Of a DNA stretch of 64,000 nt, positions 1 to 64,000 are shown piece after piece. The stretch covers positions 26,651-90,650 of the forward strand of contig PEAN01000005.1 in the NCBI GenBank assembly GCA_002753735.1, given 5' to 3'. The notes beneath the pieces were generated by a model that was not told where the DNA came from, made no database searches, and saw only the letters and a program-made list of their open reading frames with translations. A program made the position numbers and the translations under genes. The DNA comes from Magnetococcales bacterium DCbin4 (GTDB taxonomy: Bacteria > Pseudomonadota > Magnetococcia > Magnetococcales > UBA8363). Every line of letters starts with the position of its first letter. Position 1 is the first letter of the stretch.

Positions 1-157
1 GTCGCGGGGAAGCGGCGACATGGCAATGGTGACATTCCAGATTGCATTGCAATCCCACATTGACCTGAATCACCTCCAGGGGACCACTGTGCAACTCGGG
101 CTGACCGGTGTAGTGACGAATATTTTTCCTGAAGGTGTCTGATGATTTAATATTCAT
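1..157 (-). CDS. radical SAM protein, N-terminal fragment (ArsS-like radical SAM/Cys-rich family); continues past left edge
   Basis: Own minus-strand translation from ATG 157..155: MNIKSSDTFRKNIRHYTGQPELHSGPLEVIQVNVGLQCNLECHHCHVAASPR. CNLECHHC is a CxxxCxxC radical-SAM cluster motif. It is absent from the ORF track because it runs off the window. The start overlaps the upstream stop by 11 nt. Confidence 0.55.
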   Translation of the reverse strand, partial: MNIKSSDTFRKNIRHYTGQPELHSGPLEVIQVNVGLQCNLECHHCHVAASPR

Positions 158-548
158 TATATTTCAGCGACTTTCCATAAACCTGGTTGGCGGGATATTT
201 TTTTTCATTCAGCGCCATCTTGGCCCAGGCCGCATCCACCGGATCAATATTAAATTTGGAGGCCAACATGGTAAGATAGATCATCACATCCCCGATTTCC
301 TCCGCCAAAGCCTGTTGTTTGTCCAGGGGGATCGCACCACTTCCGGCCGTGTCAACCCACTGAAAGAGTTCCATGATTTCAGCAGCCTCCACACTCAATG
401 CCATGGCAAGATTTTTCGGGGAATGAAATCTGTGCCAATCACGCCGCTGAGCGAAATCGGCCAGGGCCTGTTGCAGCGATGCAATTCCTTTTGCAGGGGG
501 ATCAAGACTCATGCGACGGTACTCGTCAACGGTGGATGGAAGCAACAT
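147..548 (-). CDS. MazG-like nucleotide pyrophosphohydrolase
   Basis: 133-aa ORF. RDWHRFHSPKNLAMALSVEAAEIMELFQW and EEIGDVMIYL resemble small all-alpha MazG/dCTPase-type NTP pyrophosphohydrolases. Alternative start at Met13 (nt 512). Confidence 0.8.
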   Translation of the reverse strand: MLLPSTVDEYRRMSLDPPAKGIASLQQALADFAQRRDWHRFHSPKNLAMALSVEAAEIMELFQWVDTAGSGAIPLDKQQALAEEIGDVMIYLTMLASKFNIDPVDAAWAKMALNEKKYPANQVYGKSLKYNEY

Positions 549-594
549 GGGAATGGATCATCATAATCCTTTCCCTGGTTGGATGTGAACCCAC

Positions 595-780
595 TAATTC
601 TACTTTGTCAGATTCATCATCTGAAAAGGATGGCCGACAATTGACTGATATGTATAAAATTATTAAAAGAATAAAAGGGGTCTGGGGGCAATCCCTCAAA
701 CCCCCAGACCCCTTTTTTTCTTTCAATAATTTTTTGAGTGTCAATAATCCCTGATTGATGAATGTGACAAAGTAGAATTA
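595..780. mobile_element. 186-bp MITE-like non-coding element with 25-bp terminal inverted repeats and a central palindrome
   Basis: Left end 595..619 is TAATTCTACTTTGTCAGATTCATCA. The reverse complement of right end 756..780 is TAATTCTACTTTGTCACATTCATCA (24/25). Centre 677..712 is GGGGTCTGGGGG-caatccctcaaa-CCCCCAGACCCC flanked by an A-run and a T-run. No credible ORF inside. A related half-copy lies at 2795..2878. Confidence 0.6.
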
Positions 781-1054
781 ATGAGGAGTGTTCAAATGGA
801 TCATCGTTCCGAGGTGGATCTACAACGATTTGCCTGCTTTTGCCGCGCCTTTGAAGAGGGTGCGCGAAGTTTTGTCCTTGAAGAGGTATACGATGGTGAT
901 CCGGAGCGGGATTGGATGGATTGGAGTACACGGCAGGGATGGGTTGAATGGCAGGTCCGATCGACCTGTGATCATCAATGCCGTCTGGGAACCCTCACCG
1001 AATTGGGACAGGCAGTCCTCAAGCAGCGCAACACCCTGGTTCGAGCCGATCATC

Positions 1055-2668
1055 ATGACGCATGACACAGACCATCCAGCGACGGAACAACCGGACACCG
1101 GATCCTTCGTGATCAACGCCGGGGATCGGATCTGGCATCAGGTTTTGGCCTTGAATGCAGCGGGACGATTTGCCGAAGCCATGACCTTGATGGACCCCAT
1201 GTTCGCCCCGGGGGTTGATCCGGGATTGACCGCATGGAAACTGCGCGGACAATCGATGCATGGTCTGGGACGATTGGCCGAAGCGGCACGTATTTTTGCC
1301 CTCGTCCTGCAACGAACACCGAATGATGGGGACAGTCATGCACACCTGGCCACGGCCCTCCTGGGACTGAACCGTCTGGATCAGGCGTTGTTGACGGTGA
1401 ATCGAGGATTGCAGCAAACCCCTGGCAACAAGGAATTATTGCGGTTACAGATGGTCCTTTTGTGGCGGATGGGCAGGAAGGATGAGGCGTTGGCGTTGGC
1501 GAATCATCGGGTACGGGATTTTTCCCAGGAGGGTCCCATGTGGCATGAACGCGGCATCTTCCTATTGGAGCAGGGTGCCGACAAGGAGGCCCTGGCCGAT
1601 TTTGAGATGGCCTGTTCCCTCATGCCCAACGATGCCCGGGTTCACAACAACCGCGCAACAGCGCTTTGGCGCCTGGGACAATACAGAGCAAGCCTGGCTG
1701 CCGTTGAACGTGCGGTCGCACTGGATCCCAATCATGCCAGCGCACAACATCATCGGGCATTGTTGTTGTTGTTTCTGGGCGATTACGCATCGGGCTTTCC
1801 CGCCTATGAATGGCGTTGGCGTGATCCGGCCCATCTGGCACGGCAACCCTCATTGACCTCCTCCCCGTGGCGGGGGGAACTCATGCGGGATGCAACCTTG
1901 TTGATCTATCCGGAACAAGGGTTTGGCGATACGATTCAGTTCATCCGTTTTCTGCCAAAGGTCGCCCAACGGGTGGGAAAGATCATTTTCTCATGTTCAG
2001 GTCCCCTGGCGCCATTGCTGCGGCAGGCCCCCGGAATCGATCTCCTGTGGGACGGAGAACCACCGTCACCTGTGTTTCAAGTCCATGCACCATTGATGTC
2101 CCTGCCCGCCCTGTTGCAACAGACCCGCGACCAGATTCCCGGGGTATCCGGTTATCTCCCTGAGTTTTCCTGGGTAAAACCATCCCGGAATCGATCTTCC
2201 CCCCTCCCTTTGCGGATCGGATTGGTATGGCGGGGACGGGCGACGCATCGCAACGACCACAACCGCAGCCTGGATCTTGCCTGGTTCGACCCTTTGTTGG
2301 ACCTCGATTTCCTGACCTGGGTCTCGCTGCAGGAGGGCGCGGAAAAGGTATTAATGGAACATCCACATTGGCGGGATCGGATGGCATGTCCCAATCTTGC
2401 CGATTTTGCCGTGACGGCACGGATCATTCAAACGTTGGACCTGGTGATTGCCGTCGATACCGCGGTGGCACACCTGGCGGGCGCCTTGGGATGTCCGGTC
2501 TGGGTTTTGCTGCCTTTTGTTCCCGATTGGCGTTGGGGGCCGGAAGGGGAATCAACGGTCTGGTATCGATCCATGCGCCTGTTTCGGCAACCCGCTCCTG
2601 GCGATTGGGAACCGGTCAGAAAGCGACTGGTGCAGGCATTGAACCACTTCCATATTCATGATGATTAA
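1055..2668 (+). CDS. TPR-repeat protein with C-terminal glycosyltransferase family 9 (heptosyltransferase-like) domain
   Basis: The frame is open from GTG 788, but the first ATG with a plausible N-terminus is 1055 (MTHDTDHP...). The N-terminal half has TPR-like helices (e.g. ALADFEMACSLMPNDARVHNNRATALWRLGQYRASLAAVERAVALDPNHA). The C-terminal half has LLIYPEQGFGDTIQFIRF and DTAVAHLAGALGCPVWVLLP, typical of GT9-type domains. Start uncertain. Confidence 0.7.
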   Translation: MTHDTDHPATEQPDTGSFVINAGDRIWHQVLALNAAGRFAEAMTLMDPMFAPGVDPGLTAWKLRGQSMHGLGRLAEAARIFALVLQRTPNDGDSHAHLATALLGLNRLDQALLTVNRGLQQTPGNKELLRLQMVLLWRMGRKDEALALANHRVRDFSQEGPMWHERGIFLLEQGADKEALADFEMACSLMPNDARVHNNRATALWRLGQYRASLAAVERAVALDPNHASAQHHRALLLLFLGDYASGFPAYEWRWRDPAHLARQPSLTSSPWRGELMRDATLLIYPEQGFGDTIQFIRFLPKVAQRVGKIIFSCSGPLAPLLRQAPGIDLLWDGEPPSPVFQVHAPLMSLPALLQQTRDQIPGVSGYLPEFSWVKPSRNRSSPLPLRIGLVWRGRATHRNDHNRSLDLAWFDPLLDLDFLTWVSLQEGAEKVLMEHPHWRDRMACPNLADFAVTARIIQTLDLVIAVDTAVAHLAGALGCPVWVLLPFVPDWRWGPEGESTVWYRSMRLFRQPAPGDWEPVRKRLVQALNHFHIHDD

Positions 2669-2705
2669 TTCCATTTCCAAATCAAAATTGCATTAATATT
2701 GGCTT

Positions 2706-2878
2706 GGAAAAACAAAGTCAAAAACTTAGGCATGGAAACCTTTTTATTTTAATTCAAAAACAAAACCAAAACCCTGGGGGCAATCCCTCAAGCCCCCTTT
2801 TTTATTTCAATATTTTTATACATATCAGTCAATTGCCAACCATCCTCCCAAGTCAATGAATGCGACAAAGTAGAATTA
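2706..2878. repeat. composite intergenic repeat: palindromic-element arm fused to an inverted half of the 595..780 MITE
   Basis: 2706..2806 aligns with the spacer plus right arm of the 14997..15157 element (ggcatggaaa...aattcaaaaacaaaa.caa.accctgggggcaatccc). 2795..2878 aligns with the reverse complement of 595..680 (ttttatacatatcagtcaattg...), ending in the TIR-like caatgaatgcgacaaagtagaatta. Confidence 0.55.
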
Positions 2879-2894
2879 ATCAGAATAACGAATA

Positions 2895-5378
2895 TCAACC
2901 GGATGTCGCCACATGATGCAACACATCAAGCAACATTTTTTTTCGCACCGGTTTGGACAGATAAAGGGTGCAACCCGCTTCCTGGCTGCGTTCCTTTTCC
3001 CCCTCCATGGCATGGGCTGAAAGGGCGATGATCGGAACGGGCAAACGCCCCATTGCCTGTTCCCACTTTCGAATCTGACGGGTCGCGCTGTAACCATCCA
3101 ACTTGGGCATTTCGACATCCATGATGATCACGTCAAAGATGTCCTTCTGGAACTCAAGGACCGCTTCCACCCCATTGTTGACCATCTTCAGATGATACGG
3201 AGTCTGTGCAAGATACGCCTCGAACAAGATGAGATTTTCCTCGGTATCTTCCGCCAACAAAATACGCAATGGTTTCACTGCGACATCTTTTTCCAAAACT
3301 GCCGACAGATTCTGGGATGAGGAGGACTGCACAACCTTCATGGGTAACGTGAAGCTGAACACACTCCCCTCACCCGGGCGGCTTGCCACCGTAATCCGGC
3401 CCCCCATCAATTCGACCAGACACCGGGAAATGGCCAGTCCCAAACCGGTTCCCCCATAACGACGGGTGATGCCGGCATCCGCCTGGGTGAAATGTTTGAA
3501 AATATGCTCCGTCATTTCCGGGGCAATGCCAATCCCGGTATCGCTGACCTGGAACAACAGAGTTTCCGGTTCGACGGGATGAACCGACATGTGGACATCG
3601 ACCCGCCCCGCATGGGTGAATTTGATGGCATTGCCGATCAAATTGATCAACACCTGCCGCACCCGTCCATCGTCCCCCAACACGGTATCTGGAACCCCCA
3701 GATCGGTTACAACACCCAAAACAAGCCCTTTTTTGACTGCCGACGTTTGCATCAGCAGCGTGGTTTCCTCGACCATCTGGCGTGGAGAATAAGGCACCTG
3801 GACCAAAGGGAGATTCCCCGCTTCAATACGGGAAAAATCGAGGATATCGTTGATCACCCCCATCAACGTTTTTCCCGAAGATTGCATGGTCTGGGCAAAA
3901 CGGCGTTGTACCGCATCCAGAGGGGTCTCCAGTAACAATTCCGCCATACCCAGCACGACATTCATCGGGGTGCGTATTTCATGGCTCATGGAGGCCAGAA
4001 AACGGCTCTTTTCGTTATTGGCCGTGTCGGCGGCGATAAGGGCACGTTGCAAACGTTCATCCAGTTGCTTGCGCTCAATGATGCCCGCCAGGGTATTGGC
4101 CACGGTATTCAACAGCTCCCCTTCCTCGGGATCTTTGATATGTCCTTTCGGCATGAAGATATTCAAAATACCCAGAAACCGTTCTCGCGCAATGATGGGA
4201 ACACAATATTGACTGTGCGGCGACATCCCTTCGCAATGAGTGGAATGCCGTTCATCGGAAGAATCGGCAAAGACCAACTGCGTCGATGCCATGGCCAAAC
4301 CACACAGGCATTGATGGCTGCCAACCCGGGCACAGGTTTTGAGCAAGGGTTCCTGGATCCCCTTGTGAATTTTCAGCACCAACTCCCTTCGTTCATCGTC
4401 GTACAGAAAAATGGCCCCCTTGTTCAAGGTGACCAGCCAACTCGCCGACAATACAAGATTCAGTGCGATACCGAGTTGCTCATCCAAAGAGTGGGAACAG
4501 GTCACCGATTGTTGCAGCAGGGTGTTGATGAGAATCTGGTTTTGCAGCAGGCGCTGCGTCCGCTGCTCCGCCTTCTTGCGCAGGGTAATGTCCCGGGCGA
4601 CCGCGGAAAAAAATCTTTTCCCGTTGACCGCCCAGGAAGAAAGAGAAATTTCCAGGGGGAATTCCGTACCGTCCTTGCGTCTGGCCAACACCTCCAATAT
4701 TTGCCCGGCCAAAGACATTCTTCCGGTTTTCTTGACCCGGTTCATGGCCGCAAGATGTGCTTCATGATCCCGTTCCGGAATCAACAGCGTCAAGGAACGA
4801 CCGAGAACTTCATCTTCATGGTACCCAAAAATCGTCGTGGCCCCACGGTTCCAAAAGGTCAGGCATCCATCCTCATTCGCGGATAGAATGGCATCACTGG
4901 CCGAATGGGTGATGAAACGAAATTGAAGCTCACTATACAATAATGCTGCTTCAATTTTTTTCTTTCCCTGGATAAGCCGTTGCTTTTCCAGGACGCGTTC
5001 GATCGTATTGCGGAGGAGTGCCAGGTAATTGTTACCCGCCTCCTTGACCACGTAATCGGCAGCCCCCCGATGAATCGCCTCGATGGCGATTTCCAGGCTG
5101 CCGAATCCCGAGACCATGATCGCGGGCAGGGATGGTTTGTCCTCCATGATCCGGTCGAGAACCGCCAGACCATCGAGCTTGGGCATTCGGTAATCAAGCA
5201 CCACGACATCGAAAGGAGTCGTCTTTAATTTTTCCAATCCAACCAACCCATCCGGAGCTATTTCCACATCGTACTCCTGGTGGCTCAGACGGCGTTGCAC
5301 CAGTTGGGCCAGTGCTTCATCATCCTCCATGTACAGGATGCGCGGTTTTGGATTGTCGGCGGAATTTGATAATGTCAT
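2895..5378 (-). CDS. hybrid sensor histidine kinase/response regulator (REC-PAS-GAF-HisKA-HATPase-REC)
   Basis: N-terminal receiver (ILYMEDDEALA...VVVLDYRMPKLDG), PAS and GAF segments, H-box SHEIRTPMN, ATPase boxes (NLIGNAIKFT, DTGIGI, GTGLGLAI), and a C-terminal receiver (ILLAEDTEEN...IIMDVEMPKLDG). Start moved to ATG 5378 (MTLSNSADNPK), which overlaps the upstream stop as ATGA. The ORF-track start at 5480 would overlap the previous gene by about 100 nt. Confidence 0.9.
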   Translation of the reverse strand: MTLSNSADNPKPRILYMEDDEALAQLVQRRLSHQEYDVEIAPDGLVGLEKLKTTPFDVVVLDYRMPKLDGLAVLDRIMEDKPSLPAIMVSGFGSLEIAIEAIHRGAADYVVKEAGNNYLALLRNTIERVLEKQRLIQGKKKIEAALLYSELQFRFITHSASDAILSANEDGCLTFWNRGATTIFGYHEDEVLGRSLTLLIPERDHEAHLAAMNRVKKTGRMSLAGQILEVLARRKDGTEFPLEISLSSWAVNGKRFFSAVARDITLRKKAEQRTQRLLQNQILINTLLQQSVTCSHSLDEQLGIALNLVLSASWLVTLNKGAIFLYDDERRELVLKIHKGIQEPLLKTCARVGSHQCLCGLAMASTQLVFADSSDERHSTHCEGMSPHSQYCVPIIARERFLGILNIFMPKGHIKDPEEGELLNTVANTLAGIIERKQLDERLQRALIAADTANNEKSRFLASMSHEIRTPMNVVLGMAELLLETPLDAVQRRFAQTMQSSGKTLMGVINDILDFSRIEAGNLPLVQVPYSPRQMVEETTLLMQTSAVKKGLVLGVVTDLGVPDTVLGDDGRVRQVLINLIGNAIKFTHAGRVDVHMSVHPVEPETLLFQVSDTGIGIAPEMTEHIFKHFTQADAGITRRYGGTGLGLAISRCLVELMGGRITVASRPGEGSVFSFTLPMKVVQSSSSQNLSAVLEKDVAVKPLRILLAEDTEENLILFEAYLAQTPYHLKMVNNGVEAVLEFQKDIFDVIIMDVEMPKLDGYSATRQIRKWEQAMGRLPVPIIALSAHAMEGEKERSQEAGCTLYLSKPVRKKMLLDVLHHVATSG

Positions 5379-5818
5379 GAGCAGCACGGATAGGACATGA
5401 TATTGATCATCATTCCCATACTTTGGATTGTTTTGGCAAAAGAGATCGGTTCGACCGGTTTGGCAACGAAGTTGTTGCACCCCAATTCATAACAAAGCTG
5501 TACCTCCTGCGGATCATTGGTGGTCGTAAGAATCACCACGGGAATGACGTGACAGAGTTCATCTTTTTTCATTTCCCGAATGACCTGGTATCCATCGACC
5601 TCAGGCATGTTCAGGTCGAGCAGCATCAGAAGGTGGGCGGGGCGTTGATGGTTGGCATAGCGGCCACGGTTGAACAAAAAATCGAGTGCTTGGCGACCAT
5701 TGTCGAGTCGGACCACCTTGTTGATGATCCCCCCCCGGCGCAGGTTGCGCTCGATCAACGCCGCATGGGCATCATCATCTTCCACCATCAGGATGGTAAC
5801 CGGTTGAGCATCCTGCAT
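5375..5818 (-). CDS. single-domain CheY-like response regulator
   Basis: ILMVEDDDAHAALI...LMLLDLNMPEVDG...VVILTTTNDP...NNFVAKP receiver signature. The ATG at 5818 is preceded by GAAGGAGG about 8 nt upstream. The ORF-track start at 5836 is a TTG inside the upstream stop region. Confidence 0.85.
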   Translation of the reverse strand: MQDAQPVTILMVEDDDAHAALIERNLRRGGIINKVVRLDNGRQALDFLFNRGRYANHQRPAHLLMLLDLNMPEVDGYQVIREMKKDELCHVIPVVILTTTNDPQEVQLCYELGCNNFVAKPVEPISFAKTIQSMGMMINIMSYPCCS

Positions 5819-5832
5819 GGAGCGCACCTCCT

Positions 5833-7839
5833 TCAAACAGAACCCGCATCGGATGGGATCGACGGCAAGGTCACCTTGAACACCGTTCCCGATCCCAGAG
5901 TGGATTCACAATCAATATGCCCTTCCAAACGGCGCACCAATGTTCGCACGCAAGCCAATCCAATCCCATCGCCAACCGTATCTTGCCGTCCAACCCTTTG
6001 GAACATTACAAATATTCTTTCAATATCCTCCTGAGCGATTCCCCTGCCATTATCCTTGACCCACAAAGTGACCTGACGTCCATCATCACTTTGTGCTCCA
6101 TAAATTTGAATGACTCCGGGGCGTGTCGGTTCAAGATATTTGATGGCGTTTGACAGCAGATTACCGATGATCTGCTCCATGGCAAAACGATCAGAAATCA
6201 GATGTGGCAGGGGGGCAACCGAAACGGTAATTCCCAATTCCTTGATGGTATAGCCCAATGCTTTGATATTATTTTCTACCAAAGATTGTAAATCAATTCT
6301 TTCAAACTGTAACACCGTTCGTCCCAATCGGGAAAGATTTAAAATGGCATTGGTCAATCCTTCCATCTTATGGGTGGAAGAACGGATGTAGCGCATATCC
6401 CCTGGAATGCGCATTCGCAAGAGATCATTGATTTCATTCACGGTTCCGACATCGGCGTGAACCATCTCGCGGGTGAGGACCTGGTCCAATGCTTCCAGAT
6501 CCATTTGCATCTCCTCCGAAAACCCCTGGATGCTCAGCAGGGGGGAACGCAGATCATGGGAAACAATGTAGGAAAAATTTTTGAGCTCTTCATTGATTTG
6601 GGATAATTCCAGGGTGGTTTGTCTGTGCCGGACCACTTCACACTCAAGCTCATGAAAGGAAGATTGGATCCTGTCGGCCATGAGATCGAACGATCGGCCC
6701 AGGATGCTGAGTTCATCGTTTCCTTGAATCCCGGTACGAACCGTCAGATCATTTCCGGAAAAGCGGGCTGCGGAATTACTGAGCAGATGGAGCACTGCCG
6801 TTTGCCGACGCACCATGTAGGCGTTCAACAGGACCAGCAGACAAAACAGGAGCAGGCAGGATCCGATGATACTGTAGAGTTCCCGCTTCAGGGGGGCGAA
6901 CAGTTCCTGTTCATCCATTTTGACCACCAATCCCATGCCCCACACAGGATTCAACCGCAAATGCCGAAAAGATGCAATCACCGGCTCGCCACGGTAGTCC
7001 AGGGCCGTGTCGATTCCTTCATGACCCGCGGCGGCCAAAACAGCCGGTTTTCCCTTCAGTTGGGAAACCATGGGTCTGGAGACGGTCCCATCGGGAAAAC
7101 GGTGCTTGAGCTTACTGATCAGGACCACGTGATCATCGACCAACAAAACTTCTCCACTGCTGCCCAAACCATCGCCGATACTGTGCAATCGTGCCAACAG
7201 AACCTCGGGATTAACGGCCGCAACCAGGATGGCCACCGCCCGCCCATCCACATCATGCACCGGATGGCCGATGCGAAACATCGGTCCCTGTTTCCCATGT
7301 TGATCATCATGCATACGCACTCGCCCGACATATCCCCGGGGTGAAAGCAACGTATAGTGTAGAAAGCTGTCTTTGACAACATGCCGTTTTACAACACCCG
7401 TACTGGAAAAAACCATCTGTCGCGCAAGATCGACCACCTCCAAAAATTCAAATTCAGGATATTCCCGGGCGATCATTTGCAAATACAAAAACATCCGGTT
7501 GCTTTCCGGGTCTGCAACCGAATGTGACAATCCATCGCGCAACAGAGAAGTCTTGGCGATGATACGAAGATCTCTCTGTTTGTCCGTCAGCCAACTTTCG
7601 ATCCGCTCCTTGTGCAGGGTGGCGATCAGGTCGAGCGTTTTGAACGTTTCAGTGCGCAACTGGTGGATGCGTCCATCGAAATAGGTATACGGTATGCCCC
7701 ATACCATCGCGTAGAAGATCAGACTCAACCCGCCCAAAAACAACAGACTGAACCAGAAAATCAACCGGGATCCCAGATTCCATCCCTGAAAGGTGCGTGC
7801 AAACCGAGGAGTTCCGGTGGCGACATTGCTCGTGTTCAC
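5833..7839 (-). CDS. membrane sensor histidine kinase with periplasmic Cache-like domain and HAMP
   Basis: Two hydrophobic segments (LIFWFSLLFLGGLSLIFYAMVW; IIGSCLLLFCLLVLLNAYMV) bracket a roughly 270-aa extracytoplasmic region. H-box SHDLRSPL. ATPase boxes LLSNAIKY, DNGRGI, GIGLA. The GTG start overlaps the upstream stop (GTGA). Confidence 0.9.
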   Translation of the reverse strand: MNTSNVATGTPRFARTFQGWNLGSRLIFWFSLLFLGGLSLIFYAMVWGIPYTYFDGRIHQLRTETFKTLDLIATLHKERIESWLTDKQRDLRIIAKTSLLRDGLSHSVADPESNRMFLYLQMIAREYPEFEFLEVVDLARQMVFSSTGVVKRHVVKDSFLHYTLLSPRGYVGRVRMHDDQHGKQGPMFRIGHPVHDVDGRAVAILVAAVNPEVLLARLHSIGDGLGSSGEVLLVDDHVVLISKLKHRFPDGTVSRPMVSQLKGKPAVLAAAGHEGIDTALDYRGEPVIASFRHLRLNPVWGMGLVVKMDEQELFAPLKRELYSIIGSCLLLFCLLVLLNAYMVRRQTAVLHLLSNSAARFSGNDLTVRTGIQGNDELSILGRSFDLMADRIQSSFHELECEVVRHRQTTLELSQINEELKNFSYIVSHDLRSPLLSIQGFSEEMQMDLEALDQVLTREMVHADVGTVNEINDLLRMRIPGDMRYIRSSTHKMEGLTNAILNLSRLGRTVLQFERIDLQSLVENNIKALGYTIKELGITVSVAPLPHLISDRFAMEQIIGNLLSNAIKYLEPTRPGVIQIYGAQSDDGRQVTLWVKDNGRGIAQEDIERIFVMFQRVGRQDTVGDGIGLACVRTLVRRLEGHIDCESTLGSGTVFKVTLPSIPSDAGSV

Positions 7840-8954
7840 TTGGTGACTCCACGAACATCGAATTCATTGAGGTGGTATCTGGCAGGGGCGAAAAGGACTT
7901 GTTCCCCCACCTCCCAATGAAAACATTTTTTGATCGATTCCCAGGGAACCGAACGGGGAATCTTGCCAATCGTCCCCAGAAAATGGGACTCACGACCAAT
8001 GTGCCCTTCTTCCGTCAGATCGGTCACGGGGATCACCGGCAAGGTCCACAGGTTATGGATGCCGCTTCGGACCAACTTCATCATCTCCTTTCGGGAAAGA
8101 TCGAAGTCACGCCCCTGGAAATTGCGAATGGCAATCGCCGACCAGGAAACCGCCCGAAAAAAATGAGACTCGGATTGTTCCAACCAGTTGAGTGCGCGAA
8201 ATTCGGCAGCGACCAACTGCGCGACCCATTCGGGATGTCGTTCGGCGAATGATCGGGAAAAATAAAGATAGCCCGAGGACAGAAACTGGTGAATGACCTT
8301 GTGGCCATACACCTGTGCCGCCACGGAGGGGATCGGTTCCCAGGCACTGAACGCATCGATCCTCCCCTGATCCAAGGCCAACGGCATGGCGTCAACCTCC
8401 ATGGGGACCAGGGTCACCTCTGATTCGGTCACACCATTCGCGGACAAGGCGGTCAAAAGTGCATAATGGGCATTGGAACCGAAGGCGTATCCAATCCGTT
8501 GACCGCGCAGATCGGACAATTTCATTAACTCACGGGCGACAATGGCGGTAAAATTCAGATCCATCAAGGAGACGATCCGGATCTGGTCATGGACGCAGGC
8601 AGTAATGGCCGGCATGTCACCGACACCCCCCCCTTCCAGATCACCCTTGTGGAGATAATGATTAATCTCGGCACCCTTGAAAAAGGGATGAAAGCGGACC
8701 GTCGCACCCCTTTGCCGCAGCTCCCGGTGCAGGATGCCATCCCGTTTCATCACCTCCACAATCACGCCGCTGGGAAGCCACAGGGGTTGGATCCCCAGGT
8801 CAATAATGCCTTCGGAGGTTCCAAACTCATATTTAAGGTCAGGATCGGATATTTTTTGGGAATGATCAGAAACGATCTCTTCACGGGCGTAAACCATGCC
8901 GGGAATCGATAACTTGACGGTCACGATTAAGAGATAGATCAAAAACCGCAACAT
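7836..8954 (-). CDS. periplasmic substrate-binding-like protein (NMT1/nitrate-sulfonate-type fold), first gene of the signalling operon
   Basis: 372-aa ORF with an N-terminal hydrophobic signal (MLRFLIYLLIVTVKLSIPGMVYA). The family call is by recall of general SBP-like sequence and its position next to a kinase, so it is weak. Stop overlaps the kinase start by 4 nt. Confidence 0.6.
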   Translation of the reverse strand: MLRFLIYLLIVTVKLSIPGMVYAREEIVSDHSQKISDPDLKYEFGTSEGIIDLGIQPLWLPSGVIVEVMKRDGILHRELRQRGATVRFHPFFKGAEINHYLHKGDLEGGGVGDMPAITACVHDQIRIVSLMDLNFTAIVARELMKLSDLRGQRIGYAFGSNAHYALLTALSANGVTESEVTLVPMEVDAMPLALDQGRIDAFSAWEPIPSVAAQVYGHKVIHQFLSSGYLYFSRSFAERHPEWVAQLVAAEFRALNWLEQSESHFFRAVSWSAIAIRNFQGRDFDLSRKEMMKLVRSGIHNLWTLPVIPVTDLTEEGHIGRESHFLGTIGKIPRSVPWESIKKCFHWEVGEQVLFAPARYHLNEFDVRGVTK

Positions 8955-9140
8955 GCCACTTCATGTTCCCATTCAGGGTCAATGTTACCGTTCAAATCCC
9001 CCTCTTTGTTGGATGTGTCGATCAATGATCAATAGAAAAAAGGGATCTGAGAAATTGCCTCCAGGGTGTTAATTTTGGTTTTACATCTCCCCTCATGGGT
9101 CGGGGAACGAAGCCCTTCAGGGTTTTTTTGAGCTTTCGGG

Positions 9141-9192
9141 AAAAAAGATCAAAACTCCGGGAGCAATCCCCCAGACCTTTTTTCCTTGATCA
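9141..9192. repeat. degenerate solo arm of the palindromic intergenic element
   Basis: aaaaaagatcaaaactccgggagcaatcccccagaccttttttccttgatca matches the consensus ...aaaatcaacaccctgggggcaatcccccagacccc-T-run-cttgatca with several substitutions. Confidence 0.45.
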
Positions 9193-9245
9193 TGAGGCTG
9201 ACACGAGCTGGAAAGCAGGCAGAATCTAAAGGTTACCCCGCCCAC

Positions 9246-10115
9246 TCAAAGGTTTTGTCGGGTCTTGTCTTTTTGTTGCAGATTTTGCAGATCACTGACG
9301 GTGGCACCGTCCATGCCGCGCATGTAGACCAATACCGGCACATTGCCACTGTTGCGAACCACCACCTCATCCCCCTGCCGCGGTTCACGCAATGTGGCAA
9401 AACCGATGCCGTCGATGGTAAACAACCGCACCGTCTCACCCGATACCCCTCCGGCATAGTGAATCACTTCAAGAGAAGCGGGCTGGACCGATTCAAATTG
9501 AAGCAGAACGGGATCCTTGCCCCCGTTGTTCAAGGAAAGCCGGGTCGCAGCACCTGGGGGAACGACAAAACGATTGGTCCAATTGACCCGAGCCTCCGCC
9601 TGATTGAACTGCACATCCTGAATCGCCAGGCGTGGCGGTGTCGAAACGGAGGTCACACCGCCCGGGCGCACCAGGTCACGATCCATGGAAGGGAAGAGCC
9701 CCAGGGCGAGCACCACGGCCGCCACCCCCCCGACAAAGGAAAAAGGTTGCAACAAGACGGTCCGCGGTGAAAAAAACCATGCCCAGAGGTGACGCACGAA
9801 ACTGCCAAAGGAATTTCGTTGCGCCTGTCCTGCGACCATGGCGGCAACCGCTTTTCCGGTGAGGTTTGTTCCGACAACCATTCGCCGTTCCTGTTGCAAC
9901 GCCTCCTGGAACCCATGTTCCAAACCCAATAGTTGCGCCATTTCCTCCAGGGCTGGAGGTTGCGTGACCGCCAAACGATACAGATGACGCATTTCCGCCC
10001 GATTGAGATCGGCTTCGAGGCCACGGCTGATCAATTCCTGGTCTTGTTCGTCCAACATGAACCACTCCCCGAAATTTTGTCGGAAATCCATTCTATTCCG
10101 CAAGGCCATTCCCAT
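9246..10115 (-). CDS. putative anti-sigma factor / single-pass membrane protein
   Basis: Lies immediately downstream of the ECF sigma gene on the same strand. Has one central hydrophobic segment (LLQPFSFVGGVAAVVLALGLF) separating a cytoplasmic N-terminal part from a roughly 140-aa C-terminal part. No zf-HC2 motif seen, so the call rests on context. Confidence 0.45.
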   Translation of the reverse strand: MGMALRNRMDFRQNFGEWFMLDEQDQELISRGLEADLNRAEMRHLYRLAVTQPPALEEMAQLLGLEHGFQEALQQERRMVVGTNLTGKAVAAMVAGQAQRNSFGSFVRHLWAWFFSPRTVLLQPFSFVGGVAAVVLALGLFPSMDRDLVRPGGVTSVSTPPRLAIQDVQFNQAEARVNWTNRFVVPPGAATRLSLNNGGKDPVLLQFESVQPASLEVIHYAGGVSGETVRLFTIDGIGFATLREPRQGDEVVVRNSGNVPVLVYMRGMDGATVSDLQNLQQKDKTRQNL

Positions 10116-10172
10116 CTATCCATGGGTAACCGAAAACCTGAAAAAGTTTCAAGGAATCGGTATGGGAAAGCC

Positions 10173-10769
10173 TTAAAGGGAGTCAAAGGTGAACAGATCG
10201 CCGGTACCATCGGAGGCAAACCCGGCACGCAAAGCCTTTCTGGCCCTGAACACCCGGGTTTTGACAGTCGCTTCAGGCAGTTCCAACAATTTGGCCGCCT
10301 CCCGATAACTCAACCCTTCCAGACAGACCAACACCAGGGCTTCGCGCAGATCCCGGGACAGGTAGCTTTGAATGCCATGGGTCAGGGCGACAAGCCGGGC
10401 CTGTCTTTGACAGGCATCGTGAGGGTTGTTACCGTCATCGACAACTTCAGTCAGATCGACATCTTCGGCGATGGAAAAACGAAAGGAGGAAGAACGGTTG
10501 ACATGATTGAGCACCAGGTTGCGTGCGATTCCCAACACCCAGGTTGAAAACATCGAATTACCACGAAAATGTTCCAGATTGCGGCAGACCTCAACAAAGG
10601 TCTCCTGGGTCAGGTCCTGAGCGTCTTCATGGGTAAGGGAATGGCGAAGGATGAAACGGAAAACACGCTGTTCCAGACGTTTCAAAAGATGCGAAAACGC
10701 CTGGGTATCACCCTTTTTCGCCGCTTCCACATCCCTGAGGTCGGGATCCGGGCTTTTACTGATGGTCAC
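10173..10769 (-). CDS. RNA polymerase ECF-type sigma-70 factor
   Basis: Region 2 (DAQDLTQETFVEVCRNLEHFRGNSMFSTWVLGIARN) and region 4 (LREALVLVCLEGLSYREAAKLLELPEATVKTRVFRARKAL). Start placed at GTG 10769, overlapping the upstream stop (GTGA) and giving about 198 aa. The ORF-track start at 10946 would overlap the previous gene by 180 nt. Confidence 0.85.
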   Translation of the reverse strand: MTISKSPDPDLRDVEAAKKGDTQAFSHLLKRLEQRVFRFILRHSLTHEDAQDLTQETFVEVCRNLEHFRGNSMFSTWVLGIARNLVLNHVNRSSSFRFSIAEDVDLTEVVDDGNNPHDACQRQARLVALTHGIQSYLSRDLREALVLVCLEGLSYREAAKLLELPEATVKTRVFRARKALRAGFASDGTGDLFTFDSL

Positions 10770-11140
10770 CGCGATGTTCCGACAATGCAAAAGATTTGTG
10801 ATGCCGTTCCGGTAATGATCACCTGCCCCTGGGCAGACACCCGGGTACGACACTCCGCATTCCATCCCGGCTGACTGTTCTGGGAAACGGGAACATATCC
10901 GGTGACGACCAACAGGGAGGCGATGGATTGATTGTTTTTCAGACAATCATCGCAACAGACACTGCCACCCGGGGCGATATCGGCTTCGAAGGCGGTGCGG
11001 TCCAGGGATTGGCCATGAATTGAGACATTGGTATCATTGACCAGACAGAAGGCATCGGCTCCAACCGGAACCATGATCATGATTCCCATGAATACCATCC
11101 CGAAAATCACCCACTGATTTATATATTTTATTACATTCAT
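10766..11140 (-). CDS. small secreted Cys-containing hypothetical protein
   Basis: From Met52 of the ORF: MNVIKYINQWVIFGMVFMGIMIMVPVGADA looks like a signal peptide. The mature part has 7 Cys including VCCDDC. First gene of the sigma/anti-sigma unit. No family recognised. Confidence 0.45.
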   Translation of the reverse strand: MNVIKYINQWVIFGMVFMGIMIMVPVGADAFCLVNDTNVSIHGQSLDRTAFEADIAPGGSVCCDDCLKNNQSIASLLVVTGYVPVSQNSQPGWNAECRTRVSAQGQVIITGTASQIFCIVGTSR

Positions 11141-11411
11141 GATTCCACTCTTCATATTCTTTAAAAGAATCTCCACAATGGCCATCACCCCATTATACCT
11201 GTCCGCAACCAACTTACCATGGTCCGCATCCATGAAGATGGGTGACCGCGAGAGAAAAAAAGTTTCCTTGAGAATGTGATCTCGGCCCATCAAATGAGAT
11301 CCGACAACGAAACCTGTCTTTCCAATCCGTTACCCATCCTATAGAATGGATCCCTTCTTTTTCGGAATTTCCTTGCAATCCACTCCACACCCATTCAAGG
11401 AAGGAAAAAAC

Positions 11412-11795
11412 ATGAACACCGTACATGGTCTGTTGCTTGGTTTGGCACTGGCACTGGCTCATCCAGCGAGTCATGCATGGGCCGACATCATCGACGACGG
11501 TGAGGTGGTCTTTAAAAAATGCAGCGAATGCCATAACATCATCGATGATGGCACGAAAAAAACCGGACCCAATCTGGGAGGGGTCATCGGACGCAAGGCG
11601 GGAACCTTGAAAGGATACACCTATTCCCCCGCCATGGCGGCCAGCGGCTTCCCCTGGAACCGGGAAAACATGGACCGTTACCTCACCAATCCCTCTGCCC
11701 TCGTCCCCGGGACCAAGACAACCTTTCCCGGCCTGAAAGAAGCCGCCGATCGTGCCGCCGTCATCTCTTTCCTCGAGGCTCAATCGGAATCCTGA
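11412..11795 (+). CDS. class I c-type cytochrome (cytochrome c2-like)
   Basis: Signal peptide MNTVHGLLLGLALALAHPASHAWA, heme motif CSECH, GPNLGGVIGRKAG and a distal PGTKTTF. ATG 11412 is preceded by AAGGAAGGA. Confidence 0.85.
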   Translation: MNTVHGLLLGLALALAHPASHAWADIIDDGEVVFKKCSECHNIIDDGTKKTGPNLGGVIGRKAGTLKGYTYSPAMAASGFPWNRENMDRYLTNPSALVPGTKTTFPGLKEAADRAAVISFLEAQSES

Positions 11796-11958
11796 CAACC
11801 TGCCTTGCGGGAATCATTCGGCCCCGGCCGGTCCCGGGGCCATGCTCCTGAAGGTTAAATGGTTCGTTTCCACCCTCCATGCATTTCCCATGTTGCCGAC
11901 GATGGGCTTAAGTGGCAAAATCATAACGGGTGGTGCAATCAGGGCTTGAGATCAACCC

Positions 11959-12141
11959 TTGCCGGAGATCGATGTGCGTCTTTTGCTTCGCGGACTTGTT
12001 CCCACACTGGTACTGTGGTCCCTTCTGGTCGGCTGCGGACACAAGGACAATCTTTTTCTGGAAGTGGACAAACCGGAAAAACAAGCTCAACCCATGCCCC
12101 AACCGCCAAAACCCGCTCAACCACCGGCTCAGGGTTCCTGA
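11959..12141 (+). CDS. small lipoprotein (LptM/YifL-like), upstream of lysA
   Basis: Lipobox LLVGC followed by GHKDNLFL and a Pro/Gln-rich tail. A small lipoprotein directly upstream of lysA/dapF is a recurrent proteobacterial arrangement. Confidence 0.5.
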   Translation: MPEIDVRLLLRGLVPTLVLWSLLVGCGHKDNLFLEVDKPEKQAQPMPQPPKPAQPPAQGS

Positions 12142-12174
12142 TCCTCTTTCCGCGCCCCGCAAGACTGGCCAGCC

Positions 12175-13437
12175 ATGGACCATTTTCACTATCTGGATGA
12201 TCGGATCCATTGCGAAGAGGTCCCATTGGACCAGATCGCCGAAGCGGTAGGGACTCCGTTCTACTGCTACTCCGCAAAAACATTGACCCACCATCTGGCG
12301 GTGTTTCAACAGGCGTTCGCCAAAACAACCCATTTGATCTGCTATTCGGTCAAGGCCAACAGCAACCTGGCCGTGCTTGATCTCCTGGCACGCAACGGTG
12401 CCGGTTTTGATATCGTTTCGGGCGGTGAACTGGAACGGGTCCGCCGGATCGGCTGTCCGGGAAATAAAATCGTCTTCTCGGGCGTTGGCAAGACCAGGGA
12501 AGAAATTCGTCAGGCTTTGCGTCATGGCATCCTCATGTTCAATGTCGAAAGCCGTTCCGAACTCTACCGCATCGACACCCTGGCGGGAGAATTGGGCGTC
12601 AAGGCACCGGTGGCCCTGCGCATCAACCCCGATGTCGATCCCAAAACCCATCCCCACATTTCCACCGGTCTCAAACGCAACAAATTCGGGATTCCCTACC
12701 ACAATGCCCTGGAGCTGTATCGCAACGCCGCGCAACTGTCCCATATTCATATCATGGGTCTGGATTGTCACATCGGTTCCCAATTGACCACCCTCTCCCC
12801 GTTCGTCGATGCCCTCAAACGGGTACTGACCCTGGTAAGCGCCTTGAAACGTGAAGGGATCCATCTGACCCATCTCGACCTGGGCGGTGGATTGGGAATC
12901 CCGTATGACCAATCCCGACCCCCTCCCCTGCCCGATCATTACGCCGGCGCCCTGCTTCAGGAATTGGATGGGTTCGATCTGACCTTGATCCTGGAACCGG
13001 GCCGGGTGATCGTCGGCAATGCGGGGGTTCTCGTCACCCGGGTGGAATACATCAAGGATAATGAGGATAAACGGTTCATCATCACCGATGCCGGCATGAA
13101 CGATCTGATGCGTCCGGCGCTCTACAATGCCTATCACGGCATCCAACCGGTCGTGCGTCGTTTTGGTGAGGAAGAGACGGTGGTGGATGTCGTCGGTCCC
13201 ATCTGTGAATCGGGTGATTTTTTCGCCCGTGACCGGCTGCTCCCCCCCTTTGCCGAAGGGGATCTGTTGATGGTCCGTTCGGCAGGGGCCTATGGCTTCG
13301 TCATGAGCGGTAATTACAATACCCGGCCCAGAGCCGCCGAGGTCCTGGTCCAGGGCAACCGCTTTACGGTTGTTCGCCGTCGGGAAACCCTGGATGAACT
13401 GCTCAACCATGAAACCCTGCTCCCGCAGGGGTCATGA
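12175..13437 (+). CDS. lysA: diaminopimelate decarboxylase
   Basis: 420 aa. TPFYCYS, YSVKANSN (PLP lysine), GAGFDIVSGGEL, LDLGGGLGIPY and CESGD motifs of the group IV decarboxylase LysA. Confidence 0.95.
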   Translation: MDHFHYLDDRIHCEEVPLDQIAEAVGTPFYCYSAKTLTHHLAVFQQAFAKTTHLICYSVKANSNLAVLDLLARNGAGFDIVSGGELERVRRIGCPGNKIVFSGVGKTREEIRQALRHGILMFNVESRSELYRIDTLAGELGVKAPVALRINPDVDPKTHPHISTGLKRNKFGIPYHNALELYRNAAQLSHIHIMGLDCHIGSQLTTLSPFVDALKRVLTLVSALKREGIHLTHLDLGGGLGIPYDQSRPPPLPDHYAGALLQELDGFDLTLILEPGRVIVGNAGVLVTRVEYIKDNEDKRFIITDAGMNDLMRPALYNAYHGIQPVVRRFGEEETVVDVVGPICESGDFFARDRLLPPFAEGDLLMVRSAGAYGFVMSGNYNTRPRAAEVLVQGNRFTVVRRRETLDELLNHETLLPQGS

Positions 13438-13672
13438 AATCAAACAACCAGGGCTTTCTGCCCTCGCCCACATGTCGAAAGATCGCCGCCATTGGTTCCG
13501 GTTTGGATCCCTGATTGTTCCAAAGGGCCGATTATTTGACAAGTCAAGGATGACATGTGTGAATGAGTCATTGTCATTGACCCCTGTTTCAGATAAGAAA
13601 CTCTAAAAACCGACACGCTTTGGTGACACAAGCCTGATCAAATGATTCCGACAGACAGAAAGATTCGATTCC

Positions 13673-14770
13673 ATGCGCTTCATCGATTTGCAAACCCAAT
13701 ATGAAACCTACAAGGAAGAGATGGACCGGGCCATCGCCGAAGTCCTGGCTTCCTGTCAGTTCATCAACGGCCCGCAGGTTGCGAAACTGGAATCGACCCT
13801 TGCGCACTATGTCGGTGTTCGTGAAGCCGTCGGTTTTTCCTCGGGGACGGACAGTCTGTTGGCGGTGTTGATGGCCTGGTCGATCGGACCGGGCGATGAA
13901 GTGATCACCAGCCCGTTCACATTTTTTTCCACGGCGGAGGTCATTGCCCTGCTGGGGGCCAAACCGGTTTTTGTGGATGTCCGCGACGACACCTTGAACA
14001 TGGATCCCCATCAGGTGGAAGCGGCCATCACCCCCCGCACCCGGGCCATCATGCCGGTGAGCATTTTCGGACAATGCGCCGATATGACATCGATCCATGC
14101 CATCGCCAAAAAACATGATCTTTCATGCCTGGAAGATGGATGTCAATCCTTCGGCGGAACCCATCATGGGCGCCGCTCATGTGGTTTGTCCCATGCCGGG
14201 GCCACCTCCTTTTTCCCCGCCAAAGCCTTGGGAGGTTATGGAGATGGCGGCATGGTGTTCACCGACGATGCCGATCTGGCACTCCAGCTTAAAAGCATTC
14301 GCGAACATGGACAAAAGGTCCGTTACCATCATATGCGGTTGGGGATGAACGGACGCCTGGATACATTGCAGGCGGCGGTATTGCTGGTCAAGTTCGCCCA
14401 TTTCGAAGATGAAATCAAACAACGGCAGCGGATTGCCCGTTATTATCTGGATCACCTGCCCGCAGGCGTTCGTGGTCCGGTGGTATTGGCGGAAAATCAA
14501 AGTGTTTATTCCCAGTTCACCATCCGTATCGCCCGACGTGATCAGGTTCAGGCGGCGTTGCAGCAGGAGGGTATTCCCACCGCGATTCATTATCCGGTTC
14601 CCCTGCACCATCAACCCGCATTTGCCAACATCATCGATAAAAGCACCTTGCCCATCGCCACCCGGGCGGCACAAGAGGTGCTTTCCCTGCCGATGCATCC
14701 CTTTCTAACCGTGGAACAACAGGATCGAATCCTGGACGCCCTGGCCCGGGCGGTTGCGCAGCACGGTTGA
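13673..14770 (+). CDS. DegT/DnrJ/EryC1/StrS-family PLP-dependent sugar aminotransferase
   Basis: 365 aa. FINGPQVAKLE, GTDSLLAVL, TSFFPAKALGGYGDGG (PLP lysine region), SLPMHPFL. Confidence 0.9.
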   Translation: MRFIDLQTQYETYKEEMDRAIAEVLASCQFINGPQVAKLESTLAHYVGVREAVGFSSGTDSLLAVLMAWSIGPGDEVITSPFTFFSTAEVIALLGAKPVFVDVRDDTLNMDPHQVEAAITPRTRAIMPVSIFGQCADMTSIHAIAKKHDLSCLEDGCQSFGGTHHGRRSCGLSHAGATSFFPAKALGGYGDGGMVFTDDADLALQLKSIREHGQKVRYHHMRLGMNGRLDTLQAAVLLVKFAHFEDEIKQRQRIARYYLDHLPAGVRGPVVLAENQSVYSQFTIRIARRDQVQAALQQEGIPTAIHYPVPLHHQPAFANIIDKSTLPIATRAAQEVLSLPMHPFLTVEQQDRILDALARAVAQHG

Positions 14771-14773
14771 GTT

Positions 14774-15001
14774 ATGATGTCCCGAACGACACCTGAAAAT
14801 GACGACATGGCGCTGCGGGAACATTTGGAACTGCTGTATCAGGCATTGATCAAGGTTCCCCGGGGGATGGGGGATCATACCGATTTGTGCCGCATGCACA
14901 ATCAGGGGCTTCCCCCTGCCGATGATCACCTTTGCCGTTGTCATGTCGGCCCGGTTCGTGCCGCCCTGGTCCGTTATCGTTCCTGGAAAGATAAATATTG
15001 A
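14774..15001 (+). CDS. hypothetical small protein (75 aa)
   Basis: Starts 4 nt after the aminotransferase stop, and codon usage looks like neighbouring genes. Contains CRMH...CRCH. The stop TGA lies inside the conserved ATTGAAAG left end of the adjacent repeat. No family recognised, so it could be non-coding. Confidence 0.3.
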   Translation: MMSRTTPENDDMALREHLELLYQALIKVPRGMGDHTDLCRMHNQGLPPADDHLCRCHVGPVRAALVRYRSWKDKY

Positions 15002-15157
15002 AAGAAAAAAGGGGGTCTCAAGGGATTGCCCCCAGGGTTTTGATTTTGACTTTATAAACAAAATCAAAGGCGGGGCATGGAAATCTCCTTGTTTAAATTC
15101 AAAAACAAAATCAACACCCTGGGGGCAATCCCCCAGACCCCTTTTTTTTCTTGATCA
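14997..15157. repeat. palindromic intergenic element, two inverted arms with about 75-nt spacer
   Basis: Left arm is attgaaagaaaaaagggggtctcaagggattgcccccagggttttgatttt. Right arm is aaaatcaacaccctgggggcaatcccccagaccccttttttttcttgatca, the reverse complement of the left arm apart from a few bases. Each arm carries the hairpin CTGGGGG-CAAT-CCCCCAG. Confidence 0.7.
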
Positions 15158-15159
15158 TC

Positions 15160-17387
15160 ATGTATGTGGAAATCGCCCTCCCCATTCCCCTGCAAACCTT
15201 GTTCACCTATGCCCTGCCTGAACCTTTTTCATGGTGCAGACCCGGCAGTCTGGCCCTCGTCCCGGTCGGTCGCACCCAACGGGTCGGTGTCGTCTGGCGC
15301 ATCCTGGAACAACCCCAATGGACCCGGGGAACCATCCGCCCCATCCACGACATCCTGACCCCCGAACCCTTGTTCGACGCCGATCTTTTGTACCTCCTGG
15401 AATGGATCAGCCGCTACTACCTGCGCCCCCTCGGCAGCGTGATCGCCGCCGCCATGCCCGCCCATCTGCGTTTTGAACCGCACCAACGCGCCATCTGGAT
15501 CGGAAGACACCATCCCGTCAAACCGGAACTGGAACCCCTGGTCACCCTCCTGGAAAAACAGAAAAGCCTGACCCTGACCACCCTGAAACGCCATCTGGGC
15601 GCCAAAGGATTGAAAGAAAATCTGCATCACCTGGAACAACAAGGGATCCTGCGCCTGGAAACCCACTACCGGCCCCGCCATTCACCGGAAGCATCACCCC
15701 CGATCCCCCCCTGGGCCCAACCCAACGATGATCCCGCCGATAAAATAACAAGTCATCCGCTGAACCCGGAACAGGGCACTTGCGTCGATTATCTGACCAA
15801 GGGACTCCATGACCGGACATTCCGCCCGTTTCTCCTGGAAGGGGTCACCGGCAGCGGCAAAACCGAGGTTTATTTCCGCATCGTCGAAGCCTGCCTGCAA
15901 TTCGGGCGTCAAGTATTGATGCTGGTGCCGGAAATCGGTCTGACCCCCCAACTGGTCCAACGTTATCGGGAACGATTCAATACGGAACTGTCCATTTTTC
16001 ACTCCGGCATGCGTGACCGGCAACGGTTTGAAGCCTGGCAACAATTGCGTTCCGGTCAGGCCCGCGTGGTCATCGGTACCCGCAGTGCCATTTTCGCCCC
16101 TTTCGCTGATCTTGGCCTCATCGTCGTGGACGAAGAACACGACACTTCCTACAAACAGGAAGGATCGGTCCCCTATCATGGCCGCGACATGGCGGGGGGG
16201 CCGTGGTCCGGGCACAAAAGGCGGGGGCACTTTTGATTCTGGGCAGTGCCACCCCTTCCATGGAGACGCTGCACAACGCCCGGACCGGACGATTCACCCA
16301 CCTCAAGCTCAACCATCGCGCCACGGGTGCCCCACTTCCAAGCATCCGGACCATTCACCTGGGACAAAAGGAAAACCAACGGCCCAACGCCAAAAATCCC
16401 CTGATCAGCCTCCCCCTGGAACAGGCGCTGCGCCAAACCCTGGATCAGGGATTGCAGTCATTGTTGTTTCTCAATCGCCGCGGATGGGCACCCTCATTGT
16501 TGTGTCATCGGTGCGGTCACGCCGTCATGTGTCCCAATTGCACGGTCACCCTGACCTGGCATGAGAAGAAAAAATTACTCATCTGTCATTATTGCGATCA
16601 TCGGCAATCCCCCATGGACATCTGTCCCGATTGCGGTCAGTTGAGCCTGTTTTTTTTCGGCCCCGGCACCGAACAGTTGGAACAGGAAACCCGCCTCCGT
16701 TTCCCCGATGCACGCATTGCCCGAATTGATCGGGATTCGGTCGGAAACAAGGAAATCGATCTGGAACAAACCTTGAGCGCCTTTCATGATGGGCAACTGG
16801 ATATTCTGGTCGGCACCCAGATGACCGCCAAGGGGCACCATTTCCCAAAACTTGCGCTGGTCGGTGTCGTCCTGGCCGAAAGCGCCCTCTGGCAACCCGA
16901 CTTTCGCGCCGCCGAACGGACCTGTCAATTGCTCACCCAGGTTGCAGGCCGGGCGGGGCGTGAGGCAACCGTGGGCCAGGTCTTGATCCAAACCTTCGAT
17001 CCGGCCCATTATGCCCTCAAAGCGGTGGTACACCATGACACGACCGGTTTTGCCCAACAGGAACTGGCATTGCGTCATGAAATCGGTTACCCCCCGTTTC
17101 AAAGATTGGCTTTGCTCCGTTTTTCGGCGCTCAAACAGGAGGATGGGGAACATTATGGCCTCATGTTGGCTCAAAACCTCCCACGATCAGACCAGGCAAC
17201 CCTCCTGGGACCGGCCCCCTCACCCCTGTTCAAACTGCGGGGTCGCTACCGTTGGCAACTCCTGATCAAGGAAAACCCCGGTGCCCGGCTGCATGGATAC
17301 CTCAATCAACTCCTCAAGACCGCAGAAACCCTGGCCCCCAAGGCCATCCGCGTTGACCTGGATGTCGATCCGCACTCTTTTTTATAG
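15160..17387 (+). pseudogene. priA: primosomal protein N-prime (PriA helicase), reading frame broken at a G7 run (frameshift or sequencing error)
   Basis: Two abutting ORFs (15151..16236 and 16203..17387) together give a full PriA. It has Walker A GVTGSGKT, DEEH, the Cys-rich zinc region CHRCGHAVMCPNCTVTLTWH...CHYCDH...CPDC, and helicase C motifs. The frames join if the G7 run 16194..16200 is read as G8 (RDMAGGAVVRAQKAGALLILGSATPS). Start is ATG 15160 (MYVEIALP). Confidence 0.85.
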
Positions 17388-17487
17388 CCAACGCTTTGGT
17401 TCAGGGAGCAATCGTGATTAAAATGAGGTCCATGGAACCATGAACCGTGTTTCCATGCATTGATCAACCATCAACAAGGTCTCCATC

Positions 17488-18000
17488 ATGGCCGTGCTGC
17501 CCATCCTCACCGCTCCCGACCGGCGACTCAAACAAATCGCCAAACCGGTGGCTGAAGTGAACGATTCCCTGCGTCAACTCATGGATGACATGGCCGAAAC
17601 CATGTACGCCGCCGTCGGCATCGGCCTGGCCGCCCCCCAGGTTGGGATTTCGCAGCGCGTCATCTGCATCGATCTGAACCATGCCCACGAAGGGCATGAA
17701 AAAAATCCCATCTTCATCGCCAATCCCGTCATCGTTCACGCCGAAGGGGAGATCTGCTGGAAAGAGGGATGCCTGTCGATCCCCGAGTACACCGCCGAAG
17801 TGACCCGTTCTTCCCGTGTGATCGTCCATGGTCTCGACCGCAACAACCAATCGCTGACCCTCGAAGGGACCGAGCTTCTGGCCGTTTGTCTGCAACATGA
17901 AATCGATCATTTGAACGGCAAACTGTTCATCGACCACATTTCCATGCTGAAACGGTCGATGTTGATGAAAAAATTGAAAAAACAAAAAGAGGGGGATTGA
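17488..18000 (+). CDS. def: peptide deformylase
   Basis: GIGLAAPQVG, EGCLSIP, HEIDHLNG motifs; 170 aa. Confidence 0.95.
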   Translation: MAVLPILTAPDRRLKQIAKPVAEVNDSLRQLMDDMAETMYAAVGIGLAAPQVGISQRVICIDLNHAHEGHEKNPIFIANPVIVHAEGEICWKEGCLSIPEYTAEVTRSSRVIVHGLDRNNQSLTLEGTELLAVCLQHEIDHLNGKLFIDHISMLKRSMLMKKLKKQKEGD

Positions 18001-18003
18001 TTC

Positions 18004-18966
18004 ATGACCCCTTTGAAGATCGTGTTCATGGGGACTCCCGATTTTGCGGTCCCCAGCCTCGCCGCCCTGATCTCCAGCCCCGATACGGTCGTCGGCGTCT
18101 TCACCCAACCCGATCGGGTCGCCGGACGAGGGCTGCGTCTCCAACCCTCCCCGGTCAAACAGCACGCCCTGGCCCATGGATTGACCGTGCATCAACCCAC
18201 CACGCTGCGCCATCCCGATGCCGTCACCCTGCTCCAATCGTTGCAACCCGACCTGATCGTCGTCACCGCCTACGGTTTGCTCCTCCCCCCTGCGATTCTC
18301 GCCATCCCCGGTCATGGTTGCATCAATGTCCATGCCTCGCTGTTACCCCGGTGGCGGGGTGCCGCCCCCCTGCACCGGGCCATCCTGGCGGGGGATCGGG
18401 AAACCGGCGTGACCATCATGGCCATGGAGGCGGGATTGGATACCGGCCCCATCCTTGCCATGGACACAACCCCCATCGACGACACCATGACCGGTGGCCG
18501 TTTGCATGACCAACTGGCTGAACAGGGGGCGCGTCTGTTGACCACCACCCTCGCCGCCTTGAAGATGGGAACCCTCAAACCCCAACCCCAACCCACCACA
18601 GGGATCACCTACGCCGAAAAATTGACCCGCGATGATGAATGGATCCACTGGAACCAGGAGGCCACCCTCATCCACCGCCAAATCCGTGCCTTGAATCCCT
18701 GGCCCGGTGCCCGCACCACCTTTCAGGGACACACCTTGAAAATCATCGCCGCCCACCCTGCCGAAAGGAATCAACAGGGACAACCTGGAGAAATCATCAC
18801 CCTCCTGGAGTCCGGTTTTGAAGTCGCCTGCGGTCAAGGGTCGCTGATTGTGACCCGGGTCACCCCCAGTGGCAAAAAAACCATGTCCGCCGCCGCCTGG
18901 ATCCACGGTCGCCATCTGACCACCGGCAACCTCCTGGGCGCATCACAACCAACCGACCGTCTGTAG
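18004..18966 (+). CDS. fmt: methionyl-tRNA formyltransferase
   Basis: IVFMGTPDFAVPSL, INVHASLLPRWRGAAP, and a C-terminal Fmt domain. Lies directly after def. Confidence 0.95.
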   Translation: MTPLKIVFMGTPDFAVPSLAALISSPDTVVGVFTQPDRVAGRGLRLQPSPVKQHALAHGLTVHQPTTLRHPDAVTLLQSLQPDLIVVTAYGLLLPPAILAIPGHGCINVHASLLPRWRGAAPLHRAILAGDRETGVTIMAMEAGLDTGPILAMDTTPIDDTMTGGRLHDQLAEQGARLLTTTLAALKMGTLKPQPQPTTGITYAEKLTRDDEWIHWNQEATLIHRQIRALNPWPGARTTFQGHTLKIIAAHPAERNQQGQPGEIITLLESGFEVACGQGSLIVTRVTPSGKKTMSAAAWIHGRHLTTGNLLGASQPTDRL

Positions 18967-19242
18967 CGCATTCAACCTTGATCACGTCGTCCATTCCCCT
19001 GAACGACGACCGCCTCGACTGGCATCACCACCCTCGGTTACATTATCATGGTTCCTGGGAGATGCGGGTCGGATATGGTAAACTGATCTTTCCCTGAATT
19101 TTTAGACCTCGCCAAAATCAAGGGTCCGGGTAGAGGCAATCCCTCTGTTGATCCAAGGTGTGTCATCCGCTTTTTTTCGACCACCGACAAACAGCCCTTT
19201 TCCCGCCACGGATCCAAATTTTGCCAATGGTTTGACTTGAGC

Positions 19243-20610
19243 ATGGAAGAATATTGGGTAAAAACAGTCGCATCGGTCAAGGCACAGGTCTCTCCAGAGG
19301 TGTACAATCTTTGGATCAAACCTTTGCGTCCCGGAAACAATCTTGCCGATGGCCGTCTGGAAATCTTCTGCCATAATGATTTTGCCGCCGATTACGTTCG
19401 CAGTCATTACGGAACCCTTTTGGAATCGGCCATGGCGGTCGAACGGGGGACCCATCAACCGCTTGCCTTCCGTGCCGATCCCGAACCCCGGATCCGGCCC
19501 GAAAAACCGGAATCCACGGAACCCAAGGCGCAACCCGCCGCAACCCTTCCCACCCACGAACCCAAAACCCAACCCGTTGCCTCATCTCAGGGAATGGGTC
19601 TGTTGGAACGCTATACCTTCGAGTCCTTCGTGGTCGGTGCCTGCAACCAGTTCGCCCATGCCGCCGCCTCCCGGGTCGCAGACGGCCCCCCGCTGGTCTA
19701 CAACCCGCTCTACATGCACGGTGGCACCGGTCTGGGGAAAACCCACCTGCTGCACGCCATCGGTCACAAAGTGCTGAAGGAACGGCCCCACGAAAAAATA
19801 TGTTACATCTCGTCGGAAAAGTTCATGACGCTGTTCATTGATTACACCCGCATGGGACGGGTCAATGATTTCAAGAGCCAATTCCGCGGCGTGGACATGC
19901 TCCTGGTGGACGATATTCATTTTTTCGCCGGCAAAAAGGGAACCCAGGAAGAATTTTTTCATACCTTCAACGCCCTGTACGGTGATGCCAAGCAAATCGT
20001 CCTGACCTCCGACAGCCTCCCCCAGGACATGGTTTTGGATGAACGGTTGCGCTCCCGTTTCGCCCAGGGATTGGTGGTCGACCTCCATCCACCCGATCTG
20101 GAAACCCGTGTCGCCATCCTGAAAAAAAAGGCCATCATGGAAGGGATTGATTTTCAGGATGATGTCGCCTTTTTCCTCGCGGATGCCATTCAAACCAACG
20201 TGCGTGAACTCGAAGGGGCGTTGATCCGGATCTTTGCGCTTTCCTCCATGGAACGGGTTCCGATCACCATGGCATTGGTCAAGGAAAGTTTGCGCAACAC
20301 CTTGAAAAATCCCGATCGCCGCGTCATCCCCATCGAAGAGATTCAACGGACGGTGGCGACATTCTACAAAATTTCCCCCATGGATCTGCGCTCCAACAAG
20401 CGCTCCCGGGAATTCAGTCACCCCCGGCAGATTGCCATGTACCTGTGTAAAAAACTGACCAACCATTCCTACCCGGAAATCGGTGAACAATTCGGCGGTC
20501 GCGATCATACCACGGTGTTGTATGCCGTTGGCCGGGTCAACGAAAAACAATCCGAGGATTCCATCCTGGCCAGGCAACTGCAATCCCTGACAGAAATGTT
20601 GAGCCATTGA
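19243..20610 (+). CDS. dnaA: chromosomal replication initiator DnaA
   Basis: AAA+ core (YNPLYMHGGTGLGKTHLL, LLVDDIHF), sensor motifs, and a C-terminal DNA-binding domain (IAMYLCKKLTNHSYPEIGEQFGGRDHTTVLYA). ATG 19243; an alternative TTG lies at 19237. Confidence 0.95.
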   Translation: MEEYWVKTVASVKAQVSPEVYNLWIKPLRPGNNLADGRLEIFCHNDFAADYVRSHYGTLLESAMAVERGTHQPLAFRADPEPRIRPEKPESTEPKAQPAATLPTHEPKTQPVASSQGMGLLERYTFESFVVGACNQFAHAAASRVADGPPLVYNPLYMHGGTGLGKTHLLHAIGHKVLKERPHEKICYISSEKFMTLFIDYTRMGRVNDFKSQFRGVDMLLVDDIHFFAGKKGTQEEFFHTFNALYGDAKQIVLTSDSLPQDMVLDERLRSRFAQGLVVDLHPPDLETRVAILKKKAIMEGIDFQDDVAFFLADAIQTNVRELEGALIRIFALSSMERVPITMALVKESLRNTLKNPDRRVIPIEEIQRTVATFYKISPMDLRSNKRSREFSHPRQIAMYLCKKLTNHSYPEIGEQFGGRDHTTVLYAVGRVNEKQSEDSILARQLQSLTEMLSH

Positions 20611-20637
20611 CGACATCCCACTCCAAGGTCACGTTTC

Positions 20638-21759
20638 ATGGAATTTCATATTCAAAAAGATCCCTTTCTCAAAGCACTTTCCCGCATCCAGACCGTGGTT
20701 GAGCGCCGCAACACCATGACCATGCTGGGAACCGCCCTGCTGGAAGCGCAGGATGGACGCATCACCTTGTCCGCCACCGACCTGGAGGTCTCCCTGCGCA
20801 CCACATGCAATGCCGAAATCCGGCAGGAAGGGAGCATGGCGCTCAACGCCAAAACATTGTTTGAAATCGTCCGCGAACTGCCGCCCACGAATGTTACGTT
20901 GCGGATGGAATCGGAATCCAGATTGATTCTCCTGGCGGGACGCGCCCGCTTCGAATTGGCTGGTTTCCCGACCTCCGAGTTCCCCAAGATTCCACAGGCG
21001 GAAGGGGAACGTTTTCACTTTGAGCGTGCCCTGTTGGTGGAAATGTTCAGCAAGACCCATTTCGCCATGTCCTCGGATGACAGCCGCTTCACCCTCAATG
21101 GAGTCCTGTTGCAACTGTCCCCTGCCACCGAAGATGGCCAAAGCCCCAAAGTGCGGATGGTCGCCACCGATACCCATCGCCTTGCCATGGTGGAAAAACC
21201 GATGACCCCGGACGTCGGAGAATTGCGCGAAGTCATCATCCCCAAAAAAGCGGTCTATGAAATGCGCAAGGTTCTGGAAGAAGATCAGGATGCCCTGGAA
21301 ATCATCATGGGGGCTGCGCATATTCAATTCATCAAACCGGAATTGACGCTGGTTTCCAAACTGGTTCAGGGACGTTTTCCCGATTATCGGCGTGTCATTC
21401 CATCACAAAACAGCATCCGTCTGAACATGGATCGTCAGGAACTCGACAGCGTCGTCAAACGGATCTCAGTCCTGTCGCACGAAAAATCCCGGGGCATTCG
21501 CATGCATGTCCATGGTTCATTGATGAAAGTATCGTCCAATAACCCGGAACAGGAAGCGGGTGAAGAAGAAATTTCCGTCCAGTTCAGCAGTGAAGACCCT
21601 TTTGCCATCGGTTTCAATGCCCGTTATTTGCGAGACATCCTGACTGCCATGGAAGGGACGGAAGTCTGTTTCGTGTTCAAGGATGACGAATCACCCGCTC
21701 TGGTCTTCGATCCGAACCGCAATGATGCCCTGTTCGTTCTGATGCCCATGCGGGTTTGA
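20638..21759 (+). CDS. dnaN: DNA polymerase III beta sliding clamp
   Basis: 373 aa with three-domain clamp similarity (ATDLEVSL, MVATDTHRLA, GRFPDYRRVIP, VLMPMRV). Position after dnaA. Confidence 0.95.
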   Translation: MEFHIQKDPFLKALSRIQTVVERRNTMTMLGTALLEAQDGRITLSATDLEVSLRTTCNAEIRQEGSMALNAKTLFEIVRELPPTNVTLRMESESRLILLAGRARFELAGFPTSEFPKIPQAEGERFHFERALLVEMFSKTHFAMSSDDSRFTLNGVLLQLSPATEDGQSPKVRMVATDTHRLAMVEKPMTPDVGELREVIIPKKAVYEMRKVLEEDQDALEIIMGAAHIQFIKPELTLVSKLVQGRFPDYRRVIPSQNSIRLNMDRQELDSVVKRISVLSHEKSRGIRMHVHGSLMKVSSNNPEQEAGEEEISVQFSSEDPFAIGFNARYLRDILTAMEGTEVCFVFKDDESPALVFDPNRNDALFVLMPMRV

Positions 21760-21765
21760 TGGTCA

Positions 21766-21826
21766 TGATCAAGAAATAAAATGGGGCTTGAGTGATTGCC
21801 CCCGGACCCCTTTTTTTTCTTAATCA
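21766..21826. repeat. compact single-palindrome copy of the intergenic element (dnaN|recF spacer)
   Basis: tgatcaagaaataaaatggggcttgagtgattgcccccggaccccttttttttcttaatca. The ends TGATCAAGAAA and TTTCTTAATCA are inverted repeats. Centre is gattgccccc/ggacccc with a T-run. Confidence 0.6.
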
Positions 21827-21832
21827 TTTTCT

Positions 21833-25401
<3,569 letters not shown>

Positions 25402-25414
25402 TGGTTGATGCCCG

Positions 25415-25888
25415 ATGAACCTCGGCACCCCCCACATTCGGGTTGCAGTGTATTCCACGCCCCTGGGTCCGCTTTGGGCTGAAATGACCGATCAGGGGGT
25501 GGTCTCCCTGGCGTTCAAACCCCTGTCGGCCTCTTCCCATCCAGATGACCCGTTCCCGGAACATCCCTTGCGGTCGTGGGTGGAAGATTATTTTGCAAAG
25601 CGTTTCCATCCCCCCACCTTTCCCCTGAATCCGGAGGGAACTTTGTTTCAGCGACGTGCATGGGCGGAAGCTTCGACGATTCCGGCTGGAACCGTCGTCA
25701 CTTATGGCCAACTGGCGGCACGACTCAATACCGCCCCCAGGGCCATCGGTCAGGCCATGGCCGCCAACCCCATCCCCCTTCTGATTCCCTGCCATCGGAT
25801 CATCGCCGCCAACGGTGGCATGGGTGGCTACAGTGGAGGTCAAGGCATCGACACCAAGCGTTGGTTGCTCTCCTGGGAAGGGGCCTGA
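25415..25888 (+). CDS. ogt: methylated-DNA--protein-cysteine methyltransferase
   Basis: C-terminal VVTYGQLA...PRAIGQAMAANPIPLLIPCHRII with the PCHR active site. Confidence 0.9.
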   Translation: MNLGTPHIRVAVYSTPLGPLWAEMTDQGVVSLAFKPLSASSHPDDPFPEHPLRSWVEDYFAKRFHPPTFPLNPEGTLFQRRAWAEASTIPAGTVVTYGQLAARLNTAPRAIGQAMAANPIPLLIPCHRIIAANGGMGGYSGGQGIDTKRWLLSWEGA

Positions 25889-25937
25889 CCCCATTGAGTT
25901 TCTTTCGATTCGGAAATTCTGCTACATTATTGATGTC

Positions 25938-26609
25938 ATGAATGATCAGAGACCGACCCGTTGGAGAAACAACATGCCACAAGAACTGACCCTTGACGAT
26001 ATCTGGAAGCTGTTCCGGGAGACCAACCGTATATTTCAGGAATCAAAGGAAAAAAGCGAACGTGATCTGGAAGAAACCCGGCGCATTCTGCGTGAAAGCA
26101 GTGCCGAAGCCGATCGGAGATCCCGGGAAACGGATCGTAAATTCCGGGAAATGGAGCGGGTCGTCAAAGATGTGTCCCGGCAGATCGGCCAGTTGGGGGG
26201 GCGCTGGGGTGAATTCGTGGAAGGGATGGTCGCCCCCGCCTGCGAAACCTTGTTTTTGGATCGAGGCATCCCGGTACACCGGGTCCATCAACGGGTCAAG
26301 GCCAAATATCCCGGCAACCGCCACATGGAAATCGATCTTCTGGTGGTGAATACCGATGTGGTGGTGCTGGTGGAGGTCAAAAGCAAACTGCGCGTGGAGG
26401 ATGTCCGGGAGCATGTGACCCGGCTGGCGGAATTCAAAAGTTTTTTTCCAGAGTATGTCGACCGGCGGGTGATGGGAGCGGTGGCGGGGATTGTGGTCGA
26501 AGAAAATGTGGAACAGTTTGCCATGAACGAAGGATTGTTCGTCATCGTCCAGTCTGGAGAGACGGTGACACTGGCCAACGATACACAGTTCATCCCCAAA
26601 ACCTGGTGA
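25938..26609 (+). CDS. DUF3782-like protein: N-terminal coiled coil plus PD-(D/E)XK nuclease-fold C-terminus
   Basis: Charged heptad-like N-terminus (FRETNRIFQESKEKSERDLEETRRILRES...RETDRKFREMER), then HMEIDLLVVN...VVLVEVKSKL (D...E-x-K pattern). Family call by recall. Start at ATG 25938 or 25974; the ORF-track start at 25815 overlaps ogt. Confidence 0.6.
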   Translation: MNDQRPTRWRNNMPQELTLDDIWKLFRETNRIFQESKEKSERDLEETRRILRESSAEADRRSRETDRKFREMERVVKDVSRQIGQLGGRWGEFVEGMVAPACETLFLDRGIPVHRVHQRVKAKYPGNRHMEIDLLVVNTDVVVLVEVKSKLRVEDVREHVTRLAEFKSFFPEYVDRRVMGAVAGIVVEENVEQFAMNEGLFVIVQSGETVTLANDTQFIPKTW

Positions 26610-27103
26610 CCATGTCTCGAAACGCCATCGTCAATGATAAATCCATGTGCATCATTGTGAACGGGTACGTGTTGTGGTGGGTTCGACCATTGAGCTGATA
26701 ACCATTAATCTTATAAGCAAATTTATTGGAAGCCGTTCCATCGCCCAATTGGCCATAAGTATTGTCTCCCCAGGTCCATACGGTACCATATGGTTACCTC
26801 TGAAGAGGTGGGTGTTGGCGTCGGAGAAGGAGTGGGTGTGGGTTCTGGTGTTGGCGCCGGGGGAGGATAGGTGCCGTCCTTGTGTCCTTTTTTGACTTTA
26901 TTGACCCCGTCCTCTACTCCGGTTATGACCGAGGTGTCCAGTTTGTTTGCCCCCGGTTTGCCTACCTCCAGATTATTAATGATCGTTTGCAGGGAAGTCA
27001 TTGCGGTACTGTCCACCCCGTAGGTTTCCTGGGTTTTTTTCGCGTTGCTGATATCCGTGGTCAACTGGTTTTTCTGTTTCTCCGAAATGGGAACCGCTTC
27101 CAT
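26590..27103 (-). pseudogene. decayed gene: PT-rich linker ORF that shifts frame into a lone RCC1-type repeat
   Basis: ORF 26723..27103 ends ...PAPTPEPTPTPSPTPTPTSSEVTIWYRM.... A different minus-strand frame from about 26810 down to the stop at 26592..26590 reads PYGTVWTWGDNTYGQLGDGTASNKF..., containing the canonical RCC1 repeat signature WGxNxYGQLGDGT. It has no start codon of its own and only one repeat. Confidence 0.4.
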
Positions 27104-27108
27104 TTTGG

Positions 27109-27543
27109 TCAGTGCGTCGGTTGTGCTGATGACGGGTCCATCTTGTTCATGGCCCGGGAAAACCGGGTTTTGGCATCATCGGACGAAATTTGCGTTTCAT
27201 TCGCCTGGGTCACTTTCAAGCTGTTGTTGACCATCTCCGCGCCAACCAGCGCTTTTTGTTGCGTTACCACTGAAACCATCGTATCGGAGGTGAACCCGGT
27301 AGGCATTTCGGCGGACAAGGCGGCTCCGCTCTTCTTGCCTTCCATCGAACCATCGACCATGCTGTCCTTGACGGTCACGGTTCCCCCGGAAACAGGACCG
27401 TCGATGACGGCACCCGATACGGTGGTCGATGACGAAGATGTACTTCCACTCCCGCCTCCACCCCCACCTCCGCATCCTGCAGCAGTCATCCACAGTGGAG
27501 CAACCAACGCAACCATGGCGGTTGCTTTCAACATGCGCGTCAT
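27109..27543 (-). CDS. lipoprotein, Gly/Ser-rich linker, unknown function (possibly the 5-prime part of the decayed gene downstream)
   Basis: Signal plus lipobox MTRMLKATAMVALVAPLWMTAAGC followed by GGGGGGGSGSTSSSS. The stop lies 5 nt before the next ORF, which is in another frame. Confidence 0.5.
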   Translation of the reverse strand: MTRMLKATAMVALVAPLWMTAAGCGGGGGGGSGSTSSSSTTVSGAVIDGPVSGGTVTVKDSMVDGSMEGKKSGAALSAEMPTGFTSDTMVSVVTQQKALVGAEMVNNSLKVTQANETQISSDDAKTRFSRAMNKMDPSSAQPTH

Positions 27544-27795
27544 CGTTCTTTCCCCATTTGAAGGTTGTATGAAATACTTGATGGCAACGACGAGTTGATC
27601 AATCTATGTTTTTTAGATCAACCAAACAAGACTGTTATTTTTAATTTGATTTTACCCCCCCCGGCAAAAGTCAAGCAAATTTTTAGCGTTTCTGGAAAAA
27701 TCATGCCGTTCCATTGGGTGCCACACCCATGGCCATCGCCTTGAAATCGGCTTGTTTTTATTGGTGATGGCGATTAAGCTGGCAAGAGAATCGGG

Positions 27796-28863
27796 ATGAT
27801 TCAGGAGACTGCGGCAATCGAAACGGGGTGTTCCTTGTCCGACCATGACTCAAGCTACAAGCTGCTTTTCAGCCACGCCGACATGGTTCAGGATCTGTTG
27901 GAAGGGTTCGTTAAGGAAAAGTGGGTCGGACAACTCGATTTTTCTACCTTGGAAAAAGTCAGCGGCAGTTTTGTGACCGACGATTTGCGTGATCGTGAAG
28001 ACGATGTGATCTGGCGGGTTCGCTGGGGTAGGGAATGGTTGTTCGTCTATCTGTTGCTGGAATTTCAATCGACGGTCGATTGGATCATGTCGGTCCGGAT
28101 TGCCACCTATGTCATGCTTTTGTACCAAGACCTGGTCAAATCGGGAATGGTGAAGCGACAGGATCGACTCCCGGCCATTCTTCCGGTAGTCCTTTACAAT
28201 GGCAAACGGCCATGGAACTCGGCCCTTGATGTCGCGGAATTGATCCGATCCATTCCTGGAGGACTCGACCATTATCGTCCGCGTGTGCGGTACCTGTTGA
28301 TCGACCTGGTCAGGTATCATGACACTCAATCAACGGCAAAACATAATCTTGTCATGGCACTTTGCCAGTTGGAAAAGAGCAAGACCGTCGAAGATATCCA
28401 TAAGGTGGTCAAACAGTTGATCGCGTGGTTGCAGACTCCAGAACAATCAAGTTTACGACGGGCCTTTACCGTCATGTTGGGACGGGTCCTGTTGCCGAAA
28501 AAAATGCCGGGACAGACCGTACCGGAATTGAACGACTTACAGGAGGTGGATACCATGTTGGCCGAAACGGTACAGGAATGGACCAAAGAGTGGCAAGCCC
28601 AAGGGTGGTCCAAAGGATTGCAGGAGGGATTGCAGGAAGGATTGCAGGAAGGATTGCAGGAAGGATTGCAGAAAGGATTGCAGAAAGGATTGCAGGAGGG
28701 AAAAGCTGCGCTTTTGTTGCGTCTGATTCAACGGCGTTTTGGCTCCTTGACCGAGGCACGCATCCATCAGGTGCAAACCGCAAGTCTGGAAACCCTTGAA
28801 CTATGGGGAGATCGGATACTTGAAGCCAAAACCCTGGATGAAATCTTCCTGGATCCGGAATAA
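27796..28863 (+). CDS. Rpn-family recombination-promoting nuclease / putative transposase (PD-(D/E)XK) with C-terminal DUF4351-like domain
   Basis: N-terminus HDSSYKLLFSHADMVQDLLEGFV, core DDVIWRVRW...VYLLLEFQSTVD...LPVVLYNG, and C-terminus AALLLRLIQRRFGSLTEARIHQVQTASLETLELWGDRIL. These are typical of the TIGR01784-type Rpn family, by recall. Confidence 0.8.
   Translation: MIQETAAIETGCSLSDHDSSYKLLFSHADMVQDLLEGFVKEKWVGQLDFSTLEKVSGSFVTDDLRDREDDVIWRVRWGREWLFVYLLLEFQSTVDWIMSVRIATYVMLLYQDLVKSGMVKRQDRLPAILPVVLYNGKRPWNSALDVAELIRSIPGGLDHYRPRVRYLLIDLVRYHDTQSTAKHNLVMALCQLEKSKTVEDIHKVVKQLIAWLQTPEQSSLRRAFTVMLGRVLLPKKMPGQTVPELNDLQEVDTMLAETVQEWTKEWQAQGWSKGLQEGLQEGLQEGLQEGLQKGLQKGLQEGKAALLLRLIQRRFGSLTEARIHQVQTASLETLELWGDRILEAKTLDEIFLDPE
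28615..28698 (+). repeat. in-frame 12-bp tandem repeat, 7 units (GGATTGCAGGAA), encoding (GLQE/K)7
   Basis: Counted directly. Units start at 28615, 28627, 28639, 28651, 28663, 28675 and 28687. Variants are caggag, caggaa and cagaaa. Confidence 0.9.
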
Positions 28864-28917
28864 GGATTTCCGCCGTTGAATCGTGGCCACCATCAGGTCA
28901 TGGCAATCGGCGATGGA

Positions 28918-29715
28918 TCAATGATCCAGCATCCACACATGGCGCAAGGCGGCCATGGCCAGGGATTTGCGCAAGGGGGCCTGTTCCAGGGAATTCATGG
29001 TCACATTGACGGCAAACGTCACGAGAGGCCCCCCTTTTTCTTCCACCCAGCCGACATACCAGCCAATCATCGGCTTGGCCGCCGTGGCCCAGCCTGTTTT
29101 TCCAAAAAGATGCCCCTGTTCCACCTCTTCCTGCGGCATCAGGCGGCGCAACGCCATCAAGGATCGTTCCGCAACAGGCAGTTGTCCCCTCGCCAGGCGG
29201 GCCATGAAGCGTACCTGCTCCAGAGGGGAAATGGATAAGGGTCCCTCCAGCCAGAATCGATCCACCTGGTCACCTGTTTGAGCGTTGCCATAACGCAACC
29301 GGGTCACCCAGTCCGCCATGCGTTGCTGGCCGATGCGCCGGGCAACCTCCTGAAACACCGGAACCGAAGAGACCGCCATGGCCTCCTGAAGAGTCAGGTC
29401 TTTCTCCCAGGCTTCGAGGGGATATCGCGTTTTGTTCCAGGGGAATCGTTCATCCCCACGCACCACCCCGGTTTCGAAGGCGATGAGGGCGTTGACGATC
29501 TTGAACGTGGACGCCGGAACGGATCGCTCCTGGCAACGCAGTTCGTTGGAAACCCCGGTTCGCTCCCGGTGAACCTCCATCACGATCAGGCACCCCTCCA
29601 TCCCGGCCTGCTGAAGAATATCGGCCAGTACAGGATCCTGCCGCAGTTCCGCTTGACTCCCGGACACAATCGAAAGCATCCCTGCGAGCAATAATCCAAA
29701 CAGGATGGGTTTCAT
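28918..29715 (-). CDS. class D (OXA-type) beta-lactamase
   Basis: Signal peptide MKPILFGLLLAGMLSIVSGSQA. All four class D boxes are present: STFK (PASTFKIVNAL), SSV (AVSSVPVF), YGN (LRYGNAQ) and KTG (FGKTGWA), plus FWLEGPLSISPLEQ. Confidence 0.9.
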   Translation of the reverse strand: MKPILFGLLLAGMLSIVSGSQAELRQDPVLADILQQAGMEGCLIVMEVHRERTGVSNELRCQERSVPASTFKIVNALIAFETGVVRGDERFPWNKTRYPLEAWEKDLTLQEAMAVSSVPVFQEVARRIGQQRMADWVTRLRYGNAQTGDQVDRFWLEGPLSISPLEQVRFMARLARGQLPVAERSLMALRRLMPQEEVEQGHLFGKTGWATAAKPMIGWYVGWVEEKGGPLVTFAVNVTMNSLEQAPLRKSLAMAALRHVWMLDH

Positions 29716-29738
29716 TTTTAAATCGGATGCCCTTCGGG

Positions 29739-29799
29739 CAAAAAAATCAACGTCAAAACCCTGGGGGCAATCCCCCAGACCCTTTTTTTTTCTTGATCA
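29739..29799. repeat. solo arm of the palindromic intergenic element (bla|tyrS spacer)
   Basis: aaaaatcaacgtcaaaaccctgggggcaatcccccagaccctttttttttcttgatca. Confidence 0.7.
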
Positions 29800-29805
29800 T
29801 TTTTC

Positions 29806-31023
29806 TCAAATGATCTCAATCCTTGCAAATTTCCGTTTTCCCGCCCGGACCAGATAGCGCTGTCCCGCAACCAGAGTCATCTTGCTGTCATTGACTTTTT
29901 GTTCATCAACCCGAACCGCGTTTTGCTGGATCAGACGCATCCCTTCACCATTGGAAGCCACCAAACCCGCCAGACGCATGGCGGTCGCCAAGCCCAACTG
30001 CCCGTTTTCAGAAGGCAAGGTGATCTCCATGACCTCTTCGGGAACCTCTCCATGTTTGAACACCGACTCAAAAGATTCCCGAGCTTTGAGTGCTGCCGGT
30101 TCACCGTGATAACGAGCCGTCAGTTCCATGGCAAGCAGTTTTTTGCACTCCATGGGATGTTGCCGCCCTTCAGCCACCGCCTGCTGGGCCGCCTGAATGT
30201 CACGCATCGATTGCGCAGATAATAATTCGTAATAACGCCACATCAGTGTATCGGACAACGACATCACCTTGCCGAACATTTCCCCCGGCGGGTCCATGAT
30301 GGCAATGGTGTTGTTCAAAGATTTGGACATTTTATTGACACCATCCAATCCTTCCAGGATGGGAACGGTTAAAATGCATTGCGGTTCCTGGCCATACTCC
30401 CGTTGCAATTCCCGCCCGACCAACAGATTGAACGTCTGATCCGTCCCACCCAACTCCACATCCGCCTTCAAAGCCACCGAATCATACCCCTGAACCAGGG
30501 GATAAAGGAATTCATGGATGGCAATGGGTCGGTTTTCCCGATAACGCTTGGCAAAATCATCCCGTTCCAACATGCGGGCAACCGTATGGCGTGATGCCAG
30601 TTGAATCATGTCGGCAGCACTGAACGGATTCATCCAGGTACTGTTGAACACAACACGGGTGGCCTGAGGATCAAGGATACGGAATGCCTGGGTTTTATAG
30701 GTTTCTGCATTGATGGCAATCTGCTGTGGCGTCAATGGTTTACGGGTTTCACTCTTACCGGTCGGATCACCAATGAGACCGGTGAAATCGCCGATCAAAA
30801 ATAATACTTCGTGACCCAATTGTTGAAACTGGCGCATTTTTTGGATCAACACGGTATGGCCCAGGTGCAGATCGGGGGCGGTCGGATCGAATCCCGCCTT
30901 GATCCTGAGCGGTTGTCCGGTGTTTCGGCTGCGGTTGAGTTTTTCCTCAAGCGCCGTCTCCTGAATGATGGTAACCGTACCACGGCGAATCAGATCCATT
31001 TGTTCGGAAACGGGTTTGAACAT
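29806..31023 (-). CDS. tyrS: tyrosine--tRNA ligase
   Basis: HIGH-type motif [13 protein letters not shown] motif present, and a C-terminal S4-like domain ([15 protein letters not shown]). Start moved to ATG 31023 ([15 protein letters not shown]); the ORF-track start at 31107 would overlap divergent anmK. Confidence 0.93.
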
Positions 31024-31097
31024 GTTTTCATGACCAGACAGGTTGTAGGTTGACCCTGGGATGATGGGTACTCTAACACAAAACGGAAACGGGAGAC

Positions 31098-32327
31098 ATG
31101 GAGACAATGAATCGGGCTGTGGGACTCATGTCTGGAACCTCGGCGGATGGGATCGATGCCGTATTGTTGGAAACCGATGGCATGACGACGCCCCATGTAT
31201 GTGCCAGATTGGCCGTACCCTACCCTGAACCGTTGCGCCAACGAATCCTGGAACTGTATGAACCGGGAAATAACGAGCTGGATCGATTGGGAACACTGGA
31301 TCGTGATGTGGGTGAATTGTTTGCGATGGCAGCCCTCGACGTATGCCGCATCGGCGGCGTCGCTCCAAGTGCCGTCGATGTCATCGGCAGCCACGGTCAA
31401 ACCGTCCGCCATCGCCCCCCGTTTTTTTCCCTGCAAATTGCCAACCCCTTCATGATCGCCCATCGGAGCGGCATCGTGACCATCGCCGATTTCCGGATGG
31501 CCGACATGGTACGCGGCGGTGAAGGGGCACCCCTGGTACCTTTGTATCATCAAATTCTGTTCGGCAATGCCAGACAGACCACGGCGGTCGTCAATCTGGG
31601 AGGGATTGCCAACGTCACCGCCTTGCCCCTTGACGGTCCCATCGTTGCAGGAGATACCGGACCCGCCAATACCTTGATGGATCATTGGGCCGAACAGGTG
31701 AGCCATGGCCGCGAACATTGTGATCGCGACGGTGCCCGGGCGGCCCGGGGAGCGGTCAATACCGATGCATTGCACTGGTTGTTGCGCCACCCCTACTTTG
31801 ATCGCCCATTCCCCAAATCGACCGGCAGAGAAATCTTTGGGACCACTTTTCTGGATGAATTCGTGACCCGGTTTCCCCACATGACCACGGATGACCGCTT
31901 TCGTACCCTGACCCAACTGACGGTGGAAACCGTGGCGAGGGCATGTGAACGTTTGCTACCCCCGCATCCCGACCGGATGGTGTTGTGTGGCGGGGGTGCG
32001 GAGAACCCGGTGTTGGTCGCCGGATTGCGGGAACGACTGGTCAGAACAGAGGTGATGTCCAGCAGCAGCCTGGGGGTCGATACCGCGTTTCTCGAAGCGG
32101 AAGCCTTTGCCTGGTTCGCGGTACGTACCTTGAAAGGACTCCCGTCCAACCTGCCAGAGGCAACCGGGGCACACACACCTGCCATCCTGGGTTCCATTCA
32201 TCTCCCCGGTCCCGGCTACCAGTTATTGAAAGAAAAAAGGGGTCTGGGGGATTGCCCCCAGGATTTTGATTGTAAAAACAAAGTCAACACCCTGGGGGCA
32301 ATCCCCCAGACCCCTTTTTTTTCTTAA
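31098..32327 (+). CDS. anmK: anhydro-N-acetylmuramic acid kinase; the last ~34 codons and the stop are supplied by a repeat element
   Basis: [21 protein letters not shown]-terminus and [17 protein letters not shown] motifs. From about 32225 the ORF reads through the palindromic element ([33 protein letters not shown]). Confidence 0.9.
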
Positions 32328-32330
32328 CCA
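32225..32330. repeat. palindromic intergenic element, two inverted arms with about 15-nt spacer
   Basis: attgaaagaaaaaaggggtctgggggattgcccccaggattttgatt...aaagtcaacaccctgggggcaatcccccagaccccttttttttcttaacca. The arms are reverse complements of each other. Confidence 0.75.
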
Positions 32331-32360
32331 TTTTTCTGAATGCCAACACACCTTGACGGA

Positions 32361-33035
32361 TCAAACACGGGCAGCCCAACCCGCTTCACCATTTTTTTTC
32401 AGTTGCGCAATGACCTTCGCATAGTCCGGCTGGGAAAAAACCGCCGAACCCGCCACAAAGAAATCGGCCCCCGCCCGGGCTGCCGTAAAAATATTATCGG
32501 GTTTGATGCCGCCATCGACCTGTAATTCCACCTTCAATCCACGCGCATCGATCATACGCCGCACCGCCTTGATTTTTTCCAGGGCGCGCGGAATGAAGGA
32601 TTGGCCACCAAAACCGGGATTGACACTCATGACCAGGACGAGATCGGTCAGATGCAGCAAATCTTCGAGGACCGTCACCGGAGTCCCCGGATTGATGGCC
32701 AAACCCGCCTTGGCCCCCAGTTCATGAATCAGATTGAGCGCCCGGTCGGCATGATGGGTCGCCTCGGCATGAATGGTCAGAATGGAAGCACCCGCCTTGA
32801 CATAATCGGCGATGTACGGATCAATCGGTGCCGCCATGACATGCACATCCAAAGGACGGGTCGCCACTTTGGCCAGACTGGCGATCACCGGCGGCCCCAA
32901 CGTCAGATTGGGGACGAAATGGCCATCCATGACATCGACATGGATGGCATCGGCACCCGCTTGTTCCACAGCCTTGATCTCTTCACCCAGGCGGGCGAAA
33001 TCAGCGGATAGAATGGAAGGGGATATTTTGATCAT
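32361..33035 (-). CDS. rpe: ribulose-phosphate 3-epimerase
   Basis: From [20 protein letters not shown]: [24 protein letters not shown], and VDGGI motifs. ATG 33035 overlaps the htpX stop (ATGA); the longer ORF-track start overlaps htpX. Confidence 0.93.
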
Positions 33036-33898
33036 GCGCCTCGGGCCATTTGTTGTAAACGGTGGATCCGTTCCTCCATTGGAGGATGTGTGGAGAACAA
33101 TCCCGCCAAGGCACCCCCCGATAAAGGATTGACGATAAACAAATGCGACGATGCGGGATTGGCCTGGGCCGACCCCATCAACAAGCGTCGGCTGCCAGCG
33201 TCCAGTTTGTCCAAGGCAGAGGCAAGCCACAAGGGATTACCGCAAATTTCCGCCCCCCGGGCATCCGCACCGTATTCCCTTGAACGGGATACCGCCATTT
33301 GAATCAACATGGCGGCAACCGGTGCCAATAACATCATCAGGATACCCCCCAAACCCCCGCCACCGCCCCCCTCCTCCTCATTGGAACGCCCCATCCCGAA
33401 CAAGGCCCCCCACTGTGCCATGTTGGCCAGGGTGGTGATCGCCCCGGCGAAGGTAGCGGTAATGGTACTGATCAAAATATCGCGGTTTTGCACATGCGCC
33501 AGTTCATGCGCCATCACGCCGGCGAGTTCCTCCCGGTTGAGAATCCGCAATAAACCAGTCGTCGCCGCCACCGCCGCATGTTCGGGATCCCGACCCGTGG
33601 CAAAAGCATTGGGGGAGGGATCGTCCATGATGTAGACCCGGGGCATGGGTAATTGTGCCCGACGGACCAATTCATTGACGACGGCATGATATTCCGGGGC
33701 TTCCCGCGGACCCACTTCGTAGGCATGATGCATCCGCAAAACCATCTTGTCGGAATTCCAGTAGGCCCAAAAATTGAGCGCCACCGCCATGATCAACGCC
33801 AACACCATGCCATTGTGGCCACCCAGCACCTGGCCAACGACAATGAACAAAGCGGTCATCCCGGCCAGGAGCACAAACGTTCGCAAGTCGGTCATCAT
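33032..33898 (-). CDS. htpX: M48-family zinc metalloprotease HtpX
   Basis: Four hydrophobic segments, HELAHV zinc motif, and downstream EYGADA. Confidence 0.93.
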
Positions 33899-34252
33899 GA
33901 GGTATCTTCTCCCAGTGTTTCCGTGTTGATCCAGTCAACCAGTTGTTCCACCTGGTCACATGCCTCACCTCAAGCTCAAGGTTCCTGGAGTTTCGTTGTG
34001 AACAAAAATCCAGAATCACTTTATAGGGGCATACTCAATGTGACTCAAGCAGAGTTAGGGACAAACGGACTCCAGGTCAAGAGTGACAAGCATGAAGATT
34101 GTATCTTTTTCGTAAAATGCACGCAAAGATGCAATACCCATGAATCTTTTACACTGAATCGACGTATTCATGCCACGCCGACTGCCATGAACCTGATTTT
34201 GAGTATAATATTTAAACCAGTCATGAACCGTTACCTGCCTGGAGCCTGCAAC

Positions 34253-35110
34253 ATGAACCCTTCGACAACCCACCCTGGTACTTTGTCACTGCTTGCGGCC
34301 ATCATGATGGGCTCATTATTTTTATTTGTATTGTTCCCGGGAACCCCCGTGCAGGCAGCGGAAGACCTTCCCAAGCTTGTTCATGGCGGAAAGCTGTACG
34401 ATAACTGGTTGGCGTTTGTCCCGGCACCACGGCGGCAACAACTGGCCCTGGTACGGCAAACCCATCCTTCCTATCCCAAACATGGACCCAAAAAAGGTTT
34501 GACCACCTGGAGATGCAAGGAATGTCATGGTTGGGATTATCGCGGCAAAAAGATCGGCGATGATCAAGGAAACCATACGGTCACCATCATTGGGATCCAA
34601 CGGCTGATCGGGGCCGATCCTGCTGAGGTGCTTGCCATTTTGCGCAATCCCGTCCACAGCTACGATCAAGCCATGATCACTGATCGGGATGCGGAAGCCC
34701 TGGCCCAGTTCGTCGTTTCCGGCCAACATGATTTCAGCGCGTCCATCGACTCCGCCACTGGCAGTGCCCAGGGCGAGGCGAACAAGGGTGCCCCCTTTTT
34801 CCAAACCCTTTGTGCCGTCTGCCACGGATTGGACGGTCGCAAAATAGATTTCGATCCCAAGGAAGAAGTCGAATATCTCGGCCATGTCGCTCGAGAAAAC
34901 CCTTATGAATTTTTACACAAGATCCGCTTCGGCCAACCGGGACAAATCATGATTGCCCTGAGTGCCCTCACCACCCAACAACAACTTGACCTGCTGGCCT
35001 TCGCCCAAACCTTGCCACGCGACCCCAGGGATCCCATCAATGATCATCTTCCGTTTGATCCGGGGCCGAAGGAGATTTTTCCGCTTGAGGAGCAACCCTG
35101 CAACAATTGA
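34253..35110 (+). CDS. diheme c-type cytochrome, secreted
   Basis: Start at ATG 34253 (MNPSTTHPGTLSLLAAIMMGSLFLFVLFPGTPVQA signal). Two CxxCH motifs (CKECH, CAVCH). The 5-prime 600 nt of ORF 33653..35110 is antisense to htpX and was discarded. Confidence 0.8.
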   Translation: MNPSTTHPGTLSLLAAIMMGSLFLFVLFPGTPVQAAEDLPKLVHGGKLYDNWLAFVPAPRRQQLALVRQTHPSYPKHGPKKGLTTWRCKECHGWDYRGKKIGDDQGNHTVTIIGIQRLIGADPAEVLAILRNPVHSYDQAMITDRDAEALAQFVVSGQHDFSASIDSATGSAQGEANKGAPFFQTLCAVCHGLDGRKIDFDPKEEVEYLGHVARENPYEFLHKIRFGQPGQIMIALSALTTQQQLDLLAFAQTLPRDPRDPINDHLPFDPGPKEIFPLEEQPCNN

Positions 35111-35167
35111 CCCCGGTTCCACCTCCCAGCCGATCTCTTTAATCTTTAGGAAAAAGAAGATGATTCC

Positions 35168-37300
35168 ATGATGAAAAAGAAAAAAATCGGTACGAAGTTC
35201 ATGCTCATGGTGGGAATGGCAACCTTGCTGACCCTGTTGGGATTGCTTTATTTCTACATTCGCCATCAAGAAAAAAACATCCTCGAACACAACCGGCGGG
35301 CACAGATGCAAATGATCAACACCGCCATTCAAGGATTGAAGACGGTCATGCTTTCCGGTTCCGCCCGAAATGCGGAAATGTACGCCAATTCTTTGAAAAA
35401 AGTTCCTGAAATCATTGAGTTCCGTATTCTACGCCCCAATGGCACCGAAGCGTTTCATGACAACTTGACCATCGACGCGGTCAACTGGCGCAAGGGCAAG
35501 GAATTGTTTCCCTATAAATCCCAGGAACGGACGGTGGCGATTCTGGAGAGCAACGATCCCGATCTGCTCAAAGTTCGTGCCCGGCGGAAAACCACCGTTT
35601 ATGATCATGTCGATGACCAGGGGCGCCGGTTGTTGACCTTCCTCGCCCCCATTCTGTTTGATCTCCCATGCCAAAACTGCCATGGCAATGAAAAACAGGT
35701 CTTGGGGCTGATCCAGTTGACCACCAGCCTGGATGGGGCATTAAAGTCCATTACCACCACCGGCAAATATGCCGCAGAACTTTCCTTTTTCGCCTTCATC
35801 ATCATGATGGCCCTCATCCATTACGGCATGCGCCAACATTTGGAATTCCCTTTGGAAGATATTTGTCGGACCATGGAACGGGTCCGTGATGGCGATTTAA
35901 ACCAGAGGATTCTGGTACAGGACAGCATGGAATTGGAATCGGTTGGGGCAACCTTCAACCACATGCTTTCCCGGCTGCAGGCAAATTATCTGCTCATGCG
36001 CAAAAATGAAACCCGTCTGTGTACCATCATGGACAATGTCAATGAAGCCATCATCACCACCGACATGAACGGGATCATTCTGACGGCCAACCGGGCGGTG
36101 GGTGACATATTCCACCATGATTCCGAATCGTTGATCGGACAAAACATCGATATTCTCATCCCCGTTGACATCAGGGATCATCATCACAAAAAAATCGCCA
36201 GTTATCTCGCCTTTCATCAAAACCATGTTCAGGGACGCATCGAACAACATTTGCGGGGCGAAGTATTCGTCAATCGCGAAATCCTGGGCGCACGCAAGGA
36301 TGACAGCCTTGTTTCCCTTGAATTGTCCATCACCCATGTGCGCATGGGTGAAGAAGTTCAATTCATCGCCACCGCCCGCGACATCACCCAACGCAAAGAG
36401 GCGGAAGAAAAACTCAAACGCTATTCGGAACAACTTGAAACCATGGTCAACGAACGGACCAAACAACTGGTTCACGCCGAACGCCTGGCCACCCTGGGAA
36501 CCTTTTCCGCCGGCATGGCCCACGAAATCAACAATCCCAATTCATTCATTGCCGGTAATATCTATTTCCTCAAACAATTCTGGCAGGAAACCCAGCCCGT
36601 GCTCGAACACACCCTCGCCCGGGAATCCCATCCCCGCATCACCGCCTTCATGGATGAAGTGGACAAAACCCTCGATGAAATCATGGTCGGTTCACAACGG
36701 ATTTCCAAAATCGTCGACAGCCTGAAAACCTATTCCAAAGGAGGCATGGAAACCGACCGGGTTCAATGCCGTATGTCCGATCCGGTCAAGGATGCGGAAA
36801 TCCTTTTGAGCCATCGATTGAAAAAAGGGTACCGTCTGCAATGCGATATCCCGGATGATCTGGTCATCTATTGTGACCGGCAACAGATGTCACAGGTTTT
36901 CATCAATCTTATCAACAATGCCATCGATGCTTTGGAATCATCCAGGCATGCAGACAAACACATCTGGATTCAGTGTCGGCTCCAGGAACGGCATTATTGG
37001 ATTGCCGTCATGGACAATGGACCCGGCATCCCCCCTTCCCTGATCGACAAAATATTTGATCCATTCTTTACCACCAAAGGCAAAACCAAGGGAACCGGTT
37101 TGGGATTGGCCATTGTCGATGGCATCATCAAAGATCATTTTGGCCAGATCACGGCCCATTCACCCGCGACATCGGCGCCCATGGCCACAGAATTTTTGAT
37201 CATATTACCCACGGCGGAGCTTTATCACGAACATTTGGAAAAGAAAAAATCGACTGCCGGAAACAAGAAGGGGATCCACATGAGGGAAAAACAGATTTGA
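35168..37300 (+). CDS. sensor histidine kinase with heme-c-type (CxxCH, DUF3365/Tll0287-like) extracytoplasmic domain, HAMP and PAS
   Basis: N-terminal TM (FMLMVGMATLLTLLGLLYFYI), CQNCH at 35669..35683 in the periplasmic segment, and a second TM (AAELSFFAFIIMMALIHYGM). Then HAMP, PAS (ITTDMNGIILTANRA), H-box MAHEINNP, and ATPase boxes NLINNAIDA, DNGPGI, GTGLGLAI. Confidence 0.85.
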   Translation: MMKKKKIGTKFMLMVGMATLLTLLGLLYFYIRHQEKNILEHNRRAQMQMINTAIQGLKTVMLSGSARNAEMYANSLKKVPEIIEFRILRPNGTEAFHDNLTIDAVNWRKGKELFPYKSQERTVAILESNDPDLLKVRARRKTTVYDHVDDQGRRLLTFLAPILFDLPCQNCHGNEKQVLGLIQLTTSLDGALKSITTTGKYAAELSFFAFIIMMALIHYGMRQHLEFPLEDICRTMERVRDGDLNQRILVQDSMELESVGATFNHMLSRLQANYLLMRKNETRLCTIMDNVNEAIITTDMNGIILTANRAVGDIFHHDSESLIGQNIDILIPVDIRDHHHKKIASYLAFHQNHVQGRIEQHLRGEVFVNREILGARKDDSLVSLELSITHVRMGEEVQFIATARDITQRKEAEEKLKRYSEQLETMVNERTKQLVHAERLATLGTFSAGMAHEINNPNSFIAGNIYFLKQFWQETQPVLEHTLARESHPRITAFMDEVDKTLDEIMVGSQRISKIVDSLKTYSKGGMETDRVQCRMSDPVKDAEILLSHRLKKGYRLQCDIPDDLVIYCDRQQMSQVFINLINNAIDALESSRHADKHIWIQCRLQERHYWIAVMDNGPGIPPSLIDKIFDPFFTTKGKTKGTGLGLAIVDGIIKDHFGQITAHSPATSAPMATEFLIILPTAELYHEHLEKKKSTAGNKKGIHMREKQI

Positions 37301-37303
37301 ATC

Positions 37304-37350
37304 ATGGTTTCCCTTTCTTCGCGCCCAAGGGCGAAGAAAGGGGAAACCAT
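37304..37350. terminator. long near-perfect inverted repeat between convergent genes (hairpin, no U-run)
   Basis: ATGGTTTCCCTTTCTTCGC (37304..37322) pairs with GCGAAGAAAGGGGAAACCAT (37331..37350), giving 19 bp with one bulged G. It lies between the kinase stop (37300) and the DsrE-like stop (37358). Confidence 0.45.
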
Positions 37351-37357
37351 CCATGAA

Positions 37358-37828
37358 TCAGATGAACAAGGTGATATCCGCATCCTGTGCAATTTCAAAA
37401 AACCGGGCTGCACCTGCGTATTCCAAGCCATCGATCAATTCTTCATGCTTGAAGTCAAACAGATCGACCGTCATTTGACAGGCAATCATTTTGACATCCG
37501 ATTCAAGGGCCATTTCCAGCAGGGTATCGATGGAAGCGACCCCTTTTCCGGCCATTTTTTGTTTCATCATGACGGTTGCCATGGCTTCCATCCCGGGGAG
37601 GATCTGGACCAGCACCGGCATGGGGACGGGCATGGGCATCCCCGGATTGCCAAGGGGAGAAATTTTCAGATCACGCACCTTCTTGACCACTTGAAGACCG
37701 TAGAACGTCCAGAAAATGGTCACTTCATAGTCCAAGGCCGCGGCGGTGGTGGCAAGGATCAGTGGTGGATAGGCAAAATCCAGAGTCCCTTTGGTGGCGA
37801 TGATCGCCAGCTTTTTCTGGTTGGACAT
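37358..37828 (-). CDS. DsrE/DsrF-like sulfur-relay family protein
   Basis: From MSNQKKLAIIATKGTLDFAYPPLILATTAAA...MIACQMTVDLF, resembling the DsrE2/DrsE_2 family. Lies directly downstream of a TusA-like gene. Confidence 0.75.
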   Translation of the reverse strand: MSNQKKLAIIATKGTLDFAYPPLILATTAAALDYEVTIFWTFYGLQVVKKVRDLKISPLGNPGMPMPVPMPVLVQILPGMEAMATVMMKQKMAGKGVASIDTLLEMALESDVKMIACQMTVDLFDFKHEELIDGLEYAGAARFFEIAQDADITLFI

Positions 37829-37842
37829 GGTAAGCCGCTCCC

Positions 37843-38070
37843 TCAACCCTTCTTCTTGATTTCGTAGTAAAAGACGCCGTTGTTCTCGGAGGCTTTGACC
37901 AGTTCATTGCCGGTTTGCACGCAAAAGGATTCAAAATCCTTGGCGGAACCGGGATCCGTCGCTTCAATGGCGAGCACTTGGCCGGTTGACATCCCCTTCA
38001 GCGCCTTTTTGGCACGAAGAATGGGAAGGGGACAATTCAATCCTTTGGCGTCAAGGGTGGAATCAGCCAT
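37843..38070 (-). CDS. TusA/SirA-family sulfurtransferase
   Basis: 75 aa. LDAKGLNCPLPILRAKKAL with the conserved CPxP cysteine motif. Confidence 0.85.
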   Translation of the reverse strand: MADSTLDAKGLNCPLPILRAKKALKGMSTGQVLAIEATDPGSAKDFESFCVQTGNELVKASENNGVFYYEIKKKG

Positions 38071-38388
38071 GTTTTTTGACCTCCAAATCGGTTTTCACGG
38101 GAGTTTGATGGAAAAATTTGTTAGCCTCTCAACCTGTCCAGGTGTTCTGGCGCGTTCTGCCGATTTTGGCCGGAACATGACGATGTTCAACCCGGATTCG
38201 AGGTCAAGTCCAGACCACGGGCAAGAATTCATTGTGCATGTTTTGCCGCCGTCTGCCAAGGATTGTTTTTACGATTGTCCGGCCCATCTGGCAATGCCGC
38301 ACGAAAGGATTTATGCTCCAAGACATGACGTGTACGGTAGTGTATTGATTGCATCAGGCTTTTTCCTCAACCCCGATCCGATTTCACC

Positions 38389-38982
38389 ATGACCGTCATC
38401 CTTCTCTTTCTGTTATTTCTGGCCGTTGTCTTCTGGCTGCTCCTGCGCCTGCGCACCATGCGGGAAAGTCATGTGGGGGAAGAACTCCCTCCGGACAAAA
38501 CCACCATTCTCGTAGGGTTGTTCTATACCTTGAGCCGGGCCTGCATCCAGCATTTCCGGGACAAAAATTACTATCCCCGCACCATCATCGGATCGGATGG
38601 ATCCTTGATGGAGTTGGGATATCTCAAAGGTGATACCCTGGCGGAAATCACCTCTGCGACCAAGCTGTTTTCGATTGCCATTTCCGACCGTGCCGGATTT
38701 GGCGTCTGTCTGGCCCACACCCCTGCCGCCATGGCCAATCAAATCGTTGCAAGAATCCGGGAAAACGACTGGCCAGGGGGATTTGTCGATTACAAGAATG
38801 GCCAGTTCACCCCTTTGGAAACGCCGGTGACCCGAGCCATGGTCAATTTGACGCTGCCACTCCCCGTACAACCGGTCGGAACCAAACCGATCATTCTGGA
38901 AAGTGCTGAACCTGCCAAGAAAATTCCAACCGTCATTCTTGAAGGGGATGAACACAAACACAAAGATGACGAAGGGGAATGA
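38389..38982 (+). CDS. hypothetical membrane-anchored protein
   Basis: 197-aa ORF with an N-terminal TM (MTVILLFLLFLAVVFWLLL). No family recognised. Confidence 0.4.
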   Translation: MTVILLFLLFLAVVFWLLLRLRTMRESHVGEELPPDKTTILVGLFYTLSRACIQHFRDKNYYPRTIIGSDGSLMELGYLKGDTLAEITSATKLFSIAISDRAGFGVCLAHTPAAMANQIVARIRENDWPGGFVDYKNGQFTPLETPVTRAMVNLTLPLPVQPVGTKPIILESAEPAKKIPTVILEGDEHKHKDDEGE

Positions 38983-38984
38983 TC

Positions 38985-39016
38985 AAAAAAAAGGGTTCCC
39001 ATCATGGTGGGAACCC
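38985..39016 (-). terminator. intrinsic terminator for the minus-strand lipoprotein gene
   Basis: Stem GGGTTCCCA (38993..39001) / TGGGAACCC (39008..39016) with a 6-nt loop. The A8 run at 38985..38992 on the plus strand is a U8 tract after the hairpin on the minus-strand transcript. Confidence 0.7.
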
Positions 39017-39087
39017 TTGTTCCATTGCCAGCGATCTCAACTTGATGGATCCCGCAGCACCCTGAAATGCGGAGCGGGATTTGATGT

Positions 39088-39645
39088 TCAGGGGCGAGCT
39101 TCCTCAGCCAGTTTTCGAATCTTTTTGGCGATGTGATCGCCCATGGTGGGATCGGCCGGGGCATCTTCCCACACCCCATTTCTCATGGTCTGCCGAAGTA
39201 CGGCCACTTTGACTTCACCGTAAGGATCCTTGCCCGAGACCCGAATGTTCAAGCGGTAGCGGTCATTATTGTTTTCCGGATCGACCTTCCAATCGGTACT
39301 GACCAACCCCCCTTCACGGCTGGCGACCTGGATGGGAAGACCCAATGCCACATCCAAGGCGCCGGCAAACAGTTTATCAGCCCGGACCTGTTCCTTGCGT
39401 TTGGTCGACCCCCGGCCCAACAGGCCACCTTCCTCGCTGCCAAAGCTGAACAGACTTTCACCTCCCGCCTCATGCGCCGAATTGGCTGCACCACTCTCCT
39501 TGGCATCATCAAGCTCTTTCTTGTGGCCGAATTTGGCCAGGGGATGTTCATCCAGCTTGTTGCGACTGGTCCAAACATCCTTTGAACAGCCCGCCAAACC
39601 CAGTGCGAGCGTGGCAGAAAGAATAATCCGGATCGTTCCTTTCAT
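39088..39645 (-). CDS. lipoprotein (DUF3576-like)
   Basis: Signal plus lipobox MKGTIRIILSATLALGLAGC. C-terminal GGLVSTDWKVDPENNNDRYRLNIRV resembles the DUF3576 lipoprotein family, by recall. Confidence 0.6.
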   Translation of the reverse strand: MKGTIRIILSATLALGLAGCSKDVWTSRNKLDEHPLAKFGHKKELDDAKESGAANSAHEAGGESLFSFGSEEGGLLGRGSTKRKEQVRADKLFAGALDVALGLPIQVASREGGLVSTDWKVDPENNNDRYRLNIRVSGKDPYGEVKVAVLRQTMRNGVWEDAPADPTMGDHIAKKIRKLAEEARP

Positions 39646-39739
39646 GATATTCCCGTCATGTTCAAGGTTGTGGAATTTTTTGATACATTATCAAAAACCC
39701 CAAGGAAGCGCCAATGCCGGCCTTGCTTTTTTCCATGGA

Positions 39740-40690
39740 TCATGGGATTGCGTTCAAAATCGTTTGATGCAACACCGCCCCCTGATCATCGAACATCGTC
39801 ACCGCCAAAGTTGCAGCCGTGGCCGCAATTCGTGCGAATCCAAAACGCTCGGCAATAAATTTCGACCATTCAGATTTTTCTCCCAAAGAATACAAACGTT
39901 GCCCGCCACCACCGGAAACCACCATCAACGGTTCTCCCGGCGGTTGCAACACTTCCAGAAGGTGGTCATGGCCACTCAGATGGAGATCGACCCGTTGCGA
40001 CTGCAACGCCGGCAGCAATCGTTTCAGCAACTTTTTGGAATTCCCATGTTCCCCACTGGAGCGCAGCGGATAATGACTGGCCACCCAGCGCCAAACCGGT
40101 CGAACCCCAGTCCCGGAAAACGCCTGATGGACAAACGCCTCCTGCCGTTTCACCTTTTCCTGGCCATCCAGGATCACCAGGCGCAATAATGGTTGCCCCC
40201 CGGAAGTCCGACCCTGGTCCAGGAAATAATGATGTCCCTCCATGTGCCAGCGTTTGCTGCCCAAACGTTGGCGGGCATAATCAATTTGCGCCTCTCCATT
40301 GGTACGGACATCGTGGTTGCCCAAGGTGGCATAAAAGGGGACCTTTGCCAGCATTGGACCCGCATAGACCGTTTCAAATTTGGTCTGCCACTGCGGATCC
40401 TGAACTGAAGCAACCCCATCGGGATAAAAATTGTCCCCCAGCAGCAATACCCCATCGACCCCCCCATCCCGCGCCGCCACCTGTTCCATCGCCCGGGCAA
40501 CCCGGTGCTGATCCTCATTGCCCGTTCCCTGATCACCCAAGGCAAAAAAAACAATCCGGTCCGTCCGGGACTCCGATTGTGCCATCCCCATCGATGGCCA
40601 CAGCCCCGCCAAAAGAATCAACCAACAGCCAATCCAACCCGGAACGAATCGTTGCATCGTCATCATCATCCCATGTTCAAAACATTTCAT
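39740..40690 (-). CDS. secreted calcineurin-like metallophosphoesterase
   Basis: Motifs FFALGDQGTG, LLLGDNFY, LGNHD and SGHDH in the canonical order. N-terminal hydrophobic signal (WIGCWLILLAGLWPSMGMA). Start among several Met codons. Confidence 0.8.
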   Translation of the reverse strand: MKCFEHGMMMTMQRFVPGWIGCWLILLAGLWPSMGMAQSESRTDRIVFFALGDQGTGNEDQHRVARAMEQVAARDGGVDGVLLLGDNFYPDGVASVQDPQWQTKFETVYAGPMLAKVPFYATLGNHDVRTNGEAQIDYARQRLGSKRWHMEGHHYFLDQGRTSGGQPLLRLVILDGQEKVKRQEAFVHQAFSGTGVRPVWRWVASHYPLRSSGEHGNSKKLLKRLLPALQSQRVDLHLSGHDHLLEVLQPPGEPLMVVSGGGGQRLYSLGEKSEWSKFIAERFGFARIAATAATLAVTMFDDQGAVLHQTILNAIP

Positions 40691-40817
40691 GAATCACACC
40701 CATTATATGATATGATATTTATATTTAGATTTTCATCTTGCGCAGGTGTACATTTCAATGTAATTAGACCCGTAAAATATCATGTACATCTTCCACACAA
40801 ACGGATGGGAAAATACA

Positions 40818-41171
40818 ATGCGCATTCTTAAAAGTTTAACCTTTGCGGCCATTGTCATGGTCGGATCTTTTTCTTTCGCCACCATTTCCATGGCCAATGA
40901 CGGAGAGAAAACCTACTATCGCTTTTTGTGTGACCATTGTCACGGCAAGGATGGCAAAGCACCCAAGGCGGATACCATCCCATCCATTGGTGGCAAGAGC
41001 GCTGAGTTGATCCGCAAGGAAGCAGGGAATATCCTTTCAGGTGAACGTAAAGGACGGGCAACCGTCATGCATGCCAAATATTATTCCGCCCAGGCCACCA
41101 GCGAGGCCTGTGACACCGGTCCCAACGCCGCCGAATTGGAAAGCATCGCCAACTGGTTGGCGCAACGTTAG
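40818..41171 (+). CDS. small monoheme c-type cytochrome
   Basis: From MRILKSLTFAAIVMVGSFSFATISMA (signal). One CDHCH heme motif. Confidence 0.75.
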   Translation: MRILKSLTFAAIVMVGSFSFATISMANDGEKTYYRFLCDHCHGKDGKAPKADTIPSIGGKSAELIRKEAGNILSGERKGRATVMHAKYYSAQATSEACDTGPNAAELESIANWLAQR

Positions 41172-41189
41172 GACTTGGGACGCAAATCC

Positions 41190-41219
41190 CTGGATTCCCG
41201 TCATGACGGGAATCCAGGA
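41190..41219. repeat. perfect 30-bp palindrome just downstream of the cytochrome gene
   Basis: CCTGGATTCCCGTCA|TGACGGGAATCCAGG. The arms are exact reverse complements (checked base by base). No adjoining T-run. Confidence 0.6.
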
Positions 41220-41551
41220 GGATTCTCACTTCACACCTGCAAAAAATCACTCTTCTTTCGATTTCAACCCGCAGCACCTCCCTCGATCCCTCCGAACAAC
41301 TCCACTGTTATTTGTCGTATCATAAAGCAAATTATAATAATATATCTATTTTTTATTATCAAAATTTGCGAATTGCAACAACTTTATAAAGATATCATCA
41401 AGAACAATGAATGTTTTTTTGTGAATTTTAGAAAATTATGATGTTATTTTCTTGTCGATTATTCACCTAATTAATATTGAACCTGTTATCTTGAACATTG
41501 TCACAAAAGAGAGCTTGAACCATGAAAAATTTCAAGGAGGGCATTCAACCC

Positions 41552-43131
41552 ATGAAAATTGGAATCCCGAAAGAGGTTTATCCCGGGGAACACCGGGTGG
41601 CGGCCAGTCCCGATTCGGTACGACAGTTGATCAAACTTGGATTTTCGGTTGCCATCGAGACGGGAGCAGGTTTGGCATCGCAATTCACCGATGACCATTA
41701 TCAGGGAGCGGGGGCGGAGATCATCGCCGATACCGCCCTCCTGTGGAGTACGGCGGACATCGTGTTCAAGGTGCGCGCCCCCATGCTTCATCCGGTGTTG
41801 GGCAAACATGAAACGGAACTGCCAAACCGGGGCAGCACCCTGATCAGTTTCATCTGGCCGGCGCAAAACAAGGAATTGATGGACCTTCTGGCCCAACGTG
41901 GCATCAATGTCCTGGCCATGGATTCGGTTCCACGCATCTCCCGGGCGCAAAAGCTGGATGCCCTCTCTTCCATGGCCAACATTGCCGGTTATCGGGCGGT
42001 CATCGAGGCGGCACATGCCTTTGGCCGCTTTTTTACCGGTCAGATCACCGCGGCGGGCAAGGTCCCTCCCGCCAAGGTATTCGTGATCGGTGCCGGTGTG
42101 GCGGGATTGGCGGCGATTGGTGCCGCCTCTCGGGATTGGGAGCCATCGTGCGCGCCTCCGATACCCGCCCCGAGGTGAAGGATCAGGTCAAAAGCATGGG
42201 TGCGGAATTCGTCTCACCACAGTACGAAGAAGAAGGGACGGGGGTGGGCGGTTATGCCAAGGTCATGAGTGAAGGATACCAGAAGGCCCAACACGACCTG
42301 TTCGCCAAACAAGCCCTTGAAGTGGACATCATCATCACCACCGCCCTGATCCCGGGAAAACCCGCCCCCAAACTGATCACCAAAGAAATGGTGAACAGCA
42401 TGAAACCGGGCAGTGTCATCGTCGATCTGGCGGCGGAACAGGGTGGCAACTGTGAATACACCGTGCCACACCAAAAGGTGGTACACAACCATGTCACCAT
42501 CATCGGATATTCCGACCTCCCCAGCCGCCTGGCCCGGCAGGCCAGCCAGCTTTATGCCACCAACCTGGTACGACTGACCGAAGAATTGTGCAAAACCAAG
42601 GATGGCGTCATCGACATCAACATGGAGGATGAGGTCATTCGGGGAACCACCGTGATCAAGGATGGGGTGATCACCTGGCCACCACCGCCCCCCCGGCTTT
42701 CGGCGGCGCCCGCCAAGGCCACACCCGAGCAGGCGACCCCGATCCCGGAAGCCAAAAAAGGTCATGGTCATGGCCCGGGAGCACCCGCTTCCGCCAAATC
42801 CATGTGGCTCACCGGGATCATCCTGGCGGTTCTCTTCGGCCTGATCGGAATCAGCGCCCCCACCTCCTTTCTGAACCATTTCACCGTCTTCGTGCTGGCC
42901 TGTTTCATCGGCTACATGGTGATCTGGAACGTCACCCCCGCCTTGCACACCCCATTGATGAGCGTCACCAACGCCATCAGCAGCATCATCGTCATCGGTG
43001 CGTTGATCCAAATCTCTTCCCCGGGAATCATCATCACGTTGCTTGCGGGATTGGCCATCGGATTGACTGCCATCAACATGTTCGGCGGATTTTGGGTGAC
43101 ACGGCGCATGTTGCGCATGTTCCAGAAATAA
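41552..43131 (+). pseudogene. pntA: NAD(P) transhydrogenase subunit alpha (full-length PntA), frame broken inside the NAD-binding motif (frameshift or sequencing error)
   Basis: ORFs 41522..42178 and 42136..43131 together match PntA. They read MKIGIPKE..., [18 protein letters not shown] then RDWEPS... out of frame, and resume as [25 protein letters not shown]...[10 protein letters not shown]...NCEYT, followed by C-terminal TM helices. The shift lies at 42129..42138 (tctcgggattggga). ATG 41552 is preceded by AAGGAGG. Confidence 0.85.
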
Positions 43132-43146
43132 AAGGAAAGAGACGTT

Positions 43147-44559
43147 ATGAACACTGAATTGATGACCGTCGCCTACATCGGTGCAACCATCCTGTTCATC
43201 CTCAGCCTGGGGGGACTGAGCCATCCCGAAACCTCCCGACGCGGCAACCTGTTCGGCATGATCGGCATGGGCATCGCGGTGATGGCCACCCTGATGGGAC
43301 CCCGGGTCTCCGGCCTGTCCAATTATGCCATCATCATGATTGCCATGGGATTGGGTGGGGTTGTGGGAATCATCGCCGCCATCCGGGTCAAAATGACGCA
43401 GATGCCCGAACTGGTCGCCTTGATGCACAGCCTGGTGGGATTGGCCGCCTGTCTGGTCGGTTTTGCCAATTTCATCGACCCTTCCGTCCACTTCACCGGC
43501 AGCGAAAAAACGATCCATGAAGTGGAAATCTACATTGGCATCCTCATCGGTGCCATCACCTTTTCCGGCTCCCTGATCGCTTTCGGCAAACTTTCCGGCA
43601 AGATCGGGGGTAAACCCCTGTTGCTGCCCGCCCGCCATCTGCTGAACCTGGGCCTGTTGATCCTGACCCTCATGATGGGCCAATGGTTTTTAAAGGCCGA
43701 CACCATCGATCAAGGAATCGTTCCCCTGTTGTTGATGACGATGCTCGCCCTGGCCTTCGGCATTCACATGGTCATGGCGATTGGTGGTGCCGACATGCCG
43801 GTGGTCGTCTCCATGTTGAACAGCTACTCGGGATGGGCGGCGGCGGCGACCGGTTTCATGCTCGCCAACGACCTGTTGATCGTGGTCGGTGCCTTGGTGG
43901 GATCTTCGGGCGCAATTCTTTCCTACATCATGTGTCGCGCCATGAACCGCAATTTCCTGGCGGTCATCGCGGGCGGATTCGGTACGGAAGGGGGTAAACC
44001 CGCCACAACCGATCCCACAACCCCCGCAGGTGACGTACAACCCATCAGCGCCGCCGAAACCGCCGAACTGTTGCGTTCCGCCCAAAGCGTCATCATCGTC
44101 CCCGGATATGGGATGGCGGTGGCCCAGGCCCAGCATACCGTTTGTGAAATCACCAAGGTCCTGCGCAACCAGGGGATCAATGTCCGCTTCGGCATTCACC
44201 CGGTCGCCGGGCGGATGCCGGGTCACATGAACGTCTTGCTGGCCGAAGCCAGGGTCCCTTATGACATCGTTTTGGAAATGGATGAACTCAACCAGGATTT
44301 TCCCCAGACCGACGTGTCGATCATCATCGGTGCCAACGATATCGTCAACCCCGCCGCCCAGGAAAATCCCGACAGTCCCATCGCCGGCATGCCGGTTTTG
44401 GAAGTGTGGAAGGCCAAAACCTCCATCGTCATGAAAAGATCGATGGCATCGGGCTACGCTGGGGTGGATAATCCGCTGTTCTACAAGGAAAACAATCGCA
44501 TGCTCTTCGGTGACGCCAAAAAAATGCTGGATGAGGTTCTGGCCAATCTTGCCGGTTGA
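43147..44559 (+). CDS. pntB: NAD(P) transhydrogenase subunit beta
   Basis: 470 aa with a multi-TM N-terminal half and a C-terminal NADP(H)-binding domain ([45 protein letters not shown]). Confidence 0.95.
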
Positions 44560-44780
44560 ATCATCCTCATGAAGCCTCTGTGCTGAATGGGAAACGTGGA
44601 TCTTATTTTCAATACCAACATCGGGGGACTTCGTCCCCGGACCCCCTTCCCCTCCAATCTGCATCATTGTCGGAGGAACCCTGCGGAATCTGGATCTTTG
44701 CGCTGAAGGACCTGTCCCAATTAATTACTTTCATCATGACAAGATGTTCCATATCATGATGAAAGAGATGAAGGAGAAAT

Positions 44781-47072
44781 ATGATGCGTATGGATGAGTC
44801 GATTCGCGCCGCCGCCCTGGAGTATCACAAATCTCCAAGCCCTGGAAAGATTTCGGTGACCCCCACCAAATCATTGGCCACTCAGACCGATCTTTCCTTG
44901 GCCTACTCGCCGGGCGTTGCAGCGGCCTGTGATGAAATCGTCAAGGATCCCGTCAATTCCTACCTGTACACCTCACGGGGTAATCTGGTTGCGGTCATCA
45001 CCAACGGTACTGCGGTACTGGGATTGGGAAACATTGGCCCTCTGGCTGGGAAACCGGTGATGGAGGGCAAAGGGGTTTTGTTTAAAAAATTTGCCAATAT
45101 CGATGTGTTCGATATTGAAATCAACGAACTGGATCCAGACAAACTGATCGACATCATTGCAGCCCTCGAACCAACCTTTGGGGGCATCAACCTGGAGGAC
45201 ATCCGTGCTCCTGAATGTTTTCATATCGAGAAAAAACTTAAAGAAAGGATGAAAATTCCCGTGTTCCATGATGACCAACATGGAACCGCCATCATTACCA
45301 GTGCTGCAATCATCAATGGATTAACCCTTGTCAAGAAGAACATCGGAGAAGTCAAGTTGGTTTGTTCCGGGGCTGGAGCCGCTGCGATTTCCTGCCTGGA
45401 TTTGATGGTCTCCTTGGGACTTGATCCCCGTCATGTCTTCATCGTTGACAGCAAGGGGGTGGTTCATGTTGGCCGGGAAGGAAGGCTCGATCCGTCCAAG
45501 GCGCGCTATGTCCAGGAAACCGCTGCCAGAACGTTGGGTGATGTCATGCCCGGCGCAGACATTTTCCTTGGGCTATCGACATCAGGGGTGTTAAAGCCGG
45601 AAATGGTCAAGACCATGGCTGCCAATCCGCTGATTTTGGCGATGGCCAATCCCACACCGGAAATTCTCCCGGAACTCGCCAAGGAAGTTCGTCCCGATGC
45701 CATCATTGGCACGGGCCGTTCCGATTATCCCAATCAGGTCAATAACGTATTATGTTTTCCCTTTATTTTTCGGGGCGCCCTGGATGTCGGGGCGACATCG
45801 TTTACCAATGAAATGAAAATCGCCTGTGTCCGCGCCATTGCCGAGCTTGCGCACGCTGAACCTTCCGATGTCGTGGCTTCTGCGTATGGCAATGAAAAAT
45901 TGACCTTTGGCCCGGAATATTTGATACCCAAACCGTTCGATCCCCGTTTGATCCTCATGATCGCCCCGGCTGTGGCCGAAGCGGCCATGCGTTCGGGCGT
46001 CGCCACCCGCCCGATGACCGACATGGACGGCTATCGCCAGCATTTGCGCGAATATGTCGATCATTCGGGCATGGCCATGAAAACCGTTTTTGCCGCCGCC
46101 AAAAAAACCCCCGCGAGCGTGATTTATTGCGAAGGTGAGGATGACCGGGTGTTGCGTGCCGTGCAAACGGTGGTTGACGAAGGTCTGGCCAAGCCCATAC
46201 TGATTGGGCGTCCCGAAGCGTTGACGCGCCTGATCTCCCATGCCGGGCTACGCCTGGTCATGGGACAACATTTTTCCGTCGTCAATCCCGAAACGGATTC
46301 CCGTTTTCAGGATATGGTTCGGGATTATCATGCCATCATGTCGCGCCGGGGGGTCAGCCTGCAATACGCCGAGATCGAAACCCGCCGCCGCCGTACCTTG
46401 TTGGGTGCGTTGCTGGTCAAACATGGCCATGCCGACGGCATGATCTGTGGTACCTTCGGCCAATATGCCCAACATTTGCGTTACATCGATCAGATCCTAC
46501 CCAAACAGGCCGGGGTCAGCAGTCATTATGCGTTGAACATGTTGATTTTGCCCAAGCGCACCTTGTTCATCTGTGATTGTCAGGTCAATGCCGATCCCAC
46601 CGCTGAACAGGTTGCCGAAATGACCCTTCTTGCCGCCAAGGAGGTGCGACGCTTTGGCAGCGAGCCTAAAGTGGCGCTCTTGTCTCATTCAAACTTTGGC
46701 AGCGGTCATACGGCCTCTGCGATCAAAATGCGGCGGGCTTTGGAGATCATCGTGGCTGAGGCTCCCCACCTGGAAGTGGAGGGTGAAATGAGCGGTGATG
46801 CCGCTTTGTCCGAAAAACTGCGGTACCAAATATTTCCGGAATCCCGTCTCCAGGGTTCGGCCAACCTGTTGATCATGCCCTCCCTGGATGCGGCAAGAAT
46901 TGCTTTCACCTTGTTGCGGTCCCATTCCGGGGACGATGGTTCGGTGGTCGTCGGTCCCATGCTTCTCGGCGCTTCGCGTCCCGTCCACGTCCTGACACCC
47001 ACCACCACGGTGCGCCGAATCGTCAACATGACCGCTTTGATTTCGGTTGAGGTCGTCCATAAATACACTTGA
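44781..47072 (+). CDS. maeB: NADP-dependent malic enzyme (malic enzyme domain fused to PTA-like domain)
   Basis: 763 aa. [40 protein letters not shown], then the phosphate-acetyltransferase-like C-terminal half. Confidence 0.93.
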
Positions 47073-47179
47073 TGCTGTCCATGACATGATACCTGAACCA
47101 ACCGCGCCCTTACCGATACTTGCCGGTTGAATCATCCTTGAAACTGGACTAAAAGGGTAGGATTCGGAATCATTCAGGT

Positions 47180-48217
47180 TTGGGATTTGCCATGACGGAT
47201 ATTGCGCAACCTCATGACCGATTTGTCAAAGCCCTTCTTTCCGATCCGGGAAGGGCGGGGAGCCTGTTACGCGAACGTTTGCCGCAAGAAATCTCCGGGT
47301 TGTTGTCACCTGAACCGCCGATTCTGGTCGAGGGGTCTTTCGTTGATGAAGAATTGCGCAGCCACCTGACAGACCGGCTTTTCCAAGCGAAAACAATCAC
47401 AAGTCGGACCGCGTTCCTCTACGTCTTGATTGAGCATAAAAGCTTTCCAGATCGTCGGGTTGGATGGCAAATCGTCAAATACACCGTCGCGTGGTGGAAA
47501 CAATGGGAACGTGAACATCCCGAGTGGGAGATGTTGCCGCCCATCATTCCCTTTGTGTTCTATCATGGCGCATCAGAATGGCGTATTCCTGACGAATTCT
47601 TATCCTTGGTGGATGCAGAAAAAGGTTGGAAACCTTGGCTTCTGAATCTTCGATACCTTGTTTTGGACCTCGGCAACATCGACGATCGTGTATTGTCCAA
47701 GGATCCCCGGTTGAAAGCCTGGTTGTTGGCAGTCAAGTATGCATCCCGAAAAAATCATCAATTGCAGATACAGGAGCTGTTGGTCGAAGCCCTTCTGGAT
47801 ATCCCGGAAGATCTGTATGTCATCATTCGGTATCTCGTGGAAACCTTTGAGTGCTATGATGAACAAACCGTTCGTGAAATCATCCGCCAGGTTCGACCGG
47901 AGGAGGAAGAACAAATGATGTCACAATTTGCACAAGACATTATCGCCAAGGAAAAACCTGATTGGTTGCAACGAGGCCGTCAGGAAGGCCGCCAGGAAGG
48001 CCGCCAGGAAGGCCGCCAGGAAGGCCGCCAGGAAGGCCGCCAGGAAGGCCGCCAGGAAGAAGCGGCAACCATCCTCCTTAAACTCATACGTCGCAAATTT
48101 GGCCAAATTCCCGACGGGACAACCGATAAAGTCAAGTCCGCAGAATTGGAACTCATTGAAAAATGGAGTGATAACTTTGTATTCGCCAACACTCTGGATG
48201 ACGTTTTTGCCTCTTGA
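47180..48217 (+). CDS. Rpn-family recombination-promoting nuclease / putative transposase (YhgA/Transposase_31-like) with DUF4351-like C-terminus
   Basis: PHDRFVKALLSDPGRAGSLLRERLP, FLYVLIEHKSFPD, and IPFVFYHGASEW are signatures of the YhgA-like PD-(D/E)XK family. C-terminus ATILLKLIRRKFGQIPDGTTDKVKSAELELIEKWSDN. Confidence 0.8.
   Translation: MGFAMTDIAQPHDRFVKALLSDPGRAGSLLRERLPQEISGLLSPEPPILVEGSFVDEELRSHLTDRLFQAKTITSRTAFLYVLIEHKSFPDRRVGWQIVKYTVAWWKQWEREHPEWEMLPPIIPFVFYHGASEWRIPDEFLSLVDAEKGWKPWLLNLRYLVLDLGNIDDRVLSKDPRLKAWLLAVKYASRKNHQLQIQELLVEALLDIPEDLYVIIRYLVETFECYDEQTVREIIRQVRPEEEEQMMSQFAQDIIAKEKPDWLQRGRQEGRQEGRQEGRQEGRQEGRQEGRQEEAATILLKLIRRKFGQIPDGTTDKVKSAELELIEKWSDNFVFANTLDDVFAS
47975..48058 (+). 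repeat. in-frame 12-bp tandem repeat, 7 units (GGCCGCCAGGAA), encoding (GRQE)7
   Basis: Counted directly. Unit 1 is ggccgtcaggaa at 47975; units 2-7 are identical ggccgccaggaa, ending at 48058. Confidence 0.9.
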
Positions 48218-48351
48218 TCAAGTGCTCGTGACAATTCATGGAATTTTGATTCAAAAATGGAATGAAACCATGAAGGACACAACGTTCTGCATGAACACCG
48301 ACACCCCCCCGGTCCAGTATTCCGGAACCGGGGGAGCATCCCATGCATGAC

Positions 48352-50379
48352 TCAAAAGGTTTCAAATTCGTCGTCGGAACTGGCGGGATGGTCTGCGGGC
48401 CGTTTGGTTCCCCCTGTTTTGTGCGCTGGAGCCAAGAGCGGTTTGGGTGGCCGTTGTTGCAGCGGTTCCGCCACTTTTTGAGATGGCATTTTTCTTTTGG
48501 CGGGAATGGAATTGCTTGACGAACCGACATTGAAGAATGAAACGGCGTGGGCCATCATGCTGGCCTGGGAACTCAACTCTTCTGCGGTTGCGGCCAGCTC
48601 TTCAGAAACTCCGGCGGTTTGCTGCACCACCTGTTCGAGTTGATGAATCGATTGAGTGATATCGTTGATCCCATCGCGCTGCTGCCGGCTGCACTCGGTA
48701 ATTCCCTGGATGCGTTCAGCCGTTTGCTGGATGTCCGGAACCAGTTTGCCGATGATCGTCCCCGCCTCCTCGGAAATCCGAACACTGGAGGCGGAAAGTT
48801 GACTGATTTCCCCGGCAGCCGTCTGGCTGCGTTCGGCAAGTTTTCTCACCTCAGCCGCCACCACGGCAAAACCTTTGCCGTGTTCACCAGCACGAGCAGC
48901 CTCAATGGCGGCGTTCAAGGCCAGCAGATTGGTCTGTCTGGCAATCTCCTCAATGATGCTGATCTTGGAAGCGATCTCCTTCATGGCGGTCACCGCCTGA
49001 TTGACCGCTTCTCCACCCTGTGAAGCGTCGTGAGAAGCTTTCAGGGCAATGGTCTGGGTCTCGCTGGAACTGTCCGTATTGAGCTGACAGCTTCCGGTAA
49101 TGGCAGACAAGGCCGAAGAAGTGGTTTCGACCGAAGCGGCCTGTTCCGTCACCCCCTGGGAGAGGGTTTGGGCGGTGTTGGATATTTCGTCGCTGCCCAA
49201 TGAAACCTGGGCGGCTGAGGCCGAAATCTCGCTGATGATCTCCCGCAACTTGGCGGCCATCTCTTTGAGGGCGTTGGCCAACTGCCCAATTTCATCCTTC
49301 TGGTCCAACTCAATGGTCGCCGTCAGGTCGCCCCGGGCGATACTCTTGGCAAAGACCACCCCCTTGTTCAGGGCACCTGTGATGGCTTTGGTAATCAAAT
49401 AGGCGATCAACAGACCCAGCAACACCGCACCGATGCCGGTGCCGACGGTAAAACGAATGACCTCCATGACCTGCTCGGTGATTTTCTCCTCCTGGATCCC
49501 GGTAATTTCAACAATCACCTCATTTGCGGTACGTCGGCCAGAAACGATCTCCTGTTCGGCTTCGGTTTGAGAATGGAGCATCTCAATAATGCCGGCCATC
49601 TCTTTTTGATAGCTCTCGATGGCCGCGATGATTTTCTTTATCTGATCGATATTGTTTTGCGCGGTAAACGTCGGCTGGAGTTCCTTGGCGATTTTGAGCG
49701 CGTCCGCCAGGTTCTTCTGATTGCGTGTGATCTGTTTTTCATCCTGGGCATGGGTGGCAAGGATCTCCTTTTCGGCAATGCGGGCCTCCCGGATTTCGGC
49801 CAGCATCTCCGCAGTATAGAGTGCTTTCCTGACCCGTTCCCCAATTTTGGCGTTGCGTGCCGTCATGGCATCCTTTTCCCGGGTGTCTAACGGCTGTTCG
49901 ATGAGGGCCTGAAGTTTGTGTTCCTGATCCGTCACCAGCGCTTTGGACTCCTCGGCGATCACTCCGCGCGCCAGGTTGAGCATTCTGGTCACACTGTCTT
50001 GAATCTTCGTCTCAGCCTCGACATAGCGATCCAACCCCTTGTCGTAGGTTTCGATGGCGGCAATAATGGTATCCATTCGACTTTTGTCCGCCGGATCATT
50101 GAATTTTTGATCCCGATCAATGCCCGCCTGTTTTTTGATGGTTTCGACATTCTTTTGATTTTCTTCATAATATTTCATATCCTTTCGGATCATGAAATTC
50201 TTTTCGGCCTGCATGGCATCCGAGATGGCTTCGATTAGAACGGTCATGTCTTTGACTTTACCGACACGATCTTCCAGACCAATCACCCCCTCGTAGGCGG
50301 TGATGGCGAGCAGGATGGTCAACAGGAGCACCAAACCAAATCCGATGCCAAGCTTGACACTGAGGTTGAGATTATTCAC
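48352..50379 (-). CDS. methyl-accepting chemotaxis protein
   Basis: N-terminal TM, a roughly 280-aa helical sensor region, a second TM, HAMP, and the highly conserved signalling hairpin [38 protein letters not shown]. Confidence 0.9.
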
Positions 50380-51023
50380 AAATTTACTCCTATGATATTG
50401 TTTTAAAATGAATAAATTAAGAAAAATATATTTGAAATAATTGTATTCTCATCCGCCAATGATTGGTGTTGGTTCGATTTGACCAGTACCTGAATTCGTG
50501 ATGACCCTCGCCAACGCCCCATCAAACGATCCAAATCATTAATAAAGGCCATGAATCAACTGTTATAGAGGAATATTCTCCCTTTTTTTGTTTGCTCAAC
50601 ACAACAAAATAAATAGATATGATTGAAAAATTTTTATCTTGCATATTATTGTAGTTTTTTCCCTGAACCCGCCAATACTACACTCAAAGCACCAACAAAT
50701 TCAGATGATACAAGCAATTTTATACATAATATTTTTGTTGTATAATTTGGTACAACTGTGATTAGATGTTTTACACATCTTAAAATAAATTTCAAATGTT
50801 TTTTGTGATCGTTTTATTGCATGATGTGGAATATATAATATATGTAATCTTTATTTTATTTTAATCAGGAAAGATCAAAATTTACGGCTTGATTTTTGAT
50901 GATTACCAAAAGATGATTCAATGATATGACGCTGGAGAGACTTCGCCTCAATACCCATGACCATACAAAATAAAAATCATATTGCCACCATGGGCGAAGT
51001 CCCTTGATCCTCTTTTTTTCATG

Positions 51024-54000
51024 TCACACAAAAGCCCGGCGCAACCGATCCACCTCCCGCTCCCGCCAGAGCGCCAATTGGTTGAACTGTTCCGACAATT
51101 CAAACCGCATCTGCCGCAATACCGGTTTGGGAGCGGGTTGGGGCGTGGGATGGGGACCATTGAATCCCTCCTCCTCCACCGGCACCAAAAATGGTTCGGT
51201 ACCCGTCCCGAGCTGCTCTGGTGCGACCTGTTCGGCATCGGTTCCGGCATCGGTCCCCGTCGGAGGGTTTTCCGAACGCGGTTCCGGAAACCAGGGCATG
51301 AAGGATAATCCCGGCATGAAAAATCCTTTGTTCGGCCCCTGATCAGGGAAAGGACTCCCCAATTGCATCGGCGTCCCTTCGGGACGGCTGGCCACGACCG
51401 CAGCCAATACCGGCGTCACCGAGGCCCCCGGGGCGACACTGCGACCGGCACGTTTGACGGCGTTCAATACCGGCGTCACCACCCCCCCATCTTCCACTCC
51501 GGGAGAGGCGTTCATCACCGCGGTCAACAACGGCGTACCACTGGCATCCAGGGCTACGCTGCGTTCATAACCCCGAACGACGGTCAGAATGGGACTGGAA
51601 GCATACTCGACATCCATTCCCATCAAGGACACACTGCCGCTCGGCGCGGGTGACGGCATGACCTCCATGGGACGTTGACCCATTTTTCCCCACCATTGTT
51701 GCCCGGCATCTTCCAATTGGAAAGAACCCGATGCCACCGTCGGCGTTGATTCCACAACCTGCTCCACCCTGGAAGAAGACTCCACCAGGATCACCGGTCG
51801 CACCGCTGTGACCGGCGGCGTCACCACCGGTGGCGTCACCACCGGTGGATTCACCACTGGCGGCGCAACGACAACCGGCGGTTCGATCACCGGCACCTCT
51901 GCTGGAACCTCCGGCCCGGGATTGACCTGGATGACAAAATCGGTCGTTACGATGAACCCGCCCGAGCTGTCATCGACACTGAAACGAAACCGGTCGGCCC
52001 GGGTCTCACCCTGGTTGCGATAGACGAGACGACCCCGGGTAATATCTTCCTGGGTGAACCGACCCCCGGCGACCAATTCAACCCCTGCCAGGAACAACCG
52101 TCCAAAGTTGGGGGTTTTTTCCAGGTGATAGACCAATTCCCGCTCAACATTGTCCACATCCCAGACGCTCAGTTCCTGCCAACCAATGGTTTTTTCCTCG
52201 CCACGCACCAGGGTAATCCCGGCGTTGATGCCGATTCGGGGTAGATCATTCACCGGTTTGACCGTCACCCGGACCGTAGCGATATCGATACGGCGATCAC
52301 CCGCGTTCAAGGTATAGGTGAATTGATCGGTTCCTTGAAAATCGTGGTTGGGAATGTAAAGGAACGCATGATTGCCCACATAGGCGACGGTGCCATGTGC
52401 CCCTTGAGTAAAGGCAATGATGGTCAAGGCTGGATTCGCCCCATCGCCACGCCATTCGAGATCGCGATCATTGAGCAAAAGATTACCCGTCTGGGTCGGT
52501 TCGTCTTCAAGGAGGATCAGGGCATCCGCCCCCGCTTCCAAACCCTCCTCAATGGGATTGATGATGACAACGGTCGTGAAGGCATAGTTACCGGTCGCAT
52601 CGGTCACCGTATAGGAGAACTGATCAAATCCTGCAAAGTTGGCGTTGGGGATGTAGACGAATTGACCGTTGCCCCGATCCTCCAAGGTGCCGAACCGGGG
52701 TTGGGTGAATCCGACCAGGGTTAAACCCGAATTGGGACCATCCCCATCATGATCGTTGTGCAACAAGGAGGGACCGAGATTAATGAGGACCGGTTCATTG
52801 ATGGCGATGGGATGGTCGGTCGGCGGAAGGATGACATCCATTCCCGGCAGGGGGGTATCGGCCACCGCGGTCACCTGGATCAAAACATCCGCCCCGGTGG
52901 TCGCCTCGGGGACGGTACCGCCATGCCCCTGATCACTGACCAGGAGGTGCAGGGTATCGATACCCGAATAATCATGCGTCCCCTGATAACGCAACGTGGC
53001 CAGGGTTTGGTTGATCAGGTTGACGTTGCCCACCAGGGTCATGGATGCGGTATGATTGCGGCCATTTTGAAACTGCAATCCCGGCAATTCAGAGACACTG
53101 ATGGTTCCATGTTCCACTGCCAGGCGAACCAGGATCGATCCCGAACCGATTTCGGGATCGCCGACCACAAACCCGGGCAACGGGGTATCCACATCTTCCA
53201 GCACCGAAAAGGGTTCCGGGACGGTCAGGACCGGAGGTTCATTGACCGGGGTGATGGTGATGGCACATGCCCGTTCAAGCAAACCGCTCCCCTGACCATC
53301 CTGCACCTCGAAGCGGAATTCATCCGCCAAGGTTTCACTGCCATCATGGCGATAATCGATCCGGCCCGCGATCAAATCGGCCTGGGTAAAGGTCTGCCCC
53401 ACCCCCAGAACGATTCCACTGCGATACAACCCGCCATGAACCGGGATGGATGCGAGGCGATAAAGGATGGCATCCGGTCCCGATTCGGCATCGACGACAG
53501 ACAAGGCAGTCGGCGAAAGTAACCCGCTCCCACCCTCGGCGACGGTCAATCCGGTATTGGCCAGGAGACGCGGGGCATCATTGACCGCGGTGACCGTTAC
53601 CGCCACCGATTGATTCAAAAGAAAACCACCTGCCCCATCGGTGACGGTCACCACAAAGGGATCATTGATCGACTCACCCCCATCGTGGGTATAAATGACA
53701 CGATGATGGTTGATATCCTCCTGGGTGAACATCCCCCCGGAAGTCACGGCCAATCCATTCACGGTGATCACACCATGGCTCGGCGCGGTTGCCAACACAA
53801 AGCTGACTTGGGCTGCGGATTGTTCCACATCCCTGGCCTCGAACATGTGCCGGGTCAAAACCACCCGGCCCCCCTCTTCAAGGCTCATCCCGGTATTGCT
53901 GACCATGACGGGGGCATCATTGTCCGGGGTGACCTCGATCACCACCCATACATGATCCAACCTGCGATCCCCGGTACTCAGGGCATAGGAAAAATGGTCC

Positions 54001-57000
54001 AGACCGTGGTAATCGGCCATCGGGGTATAGGTGAACCGACCATCCCCGCGATAGACGAGGGAACCGAACGCGGTCGGCGTGAAACCGATGATGTTCAAGG
54101 CGGGGTTACGGCCATCGGGCAAATCATCGGGATCGCGATCATTGGCCAACAGATTGACCGTGGTGATGGATCCATCCTCCAGCAGGCGGACATGATCATC
54201 CCCGGGACTCAAGGTATCCATCAAGGGGGCGACCACGATGCGAACCAGGGCGGTGGCCGTCCCCCCTTGAACGTTGACAATGGAATAGGTGAACTGATCG
54301 ATCCCATTGAATTGGGCTTCCGGCGTATACACCAGGGAAGACCCCGTCCGGACCAGGCTGCCATGGGCGGGTTGGGTGAAGTTGGTGAAGGAAAAGGAAA
54401 GGCCATCGGGATCGTTGTCATTGGCCAGGAGATCGGTGGCCAGTGCCAGGGTGATGGCGGTATCTTCAGCGGTGGAAAAAGCATCCATCCCCGCATTCGG
54501 GCTGTCGGCCACCGGGTTGATGACGATCAACACTTCTCCAACCGCAACCTTGGCGCCTCCCAGTCCGCTGGCACCCCCATCGTTGGCCACCAGGACCAGT
54601 TGATCCAAACCTTGAAAATCGGCCCGACCCCGGTACATGATCTGGGACAGCGCCGCATTGACCTGGGCCAGAGTGCCGGAAAACGTCCATGAGCCGGTCC
54701 CATTGCCACCGGCAACGGAAACCAGGGACGTGGTGGATGGCAACGTCAGGGTGCCGTGGGCGACGGACAGGCTGACCTGTATGACACCGACCCCAACGTC
54801 GGTATCGGCCAGCCGGACGCCGGTGATGGTCACCGCCTGGTCTTCATCGACCGTCTGCCCCCCGGGCAAACTCCAAACGGGGCTGTCATTATCGGGACTG
54901 ATATCGATATTCAAGGAGGAAGAAGCGGTCACGGCTCCCTGGGGATCGGTGACATGAACATTGAAACTGTCGTGAATGGTATCGCTGCCATCATGGCGAT
55001 AGACCACCCGACCCGCATCGATCTCCGCCTGGGTGAACCGTCCACCCAAACTTAAGACCACACCATCCCGCAACAATTGACCATGGATTGGCAAGGCATC
55101 CAGGACATGATCAAGGGTCGCCGCCCCCCCTTCGGTATCGGTGGCGGCGAGATGGCTGGTGCCAAGGGTCACCTGGCCCCCCTCGACCAGTTGCAACACC
55201 CCAAGGGTCAAGGATGGGGTATCGTTGAATGGCGAAACGGTCAGGTTGAAGGTGGTCTCCAACATCGTGCCGCCCACCCCGTCGGCGGCGGTCACACTGA
55301 ATTGATCGGTCAGCGTTTCGGAACCGTCGTGACGATAGACCAACCGGTGTTGCACCACATCTTCCCGGGTCCAGGTTTGACCCGAAGCCAGCGCCACCCC
55401 GTTCAATTCCAGGGTTCCATGAATGGGCGTATTGACCAGGGTCAAGGTGATCTGGGCCGAGGTTTGTTCCGGATCCGTCACCGCCAACAGGGCCGGGGTC
55501 AACGTCACAGTTCCCCCTTCAAGCACCATGCCCCCCGCCGGGGTCACCATTGAAGGGGAATCGTTTTGACCATTGACGGTCAGGGTAACGGTTCCAATGT
55601 CAATACGGGCATCTCCGGTATTGAGGATATAGGTGAACGAATCACTGCCGTCAAAATCGGTATCGGGGGTGTAGGTGAACTGACCGTTGCCCAGGTGGAT
55701 CACCTGGCCATGAGACGGGTCGGTGAAACCGATCACCTGAAGCAAAGGATTGAGGCCATCTGGGAGAAAATCGGGATCCCGATCATTGCCCAATACCGAA
55801 ACATTGACCGCCATCTCTTCCATCGTTACGGCAGAATCATTCACTGCGATGAGACTGTCGGGGACCGGATTGACGACGATGGTCACCACCGCAAGATCGG
55901 TATTGCCGTGACCATCGTCCACCGTATAGGAGAACGTATCCAGGCCATGATAATTTTGACTGGAGAGATAGGTCAGCGTTCCATTGCCGTTGTCCACCAG
56001 GGAACCATGGGACGGGAGGGTGAAAGAAACCAACGTCAGGGAATCACCATCGACATCGACATCATTGGCCAAAAGATCGGTCGCCACGGAGATGAGTGTG
56101 GGAATGTCTTCCAGGGCCATGGTGGTATCGATCCCCGTTACCGGGAGATCCTGAAGCGGATTGATGGTGATGCCAAGGGAAACCGAGGTCGTCTTGATGC
56201 CACCACTGCCACTCCCCCCCAGATCATTGGCCACGAGGGTCAGGCTGTCGCTGCCGAAATCGTTGGCATCGGGTTGATAGGTCATGCCGTTCAAAGCATC
56301 GTTCAGGGCGGTGAGCGACCCGGAAAAGGTCATGGTGGCACTGCCATCACCGCCGGAAATGAAATTCAATCCGGTGGTGGTCCCGAGGAGAATCACCCCA
56401 TGATTCACCGCCATGGCCAACTGCATGGTTCCCGCCCCCAGATCGGCATCGGCGACGGAGATTCCCGCCAGGATCAAGGTCAGATCCTCATCAACCGTCC
56501 TGGGACCGGGAATGGTCACCACCGGGGCATCATTGAGGGCGGTCACCGCCACCGAGGCGGTCACCACGACACTGGTGAGCTGGCCATCGTCGATACTGAA
56601 TTGAATCTGGCGGGTGGAAGCCTGAGGCGTATCTCCCTGATCGTTGACATAGCGTACGGAACGAAGTGCCGTTTGATAATTGGCAACCGTATCGGAACCC
56701 GTCAACGTCAATGTCCCGGTCACCCCATCCCAACTGCCTGAAATCCCTCCCTGGTTGACGAAGACCAACCGGTCTTCGCCGACGACATGATTGCTGGAAA
56801 TGACAACGGTCGCCCCCTGCAACAGGGTATTGTCGGCATCGGTGACGGTCAGGGAGGCATCGATGATGGCGGCGGTATCATTTTCCTGGTAGGCGAGTGC
56901 CCCCCCGGCAACCATGATCGGACGATCATTGACCGCCTGCACGGTCACGGTCGATGAACTGACGGGACTGGTTTCAAAAAGATCGGTAACGCGCCATTCC

Positions 57001-60000
57001 AGGGTACGGACCCCGGCGGTCGGGGCATCACCTGCCGCATTGCCATAAGTGACGCTGCGCAAGGCGGTTTGATAATCGGCAAGCGTCGCGACACCACTTA
57101 AAGAGAGGATTCCGGTTCCGGCATTCCAGACGCCGGTGATGGCGGCGGTATTGACAAACCCCAACAGATCCTCTCCCGCCTGATAGCCCGTCGCAATGGT
57201 CACCTGGGCGCCCGTCAGGGTGGTCCCATCCGCATCGTTCAGGGTCAACGCACCATCGGCACTGGAAGCCGTATCCCCTTCAACAAACATTTTGGCCCCG
57301 CCGGCAGTCACCGTGAGGGGATCATTGACGGGGGTCACCGTGATGACAAATGGCGTTTCAGCGAAGCTCCCCCCCTGGCCGTCACTGACGGTAAACTTGA
57401 AACTGTCACTCAAGGTATCGCTGCCATTGTGGAGATAATCGATCCGGGATGCCGCCAGTTCGGCCTGGGTCAAGGTCTGCCCCACGCTCAAGGCAACCCC
57501 GTCACGGCGCAACGACCCATGGGTTGGAATCGTCGTCAGGGTATATACGATGGCATTGGTCGCCGATTCGGCATCGGTCACGGTCAACATGGCGGGCGTC
57601 AGCACCACATTGGCACCTTCAGCGACACTCACACCGGTATTGATCGCCAATTGTGGGGCATCGTTGACGGCTGTCACCGATACGGCAACCGTCTGGTTCA
57701 GTAAAAACCCCCCCACACCGTCGCTGACGGTCAGCACAAAAGGATCGCTGGTGGTTTCCCCTCCATCGTGGGTATAGGTCAGGCGATGGTTATCAATGGC
57801 ATCCTGGCTGAACATCGCTCCCATCGCCAACGCCACCCCATCCAGGGCCAAGGTGCCGTGGGAGGGTGCCGTCGCCAGAATGAATTGCACCTGGGTACTC
57901 GATTGTTCCGCATCCTGCGCTTTGAGCATCAGGTTGGTCAGGACCACCTGGCCCCCTTCGTTCAGGCTTAAACCGGTATTGGTTGTCAATTGCGGGTTGT
58001 CATTGACCGCCGTGACGGTCATGGTCACCGTCGCGGTACCGGTTCTCAGATCACCCGCACTCAACGTATAGGAAAAACCATCGATGCCATTAAAATCGGC
58101 ATTGGGGACATAATTGAACTGACCGCCGCCCAAATAGGTCAACGTACCGAACGCGGCAGGGCTGAAACCGATGATGGAGAGGGCGGGATTGATCCCATCG
58201 GGAAGAAAATCGGGATCACGATCATTATCCAGCAGGTTGCCGGTGGTCAGCGATCCATCTTCAAGGAGACTCACCGCATCATCCCCGGGATTCAAGGTAT
58301 CGGCCAAGGGTGCAACGATGAGGTTGACCGTCGCAGTCGCGGTTTCACCACGGGCATTGACCACCGAATAGGTGAACGAATCGACACCGTTGTATTGGGC
58401 GGTGGGGGTATAGACCAGGGTGGCCCCGACCTGAACCACGGTACCCCGGGTGGGTTGGGTGAAACTGGAAAAGGTCAGCACACCGCCATCGGGATCGACA
58501 TCGTTGAGCATCAACCCGGTGGCAATCTCCATGGTCAGGGGGGTATCTTCCGCCGTGACAAAGGGATCGTTCCCCATACTCGGGAGGTCATTGACCGGTT
58601 GCACCGTCAAGGTGACACTGCCCGCCGTCACCTTGGCGCCACCGCTGCCGGAACCGCCACCATCATTGGCGGAGAGGATCAATGAATCAGAACCATTGTA
58701 GTTCGCCTGTCCATGATAGATGACATGGGCCAGGGCGGTCGTCACATTGGCCAAAGTCCCCGAAATGGTCCAGGTCGTCGTGCCATTGCCGCCGGAAACA
58801 AACGTCAATCCCGTCGTCGTGGTCAAGGTCAGGATCCCATGGGCAACCGTCGCCGTGACCTGAATGGACGCCGCCCCGAGATCGGCATCGGCCAGGCTGA
58901 TTCCGGTCACGTCAAAATCCTGGTCTTCATTGGGCGTCCGGGCACCGGGCAACGTCCAGACCGGGGCATCGTTGACCGGATTGATGGTGATCCCCTGGAC
59001 CGTCGTCGCCACCGATCCCCCCTGAGAATCATCGATATGGATGCTGAAACCGTCGGTCGTGGTTTCGCTCCCCCCATGACGATAGACCAGACCGCCGGCA
59101 TCGATGTCCGCCTGTGTCACCTGTCCCCCCAACCCCAACGCGACCCCGTTGAACAGAAGCGTTCCTGAAACCGGCAAGGCATCCAAGGTATACACCAGTG
59201 CGGTTGCCCCCTCCTCGGCATCGGTTGCCGCCAGGTGGGCACTGCTCAAGGTCACGTCCCCCCCTTCATCGACCGTGACCCCCCCCTGCACCAAAACCGG
59301 ATCGTCATTGGAAGGAATCACCGTCAAGGAGAACAGCGTTGCCAAAAGTGACCCCCCAACCCCGTCGGCGGCGGTCACAATGAAACTGTCGGCGATGGTT
59401 TCCGAACCGTCATGGCGATAGAGCAACCGGTTTTGATCCATGTCATCCTGGGTCCAGCTCTGCCCCGCCGTCAGGCTCACACCATTCAATTCCAGGTTGC
59501 CACGCACCGGTGCGGTGACCAGGGTGAGGGTGATCTGGGTTGCCGCCTGTTCCGCATCGGTCAAACGTAAAAAAACCGGGGAGAGCGTCACCGACGCCCC
59601 TTCGACCACCGCAGCCCCCGTATTGACCGCAACCACGGGCGCATCATTGAGATTGTTGACGGTCAGCGTCACCGTCCCAATGTCCATGCGGGCATCTCCC
59701 GCATTGAGGGTGTAGGTGAAGGAATCGGCCCCGGCATAATCGATGTCCGGGGTATAGGTGAACACCCCATTGCCCAAATGGATCACCTGGCCATGGGCGG
59801 GATCGGTGAAACCGATGACAGCGAGCGCCGGGTTCAATCCATCGGGAAGGAAATCGGGGTCCCGGTCATTGTCCAAGACTGAAATCGTGACTGCGACTTC
59901 TTCGTTGGTGGTCGCCGTATCAGCGATTGCCTGAAGGCTGTCGGGTACGGCGTTGACGACGATGGTGACGGTTGCCTGACTGGTATTGCCATGGCCATCA

Positions 60001-63000
60001 TTCACGGTATAGGTAAACGAATCGGTCCCATGATAGTTGTTGCTCGAAAGATAGGTCAGGGTACCATTACCGTTATCCACCAGGGTGCCATGGGTTGGAT
60101 TGGTCAAGGAGACCAGGGTCAGCACATCGCCATCGGCATCGGTGTCATTGGCCAACAATTCGGTGGCGATGGTCAATATTTCAGGCACATCCTCAAACGC
60201 GGTCGTCGCATCGATCCCCGCAACCGGGACATCCTGAACCGCGGTGACCGTGATCCCATAGGTGACCGAAGCGGTTTTGGCTCCGCCGGTACCGGAGCCA
60301 CCCAGATCATTGGCCACCAGAATCAGACCATCCGCTCCGAAATAATGACCATTGGGTTGATAGACCATGCCATTCAAGGCATTGTTGATGGCCGATACCG
60401 TCCCGGTCACCGTCATGGTGGCACTGCCATTGGCCCCCGCGGTGAAACTCAAACCGGTGGTGGTCGCCAGGGAGAGGATTCCCTGATTCACCGACAACGC
60501 CAATTGCATCGTCCCCGCTCCGACATCGACATCGGCCACCGAAATACCGGTCAAGGTGAGGCTTTGATCTTCATTCACCGTCCCGGCGGCGGGCACGGTG
60601 ATCACCGGGGCATCATTGACCGCCGTCACGTTGATCGAGGCTTGAACCGCAACACTCGTCAGCGTGCCATCGGTCACACTGTATTGCACCGTGCGGGTGG
60701 AGACCTGGGGGGTATCGCCATCATCGTTGATATAACGGACCGAACGCAGTGCCGTCTGATAATTGGCGAGGGTCGCGGGACCCGACAAAGTCAGGATGCC
60801 CGTCACCCCATCCCAAAGGCCGGAGATCCCTGACTGATTGACAAACACCAGGCGATCCTCGCCCGTGACAAAATTGCCGGTGATGGCAACCGTAGCCCCT
60901 TGCAAGGTCGTGTTGTCGGCATCAGTGACCGTCAGGGTGGCATCGACAATGGCAGCGGCGTCATTCTCCTGATCATTGAGAACCGCCGAGGCGGTCATCA
61001 CCGGACGGTCATTGACCGCCTGCACCGTGATGGTGGATTGACTGGCGGGACTGGTTCCGAAGGCATTGGTCGCCGTCCAGGACAAGGTCCGCACCCCGGC
61101 GGTGGGATTGTCACCTGCGCTGTTGGAATAAGTGATGCTTCGCAGGGCGGTCTGATAATCGGCGACGGTGGCGGAACCACTCAAGGTCAAAATGCCGGTC
61201 CCTGCATTCCAGGAGCCGGTAATGGCGGCCGTATTGACAAAACTCAATAAATCCTGTCCCGAGACATAACCCGCCGTGATCGCCACCTGTCCCCCTGTCA
61301 GGTTGCCCCCTTCGTCGTTGGCCAACGTCAACGCCCCATCGGCACTGGTGGCGGCATCACCTTCAGTAAAGGTCAATGCCCCCCCCGCCGTCACTGCCAG
61401 GGGATCGATGACGTTGTAGACGGTAATGGCGACGCTACCACTGGCGGTGCCACCGGTGCTGTCGGTGACGCCGATGTTCAACGTATCGGAACCATAAAAA
61501 TTGGTGTTGCCCCGGTAGGTCAGGGCATTGGTTCCCGCCAGCGTGGCATTCAATTGCGCCAGGGTTCCAACCAGGGTCACGGTTGCCGTGCCATTGCCCG
61601 TCACCCCTCCGGCGCCAACCCCCCCCGCAACGGCGGTATTCACCGTCAGGACACCACTGGTCACCGTCAACGTCACCGTTTCATTGCCCGTGGCATCGAC
61701 ATCGGTGATCGACAACCCGGGAATGGCAATATCCTCCTCTTCCATCCCCCGGACCGCATCGGTCGAACTCCAGGTGGCGGCAGTGATCGTGCCATCGGCG
61801 GAACCAGCGTCATCGGTGACGGTTGTTCCGCTTCCTTCGTCCAAAGGCCAATAACCCGACAAACCCGCCTCATTGCCCACCAGTGCCCGGCTCATGAAGT
61901 CTTGAATATTGGTCTGTGAACGGACCGTACTCCAGACGCGCACATCGGCCAGACTTCCTCGCAAATCATTGGCAAGATTGGAACGCGCCCCCAGATAAAA
62001 CCCCGTTTGCGCATCATGGACCCCCGGTTGACTCACCTGGCGTTCCAACTGCCCGTTGACGTAGACCGAGGTATTGGTGCCATCAAAGGTGAATGCCAGG
62101 TGATACCATTGTCCTGCGGTCCAGGAAGTGGTCGTGGAGACGGCGGTGTCATAACTGGGCCCGCCAATTTTGGTAAAGACTCCGATCTCGCCACCGCCAT
62201 TTTTGTTGAAACTGATATGGGGCCGGCCGGTTCCCGAATCACAATAAAGGAGATCCTGCCGGGCGCTGGCGCTGGTGAGATTCGTATCGGGCCGCCACCA
62301 CATTTCGATGGTGAAGGCGCTGGTCGGAAAGACAAAGGTCGGACTGCGGATATAATCGTTGTTGCCGTCGAACACCACCTGGTCCCCGGTGGCAACGTTG
62401 ATCTGCGGCGCATCGATCACCTCGGTCACCGTGAGTGCCGCCGTATCGGTCCCGGTACTGAAGGCGGTCGCCCCCCCATTGCTGGATACATCCACCTTGG
62501 TCCCTGTCGCACCGCTGGTTTGATCCCAGGCGCGATAGGTCAATCCGGCGCTCTCGCCATGCAATCCGTCGGGGACGAAACGAACCTTGTCGGTATCCCG
62601 CAGCAGCAGCGCCGAAGTCCCTGAAACCGCCCCCACCGATTGCCAACCGCCACCCGTATCATACTGCCAGGAACCATACGTGCCACTGACGGCCGTAATG
62701 GCAATCCCCTCGCTGGGGGTCGGTGAGGTATCGACATCGGTGATGGCGCTGCCGGCAAACGAGGCGACGGTTTGGCCGGCGTTGGTGGTATCGTTTTCGG
62801 TGATTGTGGTCAAGGTCGGTGCCGCTGCCGTCAACGTCGGGGCATCCTGGGCGGGGGCCATGGTGATGGTGACCGTCGCGGCACTGGAATCGGCGGTGCC
62901 GTCATTGACGGTAAAATTCCAGGTCGCCGTGCCATCAAAATTGGCCACCGGAACGAACACGACCCGGCGCAAGGCATCACTGGCGGTCAAAATCTGGGTA

Positions 63001-64000
63001 TTGACCGCAAGCGGCGTCCCCAGATCGCTCGGAAGATACAACGAACCCTGGGTGGTGGCATTGGGGATGGAGGTCAAGGTCGCCTTGGTGATGGCATTGC
63101 CATCGGCATCCGAACCCCCGAGGGAAACCGTCACCCCCGCACCCCCTTCCGCCGGTCGGGTGATCCATTGCGGCTGCCCGGCAGGCAACAGCGGCGCATT
63201 GATGCCACTCTTGGTATCGTTGGCAGTGGTATCGGCTGGATTGGTCACACCATCATTCAACGGGTAATACCCGGTCAATCCCGCCTCGCCCCCGGTCAAT
63301 GAGGTGGTGGTCATGTCGGCACGGACCCAGGACAGGGCAGTCGCTGCCGTCGTACTCAACCCCGAATTCCAGATCCGCAATTCCGCCACCGATCCGGGAA
63401 AGGTGAACGACCCCGTATCGGCATAGGTGCCGATGGCCACGGTGCTGTTGATGGCGTTGGTGGAACTGAAGCTGACCCCTGCGGCATAGTTTTTCACCCG
63501 TTGGCCATCAAGGAAAATATCCCCCGTGCCATCGGTCCTCCAGGTCAACGCCGCATGATGCCATTGTCCCGCCCGGGCCGTCGCGATCGAAACATTGTTA
63601 TAGCCATCCAACCCGCCGAACAGATTCCAATTCTGTGATCCCGTCGATTCCACATGCAGATGAATCAAATCACCGGCGCCATTAAGGACATTGGCAAAAA
63701 CAAACCCGGTTTTCCCAAGAGTGGTCGCATAATTTTCATCAATCTTGAACCACAGGGATATGGTCCCCTGGGTACGATTCAGGGGAAACTTTCCTTCGGT
63801 GCGATCATCCAGATCGACCCGATCATTGACGCCATCCAGGGTGATGCCATGATCATAGACCCCGGGAACGGCGATGGGGGCTTCCAACAGGCCATGGAAC
63901 GAGGTCAGGAGGCCGGGATTGAACGGAGTTCCACGATCAATCACCCCCCGTTCCAGTTCCAGTTCCCAATCACCCCCCAGATGGGTAGATCCCGTGGCAT
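51024..64000 (-). CDS. giant repetitive surface/adhesin-like protein (LamG domains plus cadherin-like/CSPG-type repeat modules), 3-prime 12.9 kb; N-terminus outside the window
   Basis: The ORF track gives 4,306 aa from a GTG at 63944, but my translation of 63945..64000 in the same frame (ATGSTHLGGDWELELERG-) has no stop, so the gene continues upstream. There are two LamG_3-like jelly-roll segments (about 63344..63842 and 61875..62387). Repeats carry FT(Q)xDIxxxR(L/V)xYxHDGSE signatures and NDxD/DPDGD motifs. Confidence 0.85.
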   Translation of the reverse strand, partial: ATGSTHLGGDWELELERGVIDRGTPFNPGLLTSFHGLLEAPIAVPGVYDHGITLDGVNDRVDLDDRTEGKFPLNRTQGTISLWFKIDENYATTLGKTGFVFANVLNGAGDLIHLHVESTGSQNWNLFGGLDGYNNVSIATARAGQWHHAALTWRTDGTGDIFLDGQRVKNYAAGVSFSSTNAINSTVAIGTYADTGSFTFPGSVAELRIWNSGLSTTAATALSWVRADMTTTSLTGGEAGLTGYYPLNDGVTNPADTTANDTKSGINAPLLPAGQPQWITRPAEGGAGVTVSLGGSDADGNAITKATLTSIPNATTQGSLYLPSDLGTPLAVNTQILTASDALRRVVFVPVANFDGTATWNFTVNDGTADSSAATVTITMAPAQDAPTLTAAAPTLTTITENDTTNAGQTVASFAGSAITDVDTSPTPSEGIAITAVSGTYGSWQYDTGGGWQSVGAVSGTSALLLRDTDKVRFVPDGLHGESAGLTYRAWDQTSGATGTKVDVSSNGGATAFSTGTDTAALTVTEVIDAPQINVATGDQVVFDGNNDYIRSPTFVFPTSAFTIEMWWRPDTNLTSASARQDLLYCDSGTGRPHISFNKNGGGEIGVFTKIGGPSYDTAVSTTTSWTAGQWYHLAFTFDGTNTSVYVNGQLERQVSQPGVHDAQTGFYLGARSNLANDLRGSLADVRVWSTVRSQTNIQDFMSRALVGNEAGLSGYWPLDEGSGTTVTDDAGSADGTITAATWSSTDAVRGMEEEDIAIPGLSITDVDATGNETVTLTVTSGVLTVNTAVAGGVGAGGVTGNGTATVTLVGTLAQLNATLAGTNALTYRGNTNFYGSDTLNIGVTDSTGGTASGSVAITVYNVIDPLAVTAGGALTFTEGDAATSADGALTLANDEGGNLTGGQVAITAGYVSGQDLLSFVNTAAITGSWNAGTGILTLSGSATVADYQTALRSITYSNSAGDNPTAGVRTLSWTATNAFGTSPASQSTITVQAVNDRPVMTASAVLNDQENDAAAIVDATLTVTDADNTTLQGATVAITGNFVTGEDRLVFVNQSGISGLWDGVTGILTLSGPATLANYQTALRSVRYINDDGDTPQVSTRTVQYSVTDGTLTSVAVQASINVTAVNDAPVITVPAAGTVNEDQSLTLTGISVADVDVGAGTMQLALSVNQGILSLATTTGLSFTAGANGSATMTVTGTVSAINNALNGMVYQPNGHYFGADGLILVANDLGGSGTGGAKTASVTYGITVTAVQDVPVAGIDATTAFEDVPEILTIATELLANDTDADGDVLTLVSLTNPTHGTLVDNGNGTLTYLSSNNYHGTDSFTYTVNDGHGNTSQATVTIVVNAVPDSLQAIADTATTNEEVAVTISVLDNDRDPDFLPDGLNPALAVIGFTDPAHGQVIHLGNGVFTYTPDIDYAGADSFTYTLNAGDARMDIGTVTLTVNNLNDAPVVAVNTGAAVVEGASVTLSPVFLRLTDAEQAATQITLTLVTAPVRGNLELNGVSLTAGQSWTQDDMDQNRLLYRHDGSETIADSFIVTAADGVGGSLLATLFSLTVIPSNDDPVLVQGGVTVDEGGDVTLSSAHLAATDAEEGATALVYTLDALPVSGTLLFNGVALGLGGQVTQADIDAGGLVYRHGGSETTTDGFSIHIDDSQGGSVATTVQGITINPVNDAPVWTLPGARTPNEDQDFDVTGISLADADLGAASIQVTATVAHGILTLTTTTGLTFVSGGNGTTTWTISGTLANVTTALAHVIYHGQANYNGSDSLILSANDGGGSGSGGAKVTAGSVTLTVQPVNDLPSMGNDPFVTAEDTPLTMEIATGLMLNDVDPDGGVLTFSSFTQPTRGTVVQVGATLVYTPTAQYNGVDSFTYSVVNARGETATATVNLIVAPLADTLNPGDDAVSLLEDGSLTTGNLLDNDRDPDFLPDGINPALSIIGFSPAAFGTLTYLGGGQFNYVPNADFNGIDGFSYTLSAGDLRTGTATVTMTVTAVNDNPQLTTNTGLSLNEGGQVVLTNLMLKAQDAEQSSTQVQFILATAPSHGTLALDGVALAMGAMFSQDAIDNHRLTYTHDGGETTSDPFVLTVSDGVGGFLLNQTVAVSVTAVNDAPQLAINTGVSVAEGANVVLTPAMLTVTDAESATNAIVYTLTTIPTHGSLRRDGVALSVGQTLTQAELAASRIDYLHNGSDTLSDSFKFTVSDGQGGSFAETPFVITVTPVNDPLTVTAGGAKMFVEGDTASSADGALTLNDADGTTLTGAQVTIATGYQAGEDLLGFVNTAAITGVWNAGTGILSLSGVATLADYQTALRSVTYGNAAGDAPTAGVRTLEWRVTDLFETSPVSSSTVTVQAVNDRPIMVAGGALAYQENDTAAIIDASLTVTDADNTLLQGATVVISSNHVVGEDRLVFVNQGGISGSWDGVTGTLTLTGSDTVANYQTALRSVRYVNDQGDTPQASTRQIQFSIDDGQLTSVVVTASVAVTALNDAPVVTIPGPRTVDEDLTLILAGISVADADLGAGTMQLAMAVNHGVILLGTTTGLNFISGGDGSATMTFSGSLTALNDALNGMTYQPDANDFGSDSLTLVANDLGGSGSGGIKTTSVSLGITINPLQDLPVTGIDTTMALEDIPTLISVATDLLANDVDVDGDSLTLVSFTLPSHGSLVDNGNGTLTYLSSQNYHGLDTFSYTVDDGHGNTDLAVVTIVVNPVPDSLIAVNDSAVTMEEMAVNVSVLGNDRDPDFLPDGLNPLLQVIGFTDPSHGQVIHLGNGQFTYTPDTDFDGSDSFTYILNTGDARIDIGTVTLTVNGQNDSPSMVTPAGGMVLEGGTVTLTPALLAVTDPEQTSAQITLTLVNTPIHGTLELNGVALASGQTWTREDVVQHRLVYRHDGSETLTDQFSVTAADGVGGTMLETTFNLTVSPFNDTPSLTLGVLQLVEGGQVTLGTSHLAATDTEGGAATLDHVLDALPIHGQLLRDGVVLSLGGRFTQAEIDAGRVVYRHDGSDTIHDSFNVHVTDPQGAVTASSSLNIDISPDNDSPVWSLPGGQTVDEDQAVTITGVRLADTDVGVGVIQVSLSVAHGTLTLPSTTSLVSVAGGNGTGSWTFSGTLAQVNAALSQIMYRGRADFQGLDQLVLVANDGGASGLGGAKVAVGEVLIVINPVADSPNAGMDAFSTAEDTAITLALATDLLANDNDPDGLSFSFTNFTQPAHGSLVRTGSSLVYTPEAQFNGIDQFTYSIVNVQGGTATALVRIVVAPLMDTLSPGDDHVRLLEDGSITTVNLLANDRDPDDLPDGRNPALNIIGFTPTAFGSLVYRGDGRFTYTPMADYHGLDHFSYALSTGDRRLDHVWVVIEVTPDNDAPVMVSNTGMSLEEGGRVVLTRHMFEARDVEQSAAQVSFVLATAPSHGVITVNGLAVTSGGMFTQEDINHHRVIYTHDGGESINDPFVVTVTDGAGGFLLNQSVAVTVTAVNDAPRLLANTGLTVAEGGSGLLSPTALSVVDAESGPDAILYRLASIPVHGGLYRSGIVLGVGQTFTQADLIAGRIDYRHDGSETLADEFRFEVQDGQGSGLLERACAITITPVNEPPVLTVPEPFSVLEDVDTPLPGFVVGDPEIGSGSILVRLAVEHGTISVSELPGLQFQNGRNHTASMTLVGNVNLINQTLATLRYQGTHDYSGIDTLHLLVSDQGHGGTVPEATTGADVLIQVTAVADTPLPGMDVILPPTDHPIAINEPVLINLGPSLLHNDHDGDGPNSGLTLVGFTQPRFGTLEDRGNGQFVYIPNANFAGFDQFSYTVTDATGNYAFTTVVIINPIEEGLEAGADALILLEDEPTQTGNLLLNDRDLEWRGDGANPALTIIAFTQGAHGTVAYVGNHAFLYIPNHDFQGTDQFTYTLNAGDRRIDIATVRVTVKPVNDLPRIGINAGITLVRGEEKTIGWQELSVWDVDNVERELVYHLEKTPNFGRLFLAGVELVAGGRFTQEDITRGRLVYRNQGETRADRFRFSVDDSSGGFIVTTDFVIQVNPGPEVPAEVPVIEPPVVVAPPVVNPPVVTPPVVTPPVTAVRPVILVESSSRVEQVVESTPTVASGSFQLEDAGQQWWGKMGQRPMEVMPSPAPSGSVSLMGMDVEYASSPILTVVRGYERSVALDASGTPLLTAVMNASPGVEDGGVVTPVLNAVKRAGRSVAPGASVTPVLAAVVASRPEGTPMQLGSPFPDQGPNKGFFMPGLSFMPWFPEPRSENPPTGTDAGTDAEQVAPEQLGTGTEPFLVPVEEEGFNGPHPTPQPAPKPVLRQMRFELSEQFNQLALWREREVDRLRRAFV

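Follow-up and report, generated by a model that had tools for sequence, protein, structure and literature searches.

A probable family of REP/MITE-like interspersed foldback repeats in intergenic DNA of Magnetococcales

The 64-kb stretch of DNA analyzed here (the window) carries seven sites at which the same GC-clamped palindromic arm recurs, all of them left of 33 kb. Site 5 lies within the gene order dnaA–dnaN–element–recF–gyrB, site 7 separates the convergent genes anmK and rpe, and site 6 lies between tyrS and a gene for a class-D-like transpeptidase or β-lactamase, both on the minus strand; these contexts had been assigned correctly in the original prediction. Site 2 is flanked by convergent genes for a TPR protein and a hybrid histidine kinase, and site 3 by two minus-strand genes. 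Site 4 is found directly upstream of priA (start at 15160), with a 75-amino acid ORF, itself downstream of a DegT aminotransferase gene, on its other side. The coordinates of all sites are compiled in Table 1.

Table 1. Positions of the repeat copies and their arms in the window
Site	Form	Position	Strand	Support and details
1	Arm matches	653–688 / 675–735	− / +	nhmmer
1	192-bp composite foldback element	592–783		outer inverted modules 592–619 and 756–783 around a collapsed core
2	Half element	2729–2880	+	one arm (2754–2820) with degenerate stem; nhmmer E 7e-15
3	Degenerate pair	9020–9084 / 9145–9188	− / +	nhmmer E 3e-8 and 8e-9
4	Pair	14993–15054 / 15098–15162	− / +	nhmmer; 43-nt inner spacer between arms
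5	Collapsed single palindrome	21766–21805 / 21799–21834	− / +	nhmmer; dnaN–recF spacer
6	Solo arm	29742–29805 (element 29727–29805)	+	nhmmer E 3e-18
7	Compact pair	32221–32274 / 32272–32338	− / +	nhmmer; core-to-core 48 nt

With up to three mismatches allowed, the 18-nt core CTGGGGGCAATCCCCCAG matches the 64-kb window seven times, where 0.23 matches are expected, and none of 100 shuffled sequences reached this number. Each of the seven sites was also inspected in the sequence itself. We also searched the window with an nhmmer profile of the arm that was trained on 102 arms, all from genomes other than the window's. This profile returned 12 arm matches (E from 4e-19 to 0.02), all inside the seven sites, and no match below E = 0.9 anywhere else in the 64 kb. 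The seven-site family that had been proposed is therefore real, as the 12 matches coincide with every one of its sites. Site 3, which had been listed as a single degenerate copy, is a degenerate pair whose left arm (9020–9084) was overlooked. At site 2 the arm had been recognized correctly, but the copy extends further, to a half element that includes an outer module of the 592–783 element. The reported absence of copies right of 33 kb holds, but the bias that it implies departs from randomness just marginally: with 19 intergenic gaps on the left and 10 on the right, Fisher's test gives p = 0.06 for gaps, and p = 0.034 results for intergenic length. Part of the right half of the window is taken up by a single 13-kb ORF. 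Clustering left of 33 kb was dropped as a feature in its own right, being marginal and mostly accounted for by where the intergenic DNA lies.

When intact, the element measures ∼220–250 bp and folds back on itself almost perfectly. It consists of two inverted arms of ∼60 nt each, the T-runs of which point outward. Each arm comprises (CAAARN)n hexamers, whose number varies among arms, followed by CAAAACC, the hairpin CTGGGGG-CAAT-CCCCCAG, ACCCC, a run of six to eight thymines, and the tail CTTTTAATAATTTT (CTTGATCA in the window genome). The consensus arm is AAAATCAAAACCCTGGGGGCAATCCCCCAGACCCCTTTTTTCTTTTAATAATTTT. The tail T8 CTTGATCA, originally given as the consensus, stands as the variant of the window genome, whereas across genomes the family consensus is T6 CTTTTAATAATTTT. 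The space between the arms is occupied by A/T-rich inner modules that are themselves inverted. Outer modules are optional and include a small CTAG-bounded palindrome, a module ending in GCGATTGCCCTG, and a module ending in GACAAAGTAGAATTAAT; these optional parts make the organization of the element mosaic and BIME-like. Inverted pairs of the “−+” type account for 34 sites in related genomes, with a center spacing of mostly 125–190 nt, and the full element of nWRX3bin6 (locus L024) folds at −121.9 kcal/mol (z −15.4).

The copies in the window are shortened, collapsed, half, or solo derivatives of this intact element. Collapse to a single palindrome is seen at sites 1 and 5. Both arms are present at sites 3, 4, and 7, as a degenerate pair, a pair with one mutated arm, and a compact pair, respectively, while site 2 holds a half element and site 6 a solo arm. 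The collapsed core of site 1, at 653–735, reads AAAAGGGGTCTGGGGG-CAATCCCTCAAA-CCCCCAGACCCCTTTTTTT. The outer modules that enclose it end in GACAAAGTAGAATTAAT, and the same outer module is found again in site 2 (2856–2880) and in loci of nHA5abin3. Site 2 is composed of the inner module GGCATGGAAACCTTTTTATTTTAATTC, hexamer repeats, the (+) arm, and the outer module at 2806–2880. In site 4 the stem of the (−) arm is mutated to CTGGGGGCAATCCCTTGAG and the (+) arm is perfect. In site 5 the loop ATTG connects the outer half of a (−) arm with the 3′ half of a (+) arm. The arm of site 6 follows a small hairpin of the inner module GCCCTTCGGGC and is antisense to transcription, because both flanking genes are on the minus strand.

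In paired and collapsed forms, folding yields a long stem (z −10 to −15) with a GGGG/CCCC base that, on either strand, is bordered by an A-run and a U-run. The compact pair of site 7 folds at −72.4 and −75.5 kcal/mol for the two strands as RNA (z −11.4 and −10.0) and at −45 kcal/mol as DNA (z −11.6); the values are −49.6 kcal/mol (z −9.9) for site 1 and −75.7 kcal/mol (z −6.1) for site 4. A solo arm, in contrast, forms a 7-bp hairpin that is separated from the T-run by ACCCC, and folds no better than shuffled sequences (z −1 to −1.8; −1.1 and −1.8 for site 6). Folding of site 2 gave no significant structure. Whereas the stem-loop with an immediate U-run that defines an intrinsic terminator is present in paired and collapsed forms, it is absent in solo arms. 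The proposal that each arm is a bidirectional terminator was thus right about the geometry of the paired and collapsed forms but fails for the single arm, with its short, spaced stem.

With runs of A and U adjoining its GGGG/CCCC base, a paired or collapsed copy, once transcribed, should act as an intrinsic terminator or 3′-end stabilizer on either strand, as judged from the modeled folds. Solo arms are probably inert remnants that lack terminator geometry. Their weak folding and random orientation lead us to argue that any termination would be incidental to the intact foldback rather than the purpose of the arm. Paired and collapsed copies resemble known bidirectional intrinsic terminators, in which a GC-rich stem sits directly between a 5′ A-run and a 3′ U-run; it is this arrangement that lets the copies read alike on both strands. 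The stems of intrinsic terminators, however, measure 5–12 bp, compared with 30–100 bp here, and in solo arms 5 nt separate the stem from the U-run. Moreover, the putative terminators within the element did not evolve in place, because their sequence is common to the sites. A simple terminator scan of the window found no overall excess of terminator-like sites, the strongest ones being the element hairpins and one classical terminator at 38991–39018.

The repeat is not confined to the window genome. We scanned one genome per species in 8-kb tiles for the exact 18-mer and obtained matches in at least 102 tiles. Two of these were chance matches with unrelated flanks, and the other 100 came from five Magnetococcales MAG species (DMHC-6, DCbin2, nWRX3bin6, nHA5abin3, and C5_bin.1) and hold at least 138 exact cores. 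At 22 flanking positions outside the search pattern, conservation across 102 arms is 68–99%, mostly ≥90%, with CAAAACC conserved upstream of the core and ACCCCTTTTTTCTTT downstream, whereas housekeeping DNA of these genomes is only 69–79% identical to that of the window. At least six Magnetococcales genomes carry this arm, together with its loop, spacer, and flanks, in many copies.

Outside these species, we took samples of 20 kb around anmK in more distant genomes. FCR-1 has one diverged arm with the compensated stem CTGGGAGA-GGAA-TCTCCCAG, and no arm was found in the samples of Magnetofaba australis and MYC-9; the family therefore seems to be centered on a freshwater clade. A metagenome scan yielded 31 contigs with the core, all from one sample, which is probably the source of C5_bin.1, because several of the contigs are identical to contigs of that genome. 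Viral contigs gave no core matches. At the Rfam gathering thresholds there was no match at the elements in the window and eight loci, and the E-value mode returned just unspecific matches to long hairpins (miRNA precursors and WsnRNA46, for example), all below threshold. In the literature searched we found no paper with the core sequence and none that ties Magnetococcus or Magnetococcales to REP/MITE-type repeats.

Copy number also leaves its mark on the assemblies. Of the 138 sampled cores, 55 (40%) are no more than 110 nt away from a true contig end, where 2.2 would be expected, from which it follows that the repeat breaks assemblies. The window is identical or 99.7–99.9% identical to contigs of the same uncultured Magnetococcales strain in GCA_015229055.1, GCA_015232265.1, GCA_015234015.1, JGI 3300003895, and ERR711863. 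Three other assemblies of this strain break in elements, two inside site 4 and the JGI contig at 32293, in site 7. The excess of cores at contig ends, together with these same-strain breaks inside sites, is the signature of a high-copy repeat. The repeat thereby fragments MAG assemblies of magnetotactic cocci.

The main family is uniform. Its stem is nearly invariant, with 144 of 151 full-length cores identical, partly by ascertainment, so that covariation evidence is absent within the main family. DMHC-6 has tail-to-tail dimers and several sub-families besides the common pair. These sub-families keep the flanks and the hairpin and carry the loops ATGAAT and ATTGCAT or an extended GCGG-AGAA-CCGC. 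The base of their stem shows a compensated change from C-G to T-A, with T·G intermediates present.

We scored 66 sites for their placement relative to rough gene calls. Fifty-seven of them are intergenic, in tandem (39), convergent (12), or divergent (6) spacers, and the nine sites called inside genes fall on the ends of genes or on small ORFs of doubtful status. Given the length of divergent spacers, fewer sites than expected lie in them (p = 0.03), but their number gives no such deficit (p = 0.37). In tandem spacers, solo arms show no orientation bias, with seven lying along the direction of transcription and nine opposite to it.

Comparison of orthologous intergenic regions, as called for by the original prediction, demonstrates that occupancy differs among genomes. 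The dnaN–recF spacer holds a full 223-bp pair in nWRX3bin6 (L024, 3691–3914) and the collapsed copy in the window. In the window the anmK–rpe spacer contains a pair, whereas in L113 it has a degenerate solo arm and in L114 it is empty and measures 16 nt (by accession, GCA_015228815.1 for the degenerate solo arm and GCA_015232675.1 for the empty 16-nt spacer). On the site 6 side of tyrS, three relatives are empty (L113, L114, and L115). One further spacer is filled in L054 (225 nt), compared with 66 unrelated nt without the element in L056. At least two elements lie in a spacer of DCbin2 (L060 and L079) that is empty (∼20 nt) in nWRX3bin6 (L066), with flanks that are 91% identical. Since a site that is occupied in one genome can be empty or different at the orthologous position of another, related genomes have gained and lost copies in their intergenic DNA. 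The filled and empty versions are too diverged for an exact junction to be placed. Five assemblies of the window's own strain show no polymorphism at the sites that they cover, and no ongoing movement is therefore seen.

One of these copies extends into a gene. The anmK frame reads through site 7 to a TAA codon at 32325–32327 in the right arm, and the last 33 codons of the gene in the window are element sequence. AnmK has 409 amino acids in the window, compared with 372–388 in most Magnetococcales homologs. The element has thus replaced the 3′ end of anmK in the window. The repeat also distorts gene calls, through the 33 additional anmK codons and through spurious small ORFs that are called over elements.

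New copies probably arise by transposition, with an enzyme acting in trans. Decay by deletion between short direct and inverted repeats within the arms would then leave the compact, collapsed, half, and solo forms. Both kinds of repeat are shared by the two arms, because each arm holds CTGGGGG as well as CCCCCAG. For site 5, a deletion between direct CCCCCAG copies of a full pair would yield exactly the collapsed product that is found there. Intact, compact, collapsed, and solo copies form a clean series in which the decay of such elements can be studied.

We consider it very probable that the seven sites belong to one high-copy family of non-autonomous, interspersed foldback repeats of freshwater Magnetococcales. 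The original prediction of one REP/MITE-like family, as opposed to independent terminators, is supported by the shared arm, the assembly breaks, the variable occupancy, and the unbiased solo arms. As the pattern of doublets and singlets fits REPINs, and size and mosaic structure fit MITE- and ERIC-like elements, we file the repeat as a REP/REPIN/ERIC/MITE-like foldback repeat.

How copies of this family would move is a separate question, for which several readings can be weighed. In a true REPIN system, the arm would be a REP, the inverted pair would be the replicating unit, and a once-per-genome RAYT (a REP-associated tyrosine transposase, a Y1 HUH enzyme) would mobilize it from single-stranded DNA. 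REPINs are inverted doublets that form hairpins, with singlets as decay products, are extragenic, and fall into sub-families within a genome (PMC3116915). All of this resembles what we observe, as does the lack of a target-site duplication, none being recognizable in 28 pairs, the ends of which are A/T-rich and fade gradually. An unpaired GTAG or CGTC tag at one end of the palindrome, however, marks most REP super-families (PMC3733652), and the consensus arm has neither; GTAG is present in a rarer outer module only. The arms of ∼60 nt and the total of 220–250 bp also exceed typical REPINs. A RAYT/IS200-like or other transposase with matching ends, which the original prediction had suggested looking for, did not turn up in the ∼0.97 Mb sampled. 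Searches with E. coli RayT (tblastn and phmmer, a single-sequence query against partial genome samples) gave no match in this sequence around the elements, and a borderline match in L139 proved to be a HemN-like radical-SAM ORF. On balance, a true REPIN system is rather unlikely.

A classical MITE would be a deletion derivative of a DDE-type insertion sequence, with the arms as terminal inverted repeats and the parent transposase acting in trans. Inverted termini, a length of 200–350 bp, and an A/T-rich interior without a coding region agree with this reading. So does the mosaic of nested small elements, including the 192-bp copy at 592–783 with its 28-nt outer inverted repeats. But besides the lack of a recognizable target-site duplication, no sharp terminus of the element can be defined, conservation simply declining past AATAATTTT. 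Nor does a parent transposase emerge from the sequence sampled. All-against-all clustering of ORFs from 102 loci returned common paralog families only and no recurrent transposase ORF near the arms. Arm pairs 0.45–4 kb apart, in a partial sample, enclose no transposase but housekeeping genes, for EPSP synthase, an MFS protein, FtsX, SecB, and an aminotransferase. We regard a classical MITE as unlikely. A YhgA-like (Transposase_31) gene at 27796–28863 was also considered as the mobilizer and rejected, as it neither adjoins an arm nor recurs near arms.

The strong conservation of the arm across species whose housekeeping DNA is only 69–79% identical could instead point to an immobile motif (for instance a terminator cassette, or a sequence bound by a nucleoid or uptake protein) that host selection keeps identical and that gene conversion or recombination copies. 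Its presence in the same dnaN–recF spacer in two species and the ideal terminator geometry of the paired forms would agree with such a role. We nevertheless judge it very unlikely, given that orthologous spacers are empty in close relatives, that one copy overwrote the end of anmK, that solo arms are unbiased in orientation, and that many copies are visibly decayed. DUS- or USS-like uptake signals are short, occur in genes as well as in spacers, and number about one per kb. A uptake-type signal would thus also be expected within genes, whereas the copies found here are almost all intergenic, and with a unit of at least 45 nt a DNA uptake sequence was rejected.

That the arms are the 3′ ends of a small RNA gene family, or terminators that evolved independently, is hardly credible: hairpin, U-run, and a conserved upstream module (GGCATGGAAACCTTTTTGTTTAAATTC) would suit this reading, but no Rfam family matches at threshold, no promoter signal was noted, identity through loop, spacer, and flanks goes far past the needs of a terminator, the arrangement is palindromic, and orientation is random. 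Independently evolved terminators were rejected on this extended identity and on the random orientation of solo arms.

The repeat family can be compared with several known systems. Like the REP/REPIN elements of E. coli and Pseudomonas fluorescens SBW25 (Bertels & Rainey 2011, PMC3116915) and BIMEs, it consists of high-copy, extragenic, GC-rich palindromes, with inverted doublets that can form a long hairpin in single-stranded DNA or RNA and singlets as decay products. It also shares with them several sub-families per genome, mosaics with other motifs, and a preference for tandem and convergent spacers. Unlike REP/REPIN elements, the Magnetococcales arm is without the GTAG/CGTC tag, and no RAYT was found in the sampled sequence. 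The arms further differ in carrying a hexamer microsatellite and an A/T-run tail at ∼60 nt, in a total of 220–250 bp and a sequence common to several species.

Correia elements (NEMIS) of Neisseria and other MITEs are likewise intergenic foldback elements with inverted ends, in which internal deletion gives rise to short and long forms. They are co-transcribed with their neighbors and able to terminate or to serve in processing, a likeness that we infer here from structure. Correia elements, however, have defined 26-bp terminal inverted repeats and a TA duplication, whereas neither a duplication nor a sharp terminus was found for the Magnetococcales element. The ERIC/IRU elements of enterobacteria, which likewise have no known transposase, are imperfect palindromes of ∼100–250 bp in transcribed intergenic regions; like the Magnetococcales element, they are conserved across genera and have variable internal indels. 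They differ in their unrelated sequence, their host lineage, and the absence of a G5/C5 clamp flanked by A/T-runs.

The Magnetococcales repeat is thus a previously undescribed family, without an Rfam entry or a paper in the literature searched, of a well known REP/REPIN/ERIC/MITE-like kind. It does not overturn current understanding, but adds a deep-branching proteobacterial lineage to the clades with a REP/ERIC-like family of their own. The repeat could serve as a typing marker and as a compact bidirectional terminator part for magnetotactic cocci, which are hard to engineer.

The arm is also the target of another mobile element. Three loci from two species (L036 of DCbin2, L095 of nWRX3bin6, and L060) carry a group II intron at CCCCCAGACC^CCTTTTT, and the arm serves this intron as a homing site. 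In bacteria, class C introns integrate immediately after terminator stem-loops, and the position of this intron, 3 nt past the stem and before the T-run, would fit the class C habit. The arm would be a naturally occurring example of a repeated hairpin to which a group II intron homes. A broader proposal takes in this intron: a REPIN-like element with a mobilizing or maintenance enzyme still to be found, inherited vertically across much of the order and serving as the dedicated homing site of the intron lineage. Bearing on this proposal, which we hold to be rather improbable, are the near identity of an arm of at least 45 nt among six or more Magnetococcales species with housekeeping DNA only 69–79% identical, the lack of a GTAG/CGTC tag, and the failure to detect a RAYT or IS parent in the sequence sampled. 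The arm-inserted intron begins with GTGCG, matches the Rfam families RF00029 and RF02001, and encodes a 443-amino acid RT-maturase without an endonuclease domain.

The arm, the ~60-nt unit of the intergenic foldback repeat family, is itself interrupted in two species by a group II intron of ~1.85 kb, inserted at CCCCCAGACC^CCTTTTT. The 5' end of the intron reads GTGCG, and matches to RF02001 and RF00029 correspond to D1–D4 and domain V, respectively. The intron-encoded protein (443 amino acids) combines RVT_1 and GIIM and lacks an endonuclease domain. The insertion point, which lies directly beyond the stem-loop, is similar to that of terminator-targeting (class C) introns.

In the DMHC-6 loci, which come from one of the Magnetococcales MAG species that carry the family, the arm is represented by sister sub-families that retain unchanged flanks and carry the loops ATGAAT, ATTGCAT, and GCGG-AGAA-CCGC. 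The stem base of these sub-families shows a compensated C-G to T-A change, and their arms are frequently arranged tail to tail. A more diverged arm is found in Ca. Magnetaquicoccaceae FCR-1, where flanks and hairpin are kept and the stem is altered by paired changes; this is the sole match within 21 kb of the FCR-1 genome.

Two small modules recur just outside arms at L021, L073, L084, L086, and other sampled loci: a nested palindrome, CTAGGGGGTGTCAACAAATGATCGAATGTCAACACGCCCTAG, and a second module ending in ...TTTCAAATGCGATTGCCCTG. Each resembles a very small repeat family in its own right, found in association with the arm family.

Coordinates of introns, arm variants, and other features (L, sampled loci of other assemblies)
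Feature	Locus	Position	Strand
Group II intron copy	L036 (DCbin2)	73-1927	
Group II intron copy	L095 (nWRX3bin6)	from about 1302	
Group II intron copy	L060	6790-6889	minus
DMHC-6 sister sub-family example	L001	3003-3105	
DMHC-6 sister sub-family example	L016	427-511	
DMHC-6 sister sub-family example	L090	4056-4179	
Diverged arm, GTCAAAACC-CTGGGAGA-GGAA-TCTCCCAG-AC...TTTTTT	L116 (Ca. Magnetaquicoccaceae FCR-1)	19067-19112	
Tandem array, 12-nt unit AAGGATTGCAGG, ~9 copies	window	28601-28713	
Classical terminator, AAGGGTTCCCACCATGATGGGAACCCTT then TTTTTT	window	38991-39018	minus
Tandem array, 12-nt unit GGAAGGCCGCCA, ~8 copies	window	47961-48061	
Single ORF, 4306 aa	window	51024-63944	minus

At site 7, the compact inverted arm pair between the convergent genes anmK and rpe, the anmK frame (window 31098-32327) reads through the entire element, which encodes the final 33 residues of the protein. 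The window AnmK comprises 409 amino acids, compared with 372–388 in most Magnetococcales homologs.

Outside the arm family, the window contains only one strong classical terminator. The AAGGATTGCAGG array lies near the 3' end of a YhgA-like (Transposase_31) gene (27796-28863). The 4306-residue ORF fills the greater part of the window's right end, which leaves less intergenic space there, and it is rich in internal repeats with periods of ~339, 1644, and 4083 nt.

In the window, priA (15151-17387) is split between two ORFs that overlap, at 15151-16236 and 16203-17387. The corresponding region of the near-identical assembly GCA_015234015.1 (L108) encodes an intact PriA of 739 amino acids and differs from the window by a single 8-nt gap; the split represents either a frameshift in the window's sequence or an error in its assembly. 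Upstream of dnaA (window about 18938-18979), fmt adjoins dnaA in the window and in three other assemblies. When L104/L109 were compared with the window, the fmt–dnaA interval of the GCA_015229055.1 contig was found to hold two genes, one for phosphonate binding and one for an MCP; the difference comes from either rearrangement or chimeric joining beside the replication-origin region.
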